Notes: generated by a model not told the origin, from the letters alone. Counted from the stretch's first letter, positions 1 to 64,000 are shown. The stretch is 64,000 bases of DNA from Candidatus Kapaibacterium sp. (GCA_963664875.1 OY761611.1:768001-832000), one strand, 5' to 3'. Translations and numbers: made by a program.

Positions 1-30
1 TTTTATTAAGAAAGTCTGTTTTTTTCAATT

Positions 31-56
31 AAATTGCAGCTCAAAGCTGCAATTTT
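31..56. terminator. Hairpin AAATTGCAGC-TCAAA-GCTGCAATTT, probable terminator of the upstream gene
   Basis: Perfect 10-bp inverted repeat followed by a T-rich run. Confidence 0.5.
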
Positions 57-58
57 AT

Positions 59-88
59 TTTGTATTTACAATTTATATATTATCTTTG
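59..88 (+). promoter_or_regulatory. Bacteroidota-type primary sigma promoter (TTTG ... TATCTTTG)
   Basis: TAnnTTTG at 81-88 and TTTG at 59-62, upstream of rlpA. Confidence 0.5.
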
Positions 89-231
89 CCGTCCGATAAT
101 TACTTAGCATGTTCAAATAGCGGTAAATAAATGATAGATAATTACTTATGTTTATTAATTGGTCAATGTTTTTTCGGGTAAAAAAGCAAACTGGCTGACT
201 GTTATGTTTCACATTATGAGGATACCCTCGC

Positions 232-1032
232 ATGGGGATATCAAAAGCAAGTAAGTTAAAAGCCGATTTAGTTTATTTTTCTTTAATTTCGGCACTTCTT
301 GTAACTATACTTATAATCTCAGTACAACTAATAGCCAACGCTGAAGAAAGAGCTCAAATAGACTCTAACTTCAAGGACAGCAGGGATGTCATAAGCAACG
401 AAGACGTTTTGAAGCAGATTGACATCAGTAACGAACTTATTTACGACACGACCGGCATTGCATCGCACTATGCAAAGCGATTTCACAGAAGAAAAACAGC
501 AAATGGCGAAAGATTCAATATGTACAAACTATCTGCCGCCCACAGATATCTGCCATTTGGTACTATACTTAGAGTAACTAACTTAAAATCCGGGAAAAAA
601 GTCTTGGTCAGAGTAAACGATCGCGGACCTTTTTTGAGGAAACGAATTATTGACTTATCGTATGAGTCAGCTAAGCTAATCGATGGATTAGGACTTTCTG
701 AGGTAAAAGTCGAAGGATTTATAGACGAAAAATTTAAGCAGAAAGAAATAAAAGACACAACGCAAGACTATTTCTATGCTTACTCGTACGAACATGACTT
801 ACTTTGTATCCCTGAAGAATTTATTTCTTTGAGCGATACTTTAAACAACTTCAACGACGCAGTTCAAAAATATGAAGAATACAGCAATGCTTCAGGCTTT
901 TATCTGTTTGTACATGCAGGTAAAAAAGTCAAAAAGCAAACTACGGAATCAGATTCTATATACTTCATAGGAACTATTGACAAAGCGAAGTTAGAAAAAT
1001 TCAAGCAGGATATTATTATAGCCGGCTTCTAA
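232..1032 (+). CDS. rlpA: Septal ring lytic transglycosylase RlpA family protein
   Basis: DPBB motifs [46 protein letters not shown]. Confidence 0.9.
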
Positions 1033-1063
1033 AAAAAGAGAGACAAATAAGTCTCTCTTTTTT
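1032..1063 (+). terminator. Intrinsic terminator
   Basis: AAAAAAGAGAGAC-AAATAA-GTCTCTCTTTTTT. Confidence 0.75.
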
Positions 1064-1209
1064 ATTATATTTGCTTACGGAAATGTATTTTATTTACATT
1101 AATTCGTTATAAGCTTACAATCTCTCATTCAATTTTTTTTGTTCACTGGCAAAGCTTTATTATCTTAGCATAATTGCAAAATCTATATTAACCATTAGGA
1201 GTTATCAAA

Positions 1210-2718
1210 GTGCGTAAGTATTTGATTTATTTACTCGTTCTTTTTGGTGGTGCTATTCTGACTCAAAGTTTCCAATGTGCCTCCATGAATGTTTCATCTG
1301 CTAAAAACGCTATCAAGCAGAAAAATTATGATAAAGCTATTCAGCTTTTAGACAAAGAACTGGAAGTTAATCCATCCAGCGAGGACGCATTAGACTTACT
1401 TTATCAGGTTTACGATGCTACTAACAACATCGACAAACAGGTAGAGGTTTTAAACAAGCTTGACCAAGTAGCACAGAGCCCAAAATTCAAACAATTAGCT
1501 CCTGCTTACAAAACCAATCTTTGGGTAAAATGCTACCAAAATACTATTAAATATTACAATAAGGCTTCAGAAAGCAAAACATTTTTAGATTCTGCAGTTT
1601 ACTACGCAGACAAAGGTATCAGCTTAAAGCCTCAGAGCACTTTGCTTTATCCTATAAAAGGTACTATACTTGAAACAAAAGGTGATGAAGCTGCTGCAAT
1701 TGAGACTTACAAAGAATATCTTGAAATCATCAATCCTATTATTGATGTAATGAAATCTAAAAAGATTTATTTAGGCGACAACACTGATAAAGTTCAATCA
1801 GTACTCGGCAAACCTAAATCTTCCGTTTCTAGCTTAAGACAAGGCTCGCAAGATACTGCCATCGTTGAAATTTACGACATTGATGGAAAAGAAGCATATC
1901 TTGGATTTTTGAAAAAATTTATGGAATCTTCTAATTCTCTTTATTCTTTCAAATATGACATGCCTGCTAATTGGTCAGACAATGAAAAAGCTAATACTGA
2001 AGAGTTCGACTTATCGCCTCTTACTCGCTTAGCTTTTATGTACTACAATAAAGAAAATTATGATTTGGCTTTGGAATATGCTCAATTGTTCCAGTCTGTC
2101 CAACCAAATAACTCTGATATCAACAGATTTATCATCGGCACATACCAAAAAGCCGGCAAAACTGACGAAGCTTTAGAAAAAATGAAACAACTTCTCCAAG
2201 ATTCGCCTCAAGACTACCAAACAAGAACTACTTATGCTGACTTGTTGGCTGCTGATGGCAAATATGATGAAGCTATTTATCAATACAAACAGGCTTTAGC
2301 TGTTAAATCTGACTTTGACTTTGCTCTTCACAACTTAGGCTCAGCTTATAAAAACTTAGCAGCTGAATTGCAGAAAAAAGAAAATGATAAATTTGATAAA
2401 GACCCAAGCTACACAAGAGATTATACTCAGGTTAAAGAGGTGCTCGGACAATCTGCAGAAGCATTTGAAGCTGCTTTGAAAACAGAACGTTTTGCAAACA
2501 ATATCGATGTACTTTTCGAACTTGTCAATATTTTTGATATTCAAGACAACAAAGATAAGTTGAAAACTTACCTTACTAAAATAGAATCTTTAGAAAAAAC
2601 TATCGACGATGAAGCTGCTCGTTACAACTACTATTTGTCTTTGGTAAAAGTTTATAGTGGCTTGAAAGATGCTGCAAAATTAGAAGAAGTACAGAAAAAA
2701 CTTGAAGCAATGGAATAG
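1210..2718 (+). CDS. Exported tetratricopeptide repeat protein (possible lipoprotein)
   Basis: Signal peptide with Cys; multiple TPR-like helical repeats (YADLLAADGKYDEAIYQYKQAL, ALHNLGSAY). Confidence 0.8.
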   Translation: MRKYLIYLLVLFGGAILTQSFQCASMNVSSAKNAIKQKNYDKAIQLLDKELEVNPSSEDALDLLYQVYDATNNIDKQVEVLNKLDQVAQSPKFKQLAPAYKTNLWVKCYQNTIKYYNKASESKTFLDSAVYYADKGISLKPQSTLLYPIKGTILETKGDEAAAIETYKEYLEIINPIIDVMKSKKIYLGDNTDKVQSVLGKPKSSVSSLRQGSQDTAIVEIYDIDGKEAYLGFLKKFMESSNSLYSFKYDMPANWSDNEKANTEEFDLSPLTRLAFMYYNKENYDLALEYAQLFQSVQPNNSDINRFIIGTYQKAGKTDEALEKMKQLLQDSPQDYQTRTTYADLLAADGKYDEAIYQYKQALAVKSDFDFALHNLGSAYKNLAAELQKKENDKFDKDPSYTRDYTQVKEVLGQSAEAFEAALKTERFANNIDVLFELVNIFDIQDNKDKLKTYLTKIESLEKTIDDEAARYNYYLSLVKVYSGLKDAAKLEEVQKKLEAME

Positions 2719-2779
2719 TTTTTTCTTATCAAACTCAAAAAACACACTATGTTACACATTTAAAAAAAAGAGAAAGAAA

Positions 2780-3112
2780 ATGGCAGACAAAAAGAACAAC
2801 GAGGAAATGAAAGGTCAACAAATCAATATCGAATTAAGCGGACCGGAAGCTCAGGGAATTTACTCTAACTTAGCTATCATTTCACATTCTAACGCAGAAT
2901 TTGTTATAGATTTCACTCGCATTTTGCCGGGTGTACCAACTGCTAAAGTACATTCTAGAATCATCATGACTCCTCAGCATGCTAAAATGATGCTTAAAGC
3001 TTTAGGTGAAAATATCGCTAAATACGAATCAGCTCATGGCGAAATTAAAGCTGATATGCCAAGACCTGAAGAAATGCCTGAATTTGCAGGTAAAACTTCA
3101 AAAGTAAATTAG
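2780..3112 (+). CDS. DUF3467 domain protein
   Basis: QINIEL..EAQGIYSNLAIISHSNAEFVIDF..PGVP.AKV.SRIIMTPQHAK; ATG at 2780 preferred over 2702. Confidence 0.85.
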   Translation: MADKKNNEEMKGQQINIELSGPEAQGIYSNLAIISHSNAEFVIDFTRILPGVPTAKVHSRIIMTPQHAKMMLKALGENIAKYESAHGEIKADMPRPEEMPEFAGKTSKVN

Positions 3113-3141
3113 TTTGAAAATTTATTAAATTTTCTTACGTT

Positions 3142-3169
3142 AGAAGGGGCAGGTATTGCCCCTTTTTTT
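3142..3169 (+). terminator. Intrinsic terminator
   Basis: AAGGGGCA-GGTAT-TGCCCCTT followed by a T run. Confidence 0.7.
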
Positions 3170-3186
3170 ATTACTACGAGATATTT

Positions 3187-4905
3187 ATGTTTGCTGGAAA
3201 TTATGTTTTGATATTACATACCCATCTTCCTTGGGTACTCAATCACGGCACATGGCCACATGGCGAAGATTGGCTGACAGAAGCTGTAGCTGAGTGCTAC
3301 ATACCTCTGCTTAATGTCTTTAACGAATTGGTAGAAAAACAAATTCTTCCAAAAGTTACTCTCGACATCTCCCCTGTTCTTTGCGAGCAACTCGAGCATC
3401 CTGATTTCAAAAATAAATTTATCAACTACTGTGACGAAAAAATCGCTGCAGCTAAAAAGGATAATCAGGATTTCAAGGCTTGGGGTTACGATCCGCATCA
3501 TATTTATCTGACTGATTTTTGGAAAAACTGGTACTCTGACAGAAAGCAAGACTTTATTGATAAATACGATCATTCAATTGTGAAATCTCTCAAAGCCCTT
3601 CAAGATTCAGGAGCAATAGAAATCATGACTTGTGGTGCAACGCACGGATATTTCCCCTTGCTTGCTACAGATGAAAGTATCAATCTACAGGTTAAACTTG
3701 CTGTCGAAAATTATAAAAAACATTTTGGTCGCGAACCAAAAGGTATTTGGCTACCCGAATGTGCATATAGGCCAAGCTACGAATGGCATTCTTTTATACC
3801 TGTTTCGCCTTTTAATCAGTCCCACCTTAGACAGGGTGTGGAAAATATTATAGCTCGCTATGGAATCAAGTATTTCGTAACAGACCAAAAGCTGTTAGAA
3901 AACTCTTACCCTCTCGGCAAATATGTAGATGAAAGCAATGAGACATATATGTCTATCGACGACCCCGGATTTAAGCACACACCTTGGAGCTTTGATCGCT
4001 CTCCGTTGCGTCTTTATCAGGTCAGCTCGTCAGATGAAGTGCAATATGGAACTGCTGCAGTATTTACTCGTCATAGAGATATTTCTATGCAGGTATGGAG
4101 CGGAGAAGTCGGTTACCCAGGACAACCTGATTATCTTGATTTTCACAAAAAACATCTCGGCTCGATGCTTCGCTACTGGAGAGTTACAGATAATAAAGCA
4201 GACATGATGTACAAACAGCTTTACCACCCCGACTGGACAAATGAAAAAGTTGATTTGCAGGCAAATCATTTTATACATCATATTGAAAATACTTTGAACT
4301 ACAACAAGAACAAAACAGGTATCGAAGCAGCAGTATGTACTCCTTTTGACACCGAACTTTTTGGTCATTGGTGGTTCGAAGGTCCTCAGTTCCTGAAACA
4401 CGTAATTGAGGGTATGGCGAAATCTCCTTTTGTTCAAACAGCAACTGCACACGAGTATTACATAAAGGAAAATGCAAAAGATGTAATTCATTTGCCTGAA
4501 GGTTCTTGGGGTGAAAATAATACCCATGAAGTTTGGATAAATGAACAAACCAAATGGACTTGGGAACAAATATACAACTGCGAACTAAGATTTTCCAAAA
4601 TCATGGAAAAAGCTGATTTGGAAAATATCAATCAATTAGAACACAGAATATTAAAACAGGCATTGAGAGAATTACTGCTAATGCAGGCAAGTGACTGGCA
4701 GTTCCTAATACATACTAAGGGCGCTACAGACTATGCTGAGCAACGCTTCTTTTATCATAATACTGATTTCAATAAGCTTTGTGATTTGTACGAGCTTTTT
4801 GTCAAATCCAAATCACTGTCTCAGACTGAACTTTCATACTTGCTAAATGTAGAAAAGAGAAATTCTTTATTCGAAGAGCTTAATCTAAAATGGTGGGCTA
4901 AGTAA
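3187..4905 (+). CDS. GH57 1,4-alpha-glucan branching enzyme (DUF1957)
   Basis: LHTHLPWV, ATHGYFPL, GIWLPECAY, PFDTELFGHWWFEGP, RELLLMQASDWQF. Confidence 0.9.
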   Translation: MFAGNYVLILHTHLPWVLNHGTWPHGEDWLTEAVAECYIPLLNVFNELVEKQILPKVTLDISPVLCEQLEHPDFKNKFINYCDEKIAAAKKDNQDFKAWGYDPHHIYLTDFWKNWYSDRKQDFIDKYDHSIVKSLKALQDSGAIEIMTCGATHGYFPLLATDESINLQVKLAVENYKKHFGREPKGIWLPECAYRPSYEWHSFIPVSPFNQSHLRQGVENIIARYGIKYFVTDQKLLENSYPLGKYVDESNETYMSIDDPGFKHTPWSFDRSPLRLYQVSSSDEVQYGTAAVFTRHRDISMQVWSGEVGYPGQPDYLDFHKKHLGSMLRYWRVTDNKADMMYKQLYHPDWTNEKVDLQANHFIHHIENTLNYNKNKTGIEAAVCTPFDTELFGHWWFEGPQFLKHVIEGMAKSPFVQTATAHEYYIKENAKDVIHLPEGSWGENNTHEVWINEQTKWTWEQIYNCELRFSKIMEKADLENINQLEHRILKQALRELLLMQASDWQFLIHTKGATDYAEQRFFYHNTDFNKLCDLYELFVKSKSLSQTELSYLLNVEKRNSLFEELNLKWWAK

Positions 4906-4951
4906 TAATTTTACTAAATTTGCCTTTCTTAATTTTCAAGTTTGGAAAAGA

Positions 4952-6367
4952 ATGCTTTCTTCACGAAAAATTTTAAAAAACATGCTCTCCTTGTCGGTTG
5001 CTGAAGCAGCCAGCAAGGGGATAATGTTTATTACAACTGCCTACCTTGCCCGCACCTTACTCGACAATCATTTTGGTATAATAGGATTTGCTAATAGCGT
5101 AATTGTCTATTTCTGGATGATAGTCAATCTTGGCTTCAATACTTTAGGCACACGGGAAATTGCAAGTACAGATAGCAACAGCGAACGAAAACGATTAGTT
5201 AACGGCATTTTGACAATAAGATTATTACTTTCAGTTCTCGCTGGGATTGGCATTTTTATATTCCCGTTCTTTCTGGATAAACCAATAATTTATTCTTATG
5301 CAATTTGGGCAACCGGACTCACACTTTTCTCTCAGGCAACAATGCTTGACTGGTACTATCAGGGCATTGAAAAAATGGAAGTGCTCGCAATCAGACAATT
5401 AGTAACGGGTGTTGTGAATCTGATTGGCGTTATGGTATTAGTCCATAAACCTGAGGATGTTATAGTTGCTCTACTGATAAATAGTGCTGCGGCTATTATA
5501 AATGCGATCTGGATGATAATGTATTACTTTAAAACAGTTGAAAAAATCAAATTCTCGTTTGATGTTCCACTGTGGAAGAAACTTATTAAACCTGCAATTC
5601 CTATAACATTTTCCAATTTTTTTGTTACTTTGCTCAATACTTTTAACATTCTGATACTTGGTATCTATTTCACAGATGCTTCCCTTGCAGGACAGTATAA
5701 TGCAGCTTTCAAAATTATGGTATTTGCTATTTTGCCCACAGCTATTATTCAGGGAGCATTCTTCCCTGTCCTTTCGAAAACTTACGGCACTGATGATTTT
5801 TTGAAAGTTGCGAAGAAGTATTCAGTGCTCATATTCTTAGCAGGAGCAATTATCTCAGCAGGTTTCTACACTTTCTCAGAGTTTATTATTATTACCGCTT
5901 TTTCTGCTGAATATAAGATGGCAATAGATATTATGAAAATTCTGATGTTAACTTCTTTTATTGTCTATCTGAATACTTCGCTTTCACCGCAGCTAATCGC
6001 AATTAAAAAAGAGAAATCGATGATGTATGCAATGGGAATTGGTGCTGTGATTAGTGTGGTTTTGAATATTGTTCTTATTCCTCGATATGGTGCAATAGGT
6101 GCAGCATGGGTAACTGTATTATCTGAATTTTCTCTACTTATAGGTTTGGCAATTGCATATTTTGCAGCTATCAAAAAACTATTTATCTTTGATATAATCA
6201 AGGCATCGGCACTTGCGGCTTTATCCTGTTATATTGGTTATCACGTTGCTGACTTTGGAATACATGAAATAATCGCAGGTCTTATCAGTTTCTTCATCTT
6301 TATAGCTTTAAACCTAATAACTAAAACATTTTCTATAGCAGAAGTAAAAGGATATTTTGTAAAATGA
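4952..6367 (+). CDS. Wzx-type polysaccharide flippase (PST/MOP family)
   Basis: About 12-14 hydrophobic segments; YLARTL...FG, LNIVLIPRYGAIGAAW. Confidence 0.85.
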   Translation: MLSSRKILKNMLSLSVAEAASKGIMFITTAYLARTLLDNHFGIIGFANSVIVYFWMIVNLGFNTLGTREIASTDSNSERKRLVNGILTIRLLLSVLAGIGIFIFPFFLDKPIIYSYAIWATGLTLFSQATMLDWYYQGIEKMEVLAIRQLVTGVVNLIGVMVLVHKPEDVIVALLINSAAAIINAIWMIMYYFKTVEKIKFSFDVPLWKKLIKPAIPITFSNFFVTLLNTFNILILGIYFTDASLAGQYNAAFKIMVFAILPTAIIQGAFFPVLSKTYGTDDFLKVAKKYSVLIFLAGAIISAGFYTFSEFIIITAFSAEYKMAIDIMKILMLTSFIVYLNTSLSPQLIAIKKEKSMMYAMGIGAVISVVLNIVLIPRYGAIGAAWVTVLSEFSLLIGLAIAYFAAIKKLFIFDIIKASALAALSCYIGYHVADFGIHEIIAGLISFFIFIALNLITKTFSIAEVKGYFVK

Positions 6368-7482
6368 AATTTGATTATCTTATTGTTGGAGCCGGCTTTG
6401 CAGGTAGTGTACTTGCCGAAAGAATAGCAACTCAGCTCAATAAAAAAGTACTTATCGTCGATAAGAGATTTCATATTGGTGGCAATTGTTACGACTATAC
6501 TGATGACAATGGGATATTAGTTCATCAATATGGTCCGCATATTTTCCATACACAAGCCAAGAAGGTTTGGGATTACCTATCTCAGTTTACAGAATGGCAT
6601 CCTTACTTCCATAGAGTTTTAGCCGATGTTGAAGGTATCAAAGTACCTGTTCCCTTCAATTTTAACTCCCTTTATAAGGTTTTCCCTGAAGGCTATGCTT
6701 CCAAATTAGAAGCTTTACTTTTGGAGAAATATGGTTTTGGTCTAAAAGTACCAATATTGAAGCTAATGGAAAATGATAATAAAGATTTGAAATTTTTAGC
6801 AGATTATATTTACAAGCACGTTTTTGTCGGATACACAATGAAACAATGGGGGCTTAAACCCGAAGAGATTGATTTTAGTGTTACGGCAAGAGTCCCTGTC
6901 TATACAAGCAGAGATGACAGATATTTTCAGGATACTTACCAAGGCATACCACAAAAAGGATATACTAAAATTTTTGAAAAGCTGCTTAGTCATCCTAATA
7001 TCCATGTTTTACTCAAAACAGATTACAAAGATATTATAGAAGATATCAAATTTGATAAAATGATATATACAGGTGCCCTGGATACATTCTTTGACAAAAT
7101 TCACGGTGAGCTGCCATATCGATCTCTAATTTTTGATTTTAAGTCTTACAACCAGACGAAGTTTCAAGAAGTTGCTCAGGTAAATTATCCTAATTCACAT
7201 GACTATACACGAATTACTGAATTTAGGCATTTCCTGCCTTCTGAGAGCAATAAAACAACAATAGCTAAAGAGTATCCTACCAATTACAAAGAAGGCTTAA
7301 ATGACCCGTATTACCCAATTCCGAATGACGAGAATCATAAGCGCTACGAATTGTATAAAAAAGAAGCTGAGAAGTTGAATAATGTATTTTTTGTTGGCAG
7401 ATTAGCCGAATATAAATATTACAATATGGATCAAATTGTTGGCGTGGCACTAATGGAATTTGAAAAAAATATTTCGAAATAA
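6364..7482 (+). CDS. glf: UDP-galactopyranose mutase
   Basis: IVGAGFAG, HIGGNCYD, HQYGPHIFHT, DDRYFQD, YTRITEF, GRLAEYKYYNMD; ATGA-type overlap with the flippase stop. Confidence 0.95.
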   Translation: MKFDYLIVGAGFAGSVLAERIATQLNKKVLIVDKRFHIGGNCYDYTDDNGILVHQYGPHIFHTQAKKVWDYLSQFTEWHPYFHRVLADVEGIKVPVPFNFNSLYKVFPEGYASKLEALLLEKYGFGLKVPILKLMENDNKDLKFLADYIYKHVFVGYTMKQWGLKPEEIDFSVTARVPVYTSRDDRYFQDTYQGIPQKGYTKIFEKLLSHPNIHVLLKTDYKDIIEDIKFDKMIYTGALDTFFDKIHGELPYRSLIFDFKSYNQTKFQEVAQVNYPNSHDYTRITEFRHFLPSESNKTTIAKEYPTNYKEGLNDPYYPIPNDENHKRYELYKKEAEKLNNVFFVGRLAEYKYYNMDQIVGVALMEFEKNISK

Positions 7483-7515
7483 AAAAGGGGACATTCAAGT
7501 CCCCTAAATTTTTTC
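7481..7515. terminator. Bidirectional terminator between glf and the convergent gene
   Basis: GGGGAC-ATTCAA-GTCCCC flanked by A and T runs. Confidence 0.65.
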
Positions 7516-7896
7516 TTATTTGCAGCTGAGAATTTGTTCTTCTGTGCTTCCGTTTACTTCTGAGACACAGACATATTCCCCTGACTTTACTTTGTGACCA
7601 TAATTGTCATCCATATCCCAAATCAAACTTAAATCGCCTGATTTTGCACTTCCGTCAAAGAGAATTTTTATTACTTCGCCGTCTTTACTTTTGATTGATA
7701 CTCTCACTTCAGAGTCATTTTTCAAAACTTGTGAGATTTTGAAGTAATGCGAAGAATCTGTCATTTCTTTTTCGCTTAGCGGCATACTTGGCATGTTAAG
7801 CATTTTCTTAACAGAAAACTCGAAAGATACTCTTTCAGCTGCTTCCAAATGAAGCATAGACAATAGTAAAACAAAGACTATATTTATGTATTTCAT
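7516..7896 (-). CDS. Small exported FlgD Ig-like / T9SS-CTD-like protein
   Basis: Signal peptide; VRVSIKSKDGEVIKIL...SLIWDMDDNYGHKVKSGEY. Confidence 0.65.
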   Translation of the reverse strand: MKYINIVFVLLLSMLHLEAAERVSFEFSVKKMLNMPSMPLSEKEMTDSSHYFKISQVLKNDSEVRVSIKSKDGEVIKILFDGSAKSGDLSLIWDMDDNYGHKVKSGEYVCVSEVNGSTEEQILSCK

Positions 7897-7971
7897 CTTA
7901 CAACCTCATAACTAATCCAATATGCAAAGCTATGAAGTTATTTATTCATATAAATCGGTATAACTACTGAA

Positions 7972-8391
7972 TTATTGGGGTTTATACTTTTTCAGTATAA
8001 GTACGTTTTTGCCATCTACGTAATTGTAGGTAACATCATCCATTAGTTGTTTGACTAAAAATATACCTAATCCCCCTAATTCTCTTTCTTCTGCAGGGAT
8101 ATTCAAATTCGGTACAGGAGCTTCTATCGGATTAAATTGAGTTGCACAGTCTTGAATTGTAATGTAAGTAGCTTCCTCTTCAAATTCAAACTTGATAGAA
8201 ATACTGTGGTCGTTACAATTGTTGTAACCATGATTGACAATATTTGTAAACAGCTCTTCTAATACAAGATTTATATTGAAAAACTGCTCCCTGAAGATCA
8301 ATTCTTCATCGAGCATATTTTCAATTTCCTTATTGAGCCTTCCTATCTCTTTGATGTCACTCTGAAGCTCTATATTTCTGACAATAGCCAT
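7972..8391 (-). CDS. RsbW-like anti-sigma / Ser-Thr kinase (HATPase_c)
   Basis: LVLEELFTNIVNHGY, GGLGIFLVKQLMDDVTY. Confidence 0.88.
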   Translation of the reverse strand: MAIVRNIELQSDIKEIGRLNKEIENMLDEELIFREQFFNINLVLEELFTNIVNHGYNNCNDHSISIKFEFEEEATYITIQDCATQFNPIEAPVPNLNIPAEERELGGLGIFLVKQLMDDVTYNYVDGKNVLILKKYKPQ

Positions 8392-8454
8392 AAATAACAG
8401 TTGTATCCGAATAGATTAAAATATATATATAATTTCTGTTAGTCAAATTTTCTG

Positions 8455-8518
8455 GTTTCGTAAAATGTTGCGTTTCTGCAACTTAGCATCACCCGAGAAT
8501 CAGGCAGCTTTACTAAAC
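8455..8518 (-). ncRNA. Candidate structured RNA (three-way junction) in the 5' leader of the RsbW-like gene
   Basis: Three nested helices; G-U pairs favour the minus strand; no family recognised. Confidence 0.35.
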
Positions 8519-8791
8519 ACTTATTAGCTACGAATCTAGAATATCTCTTTGCAAAAAACAAGCCTAAAATAGCTTTTACAAGATAAAACATTTAAACAAA
8601 TTTAGAATACTTTTTTTAAATAGTCCAAACTTTTTACTGTAACTACTTAGCGATTTGTGTAGATTTCTTTACTCAGTCAATATTTATTACTCGAATTGAA
8701 CAATGTTATATTTATTGTTATTTAACACATAACTTATCTACTCTTTACCTCCGGAGATTAAATTGTATTATACACTTTTAATGGAGGACTT

Positions 8792-10537
8792 ATGCAGATC
8801 AACATCAACCAAATATTAGAGAAATTTGCTGCTGAAGCAATATCAAAGCATCCTTTTTTGAAATCAAAAGCGATAATAAAATCTCTAAATTCCATTTTAA
8901 AGCTGGACAAAGTAAACTCTTTCCTTGCTGAAAACAGTGACAAACAAGACTTCGATTTTATAGATTCCGTACTTCATCATTTGAACTTTAGCTACTACAT
9001 GTCCAACAGACACAGAGCTAATGTGCCGTCCGAAGGTCGTCTGATAATTGTCGCCAATCATCCTCTTGGAGGTTTAGACGGTTTAGCCTTGCTTAGGGCA
9101 ATATCCGAAGTTAGAAAAGATGTTAAAATAGTAGCCAATCAAGTACTCTCAGAAATACCTAATTTGGCAAACCTACTGCTTCCATATAATGTATTTTCAG
9201 TCCAAAGCCAGAAGAAAAATATATTGCGTATAGAAGAAGCTCTGAACAACGAAGAAGCAGTCATTTTCTTCCCGGCAGGCGAAGTATCAAGATTGCAGAC
9301 TAACGGCATCAGAGATAAGCAATGGATGAAAGGAGCCGTTTCTTTTGCATCTAAGACTAAATCGCCTGTTCTTCCTGTATTTATTGAAGGAAGAAACTCG
9401 GCAGGGTTTTATACAAGTTCTCTTATTTATAAACATTTCTCTACTTTCCTTCTACCGGGAGAGCTTTTTAGAAGCAAGGACAAAAACATCACTCTTAAAA
9501 TCGGAAATATTATTCCGGCTGAAACTTTTTCACATAGTGCACTTAGCGAGAAAATACAGTCAAAACTGCTTCGCAAACACGTTTATCGTCTCTCAAAAAA
9601 CAAGCAAGATATTTTCAAAACAGAAAGCACTATCATACATCCTGTTTCAAGTAAAATTTTGAAGAAAGAATTAGCTAATTCCAAACTATTAGGACAGAGT
9701 GCCGGAGACAAGTTTATTTATGCTGTTGACTATGCTAATGCAAAAAATGTTGTAAAAGAAATTGCAAGACTTCGCGAGATAACTTTTAGAAAGGTTGGAG
9801 AAGGAACCGGAAAGTCAATGGATTTTGATATTTATGATAAATACTACAAACATATTGTAGTCTGGGACGATAAAGAATTAGAGATAGTTGGCTCGTACAG
9901 ACTCGGCATCAGTAGTGAAATCTTGAAAGAGTATGGCAAAGAAGGGCTGTATAATTCAGGTCAGTTTGACATTAGTGATGATTTTAGACCGATACTTGAA
10001 CACTCAATCGAACTCGGCAGAAGTTTTATTCAGGAAAAATACTGGAAAACTCGAGCCTTAGATTATCTATGGCAGGGAATTGCAGCGTTGTTTCAGGAAT
10101 ATCCTGATGTCAAGTACCTCTTTGGAGCAGTAAGCATTAGCGACTCATACTCTGATTTAGCTAAAGAGATGATGGTATTTTATTATAAAAAATGGTATTC
10201 CGGGTTTGACAAAATGGCTCGACCGATTGATAGATATACCATCCCGTCTAAAAAGCTCGAAGAATTAAGCAAAATTTTTACGGGTAGAGACCATATAGAA
10301 GATTTCAATATTCTTAAACAAAGTCTCAAAAATATGGGTTATTCTATACCGGTGCTTTACCGCAAATATACCGAGATATGTGATTTCGGAGGAGTAAAGT
10401 TTATAGACTTCTCTGTTGATAAAGATTTTAATAACTCTGTTGACGGACTTATTGTTTTAGATTTAAGTAAACTACGTCTCCTCATAAGAGACAGATATTA
10501 CAAGAACCAAAAAGTTGAAGAAAAAGTGATCGCTTAA
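8792..10537 (+). CDS. PlsC acyltransferase + GNAT fusion (OlsF-like aminolipid synthase / 'putative hemolysin')
   Basis: NHPLGGLDG (HX4D-type) and FFPAGEVS in the N-half; EIARLREITFR, IVGSYRLG, IELGRSF in the C-half. Confidence 0.8.
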   Translation: MQININQILEKFAAEAISKHPFLKSKAIIKSLNSILKLDKVNSFLAENSDKQDFDFIDSVLHHLNFSYYMSNRHRANVPSEGRLIIVANHPLGGLDGLALLRAISEVRKDVKIVANQVLSEIPNLANLLLPYNVFSVQSQKKNILRIEEALNNEEAVIFFPAGEVSRLQTNGIRDKQWMKGAVSFASKTKSPVLPVFIEGRNSAGFYTSSLIYKHFSTFLLPGELFRSKDKNITLKIGNIIPAETFSHSALSEKIQSKLLRKHVYRLSKNKQDIFKTESTIIHPVSSKILKKELANSKLLGQSAGDKFIYAVDYANAKNVVKEIARLREITFRKVGEGTGKSMDFDIYDKYYKHIVVWDDKELEIVGSYRLGISSEILKEYGKEGLYNSGQFDISDDFRPILEHSIELGRSFIQEKYWKTRALDYLWQGIAALFQEYPDVKYLFGAVSISDSYSDLAKEMMVFYYKKWYSGFDKMARPIDRYTIPSKKLEELSKIFTGRDHIEDFNILKQSLKNMGYSIPVLYRKYTEICDFGGVKFIDFSVDKDFNNSVDGLIVLDLSKLRLLIRDRYYKNQKVEEKVIA

Positions 10538-10575
10538 AAATAATGTAAGTTACATTAGTTATAGTCATTTACGTA

Positions 10576-10614
10576 AAAACCTACCCAATCGATAGAGATA
10601 AGGTAGGTTTTTTT
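10576..10614. terminator. Bidirectional terminator
   Basis: AAAAACCTACC...GGTAGGTTTTT between convergent genes. Confidence 0.65.
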
Positions 10615-10642
10615 AAATTTATATATAAGAAGAAGAGACTAT

Positions 10643-11266
10643 TTACAATCTTTCGCGAATCTCTGCAATTAGCCTTTTGGCTTCTGTTTCCAAACCATCG
10701 GCGTTACCGTTTATCTTGATATATTCGGTCAAATCTTTCAAAGCCATTTCATGGTTTTCTTTATAAATATAAACCACCGCTCTTCCGTAATAAGCCATAC
10801 CAAAATCTTTTTTCAAAGAAATTGCTTTGGTATAATCAGCGATAGCAGCCTCGTCATTCTCTAAATAATAATTAGCATTTGCACGGGCATGATAAATTTC
10901 GGGAACGTCTTTCTTAATCTCAGCGGCTTTAGTCAAATCTTTTACAGCATCACCGTACTGCTCCAACTGAAGATAGCAAAGTGCTCTTGAAAAATATGCT
11001 TCAAAGTAATTTGAATCTATTTTTATGGCAACTGAAAAATCGTTCAGTGCCTTTTTATAATCATTCTGATAATAATAAGCTTGGCCTCTGCCGTGATATG
11101 AAGGAGCATATGATGCCTGAGTCTGAAGAGCTTCAGTATAGTATTTTACTGCTGCTGAATAATTTTCAGACAAAAGTGCATTATAAGCCATTTGAATGCT
11201 ACTCTGCTGAGCATATAGAAATGCGGCACTAAATGCCACAAAGAAAAGTATGGCAATCTTTCTCAT
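10643..11266 (-). CDS. Exported TPR protein
   Basis: Signal peptide plus about 5 canonical TPRs (AYFSRALCYLQLEQYGDAVKDLTKA). Confidence 0.85.
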   Translation of the reverse strand: MRKIAILFFVAFSAAFLYAQQSSIQMAYNALLSENYSAAVKYYTEALQTQASYAPSYHGRGQAYYYQNDYKKALNDFSVAIKIDSNYFEAYFSRALCYLQLEQYGDAVKDLTKAAEIKKDVPEIYHARANANYYLENDEAAIADYTKAISLKKDFGMAYYGRAVVYIYKENHEMALKDLTEYIKINGNADGLETEAKRLIAEIRERL

Positions 11267-11275
11267 GGTTATCCC

Positions 11276-12220
11276 CTACTTTGTAGGTTTGTTATTAAGT
11301 AATTTAATCGCTTGCTTTACATGACCTTCGGCTTTGCTAATTACATCTTTCGCATCTGCTTCGCTGCAATCACCAAAAATCATGACTAAAGCTGTTTTTA
11401 CATTCCCCTGAGCTGCATTTAAGTAATTTGCCGCCTCATCATAACTAACTCCGCTAAGACTCATAACAATCCTTTTTGCTCTTTCTTCCAATTTCTTATT
11501 GGTCAGTTGCAAATCGACCATTACGTTCCCGTAAGTCTTGCCAAGTTTTATCATAGATGCAGTAGTAAGCATATTAAGGACTAATTTCTGTGCAGTCCCT
11601 GATTTCATTCTGGTAGAACCCATAATGACTTCAGCACCGACATTCGGACAAATTTTTGTGTCCGCAATTACTCCAAGCTCTTCAGCCTGCTCTTGTGATA
11701 CAGTTGTGATAAGAACGGTATAACAACCTCTCTTGTTTGCTTCCTGCAGAGCCCCTTTTACAAAAGGTGTTCTTCCTGATGCAGCTAACCCTACTACTAC
11801 ATCAGGAGGATTGACAGACCTTTTTATTATCTCATTAGCACCATTATCGAACGAATCCTCGGCTCCTTCCTGTGCTTGGAAGACAGCCGCCTCTCCGCCG
11901 GCGATAATACCCTGAACCATTTGAGGCTCGGTACCGAAAGTAGGCGGGCACTCTGCGGCATCTATGATGCCAAGCCTACCGCTTGTTCCGGCTCCTACAT
12001 AAAAGAGTCGTCCTCCTAAGCTAAAAGCTTCTGTAATTCGATCTACTGCTAAAGCAATTTTTGGTATTTCTTCTTCTACTGCTATTGCTACAAGCTTATC
12101 TTCCTGATTGATAAGTTCGAGCAAATCGTTTGTGCCTAAAAGGTCAATCTCTTTTGTTTTTGGATTGACTTGCTCTGTCCTCAGAGAACTTATTTCTTTG
12201 AACAACTCGTTTTCAGGCAT
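11276..12220 (-). CDS. murQ: N-acetylmuramic acid 6-phosphate etherase
   Basis: GAGTSGRLGIIDAAECPPTFG, GSTRMKSGTAQKLVLNM, GNVMVD. Confidence 0.95.
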   Translation of the reverse strand: MPENELFKEISSLRTEQVNPKTKEIDLLGTNDLLELINQEDKLVAIAVEEEIPKIALAVDRITEAFSLGGRLFYVGAGTSGRLGIIDAAECPPTFGTEPQMVQGIIAGGEAAVFQAQEGAEDSFDNGANEIIKRSVNPPDVVVGLAASGRTPFVKGALQEANKRGCYTVLITTVSQEQAEELGVIADTKICPNVGAEVIMGSTRMKSGTAQKLVLNMLTTASMIKLGKTYGNVMVDLQLTNKKLEERAKRIVMSLSGVSYDEAANYLNAAQGNVKTALVMIFGDCSEADAKDVISKAEGHVKQAIKLLNNKPTK

Positions 12221-12401
12221 ATCTGTTAAGAAACAGCAAATTAAACTACAGTTATGTTTGCCAATAATTTATAATAAAATCTCCGAAATAAAAAGAGAAT
12301 TGTGTAAAAAATAACCACTTTTTCCGTTTTTAGTGTAAAAAAAATGCCATTGTCAATATTTTAACAAAGGCATCCTGTTTTATTTAATATTTATGCAAGA
12401 T

Positions 12402-12968
12402 TTATTTTACTATAATCCCGTTTATAGATTCTATTTTGTCTAATTCTAATGCTTTAGAGACTGCATTGTAGTCCTCCAAATCCACACCTTTTAATTTATA
12501 TGTGTAAGTAGGATACAAAATTACAACTTTAAAATACATATCATAGGACGGAGAAAGTGGCTCTACGGGGTGACTATCCCACCAGTCAATGTCTAATTTC
12601 CCGATAGAATGAGAATACCACAATTCATTTGAAAAAAGGACTCCATTTTCTTCGACCAAAGTTGTAATAGGCATAGCTTCAAAGGCTTCGTATTCTGATA
12701 TGTCAGATTTGCGATAACATAGCACAGCTCCGTTTTCTATAACATCGCTTGTAATTTCCGGTAGCGAGAATGTATAAAACCATCTTCCCTTAGTTTCAAG
12801 TGGTTTCCAATCAAATCTACTCATATTTAAAAACACTGTCTTAATTCCGGTTTCACCGTCTCTTCCGTCTAATCCGTCATAGCCTCTTGGACCGGCAGGT
12901 CCTTCACAAGATGATAGTGCAATTATGACAGCTAAACTCAGACTCAATAGTAAATAAAATCTTTTCAT
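12402..12968 (-). CDS. Lipoprotein with a short collagen-like Gly-X-Y stretch
   Basis: Lipobox LSSC then GPAGPRGYDGLDGRDGETG; start MKRFY at 12968 preferred. Confidence 0.7.
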   Translation of the reverse strand: MKRFYLLLSLSLAVIIALSSCEGPAGPRGYDGLDGRDGETGIKTVFLNMSRFDWKPLETKGRWFYTFSLPEITSDVIENGAVLCYRKSDISEYEAFEAMPITTLVEENGVLFSNELWYSHSIGKLDIDWWDSHPVEPLSPSYDMYFKVVILYPTYTYKLKGVDLEDYNAVSKALELDKIESINGIIVK

Positions 12969-13162
12969 TTTCTGATTCCTTAATGGTTTTGTGTTGCTTA
13001 TATTTTGTTCTACGACCTTAATCAACGAATAGTTGCAATTTTTGTTGACAATATTGATTTTCTATGTAACAAAATTGTCTCTAATCCATCTCTTATATAT
13101 CTCACAACGACTATGAATATGTATTTTAGTATTTTATTGAAGATTATTAAATCAATATAAGG

Positions 13163-15700
13163 ATGTGTACTATGAAACATTTTTACGTTTTTCTCCTCAT
13201 AATGCTCGGTGGCTTGATAAGCTCCTGCGAAGACGATAAGGTTGTTGCTCCCGCCAAAACATACTCACTGGCAGGAACACTTAGCGATATCGATAATGAA
13301 ACAATTGAAGCCGCCATACTTGAAGTAAAATCAGGCAATAAGATTATTGCTACGGATACAACTGATGAAGACGGTAATTTTAATGTAAGCTTTGAAACTG
13401 CCGCCCCTGCTACCATAGATATTGTTATCCGCCATGATGATTTCCAATCTTTCTCAAGCACTTTGGAATCACTTTTAGAATCTAATTCAAATTTAGAAAA
13501 TATGCCTCTTCAACTCCAATATAACGAAAATTGCACATCTACTTTTCTTGTTACTGTCAAGAATGAAGAGGGGAATCCAATTGCAGGTGCGGAGGTCAAG
13601 CTAAGACTCGGTGATAAAGCCAAAAAGAAAGGCGAAACGGATGACAACGGCACAGTTCTGTTTTCTAACATTTGCCCCGGCACATATAATATTAGAATAG
13701 CTGCTGAATCATATCAGGTAAAAGAAGCCGACGGTATTGAATTTGAGGAAGACTCTCATAAAGAAACAATTTACACAATAACTCAAGCAGCAGAAGAAGA
13801 ATGTTGCAATAATATTCTGATTGTCTATCCTAAAGACAAAAACTCCGGAGAAATAATAGAATCTGCAAAAGTTAAGCTTTGGAAAGAAGGTACAATCATA
13901 GAAATGGCTGAAATAAAAAATGGGAAAGCTATCATTGACGGAATTTGTAAAGGTCAGTACGGAGTTTCTATTCATGCTGATAATTATCAAACTCAAGATT
14001 TCTCAGTTGAATTTGACTGTGAGCAAACTAAAGAAATTTCAAAGTTTTTGGAAGCTATAGATAAAGATTCTTGCTGTGAGGGCAGAATAAAAATCATAGC
14101 CAAAGATAAAGCAACAGGTGATAATATTTCTCAGGGAACTGTCAAGCTTTGGAAAGACGGTAAACTGCTTGCTTCAAAAGCCCTCAACGAATCAGGTTAT
14201 GCAGTTTTTGAGGGGCTTTGCGAAGGCAAATACGGCGTTGATATATTGAGTGAATTATACGAAAACATCGAATTTTCTATTGAACTCGGATGCAACGAAA
14301 ACAAAGTGTTAGAAAAGTCATTAGTGCCTAATGAGGAAAATCCTTGCTGTGAAGGCAGAATAAAAATCATAGCTAAAGATAAAGCAACAGGTGATAATAT
14401 CTCTCAAGGAACTGTCAAACTTTGGAAAGACGGTAAACTGCTTGCTTCAAAAGCCCTCAACGAGTCAGGTTATGCAGTTTTTGAGGGGCTTTGCGAAGGC
14501 AAATACGGCGTTGATATATTGAGTGAATTATACGAAAACATCGAATTTTCTATTGAACTCGGATGCAACGAAAACAAAGTGTTAGAAAAGTCATTAGTGC
14601 CTAATGAGGAAAATCCTTGCTGTGAAGGCAAAATAAAAATCATAGCCAAAGATAAAGCGACAGGTGAGAATATCTCTCAAGGAACTGTCAAACTTTGGAA
14701 AGACGGTAAACTGCTTGATTCAAAAGCCCTTAACGAATCAGGTTATGCAGTTTTTGAGGGGCTTTGCGAAGGTAAGTACGGTGTTGATATATTGAGTGAA
14801 TTATACGAAAATATCGAATTTTCTATAGAACTCGGATGCAACGAAAACAAAGTGTTAGAAAAGTCATTAGTGCCTAATGAGGAAAATCCTTGCTGTGAAG
14901 GCAGAATAAAAATCATAGCCAAAGATAAAGCGACAGGTGAGAATATCTCTAAGGGGACTGTCAAACTTTGGAAAGACGGTAAACTACTTGCTTCAAAAGC
15001 CCTCAACGAGTCAGGTTACGCTGTTTTTGAGGGGCTTTGCGAAGGCAAATACGGTGTTGATATTTTGAGTGAATTATACGAAAACATCGAATTTTCTATT
15101 GAACTTGGATGCAACGAAAACAAAGTGTTAGAAAAGTCATTAGTGCCTAATGAGGAAAATCCTTGCTGTGAAGGCAGAATAAAAATCATAGCTAAAGATA
15201 AAGCGACAGGTGAGAATATTTCTCAGGGAACTGTCAAACTTTGGAAAGACGGTAAACTGCTTGCTTCAAAAGCCCTCAACGAGTCAGGTTATGCAGTTTT
15301 TGAGAGGCTTTGCGAAGGTAAGTACGGTGTTGATATATTGAGTGAATTATACGAAAACATCGAATTTTCTATTGAACTCGGATGCAACGAAAACAAAGTG
15401 TTAGAAAAGTCATTAGTGCCTAATGAGGAAAATCCTTGCTGTGAAGGTGTAGTTTGGGTATTTCCAAAAGATGCTGTCAGTGGAGATAAAATAGTTGGAG
15501 CTAAAGTAAAATTATGGCAAAACGGTAAAGTTATAGCAGTTAAAGAGGTCAATGGAGACGGCTTCGCAAAATTTGAAGGGATATGCGAAGGCAACTATGC
15601 AATCTCAATTCTCAAAGAAACATACCAAACAAAAGAATTTACTTTTGAAATTGGCTGCAACAAAGAAAGAGAATTTGTAAAGGAATTGGAAAAAGAGTAA
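13163..15700 (+). CDS. Surface lipoprotein with tandem carboxypeptidase-regulatory-like / prealbumin-fold domains
   Basis: Lipobox ISSC; repeated ~91-aa beta-sandwich units (V/IKLWKDG...G.A.F.GLCEGKYGV). Confidence 0.75.
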   Translation: MCTMKHFYVFLLIMLGGLISSCEDDKVVAPAKTYSLAGTLSDIDNETIEAAILEVKSGNKIIATDTTDEDGNFNVSFETAAPATIDIVIRHDDFQSFSSTLESLLESNSNLENMPLQLQYNENCTSTFLVTVKNEEGNPIAGAEVKLRLGDKAKKKGETDDNGTVLFSNICPGTYNIRIAAESYQVKEADGIEFEEDSHKETIYTITQAAEEECCNNILIVYPKDKNSGEIIESAKVKLWKEGTIIEMAEIKNGKAIIDGICKGQYGVSIHADNYQTQDFSVEFDCEQTKEISKFLEAIDKDSCCEGRIKIIAKDKATGDNISQGTVKLWKDGKLLASKALNESGYAVFEGLCEGKYGVDILSELYENIEFSIELGCNENKVLEKSLVPNEENPCCEGRIKIIAKDKATGDNISQGTVKLWKDGKLLASKALNESGYAVFEGLCEGKYGVDILSELYENIEFSIELGCNENKVLEKSLVPNEENPCCEGKIKIIAKDKATGENISQGTVKLWKDGKLLDSKALNESGYAVFEGLCEGKYGVDILSELYENIEFSIELGCNENKVLEKSLVPNEENPCCEGRIKIIAKDKATGENISKGTVKLWKDGKLLASKALNESGYAVFEGLCEGKYGVDILSELYENIEFSIELGCNENKVLEKSLVPNEENPCCEGRIKIIAKDKATGENISQGTVKLWKDGKLLASKALNESGYAVFERLCEGKYGVDILSELYENIEFSIELGCNENKVLEKSLVPNEENPCCEGVVWVFPKDAVSGDKIVGAKVKLWQNGKVIAVKEVNGDGFAKFEGICEGNYAISILKETYQTKEFTFEIGCNKEREFVKELEKE
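14071..15435 (+). repeat. Five near-identical 273-bp in-frame tandem repeats
   Basis: Unit starts TTGCTGTGA at 14071, 14344, 14617, 14890 and 15163, with the next boundary at 15436. Confidence 0.97.
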
Positions 15701-15718
15701 AATCCCTATAAATTGAAT

Positions 15719-15756
15719 AAAGGCGTACTGATTATTTTTGATGGGTACGCCTTTTA
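15719..15756 (+). terminator. Intrinsic terminator
   Basis: AAAGGCGTAC...GTACGCCTTT. Confidence 0.6.
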
Positions 15757-15858
15757 GCATTTATAAGTTTGTAAATCGTCCAATTTAACTTATCTCTAAA
15801 ATATTAAGCTAAAATTTCATAAATTTCGTTTTGCGTATAGCACACAATTGGAAATCAG

Positions 15859-16590
15859 ATGAAAGAAGTTGAAAATCAAGGTAGAGAGCTCGGTTTCCTC
15901 GGTCACATGGAGGAATTGCGTTCACGTATCATCAAGGCATTGCTTTGGCTGATGGTAGGTATTGCCATTTCTGCTTTTTATGTCAATGATTTGATTAACT
16001 ACATTGTACTCGAACCTGCCACTTCTGAAGGGCTAAAAATTCAGAATTTAAAACCTTTTGGCCAGGCATTTTTGTACTTCAAAGTTGCTATACTTGGCGG
16101 ATTTGTCATTTCTTTCCCTATGATGCTCAATCAGGTATGGAAGTTTATCGAACCGGGACTATATAAAAACGAAAAGAAATGGGCAAGGCGTATTACTATT
16201 TTTACTAGTATTTGTTTCCTTATAGGTATTGCCTTTGCTTATTATGTAATGCTTCCTTCTATGATGAACTTTGCTGCACATTTCGGCACTGACCAAATAG
16301 AAAATCAAATAGACGTAAGCGAGTATATGAGCTTTTTCATTATGATTATCCTCGCATCCGGTTTGCTTTTCGAATTGCCTATGATAACTTATGTACTATC
16401 CAAATTGGGATTTGTTACTCCTACATTTCTCAGGAAATACAGAAGGCACGCTATTGTATTGATATTAATTCTTGCCGCCGTCATAACTCCCACTCCCGAT
16501 CCAATCACTCAAATGATTTTTGCTGCACCTCTGTTTGTGTTGTATGAAATCAGCATATTCGTCTCAAAATTCTCAAATTCTGAAAAATAA
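15859..16590 (+). CDS. tatC: Twin-arginine translocase subunit TatC
   Basis: FLGHMEELRSRII, QVWKFIEPGLYKNEK, FELP, AAVITPTPD, LYEISI. Confidence 0.95.
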   Translation: MKEVENQGRELGFLGHMEELRSRIIKALLWLMVGIAISAFYVNDLINYIVLEPATSEGLKIQNLKPFGQAFLYFKVAILGGFVISFPMMLNQVWKFIEPGLYKNEKKWARRITIFTSICFLIGIAFAYYVMLPSMMNFAAHFGTDQIENQIDVSEYMSFFIMIILASGLLFELPMITYVLSKLGFVTPTFLRKYRRHAIVLILILAAVITPTPDPITQMIFAAPLFVLYEISIFVSKFSNSEK

Positions 16591-16705
16591 GTCCTATTGT
16601 TTTTTATATTTACGTCGTTTTGTGTTATATTGCTAAGTTAAAAGGTCTAAGAACCTAAAGCATTTAAATTATATTAATACTTTAGTCGAACGGAAGTGAT
16701 GTAAC

Positions 16706-17680
16706 ATGAGTTTAAACGATATTAGCAGCCCGGTAAAAGAGCATCTTGGTGAGTTTAATAAGCATTTCAAAGAGCTTATGAAAACAAATGTAGCTCTGCT
16801 GGACTTAATTATAAAATATCTGTCTCAAAAAAAAGGAAAACAAATTAGACCGACACTTGTTTTGCTTGCGGCAGGTACATGTGGCGGCATCAATAAGCGG
16901 TCTTATACTGGTGGTGCAATGGTAGAATTGTTACACACTGCCACTCTAATCCATGATGATGTAGTTGACCAATCAGACGAACGCAGAGGCATGGCTTCCA
17001 TAAATGCTGAGTGGAATAATAAAATCGCTGTACTTGTTGGTGATTTCTTATTATCAAAAGGCTTGCTTGCATCTATTGACCAAAACGAATTCGAGTTTTT
17101 GAGAATAATTTCAAAAGCTGTTCGTAGAATTTCTGAGGGTGAGTTGCTTTCTATAGAAAAAGCTCGATCCCTTGAGGTAGATGAAGATGTTTATTTCAGA
17201 ATTACTGCTGATAAAACTGCCTCTCTGATGGCATCATGTTGTGAGATTGGTGCTCATAGTGCCAATGCAAACGATGAAGAAAGAAAGGCAATGGCAGATT
17301 ACGGCGAATTTTTAGGCATAGCTTTCCAAATAAAAGATGATATAATGGACTACACTTCTAAAAAGTTTGCCATCGGGAAGCCTGTCGGCAACGATTTAAA
17401 AGAAAAAAAGATAACTTTGCCCCTACTTTATGCGTTTACTAAATCAGAAAGAAGCAAAGTAAAACAGATCATCAAAACTATAAAGAAAAAGAAAGCAACG
17501 AAGGATGAAGTCAGAGAGATCATAGATTACGTTATTAGTGTCGGCGGGATAGATTACGCTGAAAAAAAAGCACAGGAATATATTGACAAAGCAAAATCTG
17601 CAATTTCTATTTTTGAAGATTCTATATATAAACAATCAATGATTGATTTAGCTGACTTTGTGGTAGTTAGGAAGTCGTAG
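16706..17680 (+). CDS. ispB: Polyprenyl (octaprenyl-type) diphosphate synthase
   Basis: GKQIRP, LIHDDVVD..RRG, GDFL, KTASL, AFQIKDD. Confidence 0.85.
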   Translation: MSLNDISSPVKEHLGEFNKHFKELMKTNVALLDLIIKYLSQKKGKQIRPTLVLLAAGTCGGINKRSYTGGAMVELLHTATLIHDDVVDQSDERRGMASINAEWNNKIAVLVGDFLLSKGLLASIDQNEFEFLRIISKAVRRISEGELLSIEKARSLEVDEDVYFRITADKTASLMASCCEIGAHSANANDEERKAMADYGEFLGIAFQIKDDIMDYTSKKFAIGKPVGNDLKEKKITLPLLYAFTKSERSKVKQIIKTIKKKKATKDEVREIIDYVISVGGIDYAEKKAQEYIDKAKSAISIFEDSIYKQSMIDLADFVVVRKS

Positions 17681-17830
17681 AAGAGAAATTCTAATCGGAT
17701 ACGTTCTTCCCCTCATGCGTAGCATGACTGATGGATAAAACGTTTGCAAAACTTCCACAATTAAGAACTAAGAATTTTGATTTCGATTTGAAAACTTCTT
17801 GATATCAAGAGTTGATATTTCGTCTTTTTC

Positions 17831-17866
17831 CACCCCGCCACTTCGTGGCACTCCTCAAGAGGGGAA
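17831..17866. repeat. REP-like extragenic palindrome (CACCCCGCCACTTCGTGGCACTCCTCAAGAGGGGAA)
   Basis: GC-rich double hairpin GCCAC-TTC-GTGGC and CCTC-AA-GAGG in an AT-rich spacer; resembles Bacteroidota dispersed repeats. Confidence 0.55.
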
Positions 17867-17992
17867 CTATGGGGCATCTGCGAATAAGAGCTATTTTAGT
17901 TATAATATAATAACATATAATAACCTTACTTTGATTAGCAAGCAATTTCAATACGACTCAAACAAAAATTCAATATATTAAAGAGGGAAAAA

Positions 17993-18697
17993 ATGTTAAA
18001 TGAACATTCTAATCTAAGACAAGAGCAGAGCAAAGCAATAGAAGAAGCTCAAGTTACATATATGTCTAAAGTTTACAGCTGGATGATGGCAGGACTTGCA
18101 GTTACCGGCATAACTGCATATTTTGTTTATTCATCAGATTTTATCTACAATCTGAATGGGACAATAATGCTTGTGTTGATTATTGCTCAATTCGGCTTGG
18201 TTTTGGGAATTTCAGGCATGATAAACCGTATGTCTGCTCTAACCGCTCAAATGTTATTTTTACTATATTCGCTCCTTACAGGGATTACGTTTTCTACCAT
18301 ATTCGCTGCATATTCTGCAAGTAGTATTTCCAATACCTTCTTTATTACTGCAGGTGCATTTGCAGGACTAAGTGCATTTGGTTTTTTGACAAAAAAAGAC
18401 CTTAGTGCTATCGGTAGATTCTTGTATATGGCACTTTTTGGCTTGATAATTGCATCTTTAGTCAATATGTTTGTAGGAAGCGGTATGTTTGAGTTTCTCA
18501 TAAGTGCTGCCGGGGTTGTTATCTTCTCAGGTTTGACTGCTTATGATACACAAAAAATAAAAGAAATGTACCTGCTTCAGGAACAAGGAGAAGAAATTGC
18601 AGCTAAAGGAGCCATTTTAGGTGCTCTTACTTTATACCTTGATTTTGTCAATCTATTCTTGTTCCTACTAAGATTTTTAGGTGGTAGCAGAGATTAG
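17993..18697 (+). CDS. Bax inhibitor-1/YccA family membrane protein
   Basis: YMSKVYSWM..GLAVTG, GLTAYDTQKIK, GALTLYLDFVNLFLFLLR. Confidence 0.92.
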   Translation: MLNEHSNLRQEQSKAIEEAQVTYMSKVYSWMMAGLAVTGITAYFVYSSDFIYNLNGTIMLVLIIAQFGLVLGISGMINRMSALTAQMLFLLYSLLTGITFSTIFAAYSASSISNTFFITAGAFAGLSAFGFLTKKDLSAIGRFLYMALFGLIIASLVNMFVGSGMFEFLISAAGVVIFSGLTAYDTQKIKEMYLLQEQGEEIAAKGAILGALTLYLDFVNLFLFLLRFLGGSRD

Positions 18698-18711
18698 GAA
18701 AAAAGAAAATT

Positions 18712-20208
18712 ATGCCGGATATTTCACCATTATTTGCGGTTGAAGCTGAAAAATTATTATCTGAGGGTAAAACCGATGATGCTATAGAATTATGCGAAAA
18801 GGGTATTTTGGTCTATCCGAAATACCCTGTTGCATTAAGTATTTTGGCAAGAGCATACCGCATCAAAGGTGAAATTCATGCTGCTAAAGAAAAGTTGGCT
18901 ATTGTTGAGCAATTCCGTCCGAACTACAAAGCAATTGAAGTAGTCAAAACACAAATTGATAATCCAAATTTTGACTTTCAAATTTCGAATAATACTAATT
19001 CGGAACACGCTGCTATTCAAATTGATGAACCATCACTATCTGATCCCGAAACTGATGATATAAACAATATTACCACTATTACCGAATCAGAGAGTAATGA
19101 TTTATTGCCAGAAGATTTCCAAAATGAATCAGATGATTTTGATATCAATCCGGAAGACATTGATGCTCTTTTTGAGTATACTCCTAAAGAAAGCAGTAAT
19201 GAAATTGAACTGGCAGAAGTAAATGATTATCAAGAAGCCGCTGAAGAAGCGGAGGACTTATCTCTCAGTTTAGAAAACATTTCTGAAGATTTGTATGAAG
19301 AAGATACTCCTGATACCCTTTCTTATTCATTAGAGATTGGCTCTGACTTAGCTTCCGAGCTTGAAAGTCTAATATCCGATATCGAAGAAGAAGCACAAGA
19401 AACAGACTTAATAGAATCAAAAGAAGAAATACATTCAAACCAAGAACAAAATATTCCTAATGATTCTGATATTCTCAATAATTCAGATATTATCAACTCT
19501 GAAACGCAATCAGATTATGATGTCTCATCCGAATTAAATGATTTGGAATATGACGAAGATTTAGAAGGAATTTCCGAAGAAATAGATTTAGAAATACCTG
19601 AAATTGATGACATATCTGATTATTCTAAAGAATCTACATACTCAATAGTTGATATAGCTATCGAAAAAGAAAAATTAGACACTTCAAAATTGCCTAAAAA
19701 TGCTAAAATGTCCCAATTATTGGATAATTCTGTTTCTTCTATAAGAGCAAATGATTTGAGTTTGATACCTGGATTGCTCACGTCACCATTGCAATCAGAC
19801 AATTCAAATAAATGTCATAACTATTCAGAGCAACTTTTGCCGGCTTCGCCTCCATTCCCTGACAGTGTTTCAGTGAATGCAATTACTTCCACTTTAGGTA
19901 ACAACGAAATAGACCAAAGCATCGACTTAGACGAAGTAACCATTGACAGAAGCGGTGTGGAAGATAGCTTCAGCAGGTTGGCAGATAAAATTAAAAATCT
20001 GTCTATGCCAAGAATTGAAGCTCCGAATTACGAACCTGAGGATGAAGACTACTCTCCTCCATCTATTATCACGCCTACAATCGCAAATCTACTTGCTATG
20101 CAGGGTAGAATAAATGAAGCTATAGATGCTTACGAAAAGCTTATCATTGATGATCCTGAGAACTCGTCGTCATATCTAAGCCAGATTGAGTCACTAAAAA
20201 ACAAATGA
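18712..20208 (+). CDS. TPR protein with a long acidic disordered linker
   Basis: N-terminal TPR; D/E-rich middle; C-terminal TPTIANLLAMQGRINEAIDAYEKL module. Confidence 0.7.
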   Translation: MPDISPLFAVEAEKLLSEGKTDDAIELCEKGILVYPKYPVALSILARAYRIKGEIHAAKEKLAIVEQFRPNYKAIEVVKTQIDNPNFDFQISNNTNSEHAAIQIDEPSLSDPETDDINNITTITESESNDLLPEDFQNESDDFDINPEDIDALFEYTPKESSNEIELAEVNDYQEAAEEAEDLSLSLENISEDLYEEDTPDTLSYSLEIGSDLASELESLISDIEEEAQETDLIESKEEIHSNQEQNIPNDSDILNNSDIINSETQSDYDVSSELNDLEYDEDLEGISEEIDLEIPEIDDISDYSKESTYSIVDIAIEKEKLDTSKLPKNAKMSQLLDNSVSSIRANDLSLIPGLLTSPLQSDNSNKCHNYSEQLLPASPPFPDSVSVNAITSTLGNNEIDQSIDLDEVTIDRSGVEDSFSRLADKIKNLSMPRIEAPNYEPEDEDYSPPSIITPTIANLLAMQGRINEAIDAYEKLIIDDPENSSSYLSQIESLKNK

Positions 20209-20332
20209 TAAATTTTCTCTCCCTCACTGAAACCTTTTCAATCTCTCAGCGTAATCTTATTTGAAGTTTATTTTATTTGGCATTCGCTTTTTCCGGGGTG
20301 TTTGACTTTTAAAATAAACAAAGGGATTCGTC

Positions 20333-22564
20333 ATGAAGCTGAAAAAGCTGCTTATTGTTGCGTTGCTTTCATTGTCTTTGATAGCAATGGAACTAATTTG
20401 GACTCGCATATTTTCTGCAGAGTTTTTCTACACTTTCGCTTTTCTTATTATTTCAATTTCTATCCTTGGATTGGGGCTTGGTGGCTTGCTACTGAGGCTA
20501 TTTCGACCTCTTAGAAATCCAAAACTTCTCGGTGTTTATTTGACTGTTACCGCTATGCTGGGCGTAGTCAGTCCAATTGCTATTTTTCAAACAGGATTAG
20601 ATTTCAACCAAATATTCAATAGCTGGTCTATGCTTTGGAATTTGGTTGCAAACGTATTTATACTTGCTTCCGGCTTCATTGTCGGTGGTATGTCTCTAAG
20701 TCTTATTTTCCGCGAGGATAGCGGAGAAATGGACAAACTCTATATGGCAGATTTAATAGGAGCCGGTTCGGGAGTCTTAGTCGCTGTTTTACTAATGAAT
20801 ATTATAGGAACACCCGCTGCTGTTGCCTATATTTCTTTACCGGTTCTTATTGCTGCCGCATTGGCATATCCTAAATATGGGATTTTGAGGACACTCGCTT
20901 TTTTCTTTGCAATCGCCACATTGGCACCTAACATGGAAAACTATCTTCAAACTGAAAGAGAAGAAAGAGCTGAAGTAGAGTTTACGCATTGGGATGCAAT
21001 GGCAAAGCTAAAAGTCTATAATTTTGCAGAAAATTATAAGGGCTTAAACATCGACAATGTTGCTAATTCTCCGATGTTCCAATTTGACGGGAACTGGAAT
21101 CGCCCGGACTCTCTGAAGTTTCAATTCGGCATAGATGTCAAGTACCTTATCGATAAATACCATGACTGTACATTCCTATCACTTGGTGCAGGAGGTGGAA
21201 ATGATGTGCTGCAGGCTCTGCAATACGGTGCAAAAGAAATCCATGCGGTGGAAGTTAATCCTTATATCAACGAACTACTGAAATCAGGCAAGTATTCTGA
21301 CTTTACAGGCAATATATATAATGACCCGAGGGTAAGGGTTGTTAGCGAAGATGCGCGCTCTTATATCCGTAGATTTGAGAAAAAATTTGATGTGATATAT
21401 TCTCTAAGCTCTAACACATGGGCGGCTCTTAGTTCAGGTGCTTTTGCTCTTGCAGAAAACTATATCTTTACAAAAGAAGCTTATCAGGATTACTGGAATG
21501 CTTTATCTGAAGATGGTATAATGATGATGGAGCATCAGCTTTATATGCCTCGACTTCTTTCTGCCTGCAAAGAAGCCTTAGAAGACGAGGGAGTGAAAAA
21601 TCCCGAAAAGCATATTGCAGTTATCGGTTTGCCTGCTATGGGACGGAAAGCTCTATTGCTTTCTAAAAAAGCTATAACTAAGGACATATTGCAAAACGCT
21701 TTTTATCCAAATATGCTTCAATTTCCTCAGCATTTTCAGTTGCTTTTTCCAATACCCGATTCTGTGCCTCTAAATATTTATAAGCAAATCATGAAATATG
21801 GTTGGAAATCTGCTGCCGACACTGTCAAAATTGATATTAGCCCAAGCTATGACGATAAGCCTTTTGTAGCTCAGCTTGGTCTAATGAAAAACTTCACTTG
21901 GGAGCAGCTCGGCAAAAAACTGAACACTTACGACTTACTTCTTCAACCGCTCAGCAAGCTGATAATGCTCATTTTAATTGCTGTTGTACTGTTAATAATG
22001 GTTCCGATTAACTTACTGCCTTATTTGAAATACGGAAAACAGTTCCCATTCAGCTCATGGCTATATTATTTTATGATTGGTATGGGTTTTATGGGAGTAG
22101 AGGCTATACTGATACAAAAATATTCTTTGTTTCTCGGTGCATCGGTTTACAGCGTAGCAACTATTCTTCTTTCTTTGCTTATTTCATCAGGTATAGGAGC
22201 TGCATTCTCCGATAAATTTGAATACAAACATATTTTTATGGCTATAGTTGGGTTTATAGTTATAGACTCTATGGTGTATTCTCAATTAATTTATCTTTTA
22301 GGAGATTTGTCTCTGACTTTACGTATAGTGTTAACTGTGTTTTTTATGGCTCCGCTGGGCTTTTTTATGGGAATGCCATTCCCAAAAATGAGTAAAAAAG
22401 TCGGAAATTTTGTTGATTGGGGCTTTTCTGTAAACGGTGCGGCTTCTATGCTTGGTTCTACCCTTATGGTGCTGGTATCTTTTGATTTAGGCTTCAATAA
22501 TTCTCTACTTATAGCGTCTATGTTTTACGTAATCGCTTATTTGTTAACAAACCGCTACAAGTGA
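20333..22564 (+). CDS. Membrane-bound spermidine synthase-like SAM-dependent protein
   Basis: TM bundles flank LSLGAGGGND..VEVNP..EDARSYI; LYMADLIGAG; PLGFFMGMPFP. Confidence 0.8.
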   Translation: MKLKKLLIVALLSLSLIAMELIWTRIFSAEFFYTFAFLIISISILGLGLGGLLLRLFRPLRNPKLLGVYLTVTAMLGVVSPIAIFQTGLDFNQIFNSWSMLWNLVANVFILASGFIVGGMSLSLIFREDSGEMDKLYMADLIGAGSGVLVAVLLMNIIGTPAAVAYISLPVLIAAALAYPKYGILRTLAFFFAIATLAPNMENYLQTEREERAEVEFTHWDAMAKLKVYNFAENYKGLNIDNVANSPMFQFDGNWNRPDSLKFQFGIDVKYLIDKYHDCTFLSLGAGGGNDVLQALQYGAKEIHAVEVNPYINELLKSGKYSDFTGNIYNDPRVRVVSEDARSYIRRFEKKFDVIYSLSSNTWAALSSGAFALAENYIFTKEAYQDYWNALSEDGIMMMEHQLYMPRLLSACKEALEDEGVKNPEKHIAVIGLPAMGRKALLLSKKAITKDILQNAFYPNMLQFPQHFQLLFPIPDSVPLNIYKQIMKYGWKSAADTVKIDISPSYDDKPFVAQLGLMKNFTWEQLGKKLNTYDLLLQPLSKLIMLILIAVVLLIMVPINLLPYLKYGKQFPFSSWLYYFMIGMGFMGVEAILIQKYSLFLGASVYSVATILLSLLISSGIGAAFSDKFEYKHIFMAIVGFIVIDSMVYSQLIYLLGDLSLTLRIVLTVFFMAPLGFFMGMPFPKMSKKVGNFVDWGFSVNGAASMLGSTLMVLVSFDLGFNNSLLIASMFYVIAYLLTNRYK

Positions 22565-22595
22565 TACATAACATCTCTACTCTATATGGTTAATA

Positions 22596-22630
22596 AAGCT
22601 GCTCTCCCCGCAAATGGAGGGCAGTTTCTT
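22596..22630. terminator. Probable bidirectional terminator
   Basis: AAAGCTGCTCTCC...GGAGGGCAGTTT between convergent genes. Confidence 0.55.
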
Positions 22631-23310
22631 TATAGCTTATCTTTTCGTTTCATAACTGATAGTAGCTTTAGTAAAAGAGGAATCATGGCAATAACAAATG
22701 TTATTAGCGAAATAGGCGGCATAAATCCATACCAATAGATAATATTTGTCCATTTAGAAGCACCTAACACCGCAACATGCAGTGATACAAAAAATAAAGT
22801 TATATAGCCAAGCTGTTGAAATCTTCGAAATTTTGCTTCATTCATATTTTTTCTTACAGATGGCAAAGAACTGATACCGGGCATAATAATAGTAGAAAGT
22901 GCCAGCACACCAAACAAAATTATCAAATTGCCTTGCGTATTGAATTCCAATTCAGGGGTATAAATATCAGGGAATAATTCTGGAGTCAAAATTCTTAGAG
23001 AAAAAACGGCGTGTACCATTGCCATGATAAATCCCCATTGACCAAAATACTTTGGAGTATCCGATATGCTTTTTGCCCAATTCGCCCCTCGCTTTGAAAA
23101 ATATCCAATGGAATAAGATAATGCAATTGCCGAGAGTGCAGTCCATGCTAATGCTTTATTTAAAGTAAAGCTCGAAACAAAAAACCAATCCACTCCTCCG
23201 AATAAGTTATGCCTTAAAAGAGCATATACGAAGAAAAATACAAATAAACTCCAAAGTATCCTTTTGGCAACTATTTTATTTTTATCTATCTTGTGATTAT
23301 TGTTTTCCAT
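22630..23310 (-). CDS. Ferric reductase-like transmembrane protein (STEAP/MsrQ-like)
   Basis: Six TMs; heme-ligand-like His in MVHAVFSL and VSLHVA; SSLPSV...FQQLGY. Confidence 0.7.
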   Translation of the reverse strand: MENNNHKIDKNKIVAKRILWSLFVFFFVYALLRHNLFGGVDWFFVSSFTLNKALAWTALSAIALSYSIGYFSKRGANWAKSISDTPKYFGQWGFIMAMVHAVFSLRILTPELFPDIYTPELEFNTQGNLIILFGVLALSTIIMPGISSLPSVRKNMNEAKFRRFQQLGYITLFFVSLHVAVLGASKWTNIIYWYGFMPPISLITFVIAMIPLLLKLLSVMKRKDKL

Positions 23311-23322
23311 TTTCCTAAACTA

Positions 23323-26300
23323 TTAAGGTTTCACCAAAAACTTCTTAGTTGAAGTAACTTCTTCGCTTCCGGCTTCTTGATATGTAATTCTATAAATATA
23401 AACTCCGGGCGTTATGTATGTACCGTTGATATCTTTGCCGTCCCATTTTTCACCACCGTTTCCGTCGTCTTCTTCTATAGAAATAACAAACTCACCATCT
23501 AATCTAAAAACATCTATTCTACATCGTGCAGGAAGCTCTGCAAAGTAAATATCCGGTCTCTGCCCTATTGCGATTGGGTTTGGATATACGTAAGCTTTTT
23601 CATCAGTATCTTCACTGGTGATTACAAACCCTAAAGAATTGCCTGCACCTTTTGTTATAGGTGTTCCGTCAGCAGCAATTACATCTCTCACTGTAAGTAA
23701 GTAATCTATGCCTTTTGCAGTTAGTCGTTTCGAAGAACTTAAAGCAAGCATAACCTGAGTAGAATCTGTCAAATCTCTTTCAGCAAAGCTTATTTCTCCG
23801 TCAGGTGATAAAGTATAATTAGCTACATCTAAAGCAGAAATATCATCTATAGGATGGCTGAATTTTACAAACAAAACACCCTGCGATAAAACTCTTAAAC
23901 TTTTCAGATACATTTCTTCTTCTGCAAATGGCAGGTCTTTTACAAGCTCTATACTCTTTTCAATAGAAGGCGAATTATAATAATCTTTAAACACACCTGA
24001 AGCAAAAGTATATGTTCCGTTTGGTATATCTTCAAAAAACGTAACAATAAGTATTGAATCAGATGTAGAAAGAACCTGCTGAATCTTATAATTATTTTCT
24101 CCATCTGAATCAAATAATGCAAAATCAAACGCATTGAGTCCTGATAGAGCTAATGCTCCACTATATTTTACATTAAGTGTCTTTTCTGTAAATACACCGA
24201 AAACAGGTTCAATCATCTGATGAGTGAAAACTGTTACTAAATCTGAATCTTCCAGCACTGACTCTGTATCAGTTAATGTCAAACTTACTGACTGGATAAC
24301 AAACTCGTAACTCGTGTTTGGCTGCAAAGTATCAATAGTAACATTCATCTGGTCAGTAACAGCTGTGAGAACAGCCTTAGCAGATTGGCTATCTCTAACT
24401 ATCCGATATATTTTGTAGTAATCTGCGTTTTTTGCTCTTTCCCATTTCAAATAGGCAGAAGTATCTGAAATAGCCCAACCTTCGAATCCGGTTGGAACAT
24501 CAGGCCCTTCATAGTTCGAGTCATATTCATAAAACACTGTCCTCGAAAAGTTGGAGAAGCCCAACTCATTTACACCGTTCTTATCAAAATCGTAAATCAC
24601 TGTAGCAACAGAATAAGCCGAAGGGTAATACCAAAGTGGAACTATTTTTTTCTGTAATGCATCCCAAGTAAAAGCATACAAATTAGGGAAAGTCGAGATA
24701 ACAAATTCTTCGCCTTTTTTATTATCAATATCACCCACAGACAAACCGTTTTTGTAGAAAGAATTTACACGAGGAATCTGTCCTGCTCTAATTTCAGTAA
24801 AGTTTTCTTCCCAAATAATTTGGTAGCCCTGTCCTTCACTGAATTTATATATTCTGTAATACCAGACATTACTGCCGGCATCATATTTCCCGTTTAAAGA
24901 GTAACTTCCGTAATTACCCATAACTATTTCAGGAGTGCCATCGCCATCAATATCACATTTTTGCATATAGACAGTATTAGGAAATATTGCTGTAGTGTCA
25001 ATATATTCAAACGAAAACTTTCCGCCATTATACTCATGTATATATAACCTGCCGTATGAGTCAGAATGAGCCAATTCAGCTTTTCCGTCATTGTCGAAAT
25101 CTGCAACCGCCATACCTAATGCAATAGATACTTTGAGGTATCTTGGGGGCACAACAGCTGTTGTTTTATACTTATACTCTCCATTGGCATACTGATAGAC
25201 AAAGTAAGAAGTGTCATTGTACATAATGATATCATCTTTCCCATCATTGTCAAAATCGTACATCCCGGCGGCCCACATTGTGTACATTTCATTCGATTTG
25301 AAAAGTGGCGAAGAAAAGTACTTCCCGTTACTTTCTTGGAATACCGAAGTTTTACCATAATTTGTAGCTATAAATTCTACTTTTCCGTCTCCGTTTGAGT
25401 CTCCTTTACCTACCACAGCCCAAGGGATTTCCGTTGAATCTACAGGTTGAAATTGATTGTTATCAAATACGACTGCTATAGTCTTATCATCAGCAAGATT
25501 TTCGCCATCATTGATAATAATACTTGGCTTTTCATTATTTGCAAAATCTGCAACAACATTAGACAAATAAGCCATTCTCGTAGAATATGATTTCATCACA
25601 AATTTGTCTTTTTGCATATTATAATTTTCAACAGAAAAAGCTTCAATCTTAGAAACTTTATTTCCGGCTCGATCGATGAGCTCAGCAATGACATTATAAT
25701 CTCCATCATGAAGACTGTCCAAAACAAAAAGATGATTTTGAGTCTCGCTGTCTGTATCTTTTATTTTAATTATGGACTTTAGCGAAGATTTGATTTCAAG
25801 TTCAGCAATCGTAGGACGATTCGTAGTTATGCTTATAAGTTTTACTCTTCTGTCTTCCTCATAACCATTTAAAATTCTAAAATCTGAAATAGCAGGTTTG
25901 CTATCCGAAGAAATCAAATCAAGAAATTTTCTCTGTTCTATAGTCTTGCCATTCTTCAATTTTACAACTAATCTGACAGTATAAGTAGTATCTTTGAAAT
26001 TACTCGGATTAAACTCTGATAGTATGCCATCTCTAATTTGTTCTTTGGCATTTTCATTTATAACAAACCATTCCTGCGGGAGAATTCCGTATCCTAAATA
26101 GACACTATATGAATCAAACAGTGGAGTTAAAACAGTTCCTTCCACTTGGTACTTTTCATAATTCTCTTTGATTATTCCTCCTTCAAACTTAGGAGAAGTA
26201 ATCTCTATCAAAGAAGGAGATTTTTCAAGTAAAGCAGCAGCTGCATCGAGAAATCCGGCTCCTGTATAAATGTCCCAACCATCACCTTTATAATCGAACG

Positions 26301-27534
26301 CAGAAGCCATAAGGACTGATTTTAGCTCTTTTGGAGAGTACTCCGGGTATTTTTCTTTCAGCAATGCCAAAGCAGCAGATATATGAGGAGCAGCAAGTGA
26401 TGTACCGCTTGTTTCTGTATAATCATTATTCACAGAGGTAGTATAAACCAAGGAACCGGGGGCACAAATATCTAATCGTGAACCATAATTTGATGCTCCA
26501 TAAAGATTGCCTTTGTCTGCAGTCCCTCCTACTGAAATAACTTCATCGTAGTCAGAAGGGTAATGACGGTAAAAAGAACCACTATTGCCTGAAGAGGCTG
26601 CAATTACTACCCCCATATCAAAAGCAAATCGAACAGCTGCCTCAACAAGCGGAGATTTTGTAGATTGTCCAAAACTAAAATTGAGTACATCTACACCATT
26701 CAAGGCTGCATACACTATCGCTCTTGCTATATCATCAGACTCACCATTTCCCGTTATGTCAAACGCACGAAGAGCCATAAGTTTGGAATCAAAAGCAAGT
26801 CCCTGCACACCCTCACCATTAACTCTTTGAGCAGCTATAACTCCGCTTACTTTAGTTCCATGATGATTTTCATCATTTGGTATCGGATCAATGGCTCTAT
26901 AATCTCCAACGTTTGCAACCGACTGATCAACAAAATCATAACCTATTACATCATCGATATAGCCGTTACCGTCCTCATCTTTGCCATTCAAATCACCATA
27001 GACGCCATCTATTTCCTCTTCGGAACTCCATGCATCAAATTTTCCGTTTCCGTTTAAGTCTTCTTTTGAATTGATCCAAATGCTATTCCGTAAATTTTTA
27101 TGCAGATAGTCTAAGCCCGTATCAACTACACCTACGACAATGCCTTTGCCTGTTGCATATTTCCATGCTTCAGGAGCATTGACCTGACTTAAAGCCCATT
27201 GTCCATCAATAGAAACTCCGGTTTGTTCAATTTGAAATATCACGTTTTCGTATATTTTATAAGATATATCAGAAGATTCTAAATTGCTTTTAAGCTCAGA
27301 GAGATTTTCACTTTCAACTATGTAGAAATTTTCCAATTCGTTGACAGATTGCTTTGCTGAAAGAGAAACATCACTTCTCTGCTTGAATTCTTTAAGAGTT
27401 TTAGAATCCAAAAACGATTTAGCAATTTGATTTGGTACCGCAGATTTGCCTTCTACCTTGATTATATAAGAATTAGAATTGGCGAAAAGAGGTAAAGAAG
27501 CAATCAGAAAAATCCATATATATCTTATCATCAT
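23323..27534 (-). CDS. Secreted S8 subtilisin-like serine peptidase with FG-GAP/VCBS repeats, FN3 and a C-terminal sorting domain
   Basis: VVDTG, HGTKVSG, SGTSLAAPH triad; DFDNDGK repeats; YVYPNP...GVYIY. Confidence 0.9.
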   Translation of the reverse strand: MMIRYIWIFLIASLPLFANSNSYIIKVEGKSAVPNQIAKSFLDSKTLKEFKQRSDVSLSAKQSVNELENFYIVESENLSELKSNLESSDISYKIYENVIFQIEQTGVSIDGQWALSQVNAPEAWKYATGKGIVVGVVDTGLDYLHKNLRNSIWINSKEDLNGNGKFDAWSSEEEIDGVYGDLNGKDEDGNGYIDDVIGYDFVDQSVANVGDYRAIDPIPNDENHHGTKVSGVIAAQRVNGEGVQGLAFDSKLMALRAFDITGNGESDDIARAIVYAALNGVDVLNFSFGQSTKSPLVEAAVRFAFDMGVVIAASSGNSGSFYRHYPSDYDEVISVGGTADKGNLYGASNYGSRLDICAPGSLVYTTSVNNDYTETSGTSLAAPHISAALALLKEKYPEYSPKELKSVLMASAFDYKGDGWDIYTGAGFLDAAAALLEKSPSLIEITSPKFEGGIIKENYEKYQVEGTVLTPLFDSYSVYLGYGILPQEWFVINENAKEQIRDGILSEFNPSNFKDTTYTVRLVVKLKNGKTIEQRKFLDLISSDSKPAISDFRILNGYEEDRRVKLISITTNRPTIAELEIKSSLKSIIKIKDTDSETQNHLFVLDSLHDGDYNVIAELIDRAGNKVSKIEAFSVENYNMQKDKFVMKSYSTRMAYLSNVVADFANNEKPSIIINDGENLADDKTIAVVFDNNQFQPVDSTEIPWAVVGKGDSNGDGKVEFIATNYGKTSVFQESNGKYFSSPLFKSNEMYTMWAAGMYDFDNDGKDDIIMYNDTSYFVYQYANGEYKYKTTAVVPPRYLKVSIALGMAVADFDNDGKAELAHSDSYGRLYIHEYNGGKFSFEYIDTTAIFPNTVYMQKCDIDGDGTPEIVMGNYGSYSLNGKYDAGSNVWYYRIYKFSEGQGYQIIWEENFTEIRAGQIPRVNSFYKNGLSVGDIDNKKGEEFVISTFPNLYAFTWDALQKKIVPLWYYPSAYSVATVIYDFDKNGVNELGFSNFSRTVFYEYDSNYEGPDVPTGFEGWAISDTSAYLKWERAKNADYYKIYRIVRDSQSAKAVLTAVTDQMNVTIDTLQPNTSYEFVIQSVSLTLTDTESVLEDSDLVTVFTHQMIEPVFGVFTEKTLNVKYSGALALSGLNAFDFALFDSDGENNYKIQQVLSTSDSILIVTFFEDIPNGTYTFASGVFKDYYNSPSIEKSIELVKDLPFAEEEMYLKSLRVLSQGVLFVKFSHPIDDISALDVANYTLSPDGEISFAERDLTDSTQVMLALSSSKRLTAKGIDYLLTVRDVIAADGTPITKGAGNSLGFVITSEDTDEKAYVYPNPIAIGQRPDIYFAELPARCRIDVFRLDGEFVISIEEDDGNGGEKWDGKDINGTYITPGVYIYRITYQEAGSEEVTSTKKFLVKP

Positions 27535-27543
27535 AATATCCGA

Positions 27544-28845
27544 TTATTTAACTAATAAATCACTTGGTAAAACGGGCATAGAAAGTAATTCTTTGAAAAG
27601 TTGCCATCTTTTTTCCGGCTTATTTTCAGTACCACCAAGGCTATTTATGTACTTATCCACCATATCCTGTCCAAGATTATAATTGATTACATAAGAGCGA
27701 TATGTATCAATAAAATCCATTAGTTTAGTAGCTCTAAGTTCAGATTGAAGTTGATACTTCATTTTAAAAGCTATAGCCTCTTCCCTTGTCATCTTGCCAT
27801 CTAAGTAAGCTCGAGCAGCATCATTTCCTGCGTATGTAAGTTTCGCTGCTATTTCCATTATCTCATAATATTTCTCAACTTCATTAGGATCGAACCCTGC
27901 CAATGGAAAAATAACATTCTTTTCAAATTCAATCCTCTCATTACCCGGGAATGCAGTTTTGATACCAAAATTAGCAGTCCCCTCAGAAATCAATGCCTGA
28001 GGACTAAAAAGAGGGTAAATCGAAAATTCGACCATGCCTTTCTCTTTAACCATATTTTTTTCGATGAGACTGTGGTATGCATGATGTCCCGGATAGCCCT
28101 CGTGGCAAGCCAAATCTACTGCTCTATCCACATAAATCGGCAGGTCCATATTAACTTCAATTAGACTAAAAGCATTGCCTTTAAACCAATTATAAGCTCC
28201 CCATGGTTTATCATTTACATACTCAACTTTGAAATTCTCCCCTGCCGGCAGAGTTAAATATTTTTCCGTCCTTTTTCTACCTTCAGCTATCGCAGCGTCA
28301 AACACAGCAGGAACTTTATCTTTAGGAACAATAAATTTATTTCTATATTCATTGAATCGTACGGCAATATCACCTTTGCCCGGCAATAAAGTATCTAATT
28401 CAGCGACTAACTTTGCATAATGCTCTTCCGGAAAAGTAGGAGACACTGCATCGTAAAGAGCCTTAGATTCTTCATCAAAGCTAATCTTTGAACCTTCCAG
28501 ATATTTAATGCGTGCAATCGCGGATTCTAACATCCTTTTGAGATATTTCACTCGTGATTCAATCTCAACTTTTTGCCAGTCATATTTCAAATTATTCAGC
28601 TCAACAATAAGCTGTTCTGCGGATTTTTTTATCTCTTTTAATGATAATTTGGAAGATAAAGCTGCTTTTTTAAGACTGTCCGGGCCAAAGTAAGCATCTA
28701 CATAATTTTCATCGTACTCGCCAATTTGAAAGATTACATTTACATACTGATTCGCGATTGAATTTAGCTGAGATTGAATATTTTCTTTAGGCTGCTCGCA
28801 AGACATTAGCAGAATTATAAATCCAATCATAAATATATATTTCAT
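27544..28845 (-). CDS. DUF885-like lipoprotein (putative metallopeptidase fold)
   Basis: Lipobox LMSC; LACHEGYPGHH, SEGTAN, YVINYNLG. Confidence 0.7.
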   Translation of the reverse strand: MKYIFMIGFIILLMSCEQPKENIQSQLNSIANQYVNVIFQIGEYDENYVDAYFGPDSLKKAALSSKLSLKEIKKSAEQLIVELNNLKYDWQKVEIESRVKYLKRMLESAIARIKYLEGSKISFDEESKALYDAVSPTFPEEHYAKLVAELDTLLPGKGDIAVRFNEYRNKFIVPKDKVPAVFDAAIAEGRKRTEKYLTLPAGENFKVEYVNDKPWGAYNWFKGNAFSLIEVNMDLPIYVDRAVDLACHEGYPGHHAYHSLIEKNMVKEKGMVEFSIYPLFSPQALISEGTANFGIKTAFPGNERIEFEKNVIFPLAGFDPNEVEKYYEIMEIAAKLTYAGNDAARAYLDGKMTREEAIAFKMKYQLQSELRATKLMDFIDTYRSYVINYNLGQDMVDKYINSLGGTENKPEKRWQLFKELLSMPVLPSDLLVK

Positions 28846-28846
28846 T

Positions 28847-29860
28847 TTAAATCTCTCCAATAATATTAACTTCTCTTTCTAATCTAATACCAAATAGATT
28901 TTCAACTTCATCTATTATCCTTTGCGACAAATTATATATATCTTTTCCGCTCGCATTACCATAATTAATAAGAATTAGAGCATGCTTTTCGGAAACACCT
29001 ACATCGCTGATTCGTGTGCCCTTCAAACCGGCTTTCTCTATTAACCAGGCGGCAGAAACTTTGTACGCATCTTCAAATACATACAATGGCACATTTGTGT
29101 ATTTTACCTTCAATTCTTCCGCAGTCTCAATTGAAACTATCGGATTCTTAAAGAAACTTCCGGCATTGCCGTAGTATCTATAATCAGGCAATTTATTTTC
29201 TCGTACTTGGCATATATAATCAAACAACTCAATCGGCGAAAAGTTCTTAGATTGGGCAAACTTTTCGCTCAACTCCTTATATTTTAGTATCGGTTGATAT
29301 TTTTTCTTCAATCTATATCGAACTGAAGTAATGATAAATCTATTTTTTAAAGAAGTTTTAAAGATAGAGCTACGATAGGAGAATTTACATTTCTCTTTTG
29401 AAAAAATGAGCGTTTCTGCTGTATCTCTTAAAACACCTGTCAGTGAGTCGAAACATTCTTCCTGTTCAATACCATAAGCACCTATATTTTGTACAGGAGC
29501 AGCTCCAACAGTACCCGGGATAAGTGCCAAATTTTCTAAACCATAATGTCCATGCTTAAGACATTCTTCAAGAAATTCATGCCAGATTACTCCTGCTCCA
29601 ACTTCAATTAAGACACTTTCGTCACTATCTTCAATAACTCTAAGTCCCTTAATATCATTTTTTATTGCATCACTATATTTATCATTGACATAGAGGATAT
29701 TTGAACCACTACCAATAATGAAAGCAGTTTCCGAGCAATCTTCGCTGTTTAGATAACGAATCACATCATCATGGGATTGGATTAAAACCATCTTATCAAG
29801 CTCAGCTTTTACACCAAAAGTATTAAACTGCTGCAAGTTTACATTTCTTAGTATTTTCAT
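28847..29860 (-). CDS. murB: UDP-N-acetylmuramate dehydrogenase
   Basis: NTFGV, GSGSN, GLENLALIPGTVGAAPVQNIGAYG, GNAGSFFKNP, KHALILIN, LEREV. Confidence 0.96.
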   Translation of the reverse strand: MKILRNVNLQQFNTFGVKAELDKMVLIQSHDDVIRYLNSEDCSETAFIIGSGSNILYVNDKYSDAIKNDIKGLRVIEDSDESVLIEVGAGVIWHEFLEECLKHGHYGLENLALIPGTVGAAPVQNIGAYGIEQEECFDSLTGVLRDTAETLIFSKEKCKFSYRSSIFKTSLKNRFIITSVRYRLKKKYQPILKYKELSEKFAQSKNFSPIELFDYICQVRENKLPDYRYYGNAGSFFKNPIVSIETAEELKVKYTNVPLYVFEDAYKVSAAWLIEKAGLKGTRISDVGVSEKHALILINYGNASGKDIYNLSQRIIDEVENLFGIRLEREVNIIGEI

Positions 29861-29942
29861 TACTTATTTGTGCTAATGTAAAAAAACAAAGATACAAATA
29901 TCACCCCTCTCTTTCTAATCCCAACACACCCTGGCACAAAAA

Positions 29943-29981
29943 AAAGCCGGCACTTTATTTTTGAGGTAAAGTGCCGGCTTT
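29943..29981 (-). terminator. 15-bp inverted repeat / terminator downstream of the large secreted-protein gene
   Basis: AAAGCCGGCACTTTA...TAAAGTGCCGGCTTT, with a poly-A (minus-strand U) tail at 29938-29945. Confidence 0.8.
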
Positions 29982-30027
29982 GGTGAGTTAGCGTTTGCTT
30001 CGTTTGGCAAATGCGGTGTTTTTTGGA

Positions 30028-33000
30028 TTATTTCACTACATTTACTTTACGTGTGATTACGTAGCCGTCTAATTCGATTACTAATGTGTAGCTGCCGCTT
30101 GTCAAGTTTGATGCGTCGATTGTTACTTCGCTGCCGTCAAAGTTGCCCTTTGCGTATTCTACTACTTTGCGTCCGCTCATGTCGCTTAAGTAAATGTTTG
30201 CTGTGCTTGCGCCGCTTACTTTTACTTTAGACTGTGCACTTACAGGATTTGGTGTTACTTCGCCTACCATCAAGTTGTTTGGTGCGCTTAGTTCCACTTC
30301 TTCGATTTCGCTGTATTCGAATTTTCCGCTGCGTTCTATCATTTTTAGTCTGTATGCATATTTTTTGCCTAATTCTACGCCGTAATCTGCTGTGTTGTAG
30401 TTGCGTACTGAGTGGCTTGTGCCGCTTGCGCTTACTTCTGATACTTTGCTGAATAGGTCTGCATAGCCGTCTGTAATTTCTGTTCTTTCTACTTCGAAGC
30501 GGTCACTTTCGATTTCTGATAAAGTTGACCAGTTCAAATCTACTCGGTTGCCTACTGCTTTTGCATCAAATGTTGCCAATTCGATTGGAATTATGATGCC
30601 GCCGTTTGCTTCTGCGAAGTCAAATACGCTTCTTAGCATTTTTTCGATGTCTGCTATGTGGCGCCAGTCTGCTCCTAAGTAGCATATATTTGTTCCGATT
30701 GTTGTTGTGGCTACACCCATGATTTTTTCTTCCGGTAACAATGTGCTTGTGCCGTTTAGTTCATTTGTGTAGTAGTATGCCAACTTAACTCTACCTTCGC
30801 CGCCGTCCCACATGTCAACTAATGCTGGGTTTGGTGCTGCGTCGCCTACGAAGTTTGTTGGTGCTATTATGTTTGTTAGGTTTCTGCCTACGCTGCTGCC
30901 GGTTACTTCTGTGTAGTCGATTACTTCAGGATTTGCTTTTACGCGGTCTGTAGCTCTGAATAAATCGCGTGCTACTACGCCGTTGTTTCTGATCATTTCC
31001 TGTGATGCTAAAATCAAGTTTTTCTTATCGATTGAAGTTCCGTTTGCAAAGTAGTTTTCTATGTCTAATTGTTCGTAACGTGATAATTTTACATCTGCAT
31101 CGCCCATCACATCGTGTGCGTCTGACCATACTACTGTGCGGTAGTGACCATAATCTATGGCTCTTGCTTCCCAGTTGTTTCTGTCTAATACGTCATAGTC
31201 GATTGTGTCGTTGGCGATTGTTGTTGCTGTCGGATTGATTGCTACTTTCCAGCCTACAAAGCTCAAACCGTTTACTACGCGGTCGTGGTTCAATTTACCT
31301 GCGATTTCTGTTAGGCTTGGTGTGTTGCTCAAGTCTGCATTTACATATTGGCTGCTTACCAACATGTTCATCCATGAGCGGCGAATGAAGAATCTTACGA
31401 TTTTTGATGTTTCGTTGTTTGTGTTGTCTTCATCGCTTTCTGTTACTATCATTATTTTGTAGCGTGGTGTTACGTTTGCTGTCATTTCTGAATATACTTC
31501 AGGTACTGATGCTGCATAGCTTGGGTTCAAACGCAAGTCTGCATACGTTTCTGGTACAAATTCCAAGCCTTTGCCATCGGCAAGGTTGAAGTTTACATCA
31601 ACGTATTCATAAGTTGTTGCATCTACTTTTACTGTTTGTTCGTAGTCCGGTGCTGCACCGAATGTACCATTTGGCAATTCACGATAGATTTTTACTGTTA
31701 CTTCTGAGCCTGTTTGGAATAAGCTACCGTTGTTTCTCAAACGTGCACTTACTTCTACAGGGGCTTCTGTCATGATGTGTTCTGCATCTGCAAAGATACC
31801 TTCTGTTGCACGGTATGATGCAGGTGCTGTGATTGTAGTTGATTCCATATCGCTTACATATACGCGTCCGTTAAATTCTAACGCACCGATGTCGTATCTC
31901 TGACCTGCTTCGCCGCGTACTTTGCCTGTGATGTCGCTTGTTGTTACATCTAGGATATCGCCACGGTTATTTAGTACTGAGTTCAATGGCATTGGGTTTG
32001 ATTTAACGCGTAAGTTCTGTGGATTTGTTCCTACAAATGCGTAATCTGTCATGAATTTTGAATATACTGAGTATTTGTCTGCTCCTGCCCATGCTTGCCA
32101 TTGTGCCAATGTTTTGTATTCATTGATTGCTGCATCTGACAATTTGTTGCCGGCTGCATCTGTTTCTATCCAACGGTAAACTGATGATGCTGAGTTTTCT
32201 GTCCAATATACGTTGCGGTCAGAAATTACGCCTGCCTCTTCCATTGAAGGTCCTTGGTAGAACACGCATGCTGATACAGGGCAAGTTGCTGCATAGTCGT
32301 TATCCATTGTTGCGATTGCGTTGTTTTTGAGTACTGTACCCATTACGTTTTGAAGACCTACGCCCATTACTGCACGTGTGTTCATTACGCCGTCATCGCC
32401 GTTTACTATGATTGTATTATTTACGATTGCGTCATTTCTTGAGAAGTAATCTGACTGCAATGGTGAGTCAAAACTGTTGCGTTGTGTGAATACGTAAATA
32501 CCTGCTCTTGCTGTATTTGCGTCGTTTGGCAACAATTCCCATACGATGTTACCTGCGATTACCATTGATTCAGGATTTACCGGGAATGTTGTAAGCAAGC
32601 TACCTTCGATTAGCTGTTGTGGTGATTGCTCTACGCGAATACCACTTACCATGCCTGTACCGCTGATGCTGCTGATTTCGTTGTTCAATATGTTTACCAT
32701 ACGGTTGTTGTAGCCGAAATAGCCACGTGCTGACTGACCGCCTGCCATGATACCTGCTGCGTCAAGGCCTGTGCAACCGCCTTCGATGTCATATATTCTG
32801 TTACCGCTGATTTCTGTGTGTTTTTCATGACCTACAAAAACGCCTGCGCGGCCTACATTATGAATTACGTTGTTGCTGATTACGTTGTTTTCGTTGAAAT
32901 GCTCTACGTTATGGCCTAAACCTTGTACGAGCAACTGACCGATACCCATAGAAGCAACACCATAAGCGAATCCGCTGATTTCGTTGTTCATGATTACGTT

Positions 33001-35484
33001 GTTTGCATTTACAAGGGTATCAAGACCGTCTGTGTTTGCATTGAATTTTTCGTTAATCGGTGCTTTACTGCGCATCACGATACCGGCTGTGTAAGCCAAT
33101 GTATTTGAGCGTTTGTCTGCTTCGTATTTGAAGCCGCCCTGTGCTGCTGAATATACTGTCAATGGCAATGAGCATTTGAAGCTGCCTGCATCTGTACCTT
33201 CGATTATACAATTTTTGATTGTATTGTTTGATGCACCGTTACCCAAATAGAACACTGCTTTGAATGGTTCGTCTGTGTCTAATGTGAATTTGATTGATTT
33301 CTGGCTGCCACCATCAAATGTGATGTAACCCGGTGAATTTGCATAGTCACGTTTCAATGTTGCTCTTACTACATTAATTGCTGCTGCTGCATTGCTGTGC
33401 TCTGCTGCCTGGGCAATGAACACACCAATACCGTTACCGCTTTTCATGTTAATTGTAATTGAACCTTTGCTCACTGCACGGCTTTGTGATGGTTTGAACA
33501 CGATTGGGTGATCTTCGCCGCCGCCGATGATGTGTGATGACAAGTCCATTGCAGGATTTTGGCCAATTTTGCTACCTACTGTGTATGATGCATCTGTCAA
33601 TTCAAATGTTACAGGACCGTAAACACCTGATTCATATATCATATCCAATGCATCTTGGATTGTAGCAAAGTTACGTGTGCTTGATGAGTTTGTTGTACCG
33701 ATTGTGTATGTACCTGACAAGGAGTTAATAACTGTGAATGTTGTTTCATACATATCATTAGCTTTATTGTCATCTGTTGTTAGTGATGTATATACTTTGG
33801 CTGTATATGTGCCTGCCATTGCAGGGATAAATTCTACAGGCAAGTATTCTTTCATTGTGTTGTATAAGCCTGATGGTACTACTTCTACTTCGAAGTCTTC
33901 ATCATAAACTACTGCGCCGTTTGGTGCTTTGATTTGCAATTTTGTCGGTACGTTAGATAAGTCAAGAATACCGTTGTTTTTTAATTCGATTCTTGGGATT
34001 ATCGGACGACCTACATAGTTATTTGAGCCTACAGGTGCGATTACTGCTATTGGCTGTGCATCGCGTTGGTATGCTACTTCAAATACGTGTGCAGCCTGGC
34101 CAACTTTTGGATATACGTTGTTTGCAGGTGCTTCGTCAAATGCACTTATCAATTCCACTTCAAATTCGATGCGGAAATTACCAACACCGTCTTTGGCTCT
34201 GTATGGATCTAATTCCATTACTGTCAAATCGCCTGTTGATAGTGGTGCTGATGTATTTTTCCAGCGTTCTGACGTTTCGAATACAGGATTTGTTCCGTTT
34301 TCAGGATATACTTTTGCTGTGATTTCAAATTCGCTTACATCATAAAGACCTACGTTTGTTACTGTTGCTGTGATTGGAACAGGAACGTTTTTGCCATATT
34401 TCATTTTTGGCATTTTGATTGGTTTTCTTACTGATGTAATTGCAATATCATTGTCGATTGCGATTACAAAATCTTTATATTTTGTAAGTGTCATAGGCTG
34501 ACCTTCAAAGGTGAAGCTTAGCTCAGCTATTGCACGGTATGAACCACCTTCGATTTGCAACTGATTTGTCTGTAAATCAAACACACCTGTGTTGTCAGGA
34601 TTTGCTGTGCCACCTACGTTGTCAGGGTTGTTTGCATCATATTCTGCTGCCAAACCTGTTGCATGAGTTACTGTCATTCTTGCAACTTCGCCTAATGGCT
34701 GCGGGTTTGGTGTAATTAAGTTAGATGCTACATTGCCTTCTACTTTTGCTTCATAAACTACTGTTTCTAATGGCAAAGGGCCAATTACTTTGTATTTATA
34801 AGATATGTTTGGCATGCCATCTACGCGTTTTACGTCAACCCATGGTTGTCCCATTTTGTAGCCACGTGAAAATACGGCTACGCCATCTTCGGGATTCTCT
34901 GGGAAGAGATCAACGATATCCGGTGTCTTTGGTTTTACAATTAGGGTATAGTCAAGTGCTTGCCCATATCCATATGTACCGCAACCAGTGTTTAAGAAAG
35001 TATTATCATAGCTGTATTCTGTATTAAGGAGTCTCATTCTGTACTCACCACCATCTACATCTTGTGGTATTTGGATGGTAACTTGATGCAAACTTGCGTA
35101 ATTAGGAGATTTCCAAATCATTTCATTTTCATCTTCAAAATCTCCATCATAGTTGAAATCAACGAGAATAGAAACTCCGTTTTGATATTCATAAGTGTCG
35201 TAAGTCAACCAATAAAAACCGGTACACTCGAAATCCACCATGTCCCCGGCAGTAACAGTTAGTGTAGGATGAGATGCTGTCAAGTCTGCATAGCCTATAT
35301 TTATAAATTCAGCATCGGAGTTCAAAAAATCTTCTCCGTTGAATTTGATTGTAATGAAACAATCGGGGCTTGTTCCATATGCAGTACAAGCAGCAGGTGG
35401 AGTTGCCCAAACCTGCAGAGTAGTAACTATGGCGATAGCCACTACTGCGAAAATACTTTGTAGGAATCTTTTCATAAGACTCAC
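30028..35484 (-). CDS. Large secreted surface protein (GEVED-like N-terminus, CARDB/Ig-like domains, parallel beta-helix, T9SS-type CTD)
   Basis: Signal peptide; VDFNYDGDFED..E...GEYRMR...GQALDYT; GTYTIG...FATIQDA; N-rich PbH1 repeats; IPIELATFDA; TPNP...LTSGSY..KVNVVK. Confidence 0.8.
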   Translation of the reverse strand: MSLMKRFLQSIFAVVAIAIVTTLQVWATPPAACTAYGTSPDCFITIKFNGEDFLNSDAEFINIGYADLTASHPTLTVTAGDMVDFECTGFYWLTYDTYEYQNGVSILVDFNYDGDFEDENEMIWKSPNYASLHQVTIQIPQDVDGGEYRMRLLNTEYSYDNTFLNTGCGTYGYGQALDYTLIVKPKTPDIVDLFPENPEDGVAVFSRGYKMGQPWVDVKRVDGMPNISYKYKVIGPLPLETVVYEAKVEGNVASNLITPNPQPLGEVARMTVTHATGLAAEYDANNPDNVGGTANPDNTGVFDLQTNQLQIEGGSYRAIAELSFTFEGQPMTLTKYKDFVIAIDNDIAITSVRKPIKMPKMKYGKNVPVPITATVTNVGLYDVSEFEITAKVYPENGTNPVFETSERWKNTSAPLSTGDLTVMELDPYRAKDGVGNFRIEFEVELISAFDEAPANNVYPKVGQAAHVFEVAYQRDAQPIAVIAPVGSNNYVGRPIIPRIELKNNGILDLSNVPTKLQIKAPNGAVVYDEDFEVEVVPSGLYNTMKEYLPVEFIPAMAGTYTAKVYTSLTTDDNKANDMYETTFTVINSLSGTYTIGTTNSSSTRNFATIQDALDMIYESGVYGPVTFELTDASYTVGSKIGQNPAMDLSSHIIGGGEDHPIVFKPSQSRAVSKGSITINMKSGNGIGVFIAQAAEHSNAAAAINVVRATLKRDYANSPGYITFDGGSQKSIKFTLDTDEPFKAVFYLGNGASNNTIKNCIIEGTDAGSFKCSLPLTVYSAAQGGFKYEADKRSNTLAYTAGIVMRSKAPINEKFNANTDGLDTLVNANNVIMNNEISGFAYGVASMGIGQLLVQGLGHNVEHFNENNVISNNVIHNVGRAGVFVGHEKHTEISGNRIYDIEGGCTGLDAAGIMAGGQSARGYFGYNNRMVNILNNEISSISGTGMVSGIRVEQSPQQLIEGSLLTTFPVNPESMVIAGNIVWELLPNDANTARAGIYVFTQRNSFDSPLQSDYFSRNDAIVNNTIIVNGDDGVMNTRAVMGVGLQNVMGTVLKNNAIATMDNDYAATCPVSACVFYQGPSMEEAGVISDRNVYWTENSASSVYRWIETDAAGNKLSDAAINEYKTLAQWQAWAGADKYSVYSKFMTDYAFVGTNPQNLRVKSNPMPLNSVLNNRGDILDVTTSDITGKVRGEAGQRYDIGALEFNGRVYVSDMESTTITAPASYRATEGIFADAEHIMTEAPVEVSARLRNNGSLFQTGSEVTVKIYRELPNGTFGAAPDYEQTVKVDATTYEYVDVNFNLADGKGLEFVPETYADLRLNPSYAASVPEVYSEMTANVTPRYKIMIVTESDEDNTNNETSKIVRFFIRRSWMNMLVSSQYVNADLSNTPSLTEIAGKLNHDRVVNGLSFVGWKVAINPTATTIANDTIDYDVLDRNNWEARAIDYGHYRTVVWSDAHDVMGDADVKLSRYEQLDIENYFANGTSIDKKNLILASQEMIRNNGVVARDLFRATDRVKANPEVIDYTEVTGSSVGRNLTNIIAPTNFVGDAAPNPALVDMWDGGEGRVKLAYYYTNELNGTSTLLPEEKIMGVATTTIGTNICYLGADWRHIADIEKMLRSVFDFAEANGGIIIPIELATFDAKAVGNRVDLNWSTLSEIESDRFEVERTEITDGYADLFSKVSEVSASGTSHSVRNYNTADYGVELGKKYAYRLKMIERSGKFEYSEIEEVELSAPNNLMVGEVTPNPVSAQSKVKVSGASTANIYLSDMSGRKVVEYAKGNFDGSEVTIDASNLTSGSYTLVIELDGYVITRKVNVVK

Positions 35485-35809
35485 CTATTAGTTTAACAAA
35501 CAAGAATATATTCTGTCATGTAATATATTTAGAATGCAATATATATAAACCATAACACAATCTCAACCGCTTTGTTACAGTGTTTTTATTCTTTTTTCAA
35601 CACCCAAACACTTTGCATTGCATTATAACTTCAGAAACAATTACTTCCGCAACTTTTACAGACTTATTTTGATTTGTATAACTTCATAGCAATATATTTT
35701 ATAAGACTATTTGGAATGCTTTATCTGTTTGTATGTAATCTATTTTGTCTTTTTTTTTATTGTTTTTTGTTTGTAGTTTGTTTGCACTTAGTATTTAAAA
35801 GGTATTGTT

Positions 35810-36937
35810 ATGAAAATGGATATATACAAAATTGGCGGGATTGTTTTTAGAACGCCTCAGGGCTTTGAAAGCCTTAAGGAAGTTCTCAATAATCAGAATC
35901 AAAATACTTTTATTGTTGTGTCAGCCATAGGGAAAACATCTCGTAACTTGCGAAGCTGCATAAACTTTGCTGCTGCAGGGAAGTTTGAAGAATCGATTGA
36001 TATGGTTGACTCTATTATAGACTTACATGAATCATTGGCAGATTCGATTCTTTCTGAAATAAATCGAAAAGCTTACGACTCCTTTTTGAATAATAGGAAA
36101 AATTTATTAGCCGAAAAACTAAAAGGACTTAGCTTGATTAAGGATATTAGTCCCTCAATTTCTGATTATATTTTGGCTGAAGGCGAGAATTTAGCTTTAC
36201 AACTCATTTATTTATTTATTGAAGAACACTTTTCTTCTATTACAAAACTCTCTTCGGAACAACATATTGTTACAAATAATAACTATGGGAAAGCAATACC
36301 TCAACGAGAAATTTGTATTGATTTGATTCAAAATTCTATCAAAATTTTTCCCACAAAATTTTATATGATGCAGGGTTTTTCTGGCATTTCTTTAGAAAAA
36401 AAATTATCAACAATGGGTTTTGAAAGTTCAAACCTTACCGCATGTATTGTAGCGGCTGCAGCTGATGCAAAAGAACTGGTAATATGGAGCGATGTTGACG
36501 GAATTTTTGGAATAGATCCTAAGTTTGCTCCTTCTCGTCAGTTGGATCACTTGTCTCTTGAAGACGCTAAAAAATTGGCATTAGAAGGCTTGAAGTTGAT
36601 TTACTTACCAATGATAGAATATTCGAAAGAGTATGGATTTGATATTCGAATTAAAAACATATATAATCCTAATGCCCAAGGCACTCTAATTTCTTACGAT
36701 GTAAAAACGGATGATTTCCCTGTTATAGTCATGAAAGAGGATGGTGCAACAGATTTGGAATTATCTATAAATTTTATTGATTACACAAAAGCATTGTTCC
36801 TATTAAGTCAATTAACTAATAAACAAGTCTTTACTTCGGAATATAGGTATATGGACAAAAAACTTCAACTCCGATTCGATAACTCGACTATTTCCAATGT
36901 TGCATTATTAAAGGAAATTGGTAGTATTTTGTATTAA
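35810..36937 (+). CDS. Aspartate kinase-like protein (divergent, no clear ACT domains)
   Basis: IYKIGG, IVVSAIGKT, LAEGE, MQGF.G, IWSDVDGIF..DP. Confidence 0.75.
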   Translation: MKMDIYKIGGIVFRTPQGFESLKEVLNNQNQNTFIVVSAIGKTSRNLRSCINFAAAGKFEESIDMVDSIIDLHESLADSILSEINRKAYDSFLNNRKNLLAEKLKGLSLIKDISPSISDYILAEGENLALQLIYLFIEEHFSSITKLSSEQHIVTNNNYGKAIPQREICIDLIQNSIKIFPTKFYMMQGFSGISLEKKLSTMGFESSNLTACIVAAAADAKELVIWSDVDGIFGIDPKFAPSRQLDHLSLEDAKKLALEGLKLIYLPMIEYSKEYGFDIRIKNIYNPNAQGTLISYDVKTDDFPVIVMKEDGATDLELSINFIDYTKALFLLSQLTNKQVFTSEYRYMDKKLQLRFDNSTISNVALLKEIGSILY

Positions 36938-36942
36938 TTTTG

Positions 36943-38370
36943 TTATGAGCGTGAGGAAAAATTCTTTATAAAAGCAAAGTTCTCGTAGTTAACCCTTATA
37001 GTCAGATAAATACCGAGAGCTAAAAGAAAGAAGCTGCCTCCCCACATCGACCAAAAAGGAGATACGATTCCTTCATCTCCGAGCTTTTCTCCACCAATCA
37101 GAAACACCCAATAAATAATATAAAATCCTAAAGATATCGCGGCACTGATTCCAAAGTTGCCTCCTTTGGTCATTACTCCGAGAGGGCAACCAACTAAAAC
37201 GAAAATCAGGCAGGACAGCGGCATCGAATATTTTTTGAAAATTTCTACCTGATATGCTGCAGCACGGCTTGTATAAGAATCAATTCTTGATTTGTTGGAG
37301 CTCAAAATGCCAAACATTGTTGTAAGCTGTTGAGAAATGCTCCTGAATGTAACAGATGAGTCATGAACCTGATTGACAGATAATAATCTATGTTCGGTTT
37401 TTGTGGTATTTGTATCTCTCAGAGCGGATATTACATTCTGGTTGCTAATATCACTATCAACTATTTTTTCTTTTTCTCTTTTACCAGTCAAAATATATGC
37501 GAGATGCGCATCTAACAACTTTTCACTTATATCTGCAAGCGAATCTGCGTTTCTGAGGTTCCCTTCTGATATTAGTTCCATAGCTTTAATCGGAAGCTCT
37601 CTTTCGCCTTTGCTAATATCACCTTCCTGCGTTCTTTCCAATTCGAAACCTTTGGCAGGTACTGAGATATTATACTCTTCGAAAGTTATTATTTTGTAGT
37701 CATGTGGCGATTCTTTTTTGAATCTGTGTATCTCGCCGTGATACAAATCAATACTCAGCTTTCCCCCACCGGGAGCAGATTTGATAACCCCAGAGTCAGC
37801 AGAAATAATATTTTCTTGTTTATATCCACCTGATTTGTCGTAAATAGTTACTGCATACAGATTGCCGTTTGAAGAATCTACCCTTTGCGGAAAAATCGTA
37901 AATCCATCTAAATCCGAAGATACTTTACCGGATTCTAAAGCAAATGTTGGTCGTAAGCGATGCAAATCCATAATCAGGGTTTTGAGTCTATGATTTGTAT
38001 CGGGCAACACATAATCATTGAACCAAAACATTGCACCTGAAATTACTATCCCAAAAAAAACCGGATACCTCATCATCCTAATCAGGCTGCCACCGCTTGC
38101 TTTGACAATTGTTACCTCACTTGTAGAAGAAAGATTACCAAATGTCATAAGACAGGAAAACAGAACACCCATGGGCACAGCTAAAACTAAAATCCAAGCT
38201 AAAGTTAGAGTCAATAACTCTCCAATCACCATTAGCTGAATACCTTTGCCTAAGAGATTGTCTAACTCTTTCATAATAAACTGCATAAGGAACAAAAACA
38301 TAACTGTTCCTACCCCAAACAAGAAAGGTGCTGTAAGGTGTTTGACTATATATCTATCTATAATTTTCAT
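36943..38370 (-). CDS. lptF: LPS export ABC permease LptF
   Basis: MKIIDRYI..., LAVPMGVL..LMTFGNLS..SEVT..KASG, VEIFKKYSMP..C.IFVLVGCPLG. Confidence 0.85.
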   Translation of the reverse strand: MKIIDRYIVKHLTAPFLFGVGTVMFLFLMQFIMKELDNLLGKGIQLMVIGELLTLTLAWILVLAVPMGVLFSCLMTFGNLSSTSEVTIVKASGGSLIRMMRYPVFFGIVISGAMFWFNDYVLPDTNHRLKTLIMDLHRLRPTFALESGKVSSDLDGFTIFPQRVDSSNGNLYAVTIYDKSGGYKQENIISADSGVIKSAPGGGKLSIDLYHGEIHRFKKESPHDYKIITFEEYNISVPAKGFELERTQEGDISKGERELPIKAMELISEGNLRNADSLADISEKLLDAHLAYILTGKREKEKIVDSDISNQNVISALRDTNTTKTEHRLLSVNQVHDSSVTFRSISQQLTTMFGILSSNKSRIDSYTSRAAAYQVEIFKKYSMPLSCLIFVLVGCPLGVMTKGGNFGISAAISLGFYIIYWVFLIGGEKLGDEGIVSPFWSMWGGSFFLLALGIYLTIRVNYENFAFIKNFSSRS

Positions 38371-38511
38371 TAGTAAACTCGTAGTTTTGTGCTTTTTCAA
38401 ATATATGATTTTCTCGAAACAAAATAATTCATATTATTTATTTGGAATATATTTTATTGTTTAATATCTTTGTATCTCAATATAGTATATAATCAAAGAA
38501 AAGGAAATACA

Positions 38512-38880
38512 ATGTACACGGTTTTGATGATTTTGACTCTATTAGCATCTGTGTTGCTAATTTTAGTTGTCTTGGTGCAACCAGGTAAAGGCGAAATGAT
38601 TTCAGGAATGAGCGGTCTTGGCGGTGCAATGAGTTCTGCTTTTGGCTCGACTCGAGCAGTAAAAGGCTTACAAAAACTTACTATATACCTCGCAGCAATC
38701 ATAGCAGGCTTAGTGCTTGTTATCAATTTATTCTTCGTAGGTCAGAGCGGTACATCAAACGCTCCTAAACCTGTAACAGAAGGTGCAGCAGTTCCTGTAA
38801 CTGAACAAACTACTCAAACTCCTGTTGCTAAACCTCAGGTTGAAAAAACTCAAGAAGCTCCGGTTGAAGAAGCAAAATAG
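38512..38880 (+). CDS. secG: Preprotein translocase subunit SecG
   Basis: LLILVVLVQPGKG...SSAFG...LQKLT. Confidence 0.88.
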   Translation: MYTVLMILTLLASVLLILVVLVQPGKGEMISGMSGLGGAMSSAFGSTRAVKGLQKLTIYLAAIIAGLVLVINLFFVGQSGTSNAPKPVTEGAAVPVTEQTTQTPVAKPQVEKTQEAPVEEAK

Positions 38881-38909
38881 TCTAATAAAATATATAAATA
38901 TTTTTGTTC

Positions 38910-38946
38910 GAGCTGTGTCTTTTTTAAAGATACAGCTTTTTTTTTC
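38910..38946 (+). terminator. Intrinsic terminator after secG
   Basis: AGCTGTGTCTTT..AAAGATACAGCT followed by poly-T. Confidence 0.7.
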
Positions 38947-39003
38947 TATTCCTGTGACAAAATGCTGCTTAAATTGTTTATATATAAAAGCGTATGAGGG
39001 GTA

Positions 39004-39582
39004 ATGCCGGACAATATGAAAAATATTACTGACGAAGTCTTATATTCTATGTTAGCTAATAAAGACGGAAGCGAAAAATCCGCCTTTGATGAGCTATATA
39101 GTCGCTATGCGTCAAAAATATATTCCTATTGTCTAAAAGTTATGGCAAGCGAAGAGACAGCCCAAGATATTTTTCAGGAAGCATTCACAAGAGTTTTTGA
39201 GAGTGCGAAAAAAAATACTTCGATGCAAAATTTTGCCGGATTTTTTATAAAAATCACTCGAAATCTATGCTTAAACGAAAAATCTAAAAAGCACCATAAG
39301 AATATTGAATTAGATGATTTCCAGTTTCCGGTTTACGATAAGTCATACGCACAAAAAGAATTGCTGGATTTGCTACAGATTACTGTAGATGAATTGCCGT
39401 TAGAATTCAAAGAAGCTTTTATACTCAAAGAATACATGAATATGAGCTACAAAGAAATAGCCGAAGAACTAAATTTGAGTGTTTCTACGGTTAGGATTAG
39501 AATATACCGAGCCAGATTGAAAATTAAAGAAATCATGGCTCCATATATAAGCGATATACAAAAAGGTGAAAACAATGTTTGA
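39004..39582 (+). CDS. ECF RNA polymerase sigma factor
   Basis: AFDELYSRY, AQDIFQEAF, RNLCLN, MSYKEIAEELNLSVSTVRIRIYRAR. Confidence 0.93.
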   Translation: MPDNMKNITDEVLYSMLANKDGSEKSAFDELYSRYASKIYSYCLKVMASEETAQDIFQEAFTRVFESAKKNTSMQNFAGFFIKITRNLCLNEKSKKHHKNIELDDFQFPVYDKSYAQKELLDLLQITVDELPLEFKEAFILKEYMNMSYKEIAEELNLSVSTVRIRIYRARLKIKEIMAPYISDIQKGENNV

Positions 39583-40807
39583 AAAAGAATATCTTACTCC
39601 TTCTGAAAAGATTTCTGCTTTTTTGGATGGTGAGTTGCCGCAGGAAGATGTTCAATCGCTCTTTTATGAGATTGCTTCAGATTCTGAGCTTCAAGACGAA
39701 CTTAGAACTTTGGTATCTGTAAAAGAAATGACTAAAAGCAGCTTAATAATGCCTCCTCCGGCACTAAAAACCAACATAGATGCAGGTTTAGGACTAATTG
39801 ATAGTACTCCTACAGCAGTAGCGACAAATTCCGGCAGAGGCTTAGTTCCATTTCTAAATAACAAATTTTTCCTATCAGGAATGGCAGCACTGTTTTCTGC
39901 TCTTTTGACCTATTTTATAATGTTACCTGAAGAAAATATTGTAGCTAATTCTCAAATTGCCAAAACAGAGATTACTCAAAATACTGAAGCTAATTCAACT
40001 AAAAAAAATGCGGCTTTTCCGGTTATTAGCTCTTTTGAATCAAGTAAATCAACTGAAAACTCAAATAACTCCGGCAATAATGTAAATAATCGTATTGTTT
40101 ATATCAATACTCCTTTTAAATCAGACTCAGATATAATTACTGATAGTGATTTAGTTTTGACGGAAAAACAAACATCAGAAAGCGAATTAGATAATTCTTT
40201 ATCAGAAATTTATATTTCAAATCCTGTAAATTCAGATTTTAGCGTGGATTTTGAACTTCAAAATTCAAAGTATAAGTACAACAAGCCTTTGTCTAACAGG
40301 AAAGCTCCTCTTGAAATTCTTGAAAAATTTTATCTTGAAATGAAATATAATCAGGGCAGGTCTTATCCTGATTTGAATATACCGGTAGAAACTGAACCTA
40401 TTATCAACAATGTTGCTATCGGTTTGTTTTACAGGTACAACGAAAACAATTCTATCGGAATTGAATTCGGTCAGGAGAATTACTATCAACGTTATTTCTT
40501 TAAAGAAGGTGACTTAGTTAAAAGGTACGAACAAAACTGGATGGCGTTTTGGGGCGGCTTGACTTATAATTATGATTTTGGAAAAGTTGATTTTGTAGCA
40601 CCGCTTCATCCATATTACAGATTTATGATTGGTGGAACTCAGATTGGTCCTTTATTCAAATCATCAATCGGAGCTAAACTACCCGTTTCTGATAAGCTAT
40701 ACTTTGTATTGGCGGCAGAAGGTTCTTATCTTGTATATCATTTCCAGGGAAGAAGCTATTCTTCTTCGAGAGTTGGTTTATCTTTAGGTATGTCATTTGG
40801 ATTATAG
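39575..40807 (+). CDS. Anti-sigma factor with a TM helix, low-complexity linker and C-terminal outer-membrane beta-barrel
   Basis: ISAFLDGEL anti-sigma N-domain overlapping the sigma stop; one TM; S/N-rich linker; amphipathic beta strands ending VGLSLGMSFGL. Confidence 0.7.
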   Translation: MFEKEYLTPSEKISAFLDGELPQEDVQSLFYEIASDSELQDELRTLVSVKEMTKSSLIMPPPALKTNIDAGLGLIDSTPTAVATNSGRGLVPFLNNKFFLSGMAALFSALLTYFIMLPEENIVANSQIAKTEITQNTEANSTKKNAAFPVISSFESSKSTENSNNSGNNVNNRIVYINTPFKSDSDIITDSDLVLTEKQTSESELDNSLSEIYISNPVNSDFSVDFELQNSKYKYNKPLSNRKAPLEILEKFYLEMKYNQGRSYPDLNIPVETEPIINNVAIGLFYRYNENNSIGIEFGQENYYQRYFFKEGDLVKRYEQNWMAFWGGLTYNYDFGKVDFVAPLHPYYRFMIGGTQIGPLFKSSIGAKLPVSDKLYFVLAAEGSYLVYHFQGRSYSSSRVGLSLGMSFGL

Positions 40808-41563
40808 ATGAGAAAAACCATAAACATATTTCTGTCATTGATGATAATCGGATTTGTGGCTTGTACTTCTCCGCTTGATGTCCCTGCAAACCGAGAGGAA
40901 TATATTGACAATGCAAAAAGCAATTCTTTGCTTAATATAACTCCCACTACGCTCAATTTTGGCTATATCAATCTCTATGAAGAAGCTAAAATGCCATTTC
41001 AAATGACAAATATGAATACTTACGCTTACAAGCTGACTTCGCTGAACTTCGGGAAAAATACTAAGTTTTTTTTATATGATCTTGATTTGCCTATAGAAAT
41101 TGACAAAAAGGACACTCCAGGCTCAATCCAGCTGTTTCATGTAAGGTTTGCCCCTTTTTCTATTGGCGAGTTTTCTGACACTCTTGAAACAAATGGACTG
41201 ACAAATCCCAAGCTGATAGTACAGGCAATCGTTCCACATATTTTTGTTACAGACTTAAATTTTGGAACTATCTATGCCGGCGACAGCACAAGTAGAAATA
41301 TTATGGTTTATAATTACAGTGGCGAAAAAATTTCTGTAAAAGAGATTAAGTTTCATGACCAGGATGGTGTTTTTTACTGCAATTCCTATTTTGACACCGA
41401 AATAGATTTATTCGAAAAAACAGGAAAGCCGCTCGAAATCCCTATTACCTTTTATTCTACCAAAGAAAGCATCTTTAATGCCAGCTTAGAAATAATATTT
41501 GAACAAAGTCTAAGCGGAAAGCTGATTAAAAATACTGCAATTTTGGAAGCTGCTGCATTTTAA
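40808..41563 (+). CDS. Lipoprotein with two Ig-like (ASH/choice-of-anchor D-like) domains
   Basis: Lipobox FVAC; PTTLNFG..VRFAP..G.FSDTL and DLNFGTI..ITF. Confidence 0.6.
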   Translation: MRKTINIFLSLMIIGFVACTSPLDVPANREEYIDNAKSNSLLNITPTTLNFGYINLYEEAKMPFQMTNMNTYAYKLTSLNFGKNTKFFLYDLDLPIEIDKKDTPGSIQLFHVRFAPFSIGEFSDTLETNGLTNPKLIVQAIVPHIFVTDLNFGTIYAGDSTSRNIMVYNYSGEKISVKEIKFHDQDGVFYCNSYFDTEIDLFEKTGKPLEIPITFYSTKESIFNASLEIIFEQSLSGKLIKNTAILEAAAF

Positions 41564-44151
41564 AACGGGAAACCCCAGCTAAAATAGAAAGAGTTCACCT
41601 CCCCACCTAAGCTGTAATAAAACGACAGGACGTTCTCGTCATCTACAAAAGTGAAAAATGCACCAATACCATAGGCATCATAATAGTCCGAGGCTAAGCT
41701 GTCAAAATAGTATCTTCCACGGTCATAAAATGCAGTAACACCCAAGTTTCCGGGAACTATGAGTCTATATCTCAAAAGCTGCACTCTGGATTCTACATTG
41801 ACTCCAATTGCAGTATTGGAAGCAAATCTGTATTTATAATATCCACGGATAGAATTGAGGCCACCAAGAAAAGCTGCGTCAAAAAAAGGATAAGATCCAA
41901 TGTTGTGCGAACCGTATAATTTAATAGCAAATGTCTCTTTTTTGTGAAATTTTGTAGTATAAAAGGCTCTGAAGTCAAAAGCAAAATTGCCGTAATCGTA
42001 TTCATTATCGAGCAACTTACTTGTGTATCTGTCTTCAACTTTGGCATAAATGCCGGACTCGGGATATAAAGTATTATTGCGGTAATCAGCTTCAATACCA
42101 ACAACACCATCTAAAAGCCAGAGGTTTTTGCTACCGTAGATTTTGTTATCTGTTACATAAGTTTGAGAAACAGTATCCAAATCTGAAAACCTCAGATTTA
42201 CGCCGGCGTAAATCCTGACATTGTCGCTAAATTGCTCGATGAGTTTCAGATTCGAAAAAAACATAGTTTGATCTATCTTATAATAATTTTTTTCAAAATC
42301 ATCTATTGATTCTGACTGATTTGCATAGCCATAGAAATGAGATTGGTCTAATTCTGAGATATAGCTTCGAAATTCCAAATCTAATCCTAAAACACTACCG
42401 GGCAGAGACAAGCTATATTCTGCTTTGGCTCCATTTAGACCGAAAGAATAACCGGCAAAGAGATGTTGTCTGATTTGATATGGTTTTTTACCTAAATCAA
42501 ATTTATACAAAATAGGTCCGCCCCCCAAAAACAATCCATCATCGGAATTGAAGTCGAACCAAACTCCCTTTTTCCAATCATGCCCCCAATCTCTAACAGG
42601 TGGTTCGAAAAACTCTTCAGGATTATCAGATGTTTCAAGTTTTTTGTCTTTATATACCGATATGCCGGAGAGTTCTGTATCAGTTCTTTTCCCTTCATCC
42701 CAAAATTCAACAAGCTTTGAAGTATAACTAATCCCTAAAAAGTCATGTCGAATGTTTGAGATATCCTTGTAAGTATCCTTACCTTTCCCACCTAATATTC
42801 TGAACTTAATATTTGCACGACCTGTACCGTTAACAATGCACTTGTCATCGCCATCGAATAAAAATATCCTAACATCTTTTGTTTCCCTATCATTAAAGGA
42901 ACGATCAATAAAAGGTGTAGGATTGTCACTTTTTTCAAAATCTTTTGTTTTATATATCTTTACATTGACTATCGAATCATTAAGAAAATAGATAATACAC
43001 TTCTCTGATTTGTCAGAGCACCACAACTCAGGATATTTTGCTATTTCAAGGTAATATTCATTTGAAGCTGCAATAAGACTATCTCTTCGATGTTGCATAA
43101 TACCCAGCAACTCCTGCGATGATTGCTCAAACATTTGAGTCGGTAAAATAGAAAGAGATTCATGAAATACTGAATCTGTCAATCTACTATAAACAAATGC
43201 TGAAACTGAATCCCAGATATTTTTATCAATATTTGTCAAAAACTTTCTGTCTAAATATCTACCCGACCAGGTCAAATCAGACATTTTCGGATATAATTCG
43301 TCGCATGATTCGATTTGTGGTACAATTTCTCTGATACCAAAACCCACCAAACCATCGTATCTGCAAAACGCCTGATCTCTGTCGCGGGGAATAGGTTTTA
43401 TAAAGTTCTTTTTACCGCTTTTGTATAATGCCCATCTCCATTGATCAGTGTGTCTATCCCAATCACCCAGAAAAATATCTATTAGTCTGGCTTTCAAAAA
43501 CTCAATGTCATCAACTTGATTGTCATTATCTTCCATCAATTTTTCGAAAAGCTTATAAGTTCCAAATATTTTGTCAGCATCTCCAAATGATTCGATATTG
43601 GCTTGTTGCAAATCATCCGGGTGCAATTCGAGTGTGCCGAGCAGTCCCTGGAACTCTTCGTAGTATTCACCGAGAGCAATTGAATCGTCGGGCATTACAA
43701 AAACATAAGGCTTAGCTTGCAAAATATCAACTGCATTCACAATAGGAGTAGCCATTTTCGCAGATAATGGATGGGAAGCACTGAACATATCTTTTGTCAG
43801 AACTTCGATAATAGTGTTTAGTAATTCCTTGTCTAATATTTTATCTGTAAATTTTTCTATCGATCGAAATTTATAAACTTTTCCGTCATTGCCCTGCAAT
43901 CTTAAGGATTTTGTTTGCTGACCTCCCCCACGGACAATAGGAGTAAGTCCTCCCGCAAATGAGTTCAAATCCAGAATAGGAACTTTGATTTCAGTTGCCC
44001 ACGCTGAACGCCATGTGTCTCCAAAAACAAATCTATGATGAGCAGGTTTGTCAAAAATTTTACCGGGGACAACCGCTACACTATCTGTTTGAGCCTTAGC
44101 TGTAACACAAATGCAAAAAAGTATCAATAAGATTGTGTTTGTGTATTTCAT
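41560..44151 (-). CDS. Omp85/BamA-TamA family outer-membrane protein with an N-terminal kinase-like domain
   Basis: GGGQQTKSLRL, FRSIEK, DIFLGDWDRH, PIPRDRDQAF; barrel motif LGGLNSIRGY..RF, terminal Phe. Confidence 0.8.
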   Translation of the reverse strand: MKYTNTILLILFCICVTAKAQTDSVAVVPGKIFDKPAHHRFVFGDTWRSAWATEIKVPILDLNSFAGGLTPIVRGGGQQTKSLRLQGNDGKVYKFRSIEKFTDKILDKELLNTIIEVLTKDMFSASHPLSAKMATPIVNAVDILQAKPYVFVMPDDSIALGEYYEEFQGLLGTLELHPDDLQQANIESFGDADKIFGTYKLFEKLMEDNDNQVDDIEFLKARLIDIFLGDWDRHTDQWRWALYKSGKKNFIKPIPRDRDQAFCRYDGLVGFGIREIVPQIESCDELYPKMSDLTWSGRYLDRKFLTNIDKNIWDSVSAFVYSRLTDSVFHESLSILPTQMFEQSSQELLGIMQHRRDSLIAASNEYYLEIAKYPELWCSDKSEKCIIYFLNDSIVNVKIYKTKDFEKSDNPTPFIDRSFNDRETKDVRIFLFDGDDKCIVNGTGRANIKFRILGGKGKDTYKDISNIRHDFLGISYTSKLVEFWDEGKRTDTELSGISVYKDKKLETSDNPEEFFEPPVRDWGHDWKKGVWFDFNSDDGLFLGGGPILYKFDLGKKPYQIRQHLFAGYSFGLNGAKAEYSLSLPGSVLGLDLEFRSYISELDQSHFYGYANQSESIDDFEKNYYKIDQTMFFSNLKLIEQFSDNVRIYAGVNLRFSDLDTVSQTYVTDNKIYGSKNLWLLDGVVGIEADYRNNTLYPESGIYAKVEDRYTSKLLDNEYDYGNFAFDFRAFYTTKFHKKETFAIKLYGSHNIGSYPFFDAAFLGGLNSIRGYYKYRFASNTAIGVNVESRVQLLRYRLIVPGNLGVTAFYDRGRYYFDSLASDYYDAYGIGAFFTFVDDENVLSFYYSLGGEVNSFYFSWGFPF

Positions 44152-44153
44152 GC

Positions 44154-44552
44154 TTATTTATTCTCAATATTGCTATTTATTGAAAAGATAGAGTTTAGGA
44201 TGCATTTGCGAACAACGATTGTAACTAATAAGTGCAAAAAAGCAATGGGTGTAACTACAAGAGATATAACTCTGTGCATATCTGCCGGCATTAGATAAAT
44301 GCTAATCGGCACAGTCATTGCAATCAACCCTCCTACTACATTCTTTCTTCCAAACACTAAACCCCAAGCTAAAGCAATAGTACCAAACAGTGATATTTGT
44401 AAAAGCAATATCCTGTGGTATGCATCATTCAAGCCTACTGCCGGTAAAGAAAAGACAAAAAGAATAATCAAAGCTAAAGAGGCAATTATTCTCGACTGTA
44501 AATCATTATGATCTAAGCCTACATTTCGCTCTTTCGGAATAAATCTATTCAT
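44154..44552 (-). CDS. Small membrane protein, DUF2892/YgaP-like termini
   Basis: RNVG..D..RII N-terminus, RKCILNSIFSINS C-terminus, about 4 TMs; ATG overlaps the upstream stop. Confidence 0.55.
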   Translation of the reverse strand: MNRFIPKERNVGLDHNDLQSRIIASLALIILFVFSLPAVGLNDAYHRILLLQISLFGTIALAWGLVFGRKNVVGGLIAMTVPISIYLMPADMHRVISLVVTPIAFLHLLVTIVVRKCILNSIFSINSNIENK

Positions 44553-45516
44553 CGCTGCCCTCTCCGAAAGATAATTTGTTTTTAGAGCTCCTAATTCTTT
44601 GGAATTTCCATAACAAAATGGTATCAGATTTATCTTCAAGTTGCTTATAAAGTATCATATCTCCTTCTTTTTCGATTTCTTTGAACAAAACGATACTTTT
44701 ATATATGTTTTCGTAGCTATTTAACTTTTCGACACTATAAAATTCCCAATTATCGAGATATTTATCAAATTGCTTAGTAATGGAAGGTAAAAACTCCATA
44801 TCTCGAGATATGATTATCAAGGCACTTTTGAACTTTTTCCCAATATTATCTCTGTCTATGTTTAATCCCGCCATTTTAAGTGTAGTATTTATTTCTGCTT
44901 TTTCGTTTTCAGAGACGCCTTTTTTACTTGAAGTTACGACATCACCTACTTTCCATTTCCAAAGAAGCAGGTATATCATATTGATAAAGAGAGACATAAC
45001 TATTGCAATATGAGGAATATTCAGACCGTTGGAGACACCTATGGCAATAGAAAGAAAAATGTATGTTGCATCTTGAATATCTTTTACCGCAACGCGATAA
45101 CGAACCGCTGACAGTATAGCGACAAGTCCGAATGCACGAGCTAAACTATCCTGAACAACCATCATTACTCCGGTCACAATCACGGCAAGGAGAATAATCG
45201 CCTGCACATTTGATTCGTCAAATCCTTTCTCAGCTTTTGTTATTACATATACCCATGCAACAGGCAATACGTAAGTAAAAGTAGCTATCAAAGCAAGCAC
45301 AGTAACTATCACTTGATCAGTATGCGTCTTGATATTCATTCCTTTCATTACCAATTCGTAAAATTTTTCGAACTGACTAACCTGAAAAGAATCATAGTAT
45401 TCTATAGCCATTTGTCTGAAAATCAGTATCCCAATAGCTATCAGAATATAATAAGCTATCAACTTTGTTACGGACGATTCTCTGATTTTGCCCAACTGTT
45501 CTGATATTTTGAACAT
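44545..45516 (-). CDS. DUF4956 domain membrane protein
   Basis: SLARAFGLVAILSAVRYR..KD..D..YIFLSIAIG...G. Confidence 0.85.
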   Translation of the reverse strand: MFKISEQLGKIRESSVTKLIAYYILIAIGILIFRQMAIEYYDSFQVSQFEKFYELVMKGMNIKTHTDQVIVTVLALIATFTYVLPVAWVYVITKAEKGFDESNVQAIILLAVIVTGVMMVVQDSLARAFGLVAILSAVRYRVAVKDIQDATYIFLSIAIGVSNGLNIPHIAIVMSLFINMIYLLLWKWKVGDVVTSSKKGVSENEKAEINTTLKMAGLNIDRDNIGKKFKSALIIISRDMEFLPSITKQFDKYLDNWEFYSVEKLNSYENIYKSIVLFKEIEKEGDMILYKQLEDKSDTILLWKFQRIRSSKNKLSFGEGSDE

Positions 45517-45860
45517 TTTGCACTCTTAGTATATTTTAATTATTATGTTGTTTTTCATGTATATTGCTTTTATATTATTTATTTATAAACTACTTTATAG
45601 TAGTATAGCTTGAAATCTTGATTATAATAGGAGATTTAGCTCTTATTTAAATACCAATAAATTGTTTGAATTTCGGAGATTTTAATCATTTCTACATTTT
45701 TAAATTATCCGAACGACTGTTAGAATATATTTACACAAATATATAAAAAGACTTCTTTTTATATAGCACTTTTTTTTTTAATTTGTTTTTAGGATATGCT
45801 AAACAATTTACCTGTTAGGATAGTAATATCAGTATATATTACAAAATAGTATCAATCTTA

Positions 45861-46190
45861 TTGGCAATCAGTATATCACTGGTCTTCATTAACTTTTCTG
45901 TCAATGGTCACTACCATCGCACAGCTGAAGGGCAGCTGATTTTTCACTCGCACTTTTCCGATCAGGATACGGGAAATCATAATCCAATTGGAAATCATAA
46001 TCACACTCAAGAAGAGCTTCTGAGGTTTGATAAATTGACTCACCCTAACTTCCTTTTAGCTGTCATATTTCTTATCCTTTCAATCTTGACTCCTATAGTT
46101 AGATTTTATACGCATAAGATTATCAATATCTACAAATCTCCTGATTTTTATCTGTATTTCCATCTTCGGGCACCTCCTACTGCTTGTTAA
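45861..46190 (+). CDS. His-rich leader/uORF ending in RAPP (DUF2946/CruR-like putative arrest peptide)
   Basis: Hydrophobic N-terminus, HYH..HSH..NHNHT, second hydrophobic segment, RAPP at 46167-46178; start codon uncertain. Confidence 0.75.
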   Translation: MAISISLVFINFSVNGHYHRTAEGQLIFHSHFSDQDTGNHNPIGNHNHTQEELLRFDKLTHPNFLLAVIFLILSILTPIVRFYTHKIINIYKSPDFYLYFHLRAPPTAC

Positions 46191-46311
46191 GCGCTTCATT
46201 CTAATATCTATTCCAACAATTTGAATTTAACATTTGGAGATGGTAATGACTTATTATCGACTCCTTATCTAATATTTGATTTTTATTATTCGTAATATAA
46301 AAGGATAAACT

Positions 46312-48705
46312 ATGTATATACGTAGCTTGGTAACTATCGTATGTTTAATGTTTGTATTTACGTCTGCATCTTTTGCAGCAAAAAACACAAAAAACAATAC
46401 TTCTGCAGCAGCTGTTTCGGCAGAGCTAAGAAACAAACTATACCGCATTCATGGTACTGTCTTAACTGAAGACGGCAAACCTGCAATCGGTGCTACTGTG
46501 ATTATCAAAAATACAACACTTGGATGCAAAGTTGATACTAAGGGGGAATTTTATCTGAAGAATGTCCCGTATGGAGTGCACACTCTGCAAATTACTTCTG
46601 TAGGCAAAGAAGCATTGGAACAGGAAGTTGTAGTAAACGATGCTCTTGCTGACGAAGTACATGCAAGTTTTACTATGAAAGAAACAGCTGTTCGTACAGG
46701 TAGTGTAGTAGTAACCGCTACAAGAACTGATAAAATTTATCAGGATGTCCCGGTCAAAGTTTCTGTTTTAGAGTCTCAGGTATTCGAAAACACACAATCG
46801 TCAAATATATTTGATGGTGTCAAATTTCAACCCGGCTTACGTGTTGAAAATATGTGTCAAAACTGTGGTTTTGCCGAAATTAAATTAAATGGTCTGCAAG
46901 GAAGATACTCACAGATTCTCATTGACAGTCGCCCAGTTTTTTCTGCTTTAAATGGTGTATATGGTTTAGAGCAAATACCTGCCAACATGATAGAAAGAGT
47001 TGAAGTTGTAAGAGGTGGTGGCTCTGCTCTTTACGGTGGCTCTGCTGTGGGAGGTGTTGTCAATATTATAACAAAAGACCCGGTAGAAAACACTATGAGT
47101 GCTATGATTACTCAGTCTTTTACAGATTTGAAAGTACCCGATTTTGTTGCACAAATGAATGCATCTGTGATAAACGCAAATCAGGATTTAGGTTTGTTTG
47201 TTTTTGGTCTTTATCGAGACAGAAAACATTGGGATGCAAATGGAGATAATTTCTCAGAGATTTGCGACCTGACTATGAACACGTTTGGCAGCCGTTTGTT
47301 TTATAAGCCTGATCATTTGAGCAAACTCTCTTTAGAATTTCATGCTATTAAAGACGACAGACGTGGTGGTGACAGATTCGATTTGCCACCTCATAGATCA
47401 AACATCACCGAAAGTGCGAGACACAATACTATATCAGGTGGCATTACCTATGACAAGTTTTTTGCAGGTACTTCTAACAAGGTGTCTTTATATACTTCAT
47501 TCCAGCAGACTACAAGAAATACATTTTATGGTGCAAAAGAAGAGATGGATTCAGACGAATTTGTAGATGCATACGGTTCCACAGAAAATGTAACTTATGT
47601 TACCGGAGTTCAATATACTCATACACTAATGCTTGCAGGAAGCCATGTATGGACAGTTGGATATGAATTGACTTATGATGATATCTTGGACAAAGCCCCT
47701 GCTTACGACAGGACTATCGACCAATTTGCAAGAGATCACGGTATTTATATTCAAGACGATTGGGCTATTACAGATGATTTTTCTTTCTTGTTTGGTTCAA
47801 GGTTCGATAAGCATAGTTTTATAGATGATATGGTGATAAGCCCAAGAGCTAATATCATGTACAAGTTGATGCAAGACATGAATTTGAGAGCTACATTTTC
47901 CACAGGCTTTCGCTCACCACAGACTTTCGACGAAGATTTACACATCACACAAGTTTCAGGCGAGGCACTAATTCACCTAAATTCTCCGGATTTGAAACCT
48001 GAATACTCTATGAGCTTCGGTACGTCTTTGGATTATACCTTTGAACTTGCTTCTATCCCAACATCAGTTTCGGTCGAGTATTTTAGAACACATCTCGATG
48101 ATGTTTTTGTCAATGTAGCACTGGAAGAAGAAAGCGATCAAGGCTTCATCATAGAAGAAAAACGTAATGGTGGAGGTGCAGTTGTCCAAGGTGCTACATT
48201 TGAGCTCCAGATGCAATTTGACGATGAGATGGATTTTAAAACCGGTTTTACTTTCCAGTCAAGTCAATACGATGATTTCGAAGAATGGAATGAAAATGAA
48301 GTGCTTGAAGGTCAATCTAATAAGACTAAAGATATGATGCGCTCTCCTGACTGGTATGGTTATTTCTCATATAACTGGTCACCTATTCACGAGATTGAGT
48401 TGAATCTATCAGGAATATTGACAGGACCAATGATCATACCTCACTACGCAGGCGGAATTGATGCAGACGGTTTTTTAAACAAGTACGATCAGTTGGAAAA
48501 ATCAAAAGAATTTTTTGAATTAAATGCTCAATTGTCTTTTGAAATTAGCCATGAAAATAACGCGAAAGTGTTTGTAGGTGTACAGAACATACTAAACAGT
48601 TTTCAAGATGATTTTGACAAAGGCTTGGGTAGAGATGCGGGATACATTTACGGACCTACAAGACCAATCACTGTATTTTGCGGTATCAAGACAAGCATTC
48701 AATAA
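46312..48705 (+). CDS. TonB-dependent receptor with an N-terminal carboxypeptidase-like domain
   Basis: VVVTATRT TonB box, ENMCQNCG, IERVEVVRGGGSALYG..GGVVNIITK, YIYGP. Confidence 0.93.
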   Translation: MYIRSLVTIVCLMFVFTSASFAAKNTKNNTSAAAVSAELRNKLYRIHGTVLTEDGKPAIGATVIIKNTTLGCKVDTKGEFYLKNVPYGVHTLQITSVGKEALEQEVVVNDALADEVHASFTMKETAVRTGSVVVTATRTDKIYQDVPVKVSVLESQVFENTQSSNIFDGVKFQPGLRVENMCQNCGFAEIKLNGLQGRYSQILIDSRPVFSALNGVYGLEQIPANMIERVEVVRGGGSALYGGSAVGGVVNIITKDPVENTMSAMITQSFTDLKVPDFVAQMNASVINANQDLGLFVFGLYRDRKHWDANGDNFSEICDLTMNTFGSRLFYKPDHLSKLSLEFHAIKDDRRGGDRFDLPPHRSNITESARHNTISGGITYDKFFAGTSNKVSLYTSFQQTTRNTFYGAKEEMDSDEFVDAYGSTENVTYVTGVQYTHTLMLAGSHVWTVGYELTYDDILDKAPAYDRTIDQFARDHGIYIQDDWAITDDFSFLFGSRFDKHSFIDDMVISPRANIMYKLMQDMNLRATFSTGFRSPQTFDEDLHITQVSGEALIHLNSPDLKPEYSMSFGTSLDYTFELASIPTSVSVEYFRTHLDDVFVNVALEEESDQGFIIEEKRNGGGAVVQGATFELQMQFDDEMDFKTGFTFQSSQYDDFEEWNENEVLEGQSNKTKDMMRSPDWYGYFSYNWSPIHEIELNLSGILTGPMIIPHYAGGIDADGFLNKYDQLEKSKEFFELNAQLSFEISHENNAKVFVGVQNILNSFQDDFDKGLGRDAGYIYGPTRPITVFCGIKTSIQ

Positions 48706-48748
48706 AAAAGCCGCTACACACTATAACTTATAAAGTTAGATTTTGAAC

Positions 48749-48788
48749 AAGAAGCAGGAGCATTGAATAGTAGTGTTCCTGCTTTTTT
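48749..48788 (+). terminator. Intrinsic terminator after the TonB receptor
   Basis: AAGCAGGAGCATT...AGTGTTCCTGCTT followed by a T run. Confidence 0.7.
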
Positions 48789-48887
48789 ATATTCTAGAAA
48801 ATGTAGGTCCTTGATTTGGCTTAAAAATCGTAGATTTATTGCATATGTATATATTATTATAACACACTGTCGCATTTTTGACGCGCA

Positions 48888-49036
48888 AGAGGCTGTCTCA
48901 GAAGTCAAAATGTGAATTATATTCTTGGTATTTGCAAGTTTTACCGACAGCTACACTTCGACTCGCTGTGCTCGCTCAGTGACCTTATGCGGTTACACTT
49001 GTCTAACTCATTGCAACCGCCTGCTTTAGCTGGCGG
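48888..49036. mobile_element. Cluster of REP/IS-end remnants with no transposase
   Basis: GAGGCTGTCTCAGAAGT (IS-TIR-like), CACTTCGACTCGCTGTGCTCGCTCAGTGACC (REP-like), CCGCCTGCTTTAGCTGGCGG (IS200/IS605-end-like hairpin). Confidence 0.45.
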
Positions 49037-49210
49037 CAAGAACAAGTTGGAATTTTTATATATCACAATATTTACAGATTTAAAATGTAAAAAGAGTACT
49101 TACAAGACTGCCCATTCAAACATTGAATATACACGTCATATATTCTACTTAGTCAATAAATTAAGTTACAAGAATTTTGAAGTTTCTATAGATGAATGGA
49201 GATTGAACAC

Positions 49211-49260
49211 CAAAAAAAGGCAGCAGTTATAGTTTTATACTATGAACTGCTACCTTTTTG
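49211..49260 (-). terminator. Terminator for the TsoY-like gene
   Basis: AAAAAGGCAGCAGTT...AACTGCTACCTTTTT. Confidence 0.6.
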
Positions 49261-49286
49261 AGTGAGAGGTTATTAAGGCAAAAATT

Positions 49287-50471
49287 TTATGCTTTAGAAG
49301 ATGCTACTTCTCTGACACATTCAACGCTTCCAAGCTGTTTAATGCCTGAGCACGAAGTCTGTCTTCTGAGCAAGGTAAAATAAAGGGCTACTGAGCCGAG
49401 CATAGTCGAAATCAATACTGTCATCATGATAGGGTTAGGAGCAAATGCTTTATAGAAGAAACTTCCCAATACTGCATAAGCAACGAACGGACACACTAGC
49501 CCCCACTGACTTACATAGAACTCTTTTTTAAAGAAATGATTTTTGAAATAGTCCTTCAATAGTGCTAATCCAAACATCATGTACCAAGTTGAAAATGCAA
49601 ATGCTATAACAATTATTGCATTTGAGAATAAATGCATATCCGCACCATGCTGATGGCTGATATAATGACCTAATCTAAAACCGCTAATAGCAAATAGAGT
49701 GATATTTGGCAATACAATCAAAAGACTTGGCAAAAGCTGTTTAGCAGGCATTCCGTCAGCTGCAAGGTGGCTCTTAAACACAGAAACCATTTTCACTAAC
49801 AACAGAAATAATCCCATACCTCCTGACATCAAAGAAGCAAATGCTGCTACGTGGGCAACATTAGGATCTTTTGCCATTGCTGCGATACCTGTACCGGTAA
49901 CTGTAACCATACCCAAAGCAAACGGACGTAATAGCCATCCGAAAGATATTTTGTTTACATCGAAGCTCTGTTCAAAAGATATTTTAAGTAGCTTTATTTC
50001 CATTCTCATTGTCAAAGCCCAAATCCCCAACCAAACAATCAAAGCCGGAAGCATAAACAGCTGTAGATTCGCTGAAAAGGCAGGTATAAAAAATCTGATT
50101 GGACCTATAAAAACATTCATAGTCATTGCTGTCGCAACAAATGGAGCCATAATAGCAGAGTTTCTAATTGGGTCTTTGATAAATGATGAATACGAATCCG
50201 ATTTCATATATTTGAATAGTTTGCTATAAAGATTACCCATAAGGAAAAAATGGATAATTGCAAAAACTATCATAATTATTTCCATACTGTAAAAGAGAAT
50301 CTCTGTGCCTAAAGGATTTGTACCATGAGCCAAACCACTTAGAGTAACTAAACCTTTACCCTGATGAAATGTGTATTGCAAAAATGCGAATGGCATTACT
50401 GCTATACCACCGGCTCCTAAAGCAGCAAGAAAAACTAAAGGCGAGAAACTGTTTGTTTTGTTGTCCATCAT
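49287..50471 (-). CDS. Polytopic membrane protein resembling the TsoY family
   Basis: FSPLVFLAALGAGGIAV, MTMNV, about 10 TMs, LVCPFVA, C-terminal Cys residues; family recalled from memory, not searched. Confidence 0.55.
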   Translation of the reverse strand: MMDNKTNSFSPLVFLAALGAGGIAVMPFAFLQYTFHQGKGLVTLSGLAHGTNPLGTEILFYSMEIIMIVFAIIHFFLMGNLYSKLFKYMKSDSYSSFIKDPIRNSAIMAPFVATAMTMNVFIGPIRFFIPAFSANLQLFMLPALIVWLGIWALTMRMEIKLLKISFEQSFDVNKISFGWLLRPFALGMVTVTGTGIAAMAKDPNVAHVAAFASLMSGGMGLFLLLVKMVSVFKSHLAADGMPAKQLLPSLLIVLPNITLFAISGFRLGHYISHQHGADMHLFSNAIIVIAFAFSTWYMMFGLALLKDYFKNHFFKKEFYVSQWGLVCPFVAYAVLGSFFYKAFAPNPIMMTVLISTMLGSVALYFTLLRRQTSCSGIKQLGSVECVREVASSKA

Positions 50472-50497
50472 CTAAATCTCCAAAATTTTTAAACAGA

Positions 50498-50556
50498 TAT
50501 ATTTCTTATTAGCAATATACGAAATGTTTTTATCTATATTGCTATTTAGCAATATA
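50498..50556. promoter_or_regulatory. Tandem palindromic operator (TATATTGCTA-TT-TAGCAATATA) upstream of the TsoY-like gene
   Basis: Perfect 10-2-10 inverted repeat at 50535-50556 and an imperfect copy at 50498-50519. Confidence 0.6.
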
Positions 50557-50703
50557 ATATTTTGGAGCATTAGATATGTGCAGATTTTTAGATTATCTTT
50601 TATTTACAATAATCTTTATTCCTTTCGGTTTATCAGGGGTCTCAGGTCAATTTGCATTTGAAAGTTGATTATTTTCATATAATATTATTTTTTTTAAATC
50701 TAT

Positions 50704-50738
50704 AAAAAAAAGAGAACCGGGGTAAGTCGATTCTCTTT
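50704..50738 (-). terminator. Terminator for the FadL-like gene
   Basis: AAAGAGAAcCG...CGATTCTCTTT with a poly-A tail. Confidence 0.55.
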
Positions 50739-50767
50739 GTCATATCTTATATCTATTTTTTTATTGG

Positions 50768-52195
50768 TTAGTATCTATAGCTCAATCCAAGTCCAAAATA
50801 CATATTAGTATTGCTTACATCATAGCTGGTATAAGTTGCAGGACGGTCTTGAGAGCCGTATAAAACTCTTTCTTCGTCTCTGCTATCGGTCATAAAAGTT
50901 ATGTTTAGCATCACATCTTTACCTATCAAAACACCAAGCCCACCGGTAATTTTGCTAATGTCACTGTACAAATCTTTTTCTTTGTAAGGCGAACCAATAT
51001 GAGTATATCCGGCTCTAACAAAAAGGTTTGCTGCAGGTATAAAATATTCGAATGCAATGCCGTATTTTAGCTGCGAACCGAGGTCTTCCACAATATATCT
51101 GTTTACTTCCTCAATATAAGTATCTATTTCAGCAGTTGAAGAGCTAAATTCCATTTGAGAAGCATCTGAATACTCTATGCCAATGCTTGTGGTCAATCCG
51201 ACAATATTATACGAGAAACCTAAATTATAGACGAACGGAGTATAAATAGAATAACTATTGTAAAGATATTCTTTTTGTTTAGATTCTATAAAATCACCTG
51301 TATCAAATGTAGCATAGTAATCTGTGTAAAACTCCTCGTCCATACTGTATTTTGTAGGGAATTTAACACCTACGCTTATTCTTGAGTTTTCTGTTGGTTT
51401 AGCCAAAAAGCCAACGGTCCCTGAGATGCCTGAAATATCCTGTGTTACATGACTTTTAACCTGCAACTCATCTAAATCGCCATAGATTTCATCTGTGCTT
51501 GTCTTGTATTTGTTTTGAGTGTCTGTTTCTCTGAAATCTTTGCTATAAGAATATGAACCCCACTTCCCTACAATAGAGAAACCGATGCTTACCTGATCTG
51601 TCAATTCAAAACCGGCACCACCTATAACGTTATGAATTCCACCAGACTCATCTATATAAGCGGATTGAGTCAAATCATTCTGATATGGAGTAATGTTTCC
51701 GTTAGACAAGTACATATCATGTGCAAATCCGTTTGTTCCATTTAGCTCTGCGTCATTTCGAATGTATGTACTCGAATTATTAAATCCCTCAATTTTTACA
51801 GTATTGTCAAAACTTGATTCTCTGAAGTATCCCACAGCAATTACTGAATTCAATCCTGTATTAGAGCGTAAAGGAGAAGCCACACCAATATGAGAAATAA
51901 ACTCATCGTTCACATCTATTGAGTGAGTGTCCCACCTGAAATTGTTATCGTTATTGATATTTGAGATACCAAATCCGATTGAAAGTTCAGCTTTTGGTAT
52001 CAGACTCAATCCAGCAGGATTGTAGTATAAGGCACTGAAATCATCAGCAATTCCCGCAAATCCTATCCCCATTGAACCTGAACGTGAGGAAATCATCCCG
52101 TTATTATTTAATAAACGTACACCATCTTCCATAAATTGAGCTTTTGCTTCAAAGCTAACTAAAAACAATAGCATAATTGCCAATAACTTTTTCAT
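50768..52195 (-). CDS. OmpP1/FadL family outer-membrane transporter
   Basis: SSRSGSMG.GFAGIADDFSALYYNPAGL; C-terminal GLGLSYRY. Confidence 0.85.
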   Translation of the reverse strand: MKKLLAIMLLFLVSFEAKAQFMEDGVRLLNNNGMISSRSGSMGIGFAGIADDFSALYYNPAGLSLIPKAELSIGFGISNINNDNNFRWDTHSIDVNDEFISHIGVASPLRSNTGLNSVIAVGYFRESSFDNTVKIEGFNNSSTYIRNDAELNGTNGFAHDMYLSNGNITPYQNDLTQSAYIDESGGIHNVIGGAGFELTDQVSIGFSIVGKWGSYSYSKDFRETDTQNKYKTSTDEIYGDLDELQVKSHVTQDISGISGTVGFLAKPTENSRISVGVKFPTKYSMDEEFYTDYYATFDTGDFIESKQKEYLYNSYSIYTPFVYNLGFSYNIVGLTTSIGIEYSDASQMEFSSSTAEIDTYIEEVNRYIVEDLGSQLKYGIAFEYFIPAANLFVRAGYTHIGSPYKEKDLYSDISKITGGLGVLIGKDVMLNITFMTDSRDEERVLYGSQDRPATYTSYDVSNTNMYFGLGLSYRY

Positions 52196-52236
52196 ATTTA
52201 TTTATCCTCAATGTCTGTCCTATATTATCCTAAACT

Positions 52237-53415
52237 TTATCTTGATCTTCTTGAAGAACCACCACTACTGCTTCCTGAACTGCTACTACCAGAACTCCTT
52301 GTGCTTCTGGAGCTTCCGCTGTTAGAGCTTGGAGTATAAGAGCTTCCCGAGCTACGGGAACCACTTGAACTTGGTGTGTAAGAACTTCCTGAGCTACGTG
52401 AACCGCTTGAACTTGGTGTATAAGAACTTCCTGAGCTGCGAGTGCCGCTTGAGCTCGGTGTATAAGAGCTTCCAGAGCTGCGAGTGCCGCTTGAGCTCGG
52501 TGTGTAAGAGCTTCCAGAGCTGCGGGAACTTCTTGACGAAGGAGTATAAGTATTTGAGTTTTCAGTACTTCTTGTATTTCTATATGTAGGAGTGTAAGTA
52601 TTTCTTCCTGAATTATTTGCATCGCTGCTTCTTACTGTGCGTGTTGAACCGGTTATATAAGATCTGGCTTCAGAATTTGACCTACTGCGTGAACTCACAG
52701 AAGAAGTATTATAAATTGCTCTCGAGCTTCGGCTGTCTCTTGTAGATTCCACAGAACTGCTTCTGGTAGAACGAGTACCATAACTGTTATACAAATCTCT
52801 GTGTCCTGTAGAGTAAGATCTGCTTGAATACGTTTTTCGGGAAGTACCAAAATCTCTATAAGAGTGTCTCATTGGTCGGGAATAGTAAGTATAAACAGGT
52901 TGGTGATACCATCTGAAATAGCCAGGATGGTAATGAGAATGCCAATAAGAACCGTAATAAGGATTATAGCTATACCAAGGAGAGTACCAGTCGTAACCCC
53001 AATAATAACCTACTCCAAAACTCACATGAAAACCGGAATTATAGGTGTAGAACGGATATGCTCCCCATCCGTAATAATTTCTCCACCAAGGCACTACAAC
53101 AGGTACATATAGTGGCTCTGCATAGTTGTAATTATTTACGACATAGACAGGGTCTGTGCCTGCAGAATAGACACCTTGTGCACTTTGATTATCTTCAGCA
53201 AGCGGATTGACCCATTCATCATCGGCTTGTTTCTGTGGCTTTTCGGTAGTATATTGTGCCGGAGCTGCTTGCACAGGTATATTATTTACCTGGACTTTTT
53301 CAGGTTCGACATTGTTATTATATCCATAATAATGAGAATGCTGATGAGTCGCACATGCACTTAGTGAAAATACTAATGCAACCGGCACAAATATTTTTAA
53401 AATTAGGTTTTTCAT
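52237..53415 (-). CDS. Lipoprotein with a Tyr/Trp/Gly-rich core and Ser/Arg-rich repetitive tail
   Basis: Lipobox LSAC; low-complexity tail; typical position upstream of a FadL-like gene. Confidence 0.75.
   Translation of the reverse strand: MKNLILKIFVPVALVFSLSACATHQHSHYYGYNNNVEPEKVQVNNIPVQAAPAQYTTEKPQKQADDEWVNPLAEDNQSAQGVYSAGTDPVYVVNNYNYAEPLYVPVVVPWWRNYYGWGAYPFYTYNSGFHVSFGVGYYWGYDWYSPWYSYNPYYGSYWHSHYHPGYFRWYHQPVYTYYSRPMRHSYRDFGTSRKTYSSRSYSTGHRDLYNSYGTRSTRSSSVESTRDSRSSRAIYNTSSVSSRSRSNSEARSYITGSTRTVRSSDANNSGRNTYTPTYRNTRSTENSNTYTPSSRSSRSSGSSYTPSSSGTRSSGSSYTPSSSGTRSSGSSYTPSSSGSRSSGSSYTPSSSGSRSSGSSYTPSSNSGSSRSTRSSGSSSSGSSSGGSSRRSR
52325..52550 (-). repeat. About 5 copies of a 42-bp unit encoding RSSGSSYTPSSSG(T/S)
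   Basis: TAAGAGCTTCC/TAAGAACTTCC recurs every 42 bp. Confidence 0.9.
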
Positions 53416-53646
53416 GACTGACTCCTTTACGCAAAGATGACGTAGATAAAATTGATATTTTTCGACTCTACTTATATAACGTTACAAAACCAAAAAGGTT
53501 TATTATTATAACGAAGTAAAGTTAAGATATGTAAAAAAAACCGAAAAAAATAAGGAAATCGGCTCTCTTACTAAAAAAATACTAAAAAAAAAACTTTTTT
53601 TTGATTCGCAAACTCAGTATTTTTGTATCAGTTCGATTGACAAAGG

Positions 53647-53731
53647 GCTCGGATGGCGGAAGTGGTAGACGCACAGGACTTAAAATCCTGTGACCTTTTT
53701 GGTCGTGTGGGTTCAAGTCCCACTCCGAGTA
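53647..53731 (+). tRNA. tRNA-Leu (anticodon TAA)
   Basis: Acceptor GCTCGGA/TCCGAGT, D-loop GGTAGAC, anticodon arm CAGGA-CTTAAAA-TCCTG, long variable arm, GTTCAAGT T-loop; CCA not encoded. Confidence 0.96.
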
Positions 53732-53738
53732 CTCGGAT

Positions 53739-53779
53739 AAAACCCTAATATCTTTTAAAACAAGGTGTTAGGGTTTTTT
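53739..53779 (+). terminator. Terminator after the tRNA
   Basis: AAAACCCTAATATCTT...AAGGTGTTAGGGTTTT. Confidence 0.7.
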
Positions 53780-53983
53780 GTTTTTAGCATCAACTCAATA
53801 ATCAATCCTCTCCAATCATTAACATCTAATATAAACACAATTACCTCTAAGCATAATTCCAATGCAAACACGCTACATTATAAATTAAATTGAGTGTATA
53901 ATTCATGTGCTAAGCACAAGCCATGAACTTATTTCATAAATTGCATTTTTTCATTCTTTACATTTTTATAAAGGCATATTGAA

Positions 53984-55690
53984 ATGCAATCACAGCGTAG
54001 GGAGGTTTTTAACATACCTTCTTTTTTTGATATCAAATCTAATTTAAGTTCGGGCATCACAGTCGGATTAGTAAATATTCCCCTGTCTCTTGCCTTGGGT
54101 ATAGCTTGCGGTGCGACTCCTCTGCAGGGCATAATAACGGCTATTTGGGCAGGTATCCTTTCATCTGTGTTAGGAGGTAGCAAGTTCAATATATTAGGCC
54201 CTACGGGTGCATTGTCCGGTATTCTTATGGGATTTGCTGTATTAAACGGAGCAGAAACTCTCCCCTTTATGGCTATTGCAGTTGGCTTGAGTATTCTATT
54301 GTGTTACTTCTTCAAGTGGTACAAGTATATTATTTTTATTCCGGTCAGTGCTATTCAGGGATTTACTTTAGGAGTTGCCCTACTGCTTGTGCTTTCTCAA
54401 TTTGATTTTCTATTTGGAACGGTCTTTATAGAAAATTCAGATAAACTCGCGAAGATAAGTGCTGCTTTTACTACTAATGCAGATATTTCAGTGCCTTCTA
54501 TGCTTTTATTTCTATTTTCTCTAACTTTTCTTCTTAGTGCAAAAAAAGTCATGCCAAAAATTCCTGCAGCTATATTGATTTCGGCAATAGGAATTTTGGT
54601 AGCTTATCTGTCTGAAATTGGAGTGATCTCTTTTAAAGTTTTGAGCTTGAATAATTTATATTCTGATTTTGAAGGCAATGTGTTCCAAAATATAATGCCG
54701 AACTTCAGCGGTGTTTCGTTTAATAAAGAGTTCTTCTCTGCAACTGCTGCTGTCAGCGTTGTTGCTATTTTGGAAACTCTGATTTCAGCAAGAATAGCAA
54801 CCGAAATGACCGGAATCAGATTCAACAGAAAAAAAGAGATAATTGGGCTCTCTATGGCTAATATCTTTTCAGGCATTATGGGTGGAATTCCTGCTACTGC
54901 AGCTTTAGCAAGAACTGCACTTAATATCAAAAGCGGAGCTACGCATTATGTTTCTGCATTTATCAGCTCTATTTGCGTAATTTTGGTTTCTTTGTTTTTA
55001 TTTGATTATTTCAGATTTATGCCGCTTGCAGTAATAGCTGCAATTTTGACCAATGTCGCTGTCAATATGGTAGAATTTGAACATATCAAAGGTATGTTCA
55101 AGTTGGACAAAGTTTCTTTTATTCTTTTGTTTGTGGTAGCTATCCTTACAGTTATAGAAGATCCGATTGTTGGTATATTGGTAGGCTCTATTATTTCTCT
55201 TTTAAGATTTGTTTCTACTATTTCAAAAAGCCATGCAGAGATTACCGTTGTATCTTTTGCTGAAGACAAACCATCTTACAGAACAAGCATCACAGATTAT
55301 ATTGAAGGTTCTCAAGAGGGCGATATCATTTGCTATAGATTTGCAGGTGAGATGACTTATATCACAGCACCTGTCCACTTAGATCATATCAGTAAAATAA
55401 AGGGCAATAAGATAGTGGTATTGTCATTTCGTAACTTATACTTTATGGATATTGAGGGTCTTCAGAATCTTGGCGAAATGATTTGCACTTTGGAGAGCAA
55501 TGGTCACAAAGTAGCACTTGCCTCTATAAGTGATAATCTAAAACCAAGTTTTGACAATAATGTTGATTTCAAAAGGTTAGAAACTATGGGTTTGCTATTT
55601 GCAAGCTCAACAAAAGCGGTACATTTTTACAAAGGTAATAATTTAGTAGAAGAAACAAGTAAACTCGATCAACCAATCACCAAAGAATAA
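53984..55690 (+). CDS. SulP family anion transporter with a STAS domain
   Basis: SGITVGLVNIPLSLALGIACG, GPTGA, GGIPATAALARTALN.KSG, FMDIEG STAS motif. Confidence 0.92.
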   Translation: MQSQRREVFNIPSFFDIKSNLSSGITVGLVNIPLSLALGIACGATPLQGIITAIWAGILSSVLGGSKFNILGPTGALSGILMGFAVLNGAETLPFMAIAVGLSILLCYFFKWYKYIIFIPVSAIQGFTLGVALLLVLSQFDFLFGTVFIENSDKLAKISAAFTTNADISVPSMLLFLFSLTFLLSAKKVMPKIPAAILISAIGILVAYLSEIGVISFKVLSLNNLYSDFEGNVFQNIMPNFSGVSFNKEFFSATAAVSVVAILETLISARIATEMTGIRFNRKKEIIGLSMANIFSGIMGGIPATAALARTALNIKSGATHYVSAFISSICVILVSLFLFDYFRFMPLAVIAAILTNVAVNMVEFEHIKGMFKLDKVSFILLFVVAILTVIEDPIVGILVGSIISLLRFVSTISKSHAEITVVSFAEDKPSYRTSITDYIEGSQEGDIICYRFAGEMTYITAPVHLDHISKIKGNKIVVLSFRNLYFMDIEGLQNLGEMICTLESNGHKVALASISDNLKPSFDNNVDFKRLETMGLLFASSTKAVHFYKGNNLVEETSKLDQPITKE

Positions 55691-55695
55691 AAAAT

Positions 55696-55741
55696 AAAGC
55701 CAGAGATATTGCTGTTTTCAATTCAGCAATATCTCTGACTT
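55696..55741. terminator. Bidirectional terminator
   Basis: CAGAGATATTGCTG...CAGCAATATCTCTG. Confidence 0.75.
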
Positions 55742-55759
55742 ATCATAATATTATTTCTA

Positions 55760-56167
55760 CTACTCTATAGTCTCAATAGTAATACCATTGTTTAAAAGCA
55801 ACTCTGCAAATACTCCATTCCCTTCGATTATTTTGCCCGTAAAGGAGCCGTCATATATTTTGCCACAACCACAGGAAGGACTCCGTTGTTGCAATATTGC
55901 TTTGTTTACACCCAATATTTTTGCAATCTCAAGTGCCTTTTGTGCACCTAAAACAAACTGAGAAGTGTAATCATTGCCATCAGCCGTAACAACTCGTCCT
56001 TGGTTTATCTCGCAAGACTCGCGAGGAATTGGCATACCTCCCAAGACTTCAGGACATATAGGAAAAGCCTTCGTTTCGATTACCATTCTCATGATTTCTT
56101 CTATCTGTTTGCCATTCCCATCGTATCTGCATTTGCAACCTGCAAGGCAAGCACTCACCAAAACCAT
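55760..56167 (-). CDS. DUF523 / 2-thiouracil desulfurase-like Fe-S protein
   Basis: VSACLAG..CRYDG, CPEV.GG...PR, RSPSCG, G.GVFA. Confidence 0.9.
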   Translation of the reverse strand: MVLVSACLAGCKCRYDGNGKQIEEIMRMVIETKAFPICPEVLGGMPIPRESCEINQGRVVTADGNDYTSQFVLGAQKALEIAKILGVNKAILQQRSPSCGCGKIYDGSFTGKIIEGNGVFAELLLNNGITIETIE

Positions 56168-56168
56168 A

Positions 56169-57590
56169 TTACACCTGAAAGACTTTTAGAGTATTGTCCG
56201 GCATATCTGCATAAGGAGCCAATCCGGCAACAAATACAACGGTATCGCCTGTTTTAATATGCTTGAAGTTTTTGACGTAATTACCTAAATCTGTGAAAAT
56301 ATTATCTTTATCTTTGAATTCTTCAACTAATATCGGTTTTATTCCTCTTACAATGCAGAGAAATCTTAGAGTTTCTATATTGTTTGTCAGAGCAATGATA
56401 GGAATATCAGGTCTATACTTGGCAATGTTTCTGGCAGTAAAAGTTGAATTCGTAAATGGAATAATTGCTGCTGCTTCTATCTGATCGGCAATTACACAAG
56501 CCGCTTTTCCGAGTGCATCAGCAATATTGTCCATAACAGTATCGAGCCTTTGATAGCGATGAGCACCGGCATGATTGTTTTTTTCCATGCTTATAATTAT
56601 TTTGCTCATATACTCAACTGCATCTAAAGGATACTTCCCTACACTTGTTTCACCACTTAGCATTACGCAATCTGTACCATCGAGTACAGCGTTGGCAACA
56701 TCACTTGCTTCTGCACGGGTTGGTCGCGGGTTTTCTATCATAGATTCGAGCATTTGTGTAGCAGTGATTACAGGTTTACCGTGATAATTGCATCTTGCTA
56801 TGATATCTTTCTGAATTGCAGGTACTTCTTCGGCAGGCATTTCTAAGCCCAGATCACCTCGAGCTACCATAATCCCGTCAGCCTCGCGAATAATAGACTC
56901 TATAGAATTATACGCCTCTGCCCTTTCGATTTTGGCAACGACCGGCACTTGGCGTCTGAATATTTTCATCGCCATTCTCAAATCGTAAACATCCTTTTCG
57001 GATCTAACGAAAGACAAAGCTACCATATCGATACCATTTTCAAGACCAAATTTCAAATCATCAAGGTCTTTATCGCTCAGAGAAGGAGCTGAAATACAAC
57101 TTCCCGGGGCTATAATGCCTTTTCTGCTTTTAAGAGTACCACCTTTGATTACTTTTGTAATTATATCATTACCTTTGACTTCTTCAATCATCAAACTTAT
57201 GTATCCGTCGTCAAGTAAAAGTGGTTTGCCGGGTTGAACATCTTGGACTATCTGCGGAAAAGTAGTTGGTACTTTCTGTGAGTTCCCCTCAGTCATCTCG
57301 TCTGCTGTTATAATGAACTTTGCTCCGTCTTCCAAAAAACAAGCACCGCCCTCTATCTCGCCTACTCTGATTTTTGGACCTTGCAAGTCCTGCATTATCG
57401 CAACTTCTCTGCCGGTTATCTTAGCAGCTTCTCTGATATTTCGGATTGTCTGGATATGTTGTTCGTGTGAGCCGTGAGAAAAATTAAGTCTTGCAGCATC
57501 CATTCCGGTCTCAATTAGCCTGATGAGCATATCCAAATCAGAGGTCGAGGGACCGATAGTACAAACAATTTTTGTTTTTTTCGAATTCAT
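56169..57590 (-). CDS. pyk: Pyruvate kinase
   Basis: KTKIVCTIGP, RLNFSHG, DLQGPKIR, IMVARGDLG, ATQMLESM, PTRAEASDVANA, MLSGET. Confidence 0.97.
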   Translation of the reverse strand: MNSKKTKIVCTIGPSTSDLDMLIRLIETGMDAARLNFSHGSHEQHIQTIRNIREAAKITGREVAIMQDLQGPKIRVGEIEGGACFLEDGAKFIITADEMTEGNSQKVPTTFPQIVQDVQPGKPLLLDDGYISLMIEEVKGNDIITKVIKGGTLKSRKGIIAPGSCISAPSLSDKDLDDLKFGLENGIDMVALSFVRSEKDVYDLRMAMKIFRRQVPVVAKIERAEAYNSIESIIREADGIMVARGDLGLEMPAEEVPAIQKDIIARCNYHGKPVITATQMLESMIENPRPTRAEASDVANAVLDGTDCVMLSGETSVGKYPLDAVEYMSKIIISMEKNNHAGAHRYQRLDTVMDNIADALGKAACVIADQIEAAAIIPFTNSTFTARNIAKYRPDIPIIALTNNIETLRFLCIVRGIKPILVEEFKDKDNIFTDLGNYVKNFKHIKTGDTVVFVAGLAPYADMPDNTLKVFQV

Positions 57591-58336
57591 ATCAAAACTC
57601 CAAAATATATATATAATAATATTCGAATTTTATCAACTAAAAGCCAAATAGAAACAGAAGCTAAGGAGCTTAAAATAAGATATATCAATATTTTCTTCCA
57701 TACTTTCTTTCCTTTGAACGGAAAGAATGGGCAGGCAAAAATGAAAGTTAGCAATCCAAAAACATCTATGAGTACTGAGAAATATTCTACTTCCTGGCGC
57801 GCAAGGGTTTTGTTGAAATCAGCCTGTCGCAAAATTATCTCGGCACCGGAATTTCCAAATGCAACTGCTTTGATGGTAGAATCTGTTGCGTTTTTGTCAG
57901 ACAAATTTTCTATAATAGTCTGCCTAATCGGAACAGAATAGTTCCCGATTTCGAGCTCTAAGGTTTCGCCGGAATCTAAAGCAGTGATATAATTGTATGA
58001 TAGTGCAGCTCGGTATGATGCAGGAATCCAGAATTGAGAAGTATCTAATTTTTGTTTGAATAGATAATGCTGTTTTTCAGACGAAAAGTTTGAAAGGCTT
58101 ATCTTTTGAAAGTTTTCACTTTGGAAACCATACTCAGAGATATACTGATTGATTGCAAGATTAGGATATATGATAAAAGCCAAGGCATAGATAAGATATA
58201 AAGATATAAAGGTGTTTTTTGACAAGTCCTTTAATCTTATATAGCTGTCAGTCTTTATTTTTTTGATTTTTCTGACAAAGAGAATCAAAAAAAACAAAAT
58301 CGCTACTATATTTATGGATAGATGTATAATCTGCAT
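57587..58336 (-). CDS. Hypothetical membrane protein
   Basis: 249-aa ORF with about 4 TMs; stop overlaps the pyk ATG. Confidence 0.6.
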   Translation of the reverse strand: MQIIHLSINIVAILFFLILFVRKIKKIKTDSYIRLKDLSKNTFISLYLIYALAFIIYPNLAINQYISEYGFQSENFQKISLSNFSSEKQHYLFKQKLDTSQFWIPASYRAALSYNYITALDSGETLELEIGNYSVPIRQTIIENLSDKNATDSTIKAVAFGNSGAEIILRQADFNKTLARQEVEYFSVLIDVFGLLTFIFACPFFPFKGKKVWKKILIYLILSSLASVSIWLLVDKIRILLYIYFGVLI

Positions 58337-58347
58337 ATTAAGCGAAA

Positions 58348-58863
58348 TTAGTAAAACAAATCGCTGCTATCTATAAGACTTTCGGTATTATATCTAATTT
58401 CCTTTACATCAGAATATTTCGATTTCAGCTCAGAAGTCTGCGGAAGAGTGCCTTCTCTCATTTCGATATATTCCAAATAGCTGGAGAACTCCCAATCTTC
58501 GGGTTTATCGGTGTATCCGGCTTTGACCGGACAAAAATGTATAGCATTAATAGTTTTTTCAATATCACATTCTGATTTCAACTCAATAGCTTTGATTTCG
58601 TTGATATTCAGAGTTTTTCGGTACTTCATAAATATTTTATTTCTAAGTTTTTGCAGCTGCTGTAAAGAGTCTTGGTTGCTATCCTTAATTTCTATCAAAA
58701 AATCAAATTTATCAGGCAACATACAGTATGCAATTACTTCTGAAAAATCTCCGACATAGACTCTATATTTATTCAAAAAGAAATAGTAATGTTCGTAATT
58801 ATCAAATAATTTACCTTTGTGATCATATACCAAGTGATAAAAAGATCCGACAGTAAAATCCAT
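58348..58863 (-). CDS. Degenerate RAYT/IS200 (Y1) transposase-like protein
   Basis: G.FYH, AYCMLP, IH..PVKAG....PEDWEFSSY..Y match RAYT, but HuH reads KFD and the catalytic Tyr position reads Ala. Confidence 0.7.
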   Translation of the reverse strand: MDFTVGSFYHLVYDHKGKLFDNYEHYYFFLNKYRVYVGDFSEVIAYCMLPDKFDFLIEIKDSNQDSLQQLQKLRNKIFMKYRKTLNINEIKAIELKSECDIEKTINAIHFCPVKAGYTDKPEDWEFSSYLEYIEMREGTLPQTSELKSKYSDVKEIRYNTESLIDSSDLFY

Positions 58864-58984
58864 AAGGTTCTCTCCAATTTACAATTATTCAAAGATATTG
58901 AATAAAAAGAAGCCAAACAATGATAATACTTAAAAGTGCAAAAAAAAAGGTTGTCTGATAAAACCCAAACAACCTCATGCTTTT

Positions 58985-59491
58985 TTAAATTTCTAACTCG
59001 GTTAGTACTTCTTTTTCCGAAGTGCTCAAAATTCTTTCCAAATCTAACAGTATCAGCAGCCTATCCTCTAATTTCCCGATAGCAGTTATGTATTCTGCAT
59101 CGATACCTGCAACCATCGCAGGCGGAGCTTCTGTAATGCTCTTATTTATTCGAAGTACTTCATTTACAGCATCAACAATAAAACCGATAATTTTGGATTC
59201 TAACTCAACAACAACTATTCTGGTATCTTTATCAGCTTCCTTCTGCACCATATTCAATCGGTGACGAAGATCAATAATTGGTATTACCTTGCCTCTCAGG
59301 TTGATAACACCTTCTACATAGTCAGGTGCATTTGGCACTCTGGTGATGTCCACCATCCTGTTGATTTCCTGCACCTTAAGGATATCAACTCCAAATTCTT
59401 CTTCACCAATATTAAAGCTAACCAGTTGCAGAAGCTCGTCACTCATTACAACACTGTCAACTTTTTGGGCATCATTTTTTTGTACTTTCAT
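58985..59491 (-). CDS. cheW: Chemotaxis coupling protein CheW
   Basis: QLVSF.IGEEEFGVDILKVQEI, VPNAPDYVEGVINLRGKVIPIIDLR, GFIVDAVNEV; GGAGG precedes the ATG at 59491. Confidence 0.95.
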   Translation of the reverse strand: MKVQKNDAQKVDSVVMSDELLQLVSFNIGEEEFGVDILKVQEINRMVDITRVPNAPDYVEGVINLRGKVIPIIDLRHRLNMVQKEADKDTRIVVVELESKIIGFIVDAVNEVLRINKSITEAPPAMVAGIDAEYITAIGKLEDRLLILLDLERILSTSEKEVLTELEI

Positions 59492-59604
59492 TGTGCCTCC
59501 ACAGTTTTGTATTTCAGAACCATATAAAGATATATTTTGTAAACGCAATATACAAATAAATATTTAACAATGCTTAAGAAATACCTATTATTAGCTACTT
59601 ATAA

Positions 59605-62600
59605 CTACTTACTTCCGCCAAATCTCAGCTTAAATTCAAATTTCTTTCTTTCCTGCAACTGGTTTCTTTCTCCGCTTGACTGAGAAATAGAGACCTGGCC
59701 AGAGATATTAGGCAAAATACTATTATCAAATAGTTTAAAGAAAGGTATATTTATTATAATCTGATTATCACCCATATTACCAACGGTTGAACCGAGTTGA
59801 TAGTTTAATCCCAACATCTCACCCGAAAATTTCATCTTTGATTCGCTGAATTCGTCTGAGTTTACTTCAATATCCACACTGCTGACCAAGCCGGTTTTCA
59901 TAAGTATATCAGTTAAATATTTAGATGCCTGCCCTGATAGCAATGCTTTCAAATTGTCCACATCAGAAGCTCCGGTAGCATTGTTATCTGCACCTTTAAG
60001 TCTTCCGAAGACTAATAGATACAAAGCATCTTCTTCAATCTTTTTAGGATCCCCTGTGGCTTCCTCGCCGTTAATTGTGTAAATAAATCTGGTTTTTGGA
60101 AGTTCTTTTGTGCCGCTAACTAATATTTTTACTGTATAATTTTTCTGAACAGGCTTTTCGTATATAATCCCTGTGTATTCGGCTGTCAAATCTAAAGTCG
60201 GGTTTTGCAGGTCACCTGTTGGGAAAGTTATCTCTCCATAGGTATTAAACATCTTAGCAAAATTTAGCACTGATGATTCCAATAATTGCAAAGAGCCTAT
60301 TAGCTGAGCATCTTGCTGGTCTCTTAGCTTTTTGTACAATAGAGGTTGGTTTTTGTCTTTGATGGTAACATCTGCAGACAACTGCCCAAGAAATCCCATA
60401 TCCATCTGAACACTTAATTTGTCTAAAATCTTAATTTTAAGATCGTAATTCATTAGCTCAGCAATATCATCACTTGCTTTAAAGCCTTGACTAATCTGCT
60501 CGGGCATTTCAAGTTTCGCATTGTCTATTGCAATTGTTAAAGTCTCATCTTTATTAATTTTATACTTTAATTTTGAATACTGGAGTTTGCCGGTAACCAT
60601 GTCAGGCATCTTAAGAGAAGCATAGACAACATTAACATCACCCTCAAGATTTGGTTTAAGCAATGTACCCCAAAAATGTAAAGGTCTTTTATCGGTAGAA
60701 ATAACGAAATCGCCATACATATCGGGCATACTTTTTACTGTTGAATTATTCATCACCTGAAATTGATTTGCTTTTATAGTCAAATCAATATAATCCGGCA
60801 AAAAATCTTTTAGAGTAACTATACCCTCTACCTGTGCATTTCCTTTGTATTTTTCTTCCTTTACGTTGCTTAGGTTTATCTTCGTAATATTAATTGTGTC
60901 TTTATTTATCTGTATTTTACCTGATGCATTATACATCAGATTAGTTGCATCCAATCTCATTTGTGATTTTAGCAAATCAACATAGCCTTTCCACGTTATA
61001 TCTTTGTTTTCTTCTCCTGAAATATCCAAATATGCGTCTGCTTCTCCCCTTATATTGCTTACATTAGGAACAAATGGCTCTATAAGTAATAGCGGAAACT
61101 TTTCAGCTCGAGCCATGACTCTGAGCTTTGATTTGTGAAGTGTAGTATCAGAAGATATATTTAAAGGAAACGCAAACACATCTGCATATAGTCTTTTGAA
61201 AACTGTTCCGTTTATATTCGACTCTAATCTTGTATAGCCCGAAAGGTTGTTATCTTTGAGTATCATATCTCCATAGTAATATCCAACCGGATTACTATTT
61301 ACAACAATATCGGCAACGTGAAACTTCATTTTGGCTGATGGATTATCTGTTTGTCCATACACTATTACATTTAGTGAATCTACTTTACCCTGCAACTCTT
61401 CTATATACTCAGTTGCGGCTTCCGGCAATACAGGCATCAGATGATTTAGATTGAAATCAGATAGGCTAATTTGAAGATTGTGAATTTCTTTACTATCGAT
61501 ACTGCCATCAATACTAAATTTTTCAAACTTGTCTCTTTGCATTTCAAAATTATTGATATTAAGACCATATCCAGTGAAATCCAAGTTGATATCACCATTA
61601 TTTTGCCATGTCAATTGGTTCAAATAGGTCAACTTCAAATCAGAAAAAGTTAAGTCCAAACCTACGTCTTTAAGCAAAATAGATCCCTTGTTGTTGATTT
61701 TGAAATCGGAATTGAATTTTGAATCAATTTTATATTCGAATTCTTTTCCGTCAAAATTCCATCGAGTGTGCAAACTGTCTATCAAAAAATCATTAAAAAA
61801 CAAGGGGGCATCATTATCAAATGCAAACTTTATCTCCGAAAATTTCGGCAAAGAGTCTTGCAAGGATAAAGCCAATAATCCATTAAACTGTAGGGAATCA
61901 GTCTGAATATATACATCGTCTGTAGCAAATTTGAGATAGCGAATATCGCACTTGCTAAGCGAAAAATTGCTGCGATTTTGGCTTGCAGAGTAATTGAAAT
62001 CTATATCTGCAACCATATCAAAATCTATATCGCCCATTACACTTCTGACTAATGAAGTGTTTTTTACCTTTGCATTAAAAGATAAATCCTGCTCTACAAA
62101 GCTCCCCTGCTTTTCGTAAATAGTAGAATCTATAGGATTGAACTGCATAGCCGAATCAGGCAGCATAGCATTTATCTTACTTTGGATGAAGTCTGTTAAG
62201 TATCCGGACTGATTGCTCAAGGCGTCAATCAAATCAGAATAATTAAACTTGCCTTCGAGATTCAAATCGAGAAAATCAGATTTGACATTAAAATATCTTT
62301 TATTCTCATCGTAATTGTTTTTTATTGCTAATGCAAACGGCATAAGGTATTTATCTGAAAGCAACATTTCAGAAACGTCAGCTTCCAAGCTCGCTTTAAT
62401 TGTATTTATATCGAAATTTTCTCCGTTTATCTTCAAATCAGCAGATAGAACTGATGGCATCACAGAGTTATTAAGCATCCTTGCAAGATTGATTTTATCT
62501 AAGTTTAAGTCAAAAGAATATTTTGCACCATCCGGATTATTCATATTCAGAATGCCCGAAATTAGAAGTTTGGATTTAGAGTAAGGATCGAAATCTTTTG

Positions 62601-64000
62601 ATAAAGAATCATTCGGAAAAACCATAGATAAAGTATCAATCGAGAAGACTCCTCGTTCCAAGGTTTTTAGAGCAACACTCAAACTCTCATATTTAACATC
62701 AGCAATATTACCCTTACTAGCTTTTACTTTTGCATCAATAAGCATTTTTTCAGGGCTCACTCCCTCGCCTTTGATATCTACAGAACCTGTAAAATCAGAT
62801 GAGAAAGAATTTGATTTTAATATCTTTGCGAAGTTTAATTGCTTAAGATTGACTTTAGCACTGTATTTCAAGTCGTCTTGCAGATTCACGCCCAAATCAC
62901 CTTCAAAGCTTCCGGCTTGGCTCTTGAATGAAGCTTGTGCAGAAACTGTGTCAAGATTCCCTTGAGCATTGAGATAAGAAATTGAAGTTTTACCGATGTC
63001 AGGGATATTTTCCCAAGGGATACCAATTATTTTGTCTGCAAGGGATTTGAAATCTACATAAGATGATTTGATTTTTGTATCAAATGAGAAATCATCAGGG
63101 TTTAACAAGTTCTTCAAATTTCCACTGAGAAATATTTTATCAGCAGCAGAAAGATACTCTAACTCTTCTATGTTGAAGTCATTTAATCTGCCGTTTGCTT
63201 TGATTCTAACATCTTGAATGCCTTTATATTTTATAGGCATTTCGACAAAAACATCGGCAATTTCAGGTTTGAAATTCTCAGTTTCAGCTTCAATCTTAAA
63301 CACAGCTTTTTCGAGATTTGCATCATCGAATACATTATATTCAGTCATAGAGACATCACAACTGATTGTCTCATTGTCTCTTTCAATCAAAGCATTTGTA
63401 GCATAGATTCCTTCAGGTGAAAGTTTCAAATCACCGGAATAATTAGTTATTTTAAGACCGCAGTTTCTCTCTTTAGCACTAAGCCTATCTACCGAAAGCT
63501 CGTAATTGTTTGTAAAAAGATTGGCATGGGCACTTACATCAAGATCCAAGTTATCAAAAATCATATCAGAGTAATTGATTTGCTTTCTGTTATCTGTCAG
63601 TTGCAAAGAGTCTATGAGTTCGAAGCGTCCCTTTTTTATTCTAATTCTATCTACAAAAATTTTGAGATTCGTATTTTCAGTGCTTGCTAAAGTGTCTTCA
63701 GAAGGATAAGCAATATGCTCTACATTCATAGTAGAATCTTTGCTTCGCAATATTTTAATTACCGGGGAATTCAGTTCGATACTTTGGAGAGAAATTGTAT
63801 TATCAATCATAGGAAATGCACTTAATTTGATAAATGCTTCCGGCACGTAAGCCACTGTATCGCATCCGGCAATTAGAGATGCGTTGGTAAGCTTGATGCC
63901 ATTAAAGTTAACAAAATCTATGTCTTCTGCGTAGATTTTGCCTTTCAAACTGCTATTGACGGCATCCAGAGCATATTGCAGTAAATACTGTCTGGTAGCC
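59605..64000 (-). CDS. TamB/AsmA-like (DUF490) translocation module protein, 5' end outside the window
   Basis: Frame is open to the window edge; long beta-taco-like repeats; C-terminal GEITFPTGDLQNPTLDLTAEY, ALYLLVFG. Confidence 0.75.
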   Translation of the reverse strand, partial: ATRQYLLQYALDAVNSSLKGKIYAEDIDFVNFNGIKLTNASLIAGCDTVAYVPEAFIKLSAFPMIDNTISLQSIELNSPVIKILRSKDSTMNVEHIAYPSEDTLASTENTNLKIFVDRIRIKKGRFELIDSLQLTDNRKQINYSDMIFDNLDLDVSAHANLFTNNYELSVDRLSAKERNCGLKITNYSGDLKLSPEGIYATNALIERDNETISCDVSMTEYNVFDDANLEKAVFKIEAETENFKPEIADVFVEMPIKYKGIQDVRIKANGRLNDFNIEELEYLSAADKIFLSGNLKNLLNPDDFSFDTKIKSSYVDFKSLADKIIGIPWENIPDIGKTSISYLNAQGNLDTVSAQASFKSQAGSFEGDLGVNLQDDLKYSAKVNLKQLNFAKILKSNSFSSDFTGSVDIKGEGVSPEKMLIDAKVKASKGNIADVKYESLSVALKTLERGVFSIDTLSMVFPNDSLSKDFDPYSKSKLLISGILNMNNPDGAKYSFDLNLDKINLARMLNNSVMPSVLSADLKINGENFDINTIKASLEADVSEMLLSDKYLMPFALAIKNNYDENKRYFNVKSDFLDLNLEGKFNYSDLIDALSNQSGYLTDFIQSKINAMLPDSAMQFNPIDSTIYEKQGSFVEQDLSFNAKVKNTSLVRSVMGDIDFDMVADIDFNYSASQNRSNFSLSKCDIRYLKFATDDVYIQTDSLQFNGLLALSLQDSLPKFSEIKFAFDNDAPLFFNDFLIDSLHTRWNFDGKEFEYKIDSKFNSDFKINNKGSILLKDVGLDLTFSDLKLTYLNQLTWQNNGDINLDFTGYGLNINNFEMQRDKFEKFSIDGSIDSKEIHNLQISLSDFNLNHLMPVLPEAATEYIEELQGKVDSLNVIVYGQTDNPSAKMKFHVADIVVNSNPVGYYYGDMILKDNNLSGYTRLESNINGTVFKRLYADVFAFPLNISSDTTLHKSKLRVMARAEKFPLLLIEPFVPNVSNIRGEADAYLDISGEENKDITWKGYVDLLKSQMRLDATNLMYNASGKIQINKDTINITKINLSNVKEEKYKGNAQVEGIVTLKDFLPDYIDLTIKANQFQVMNNSTVKSMPDMYGDFVISTDKRPLHFWGTLLKPNLEGDVNVVYASLKMPDMVTGKLQYSKLKYKINKDETLTIAIDNAKLEMPEQISQGFKASDDIAELMNYDLKIKILDKLSVQMDMGFLGQLSADVTIKDKNQPLLYKKLRDQQDAQLIGSLQLLESSVLNFAKMFNTYGEITFPTGDLQNPTLDLTAEYTGIIYEKPVQKNYTVKILVSGTKELPKTRFIYTINGEEATGDPKKIEEDALYLLVFGRLKGADNNATGASDVDNLKALLSGQASKYLTDILMKTGLVSSVDIEVNSDEFSESKMKFSGEMLGLNYQLGSTVGNMGDNQIIINIPFFKLFDNSILPNISGQVSISQSSGERNQLQERKKFEFKLRFGGSK

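Follow-up and report, generated by a model that had tools for sequence, protein, structure and literature searches.

The tuf genes are one example of concerted evolution by gene conversion. GC-biased gene conversion is known to be strand-symmetric and cannot alter the A:T ratio. Surface proteins that combine a constant with a variable part are familiar from the cassette variation of pilE/pilS and vlsE and from diversity-generating retroelements (DGRs), whose homing is 3'-anchored beside a hairpin. Further cases of concerted evolution among prokaryotic paralogues, such as amoA/haoA, have been surveyed, and the excerpts of that survey on which we draw already carry the idea that conversion can spread optimised codons among copies (PMC6053082). 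For the Porphyromonas gingivalis T9SS cargo proteins RgpA, Kgp and HagA, which share C-terminal adhesin modules, recombination and allelic exchange have been proposed as the source of diversity in the excerpted text of PMC5266723. Concerted evolution and codon bias have mostly been studied apart, and the gene family described below joins both.

The window analysed here, a 64,000-nucleotide stretch of a Candidatus Kapaibacterium sp. genome (GCA_963664875.1, OY761611.1:768001-832000), contains a large surface-protein gene, g1, with full-length paralogues g2 (genome 2,698,733-2,704,189, plus strand) and g3 (3,275,827-3,281,388, minus strand) elsewhere in the genome (G000). As in the cases excerpted from PMC6053082, copies within a genome are far closer to each other than to orthologues, and the situation recurs in several species. 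Unlike those cases, as the same excerpts describe them, the g1 family is homogenised only in a 3'-anchored part with nested 5' borders, and this part has a codon dialect that differs from the rest of the open reading frame and runs partly opposite to the preference of ribosomal-protein genes. The proteins resemble RgpA, Kgp and HagA, likewise large T9SS surface proteins and from the same wider lineage, in having shared C-terminal and variable other parts, although they are unrelated in sequence, and the available portion of PMC5266723 treats domain modularity and allelic variants and reports no effect on codon usage or strand composition. A likeness to GC-biased gene conversion may lie in a GC3 that is raised in every converted block (seven of seven genomes) and in an excess of W>S over S>W changes on the G000 branch (71 vs 24), although T>C changes are in excess in the unique part of g3 as well (40 vs 4). 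Unlike that process, the block shows no strand symmetry, because A/(A+T) in its four-fold boxes reaches 0.88 in G000, compared with about 0.42 in unique parts. Cassette systems and DGRs differ in that g1, g2 and g3 are all full-length genes with their own starts and a constant C-terminal part of 3-5 kb, and the family has neither a DGR-type reverse transcriptase nor A-specific differences between copies. Among Creative-Commons PMC papers and bioRxiv preprints, we found no description of a block-limited, strand-asymmetric codon dialect.

The g1 gene and its homogenised 3' block

The features of g1 and its 3' flank are collected in Table 1. The ATG at codon 4 is likely the true start. The translation opens with a hydrophobic stretch that looks signal-like by eye (beginning MKRFLQSIFAVVAIAIVTTLQVWA), continues with a GEVED domain (aa 104-181, Pfam E=1.5e-12) and closes with a T9SS type A sorting domain (PF18962, Por_Secre_tail, aa 1745-1814, E=1.7e-7, 31.9 bits with a cut-off of 27; TIGR04183, 32.5 bits with a cut-off of 23), which is found in g3 and in a fourth paralogue, g4, as well. 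The middle of the protein is weakly beta-helix-like. For this region, NCBIfam and lax Pfam searches gave sub-threshold beta-helix and MG2 matches alone, and the Atlas leads stay below 0.9, the one to beta-helix families scoring 0.77. A search for homologous proteins with g1 returned five, none usefully named. In uncultured Kapaibacterium-like bacteria sampled from wastewater and sediment, the family appears to represent a major surface protein that is expressed and varies between strains.

Table 1. Coordinates of g1, its segments and its 3' flank, counted from the first letter of the window
Feature	Positions	Strand	Description	Basis
g1	30028-35484	minus	1818-aa surface-protein gene	ORF list, translation
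Unique N-terminal part	34798-35484	minus	codons 1 to ~229	homology with g2 begins at ~codon 229
Two-copy block	33124-34797	minus	codons ~230 to ~787	at least 99% nt identity with g2 only
Three-copy block	30028-33123	minus	codons ~788-1818 and stop	at least 99% nt identity with g2 and g3
3'UTR	29982-30027	minus	coding-strand A19 C16 G5 T6	within shared block
Intrinsic terminator	29938-29981	minus	15-bp stem, 9-nt loop, eight U	
G/T-rich tail common to g1, g2 and g3	29901-29937	minus		homology ends ~127 nt past stop codon

A preliminary description of this locus had predicted that other parts of the genome would contain copies nearly identical at the C-terminus, with different N-termini but the same hairpin. 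The paralogues g2 and g3 are such copies, and g1 is thus neither single-copy nor without homogenised partners. Their shared segment is at least 99% identical at the nucleotide level, although the genomes are metagenome-assembled and polishing might inflate identity between copies. The segment begins near codon 230 in g1 and g2 and near codon 790 in g3, spans the stop codon, the 3'UTR and the terminator, and ends about 37 nt beyond the T-run. Upstream, amino-acid identity between g1 and g2 is 38-49% over codons 1-176 and climbs to 88% by codons 177-236. Across all three genes, 25 codons differ from codon 769 on, and of the codon differences between copies, 39 in all, most are C<->T exchanges at third positions. 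The fourth paralogue, with about 50% amino-acid identity, is unconverted and uses T-rich, ribosomal-protein-like codons. Same-genus orthologues share only 80-86% of their amino acids and about 0.65-0.73 of their third positions with the G000 copies, and within-genome likeness likewise exceeds between-species likeness in G001, G003, G004, G016, G026 and G035.

The mosaic genes, with discrete homology borders at codons ~229 and ~787 and ~127 nt past the stop, are flanked by unrelated housekeeping genes, the neighbours of the copies being an aspartokinase-like protein, MurB, LptF/G, RuvB, HlyD/AcrB, DUF494 and a histidine kinase. No mobile-element genes were found flanking any copy, and mobile-element flanks were rejected. 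The genes just upstream of g1 and g3 are equal in size but unrelated to each other. Nor is there a nickase, relaxase or templated reverse transcriptase near the copies. The single reverse transcriptase of the genome is an AbiP2-type enzyme in a defence island (PADLOC E=2.7e-192), and a retro-conversion machinery was rejected on this basis. RNA contigs from two metatranscriptome studies cover g1 but not its neighbours, which is a weak hint, as contigs cannot rank expression.

Contigs from other samples and studies point to the same arrangement. In DNA contigs from two other studies, depth is about 11 over the block and about 1-6 over its flanks, so the multi-copy state is independent of the present assembly. 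The suggestion of a constant C-terminus and a variable N-terminus extends to strains, because other-sample contigs diverge by about 1-1.5% in the block and by 27% over some 114 nt of the N-terminus. This hypervariability is seen as 31 differences in 114 nt at the g1 N-terminus in a contig from another sample.

The palindrome downstream of g1, which had been proposed as an initiation site, is a Rho-independent terminator of ordinary design. Its hairpin lies 46 nt past the stop codon and folds with -34.9 kcal/mol over 106 nt (z=-5.1), and a terminator pattern scan with a loop limit of 8 missed it for the length of its loop. It is near-identical in the three genes, except that in g3 the outermost stem position carries a single substitution and the T-run is longer by one T. 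Since the homology continues past the T-run, nothing marks the hairpin as a place of initiation. The flip of composition reported to its left is real, with A26 C20 G3 T11 on the plus strand of 29881-29940 set against the coding-strand counts of the 3'UTR in Table 1, but it concerns only about 50-60 nt that include the terminator T-run and the promoter region of the next gene. With an origin close to 2.09 Mb and a terminus close to 0.46 Mb, g1 and g2 lie co-directional with replication, whereas g3 is oriented head-on. Replication strand was rejected as a cause because g3 nevertheless equals g1 and g2 in composition.

Codon usage inside and outside the block

In bins of 100 codons from the 5' to the 3' end of g1, third-position A+C climbs from 0.45 to 0.85 and third-position T (T3) drops from 0.41 to 0.07. 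The hand counts with which this asymmetry was first noticed are exactly reproduced by computation (84 A/C-ending, 8 T-ending and 8 G-ending codons among the last 100; 26 of 60 codons T-ending at 34981-35160; and 2, 4 and 8 T-ending codons in 20 near 32041, 33901 and 34441). The claim of a gradient withstands full computation too. In logistic regressions, the dependence of T-ending on position has p=1.5e-18 when the whole gene is taken, p=7.8e-10 over codons 230-1818 and p=3.5e-6 within the three-copy block (790-1818), but is not significant within codons 230-790 (p=0.15). C-ending codons become smoothly more frequent with position (p=1.6e-8). Only the shared block carries the skew. The stepped 'gradient' follows from the passage from one copy to two and then three, and within the three-copy block T declines further and significantly. 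Values of third-position A+C span 0.43-0.57 where the sequence is unique, 0.64-0.70 where there are two copies and 0.66-0.85 where there are three. The unique N-terminal part of g1 has genome-like usage, with a T3 of 0.41. In the two-copy block, T3 is 0.21-0.28 and the four-fold boxes already end mostly in A (ACA 93%, GCA 81%). In the three-copy block, T3 drops from 0.24 to 0.07 while C-ending codons climb toward the 3' end.

No other genes in the genome have this usage. Over 2713 ORFs, A3+C3 averages 0.486 (sd 0.045) and is 0.695 in g1, and the third-position AT skew of g1 (+0.33; genome mean -0.06, sd 0.11) ranks fourth among the 2713, with a paralogue ranking fifth. Outside the family, one of 9654 windows of 100 codons has at least 84 A/C endings, in a low-complexity repeat protein, and none of the 9654 has 10 or fewer T endings. 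The dialect LLR is +0.35, +0.35 and +0.19 for g1, g2 and g3, with a genome mean of -0.57 (sd 0.13), and these three genes alone carry the dialect, the next-best scores belonging to a ribosomal-protein gene (-0.06) and EF-Tu (-0.13). It had been considered that ribosomal-protein genes might share the A/C wobble, and they do not. Their cluster and EF-Tu have T3 values mostly of 0.29-0.37 (range for the cluster genes 0.24-0.44), with GCT, ACT and GGT preferred. The unique parts of the family resemble ribosomal-protein codon usage (92nd-98th percentile), and the block looks like such usage minus its T-ending codons, with C3 at about 0.31 and G3 at about 0.09.

What replaces T depends on the codon box. 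The Ala, Thr, Val, Ser and Pro boxes, which have multi-copy U34 tRNA genes, use A in the block, and Gly, Arg, Asn, Asp, Tyr, Ile and Ser-AGY, read by G34/I34 tRNAs, move to C. C-ending codons of the former boxes are almost missing (GCC 0.07, ACC 0.03, and GTC, CCC and TCC 0.00). The tRNA genes of G000 include Thr-TGT in five copies, Ala-TGC and Val-TAC in four each and Gly-GCC in two. The genome is without C34 tRNAs for Ala, Thr, Val, Lys, Glu and Gly. Both Gln tRNAs are present, and Gln codons in the block are about even (CAA 0.55, CAG 0.45).

Dialect and non-dialect orthologues do not differ at codon positions 1 and 2, and only third positions shift. A drive at the amino-acid level was rejected on these grounds (the shift toward purines in G016 is only about +0.03-0.05). 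The idea that T is lost to keep an overlapping frame open was dropped because the ORF list holds no ORF of at least 100 aa overlapping the block in another frame. A need to avoid UV dipyrimidines on the non-transcribed strand was likewise set aside, given an inconsistent context effect and an observed/expected TT ratio of about 1.

Recurrence in related genomes

In all seven genomes that have both homogenised and unique windows, spanning four genera (G000, G001, G003, G004, G016, G026 and G035), T3 is lower in the homogenised ones. In six of the seven, purine-ending four-fold codons make up 0.82-0.88 of homogenised and 0.43-0.57 of unique windows. The genera are few and kin are not independent, which limits how these counts can be read. 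Pairs that are not homogenised (G011, G012, G019, G021 and G036) are nearly flat in all five genomes, with no step and T3 changes of at most about 0.1. The replacement base differs between genomes, being A/C in G000, G/A in G016, G in G026 and C in G035. G016 possesses C34 tRNAs and Arg-TCG, and its block uses G-ending codons and the normally rare CGA, ATA (0.75) and AGG.

The position of the step varies by gene (codon ~230, ~790, ~850 or ~1120), each time near the start of homology, and the change point for T-ending codons falls within about 95 codons of that start in 9 of 13 gene comparisons. In the gene G003a, T3 holds near 0.42 for the greater part of the first ~900 codons (0.37-0.50) and then drops to about 0.24 (0.20-0.28) at the homology border. 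A natural experiment on conversion at synonymous sites is provided by the orthologous type-A segment (codons 210-720). In G000 and G001, with two copies of this segment, it carries the dialect, and in G003a, with a single copy, the dialect has been lost. On the G003a branch, changes in this segment run A>T 29 vs T>A 3 and C>T 23 vs T>C 6. An excess of T>C is also seen in the unique part of g3 on the G000 branch (40 vs 4), so part of the C enrichment is lineage-wide and not specific to the block.

At the 3' side, homology ends at the terminator or no more than about 40 nt past it in five of six other genomes (G016, G035, G003, G001 and G004), and at the stop codon in G026. The non-coding 3'UTRs of G000 and G016 mimic the wobble composition of their own blocks. 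Two drafts, G002 and G039, have a step without a demonstrated partner copy, although G002 contains, at the end of a contig, a fragment with 90% identity.

Explanations for the loss of T-ending codons

We believe that the asymmetry is probably the codon-usage signature of a 3'-anchored block under concerted evolution, arising from gene conversion and a conversion-linked purge of T-ending codons, with tRNA-dependent selection as a filter. To judge from the sequences, recurrent RecA-type conversion, anchored on the conserved sorting domain and the terminator, would keep the copies identical, in tracts of variable 5' reach. A force tied to conversion would strip T from unconstrained coding-strand sites, tRNA-dependent selection would pick the replacement base, and W>S biased conversion may add to the rise of GC3. 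The steps in G002 and G039 speak against this reading, as do the other repeated genes of the genome, which shift little (median purine-ending 0.484, n=56, vs 0.441 in 1997 single-copy genes). A general law for all repeats was rejected, the shift being small and family members not independent.

As to the nature of the purge, we give nearly an even chance to a strand-specific bias inherent in conversion. Such a bias would amount to a new mutational or drive process, and we know of no mechanism that removes T from one strand of a conversion tract. The unshifted codon positions 1 and 2 argue against it, as does an outcome that varies by codon box and turns to the pyrimidine C in G035. A substantial share of the probability, short of even, goes to stronger selection for Watson-Crick-decoded codons in multi-copy, freely recombining DNA, with concerted evolution spreading the optimised codons. 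If so, conversion raises the efficacy of codon selection far beyond that in ribosomal-protein genes. Against this stand the preference for ACT/GCT over ACA/GCA in ribosomal-protein genes and in the unique stretches of the same mRNAs, the rare codons of the G016 block, and the 3'UTRs that echo the wobble composition in non-coding sequence. What remains of the odds belongs to a purge of some other kind.

It is conceivable, though rather unlikely, that conversion is both strand-specific and directional, such that a 3'-anchored process progressively removes coding-strand T from homogenised DNA and the tRNA pool only chooses the replacement base. The intermediate of such a process might, for example, be single-stranded or derived from a transcript and end at the terminator. 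If true, it would be a new molecular drive on bacterial synonymous sites, with block-limited dialects that arise when a segment acquires a conversion partner and fade when the partner is lost.

Translational selection alone seems to us improbable. On this account, g1 is a long and very highly expressed gene in which selection against ribosome drop-off grows along the frame, as in a nonsense-error model treated in the excerpted part of PMC13271495, and conversion is a by-product of high nucleotide identity. The match of block codons to the most numerous tRNA genes, the restriction to third positions and the smooth rise of C-ending codons all agree with it, as do the climb of C3 in the unique part of g3, a mild gradient in single-copy g4 orthologues and, as a weak hint, the RNA contigs on g1. 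However, profiles are flat-step-flat and not sigmoid, as the drop at the homology border of G003a illustrates, and the step codon differs by gene while always lying near the homology start. Moreover, 720 unique codons in g3 and 800 in G003a lack the dialect on the block's own mRNAs, and the account fits neither the ACT/GCT preference of ribosomal-protein genes nor the ATA, CGA and AGG of G016.

Quite improbable, in our view, is the earlier proposal that the template strand is repeatedly single-stranded from the palindrome onward (through nicking, strand displacement or local replication), so that deamination enriches coding-strand A and C. The gross composition (A+C up, G+T down), the 3'-to-5' gradient, the A/C-rich 3'UTR, the flip beyond the hairpin and the existence of the predicted paralogues would all fit, and depurination in addition would lead one to expect coding-strand T>A and C>A. 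Deamination (coding-strand G>A and T>C) nevertheless predicts an A/C mix in every four-fold box, and the near absence of GCC, ACC, GTC, CCC and TCC, with Gly and Arg going to C, contradicts it. The unchanged positions 1 and 2, the enrichment of G or C in G016, G026 and G035, a standard terminator with homology extending past it, and a composition shared by head-on g3 and co-directional g1 and g2 likewise count against the proposal.

Foreign DNA carrying a donor's codon usage and spread among resident paralogues would account for usage unlike the rest of the genome and a GC3 above background. It is very improbable given same-genus orthologues with 80-86% amino-acid identity that share the dialect, a dialect that fits host tRNA genes and varies between genera with tRNA sets and GC content, and the lack of mobile-element genes beside any copy. 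Selection for unstructured mRNA or single strands, in which wobble A and C cannot pair together, is just as improbable, because, although any intra-strand skew reduces self-complementarity and the predicted folding energy of g1 is flat while GC rises from 0.39 to 0.44, predicted folding in the g1 block is no weaker (-24 to -31 kcal/mol per 150 nt throughout), becomes more negative in the block of G026 (from about -40 to -46 in unique parts down to about -57) and, less regularly, of G035 (from about -40 down to -47 to -59), is essentially unchanged in G016 save in the last bin, and would be selected over the whole transcript and not in the shared part alone.

Under the conversion reading that we favour, one open reading frame holds two codon dialects that meet at the edge of gene conversion, as they do in four genera with different replacement bases. 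Block-limited dialects of this sort can imitate horizontal transfer in composition-based scans. Homogenised blocks also break the draft assemblies of this group, and in many relatives contig ends fall right at the block.

Codon usage of the surface-protein gene and its paralogues

The host genome (G000) is a single contig of 3.83 Mb with 36.2% GC, of which the window takes up positions 768,001-832,000, and the surface-protein gene g1, whose translated product has a hydrophobic N-terminus, was noted in a preliminary description for a graded strand asymmetry. All hand counts behind that observation were reproduced on recount. Along the gene, the fraction of codons ending in A or C (A3+C3) climbs from 0.45 to 0.85 and that ending in T (T3) falls from 0.41 to 0.07, a drop with position that is significant for the whole gene and also within its last 1030 codons (p=3.5e-6). 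When 2713 ORFs are ordered by third-position A-over-T skew, g1 and its paralogue rank fourth and fifth. Outside the family, 84 A/C endings are reached in one of 9654 windows of 100 codons, and no such window has 10 or fewer T endings. The lone window (86 A/C-ending codons) belongs to a low-complexity protein with tandem RGDRFGKGRDDRDN-like repeats. The ribosomal-protein genes and EF-Tu of this genome do not have the g1 pattern; an A/C wobble general to ribosomal-protein or highly expressed genes was therefore not found, and the asymmetry stands.

The same description had proposed a diversification system with a constant C-terminus, variable N-termini and a common hairpin, and a search of the genome for copies of g1 bore this out by recovering g2 and g3 (see table). 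Protein identity between g2 and g1 is 38-49% over the first ~180 codons, with the two near-identical by codon ~230, and for g3 it is 35-59% upstream of codon ~790. The near-identical, 3'-anchored segment (the block) spans the stop codon, UTR, terminator and 37 nt more, and there the homology ends. From codon 190 on, 39 codons differ among the copies, and five of these (codons 190-197) come before the homology begins at ~229; differences within the block are mainly synonymous C/T changes. No mobile-element genes flank the three copies, whose neighbours are unrelated housekeeping genes. In DNA contigs from two other studies the depth of the block is ~11 versus ~1-6 on its flanks, as three copies are expected to give, which indicates that the presence of several copies is no feature of the G000 assembly alone.

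Positions of the genes, domains and 3' elements discussed, with additional loci
Feature	Position	Strand	Description
g1	window 30028-35484	minus	one ORF, 1818 codons
g1 GEVED domain	aa 104-181		profile match
g1 T9SS type A sorting domain	aa 1745-1814		profile match
g2	genome 2,698,733-2,704,189	plus	99-100% nucleotide identity to g1 from codon ~230 on
g3	genome 3,275,827-3,281,388	minus	at least 99% identity to g1 and g2 from codon ~790
g4	tandem, upstream of g2		~50% identical throughout
Intrinsic terminator of g1	window 29943-29981		15-bp stem, 9-nt loop, then eight U; 46 nt past stop codon
Second hairpin with T-run	window 29991-30014	plus	within g1 3'UTR, on the opposite strand
Shared tail past terminator	window 29901-29937		37 nt common to g1, g2 and g3; G/T-rich, three G-runs (GGG, GGG, GGGG)
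Low-complexity protein gene	G000:C1:3187172-3188674		
Tandem gene pair	G000:C1:2457357-2465963		1373 and 1446 codons; outside the window
Defence island (L116)	G000:C1:3525556-3528978		AbiP2-type reverse transcriptase, Type IIG restriction-methyltransferase fragment, PD-T7-3-like gene
Tandem family genes of G006 (L050)	G006:C14:3023-8671 and 9051-14699		100% identical over full length

The block has its own codon usage, poor in T-ending codons, and this dialect is confined within the G000 genome to g1, g2 and g3. A3+C3 is 0.43-0.57 in the unique parts (codons 1-200 of g1 and g2, codons 1-720 of g3, and all of g4), 0.64-0.70 in the two-copy part and 0.66-0.85 in the three-copy part. The unique parts are not unadapted, since their usage is ribosomal-protein-like (92nd-98th percentile; GGT 0.61, ATC 0.42, G-ending codons almost nil), and the block is that usage minus its T-ending codons. 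From unique parts to block, ACT declines from 0.54 to 0.06 with ACA rising from 0.40 to 0.90, GCT declines from 0.45 to 0.04, GTT from 0.49 to 0.07, and GGT from 0.61 to 0.37 with GGC rising from 0.22 to 0.52. AAC, GAC and TAC replace AAT, GAT and TAT, and four-fold codons ending in C are still near zero. This usage is concordant with the 64 tRNA genes of G000, which include Thr-TGT and Asp-GTC (five each), Ala-TGC, Val-TAC and Ile-GAT (four each), Asn-GTT and Lys-TTT (three each), and Pro-TGG, Ser-TGA and Gly-GCC (two each). C34 tRNAs for Ala, Thr, Val, Lys, Glu and Gly are missing from this set. Gln has both of its tRNAs, and its two codons occur at similar frequencies in the block. The numbers of Thr-TGT, Asp-GTC, Val-TAC, Asn-GTT and Lys-TTT genes are unusual and fit the amino-acid and codon demand of the protein family; influence may therefore have run from this demand to the tRNA genes and not the other way round.

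The palindrome at which the asymmetry was said to flip is a textbook intrinsic terminator, missed by the hairpin pattern scan only because the loop limit was 8. The flip in composition is real: on the coding strand the 46-nt 3'UTR has A19 C16 G5 T6, and G and T prevail in the ~54 nt past the T-run. The stretch behind it is short, however, and includes the murB promoter region as well. The proposal that the palindrome initiates single-strandedness of the template, with ensuing deamination, was not supported. Paired with the main terminator, the second hairpin could allow termination in both directions; no gene on the plus strand runs towards the site. The shared tail has too few G-runs for a standard quadruplex, which needs four.

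Homogenisation and composition in related genomes

The surface-protein family is present in all 41 related genomes searched, mostly in multiple copies; the same-genus relatives are public metagenome-assembled genomes. Family matches often begin close to the end of a contig, at most a few hundred bases away (G002, G010, G014, G015, G018, G020, G023, G033 and G038), as expected if a homogenised block breaks short-read assemblies, in which case draft copy numbers are underestimates. Within-genome homogenisation anchored at the 3' end is also seen in six other genomes, with the homology ending at the terminator or a few tens of nucleotides past it in five (G001, G003, G004, G016 and G035) and at the stop codon in G026.

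All seven genomes that have both window classes show a lower T3 in the homogenised windows than in the unique ones, and in six of the seven the purine-ending share of four-fold codons is 0.82-0.88 in homogenised windows, versus 0.43-0.57 in unique ones. The replacement base depends on lineage, being A and C in the genus of G000, G and A in G016, G in G026 and C in G035. The G016 block includes ATA (0.75), AAG (0.94), CGA and AGG, and among the 44 tRNA genes found in G016 are C34 tRNAs and Arg-TCG, which are missing from G000. In nine of 13 comparisons the change point in T-ending codons falls within ~95 codons of the homology start; the four misses are g1 (with two shifts), G001a, G004a and one G035 pair with patchy identity.

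No composition step occurs in five genomes with two non-homogenised copies (G011, G012, G019, G021 and G036), and none is seen where the gene is single (G020, G025 and G030). The tandem family genes of G006 show no T3 depletion (0.47-0.60); they are probably a very recent duplication, which makes them a control in which copy number is raised but prolonged conversion is absent. The exceptions are two draft genomes, G002 and G039, in which a step occurs with no partner copy among the sequences fetched; in G002 a fragment with 90% identity lies at the end of a contig. In none of these genomes does a gene have the dialect in a stretch that was shown to be unique.

A natural experiment is offered by the two gene types of the genus, type A (g1-like) and type B (g3-like). 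The unique N-terminal ~720 codons of type B are 69-87% conserved across species and T-rich in all. Codons 210-720 of type A have the dialect in G000 and G001, where this segment exists in two copies; in G003, with only one copy of it, the segment is T-rich, with the protein equally conserved. On the G003 branch (outgroup G001) we counted 29 A>T versus 3 T>A changes and 23 C>T versus 6 T>C, counts that are indicative only because parsimony over-counts common-to-rare changes. In non-dialect parts, third-position identity across species is 0.54-0.60, which means that synonymous sites are near-randomised between species and that a dialect, wherever it is seen, must be under active maintenance.

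Explanations for the loss of T-ending codons

Something tied to homogenisation probably removes T-ending codons. Concerted evolution in prokaryotes has been described (PMC6053082), and the phenomenon reported here is a form of it with a reproducible coupling to codon choice. Concerted evolution may make weak selection for Watson-Crick-decoded codons effective and spread optimised codons among copies, the latter being an idea already in print (PMC6053082). The tRNA concordance and the confinement of the change to third positions favour this explanation. However, ACT and GCT are favoured both in ribosomal-protein genes and in the unique portions of the mRNAs that carry the block, the G016 block contains rare codons, and the non-coding UTRs of G000 and G016 (the latter with 13/17 purines by hand count) look like their blocks. 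All three points are accounted for if conversion itself is strand-specific and biased against coding-strand T, with selection picking the replacement base. This may be the case, although such a bias is without a known mechanism and leaves no trace at codon positions 1 and 2. The higher GC3 is probably a contribution of biased W>S conversion, a process unable to alter the A:T ratio.

Position-dependent translational selection is strained as a sole explanation, given that the profiles are flat-step-flat and the step tracks homology, not codon number. Nevertheless, C-ending codons climb smoothly, unique parts included, and a weak positional component probably exists in this rise. Template-strand deamination alone predicts A and C in every four-fold box, a shift at the first two codon positions as well, and identical bases across lineages, none of which is seen. 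A foreign origin of the block is rejected, as the dialect suits the host tRNA genes and is shared by same-genus orthologues. Selection for unstructured mRNA fails because predicted folding energies are not weaker in blocks, and replication strand fails because g3 is oriented against replication and g1 and g2 run with it. A diversity-generating retroelement (DGR) or other templated reverse transcription was excluded, the genome's only reverse transcriptase being an AbiP2-type enzyme in a defence island (see table), and UV-dipyrimidine avoidance was likewise excluded as the cause of T loss.

Expression, strain variation and a possible second case

RNA contigs from two metatranscriptome studies (runs X15 and X16) cover nearly the whole of g1 at 97-99% identity, with almost no cover of its neighbours within window 25000-41000 and none at 25000-29800 and 35150-38900. 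This suggests high expression of g1 in situ, though contigs are weak evidence that cannot rank expression. Divergence of these strains from g1 climbs stepwise towards the 5' end: the block differs by ~1-1.5%, and in the X15 and X16 contigs the N-terminal GEVED region (window 34953-35146) differs at 31 of 114 nt and at 42 of 465 nt. Such differences between close strains are population-level variation of the N-terminus. Modular T9SS cargo proteins with shared C-terminal adhesin domains have been described in P. gingivalis (PMC5266723). No report of a codon dialect confined to a converted segment was found among the Creative-Commons PMC papers and bioRxiv preprints covered.

The tandem gene pair listed in the table encodes proteins with identical C-terminal 40 residues. 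Its 3' ~3 kb is 86% identical at the nucleotide level up to the stop codon, and T3 falls there from 0.27-0.41 to 0.16-0.22. This pair may be a second, unrelated case in which homogenisation is coupled to codon choice.
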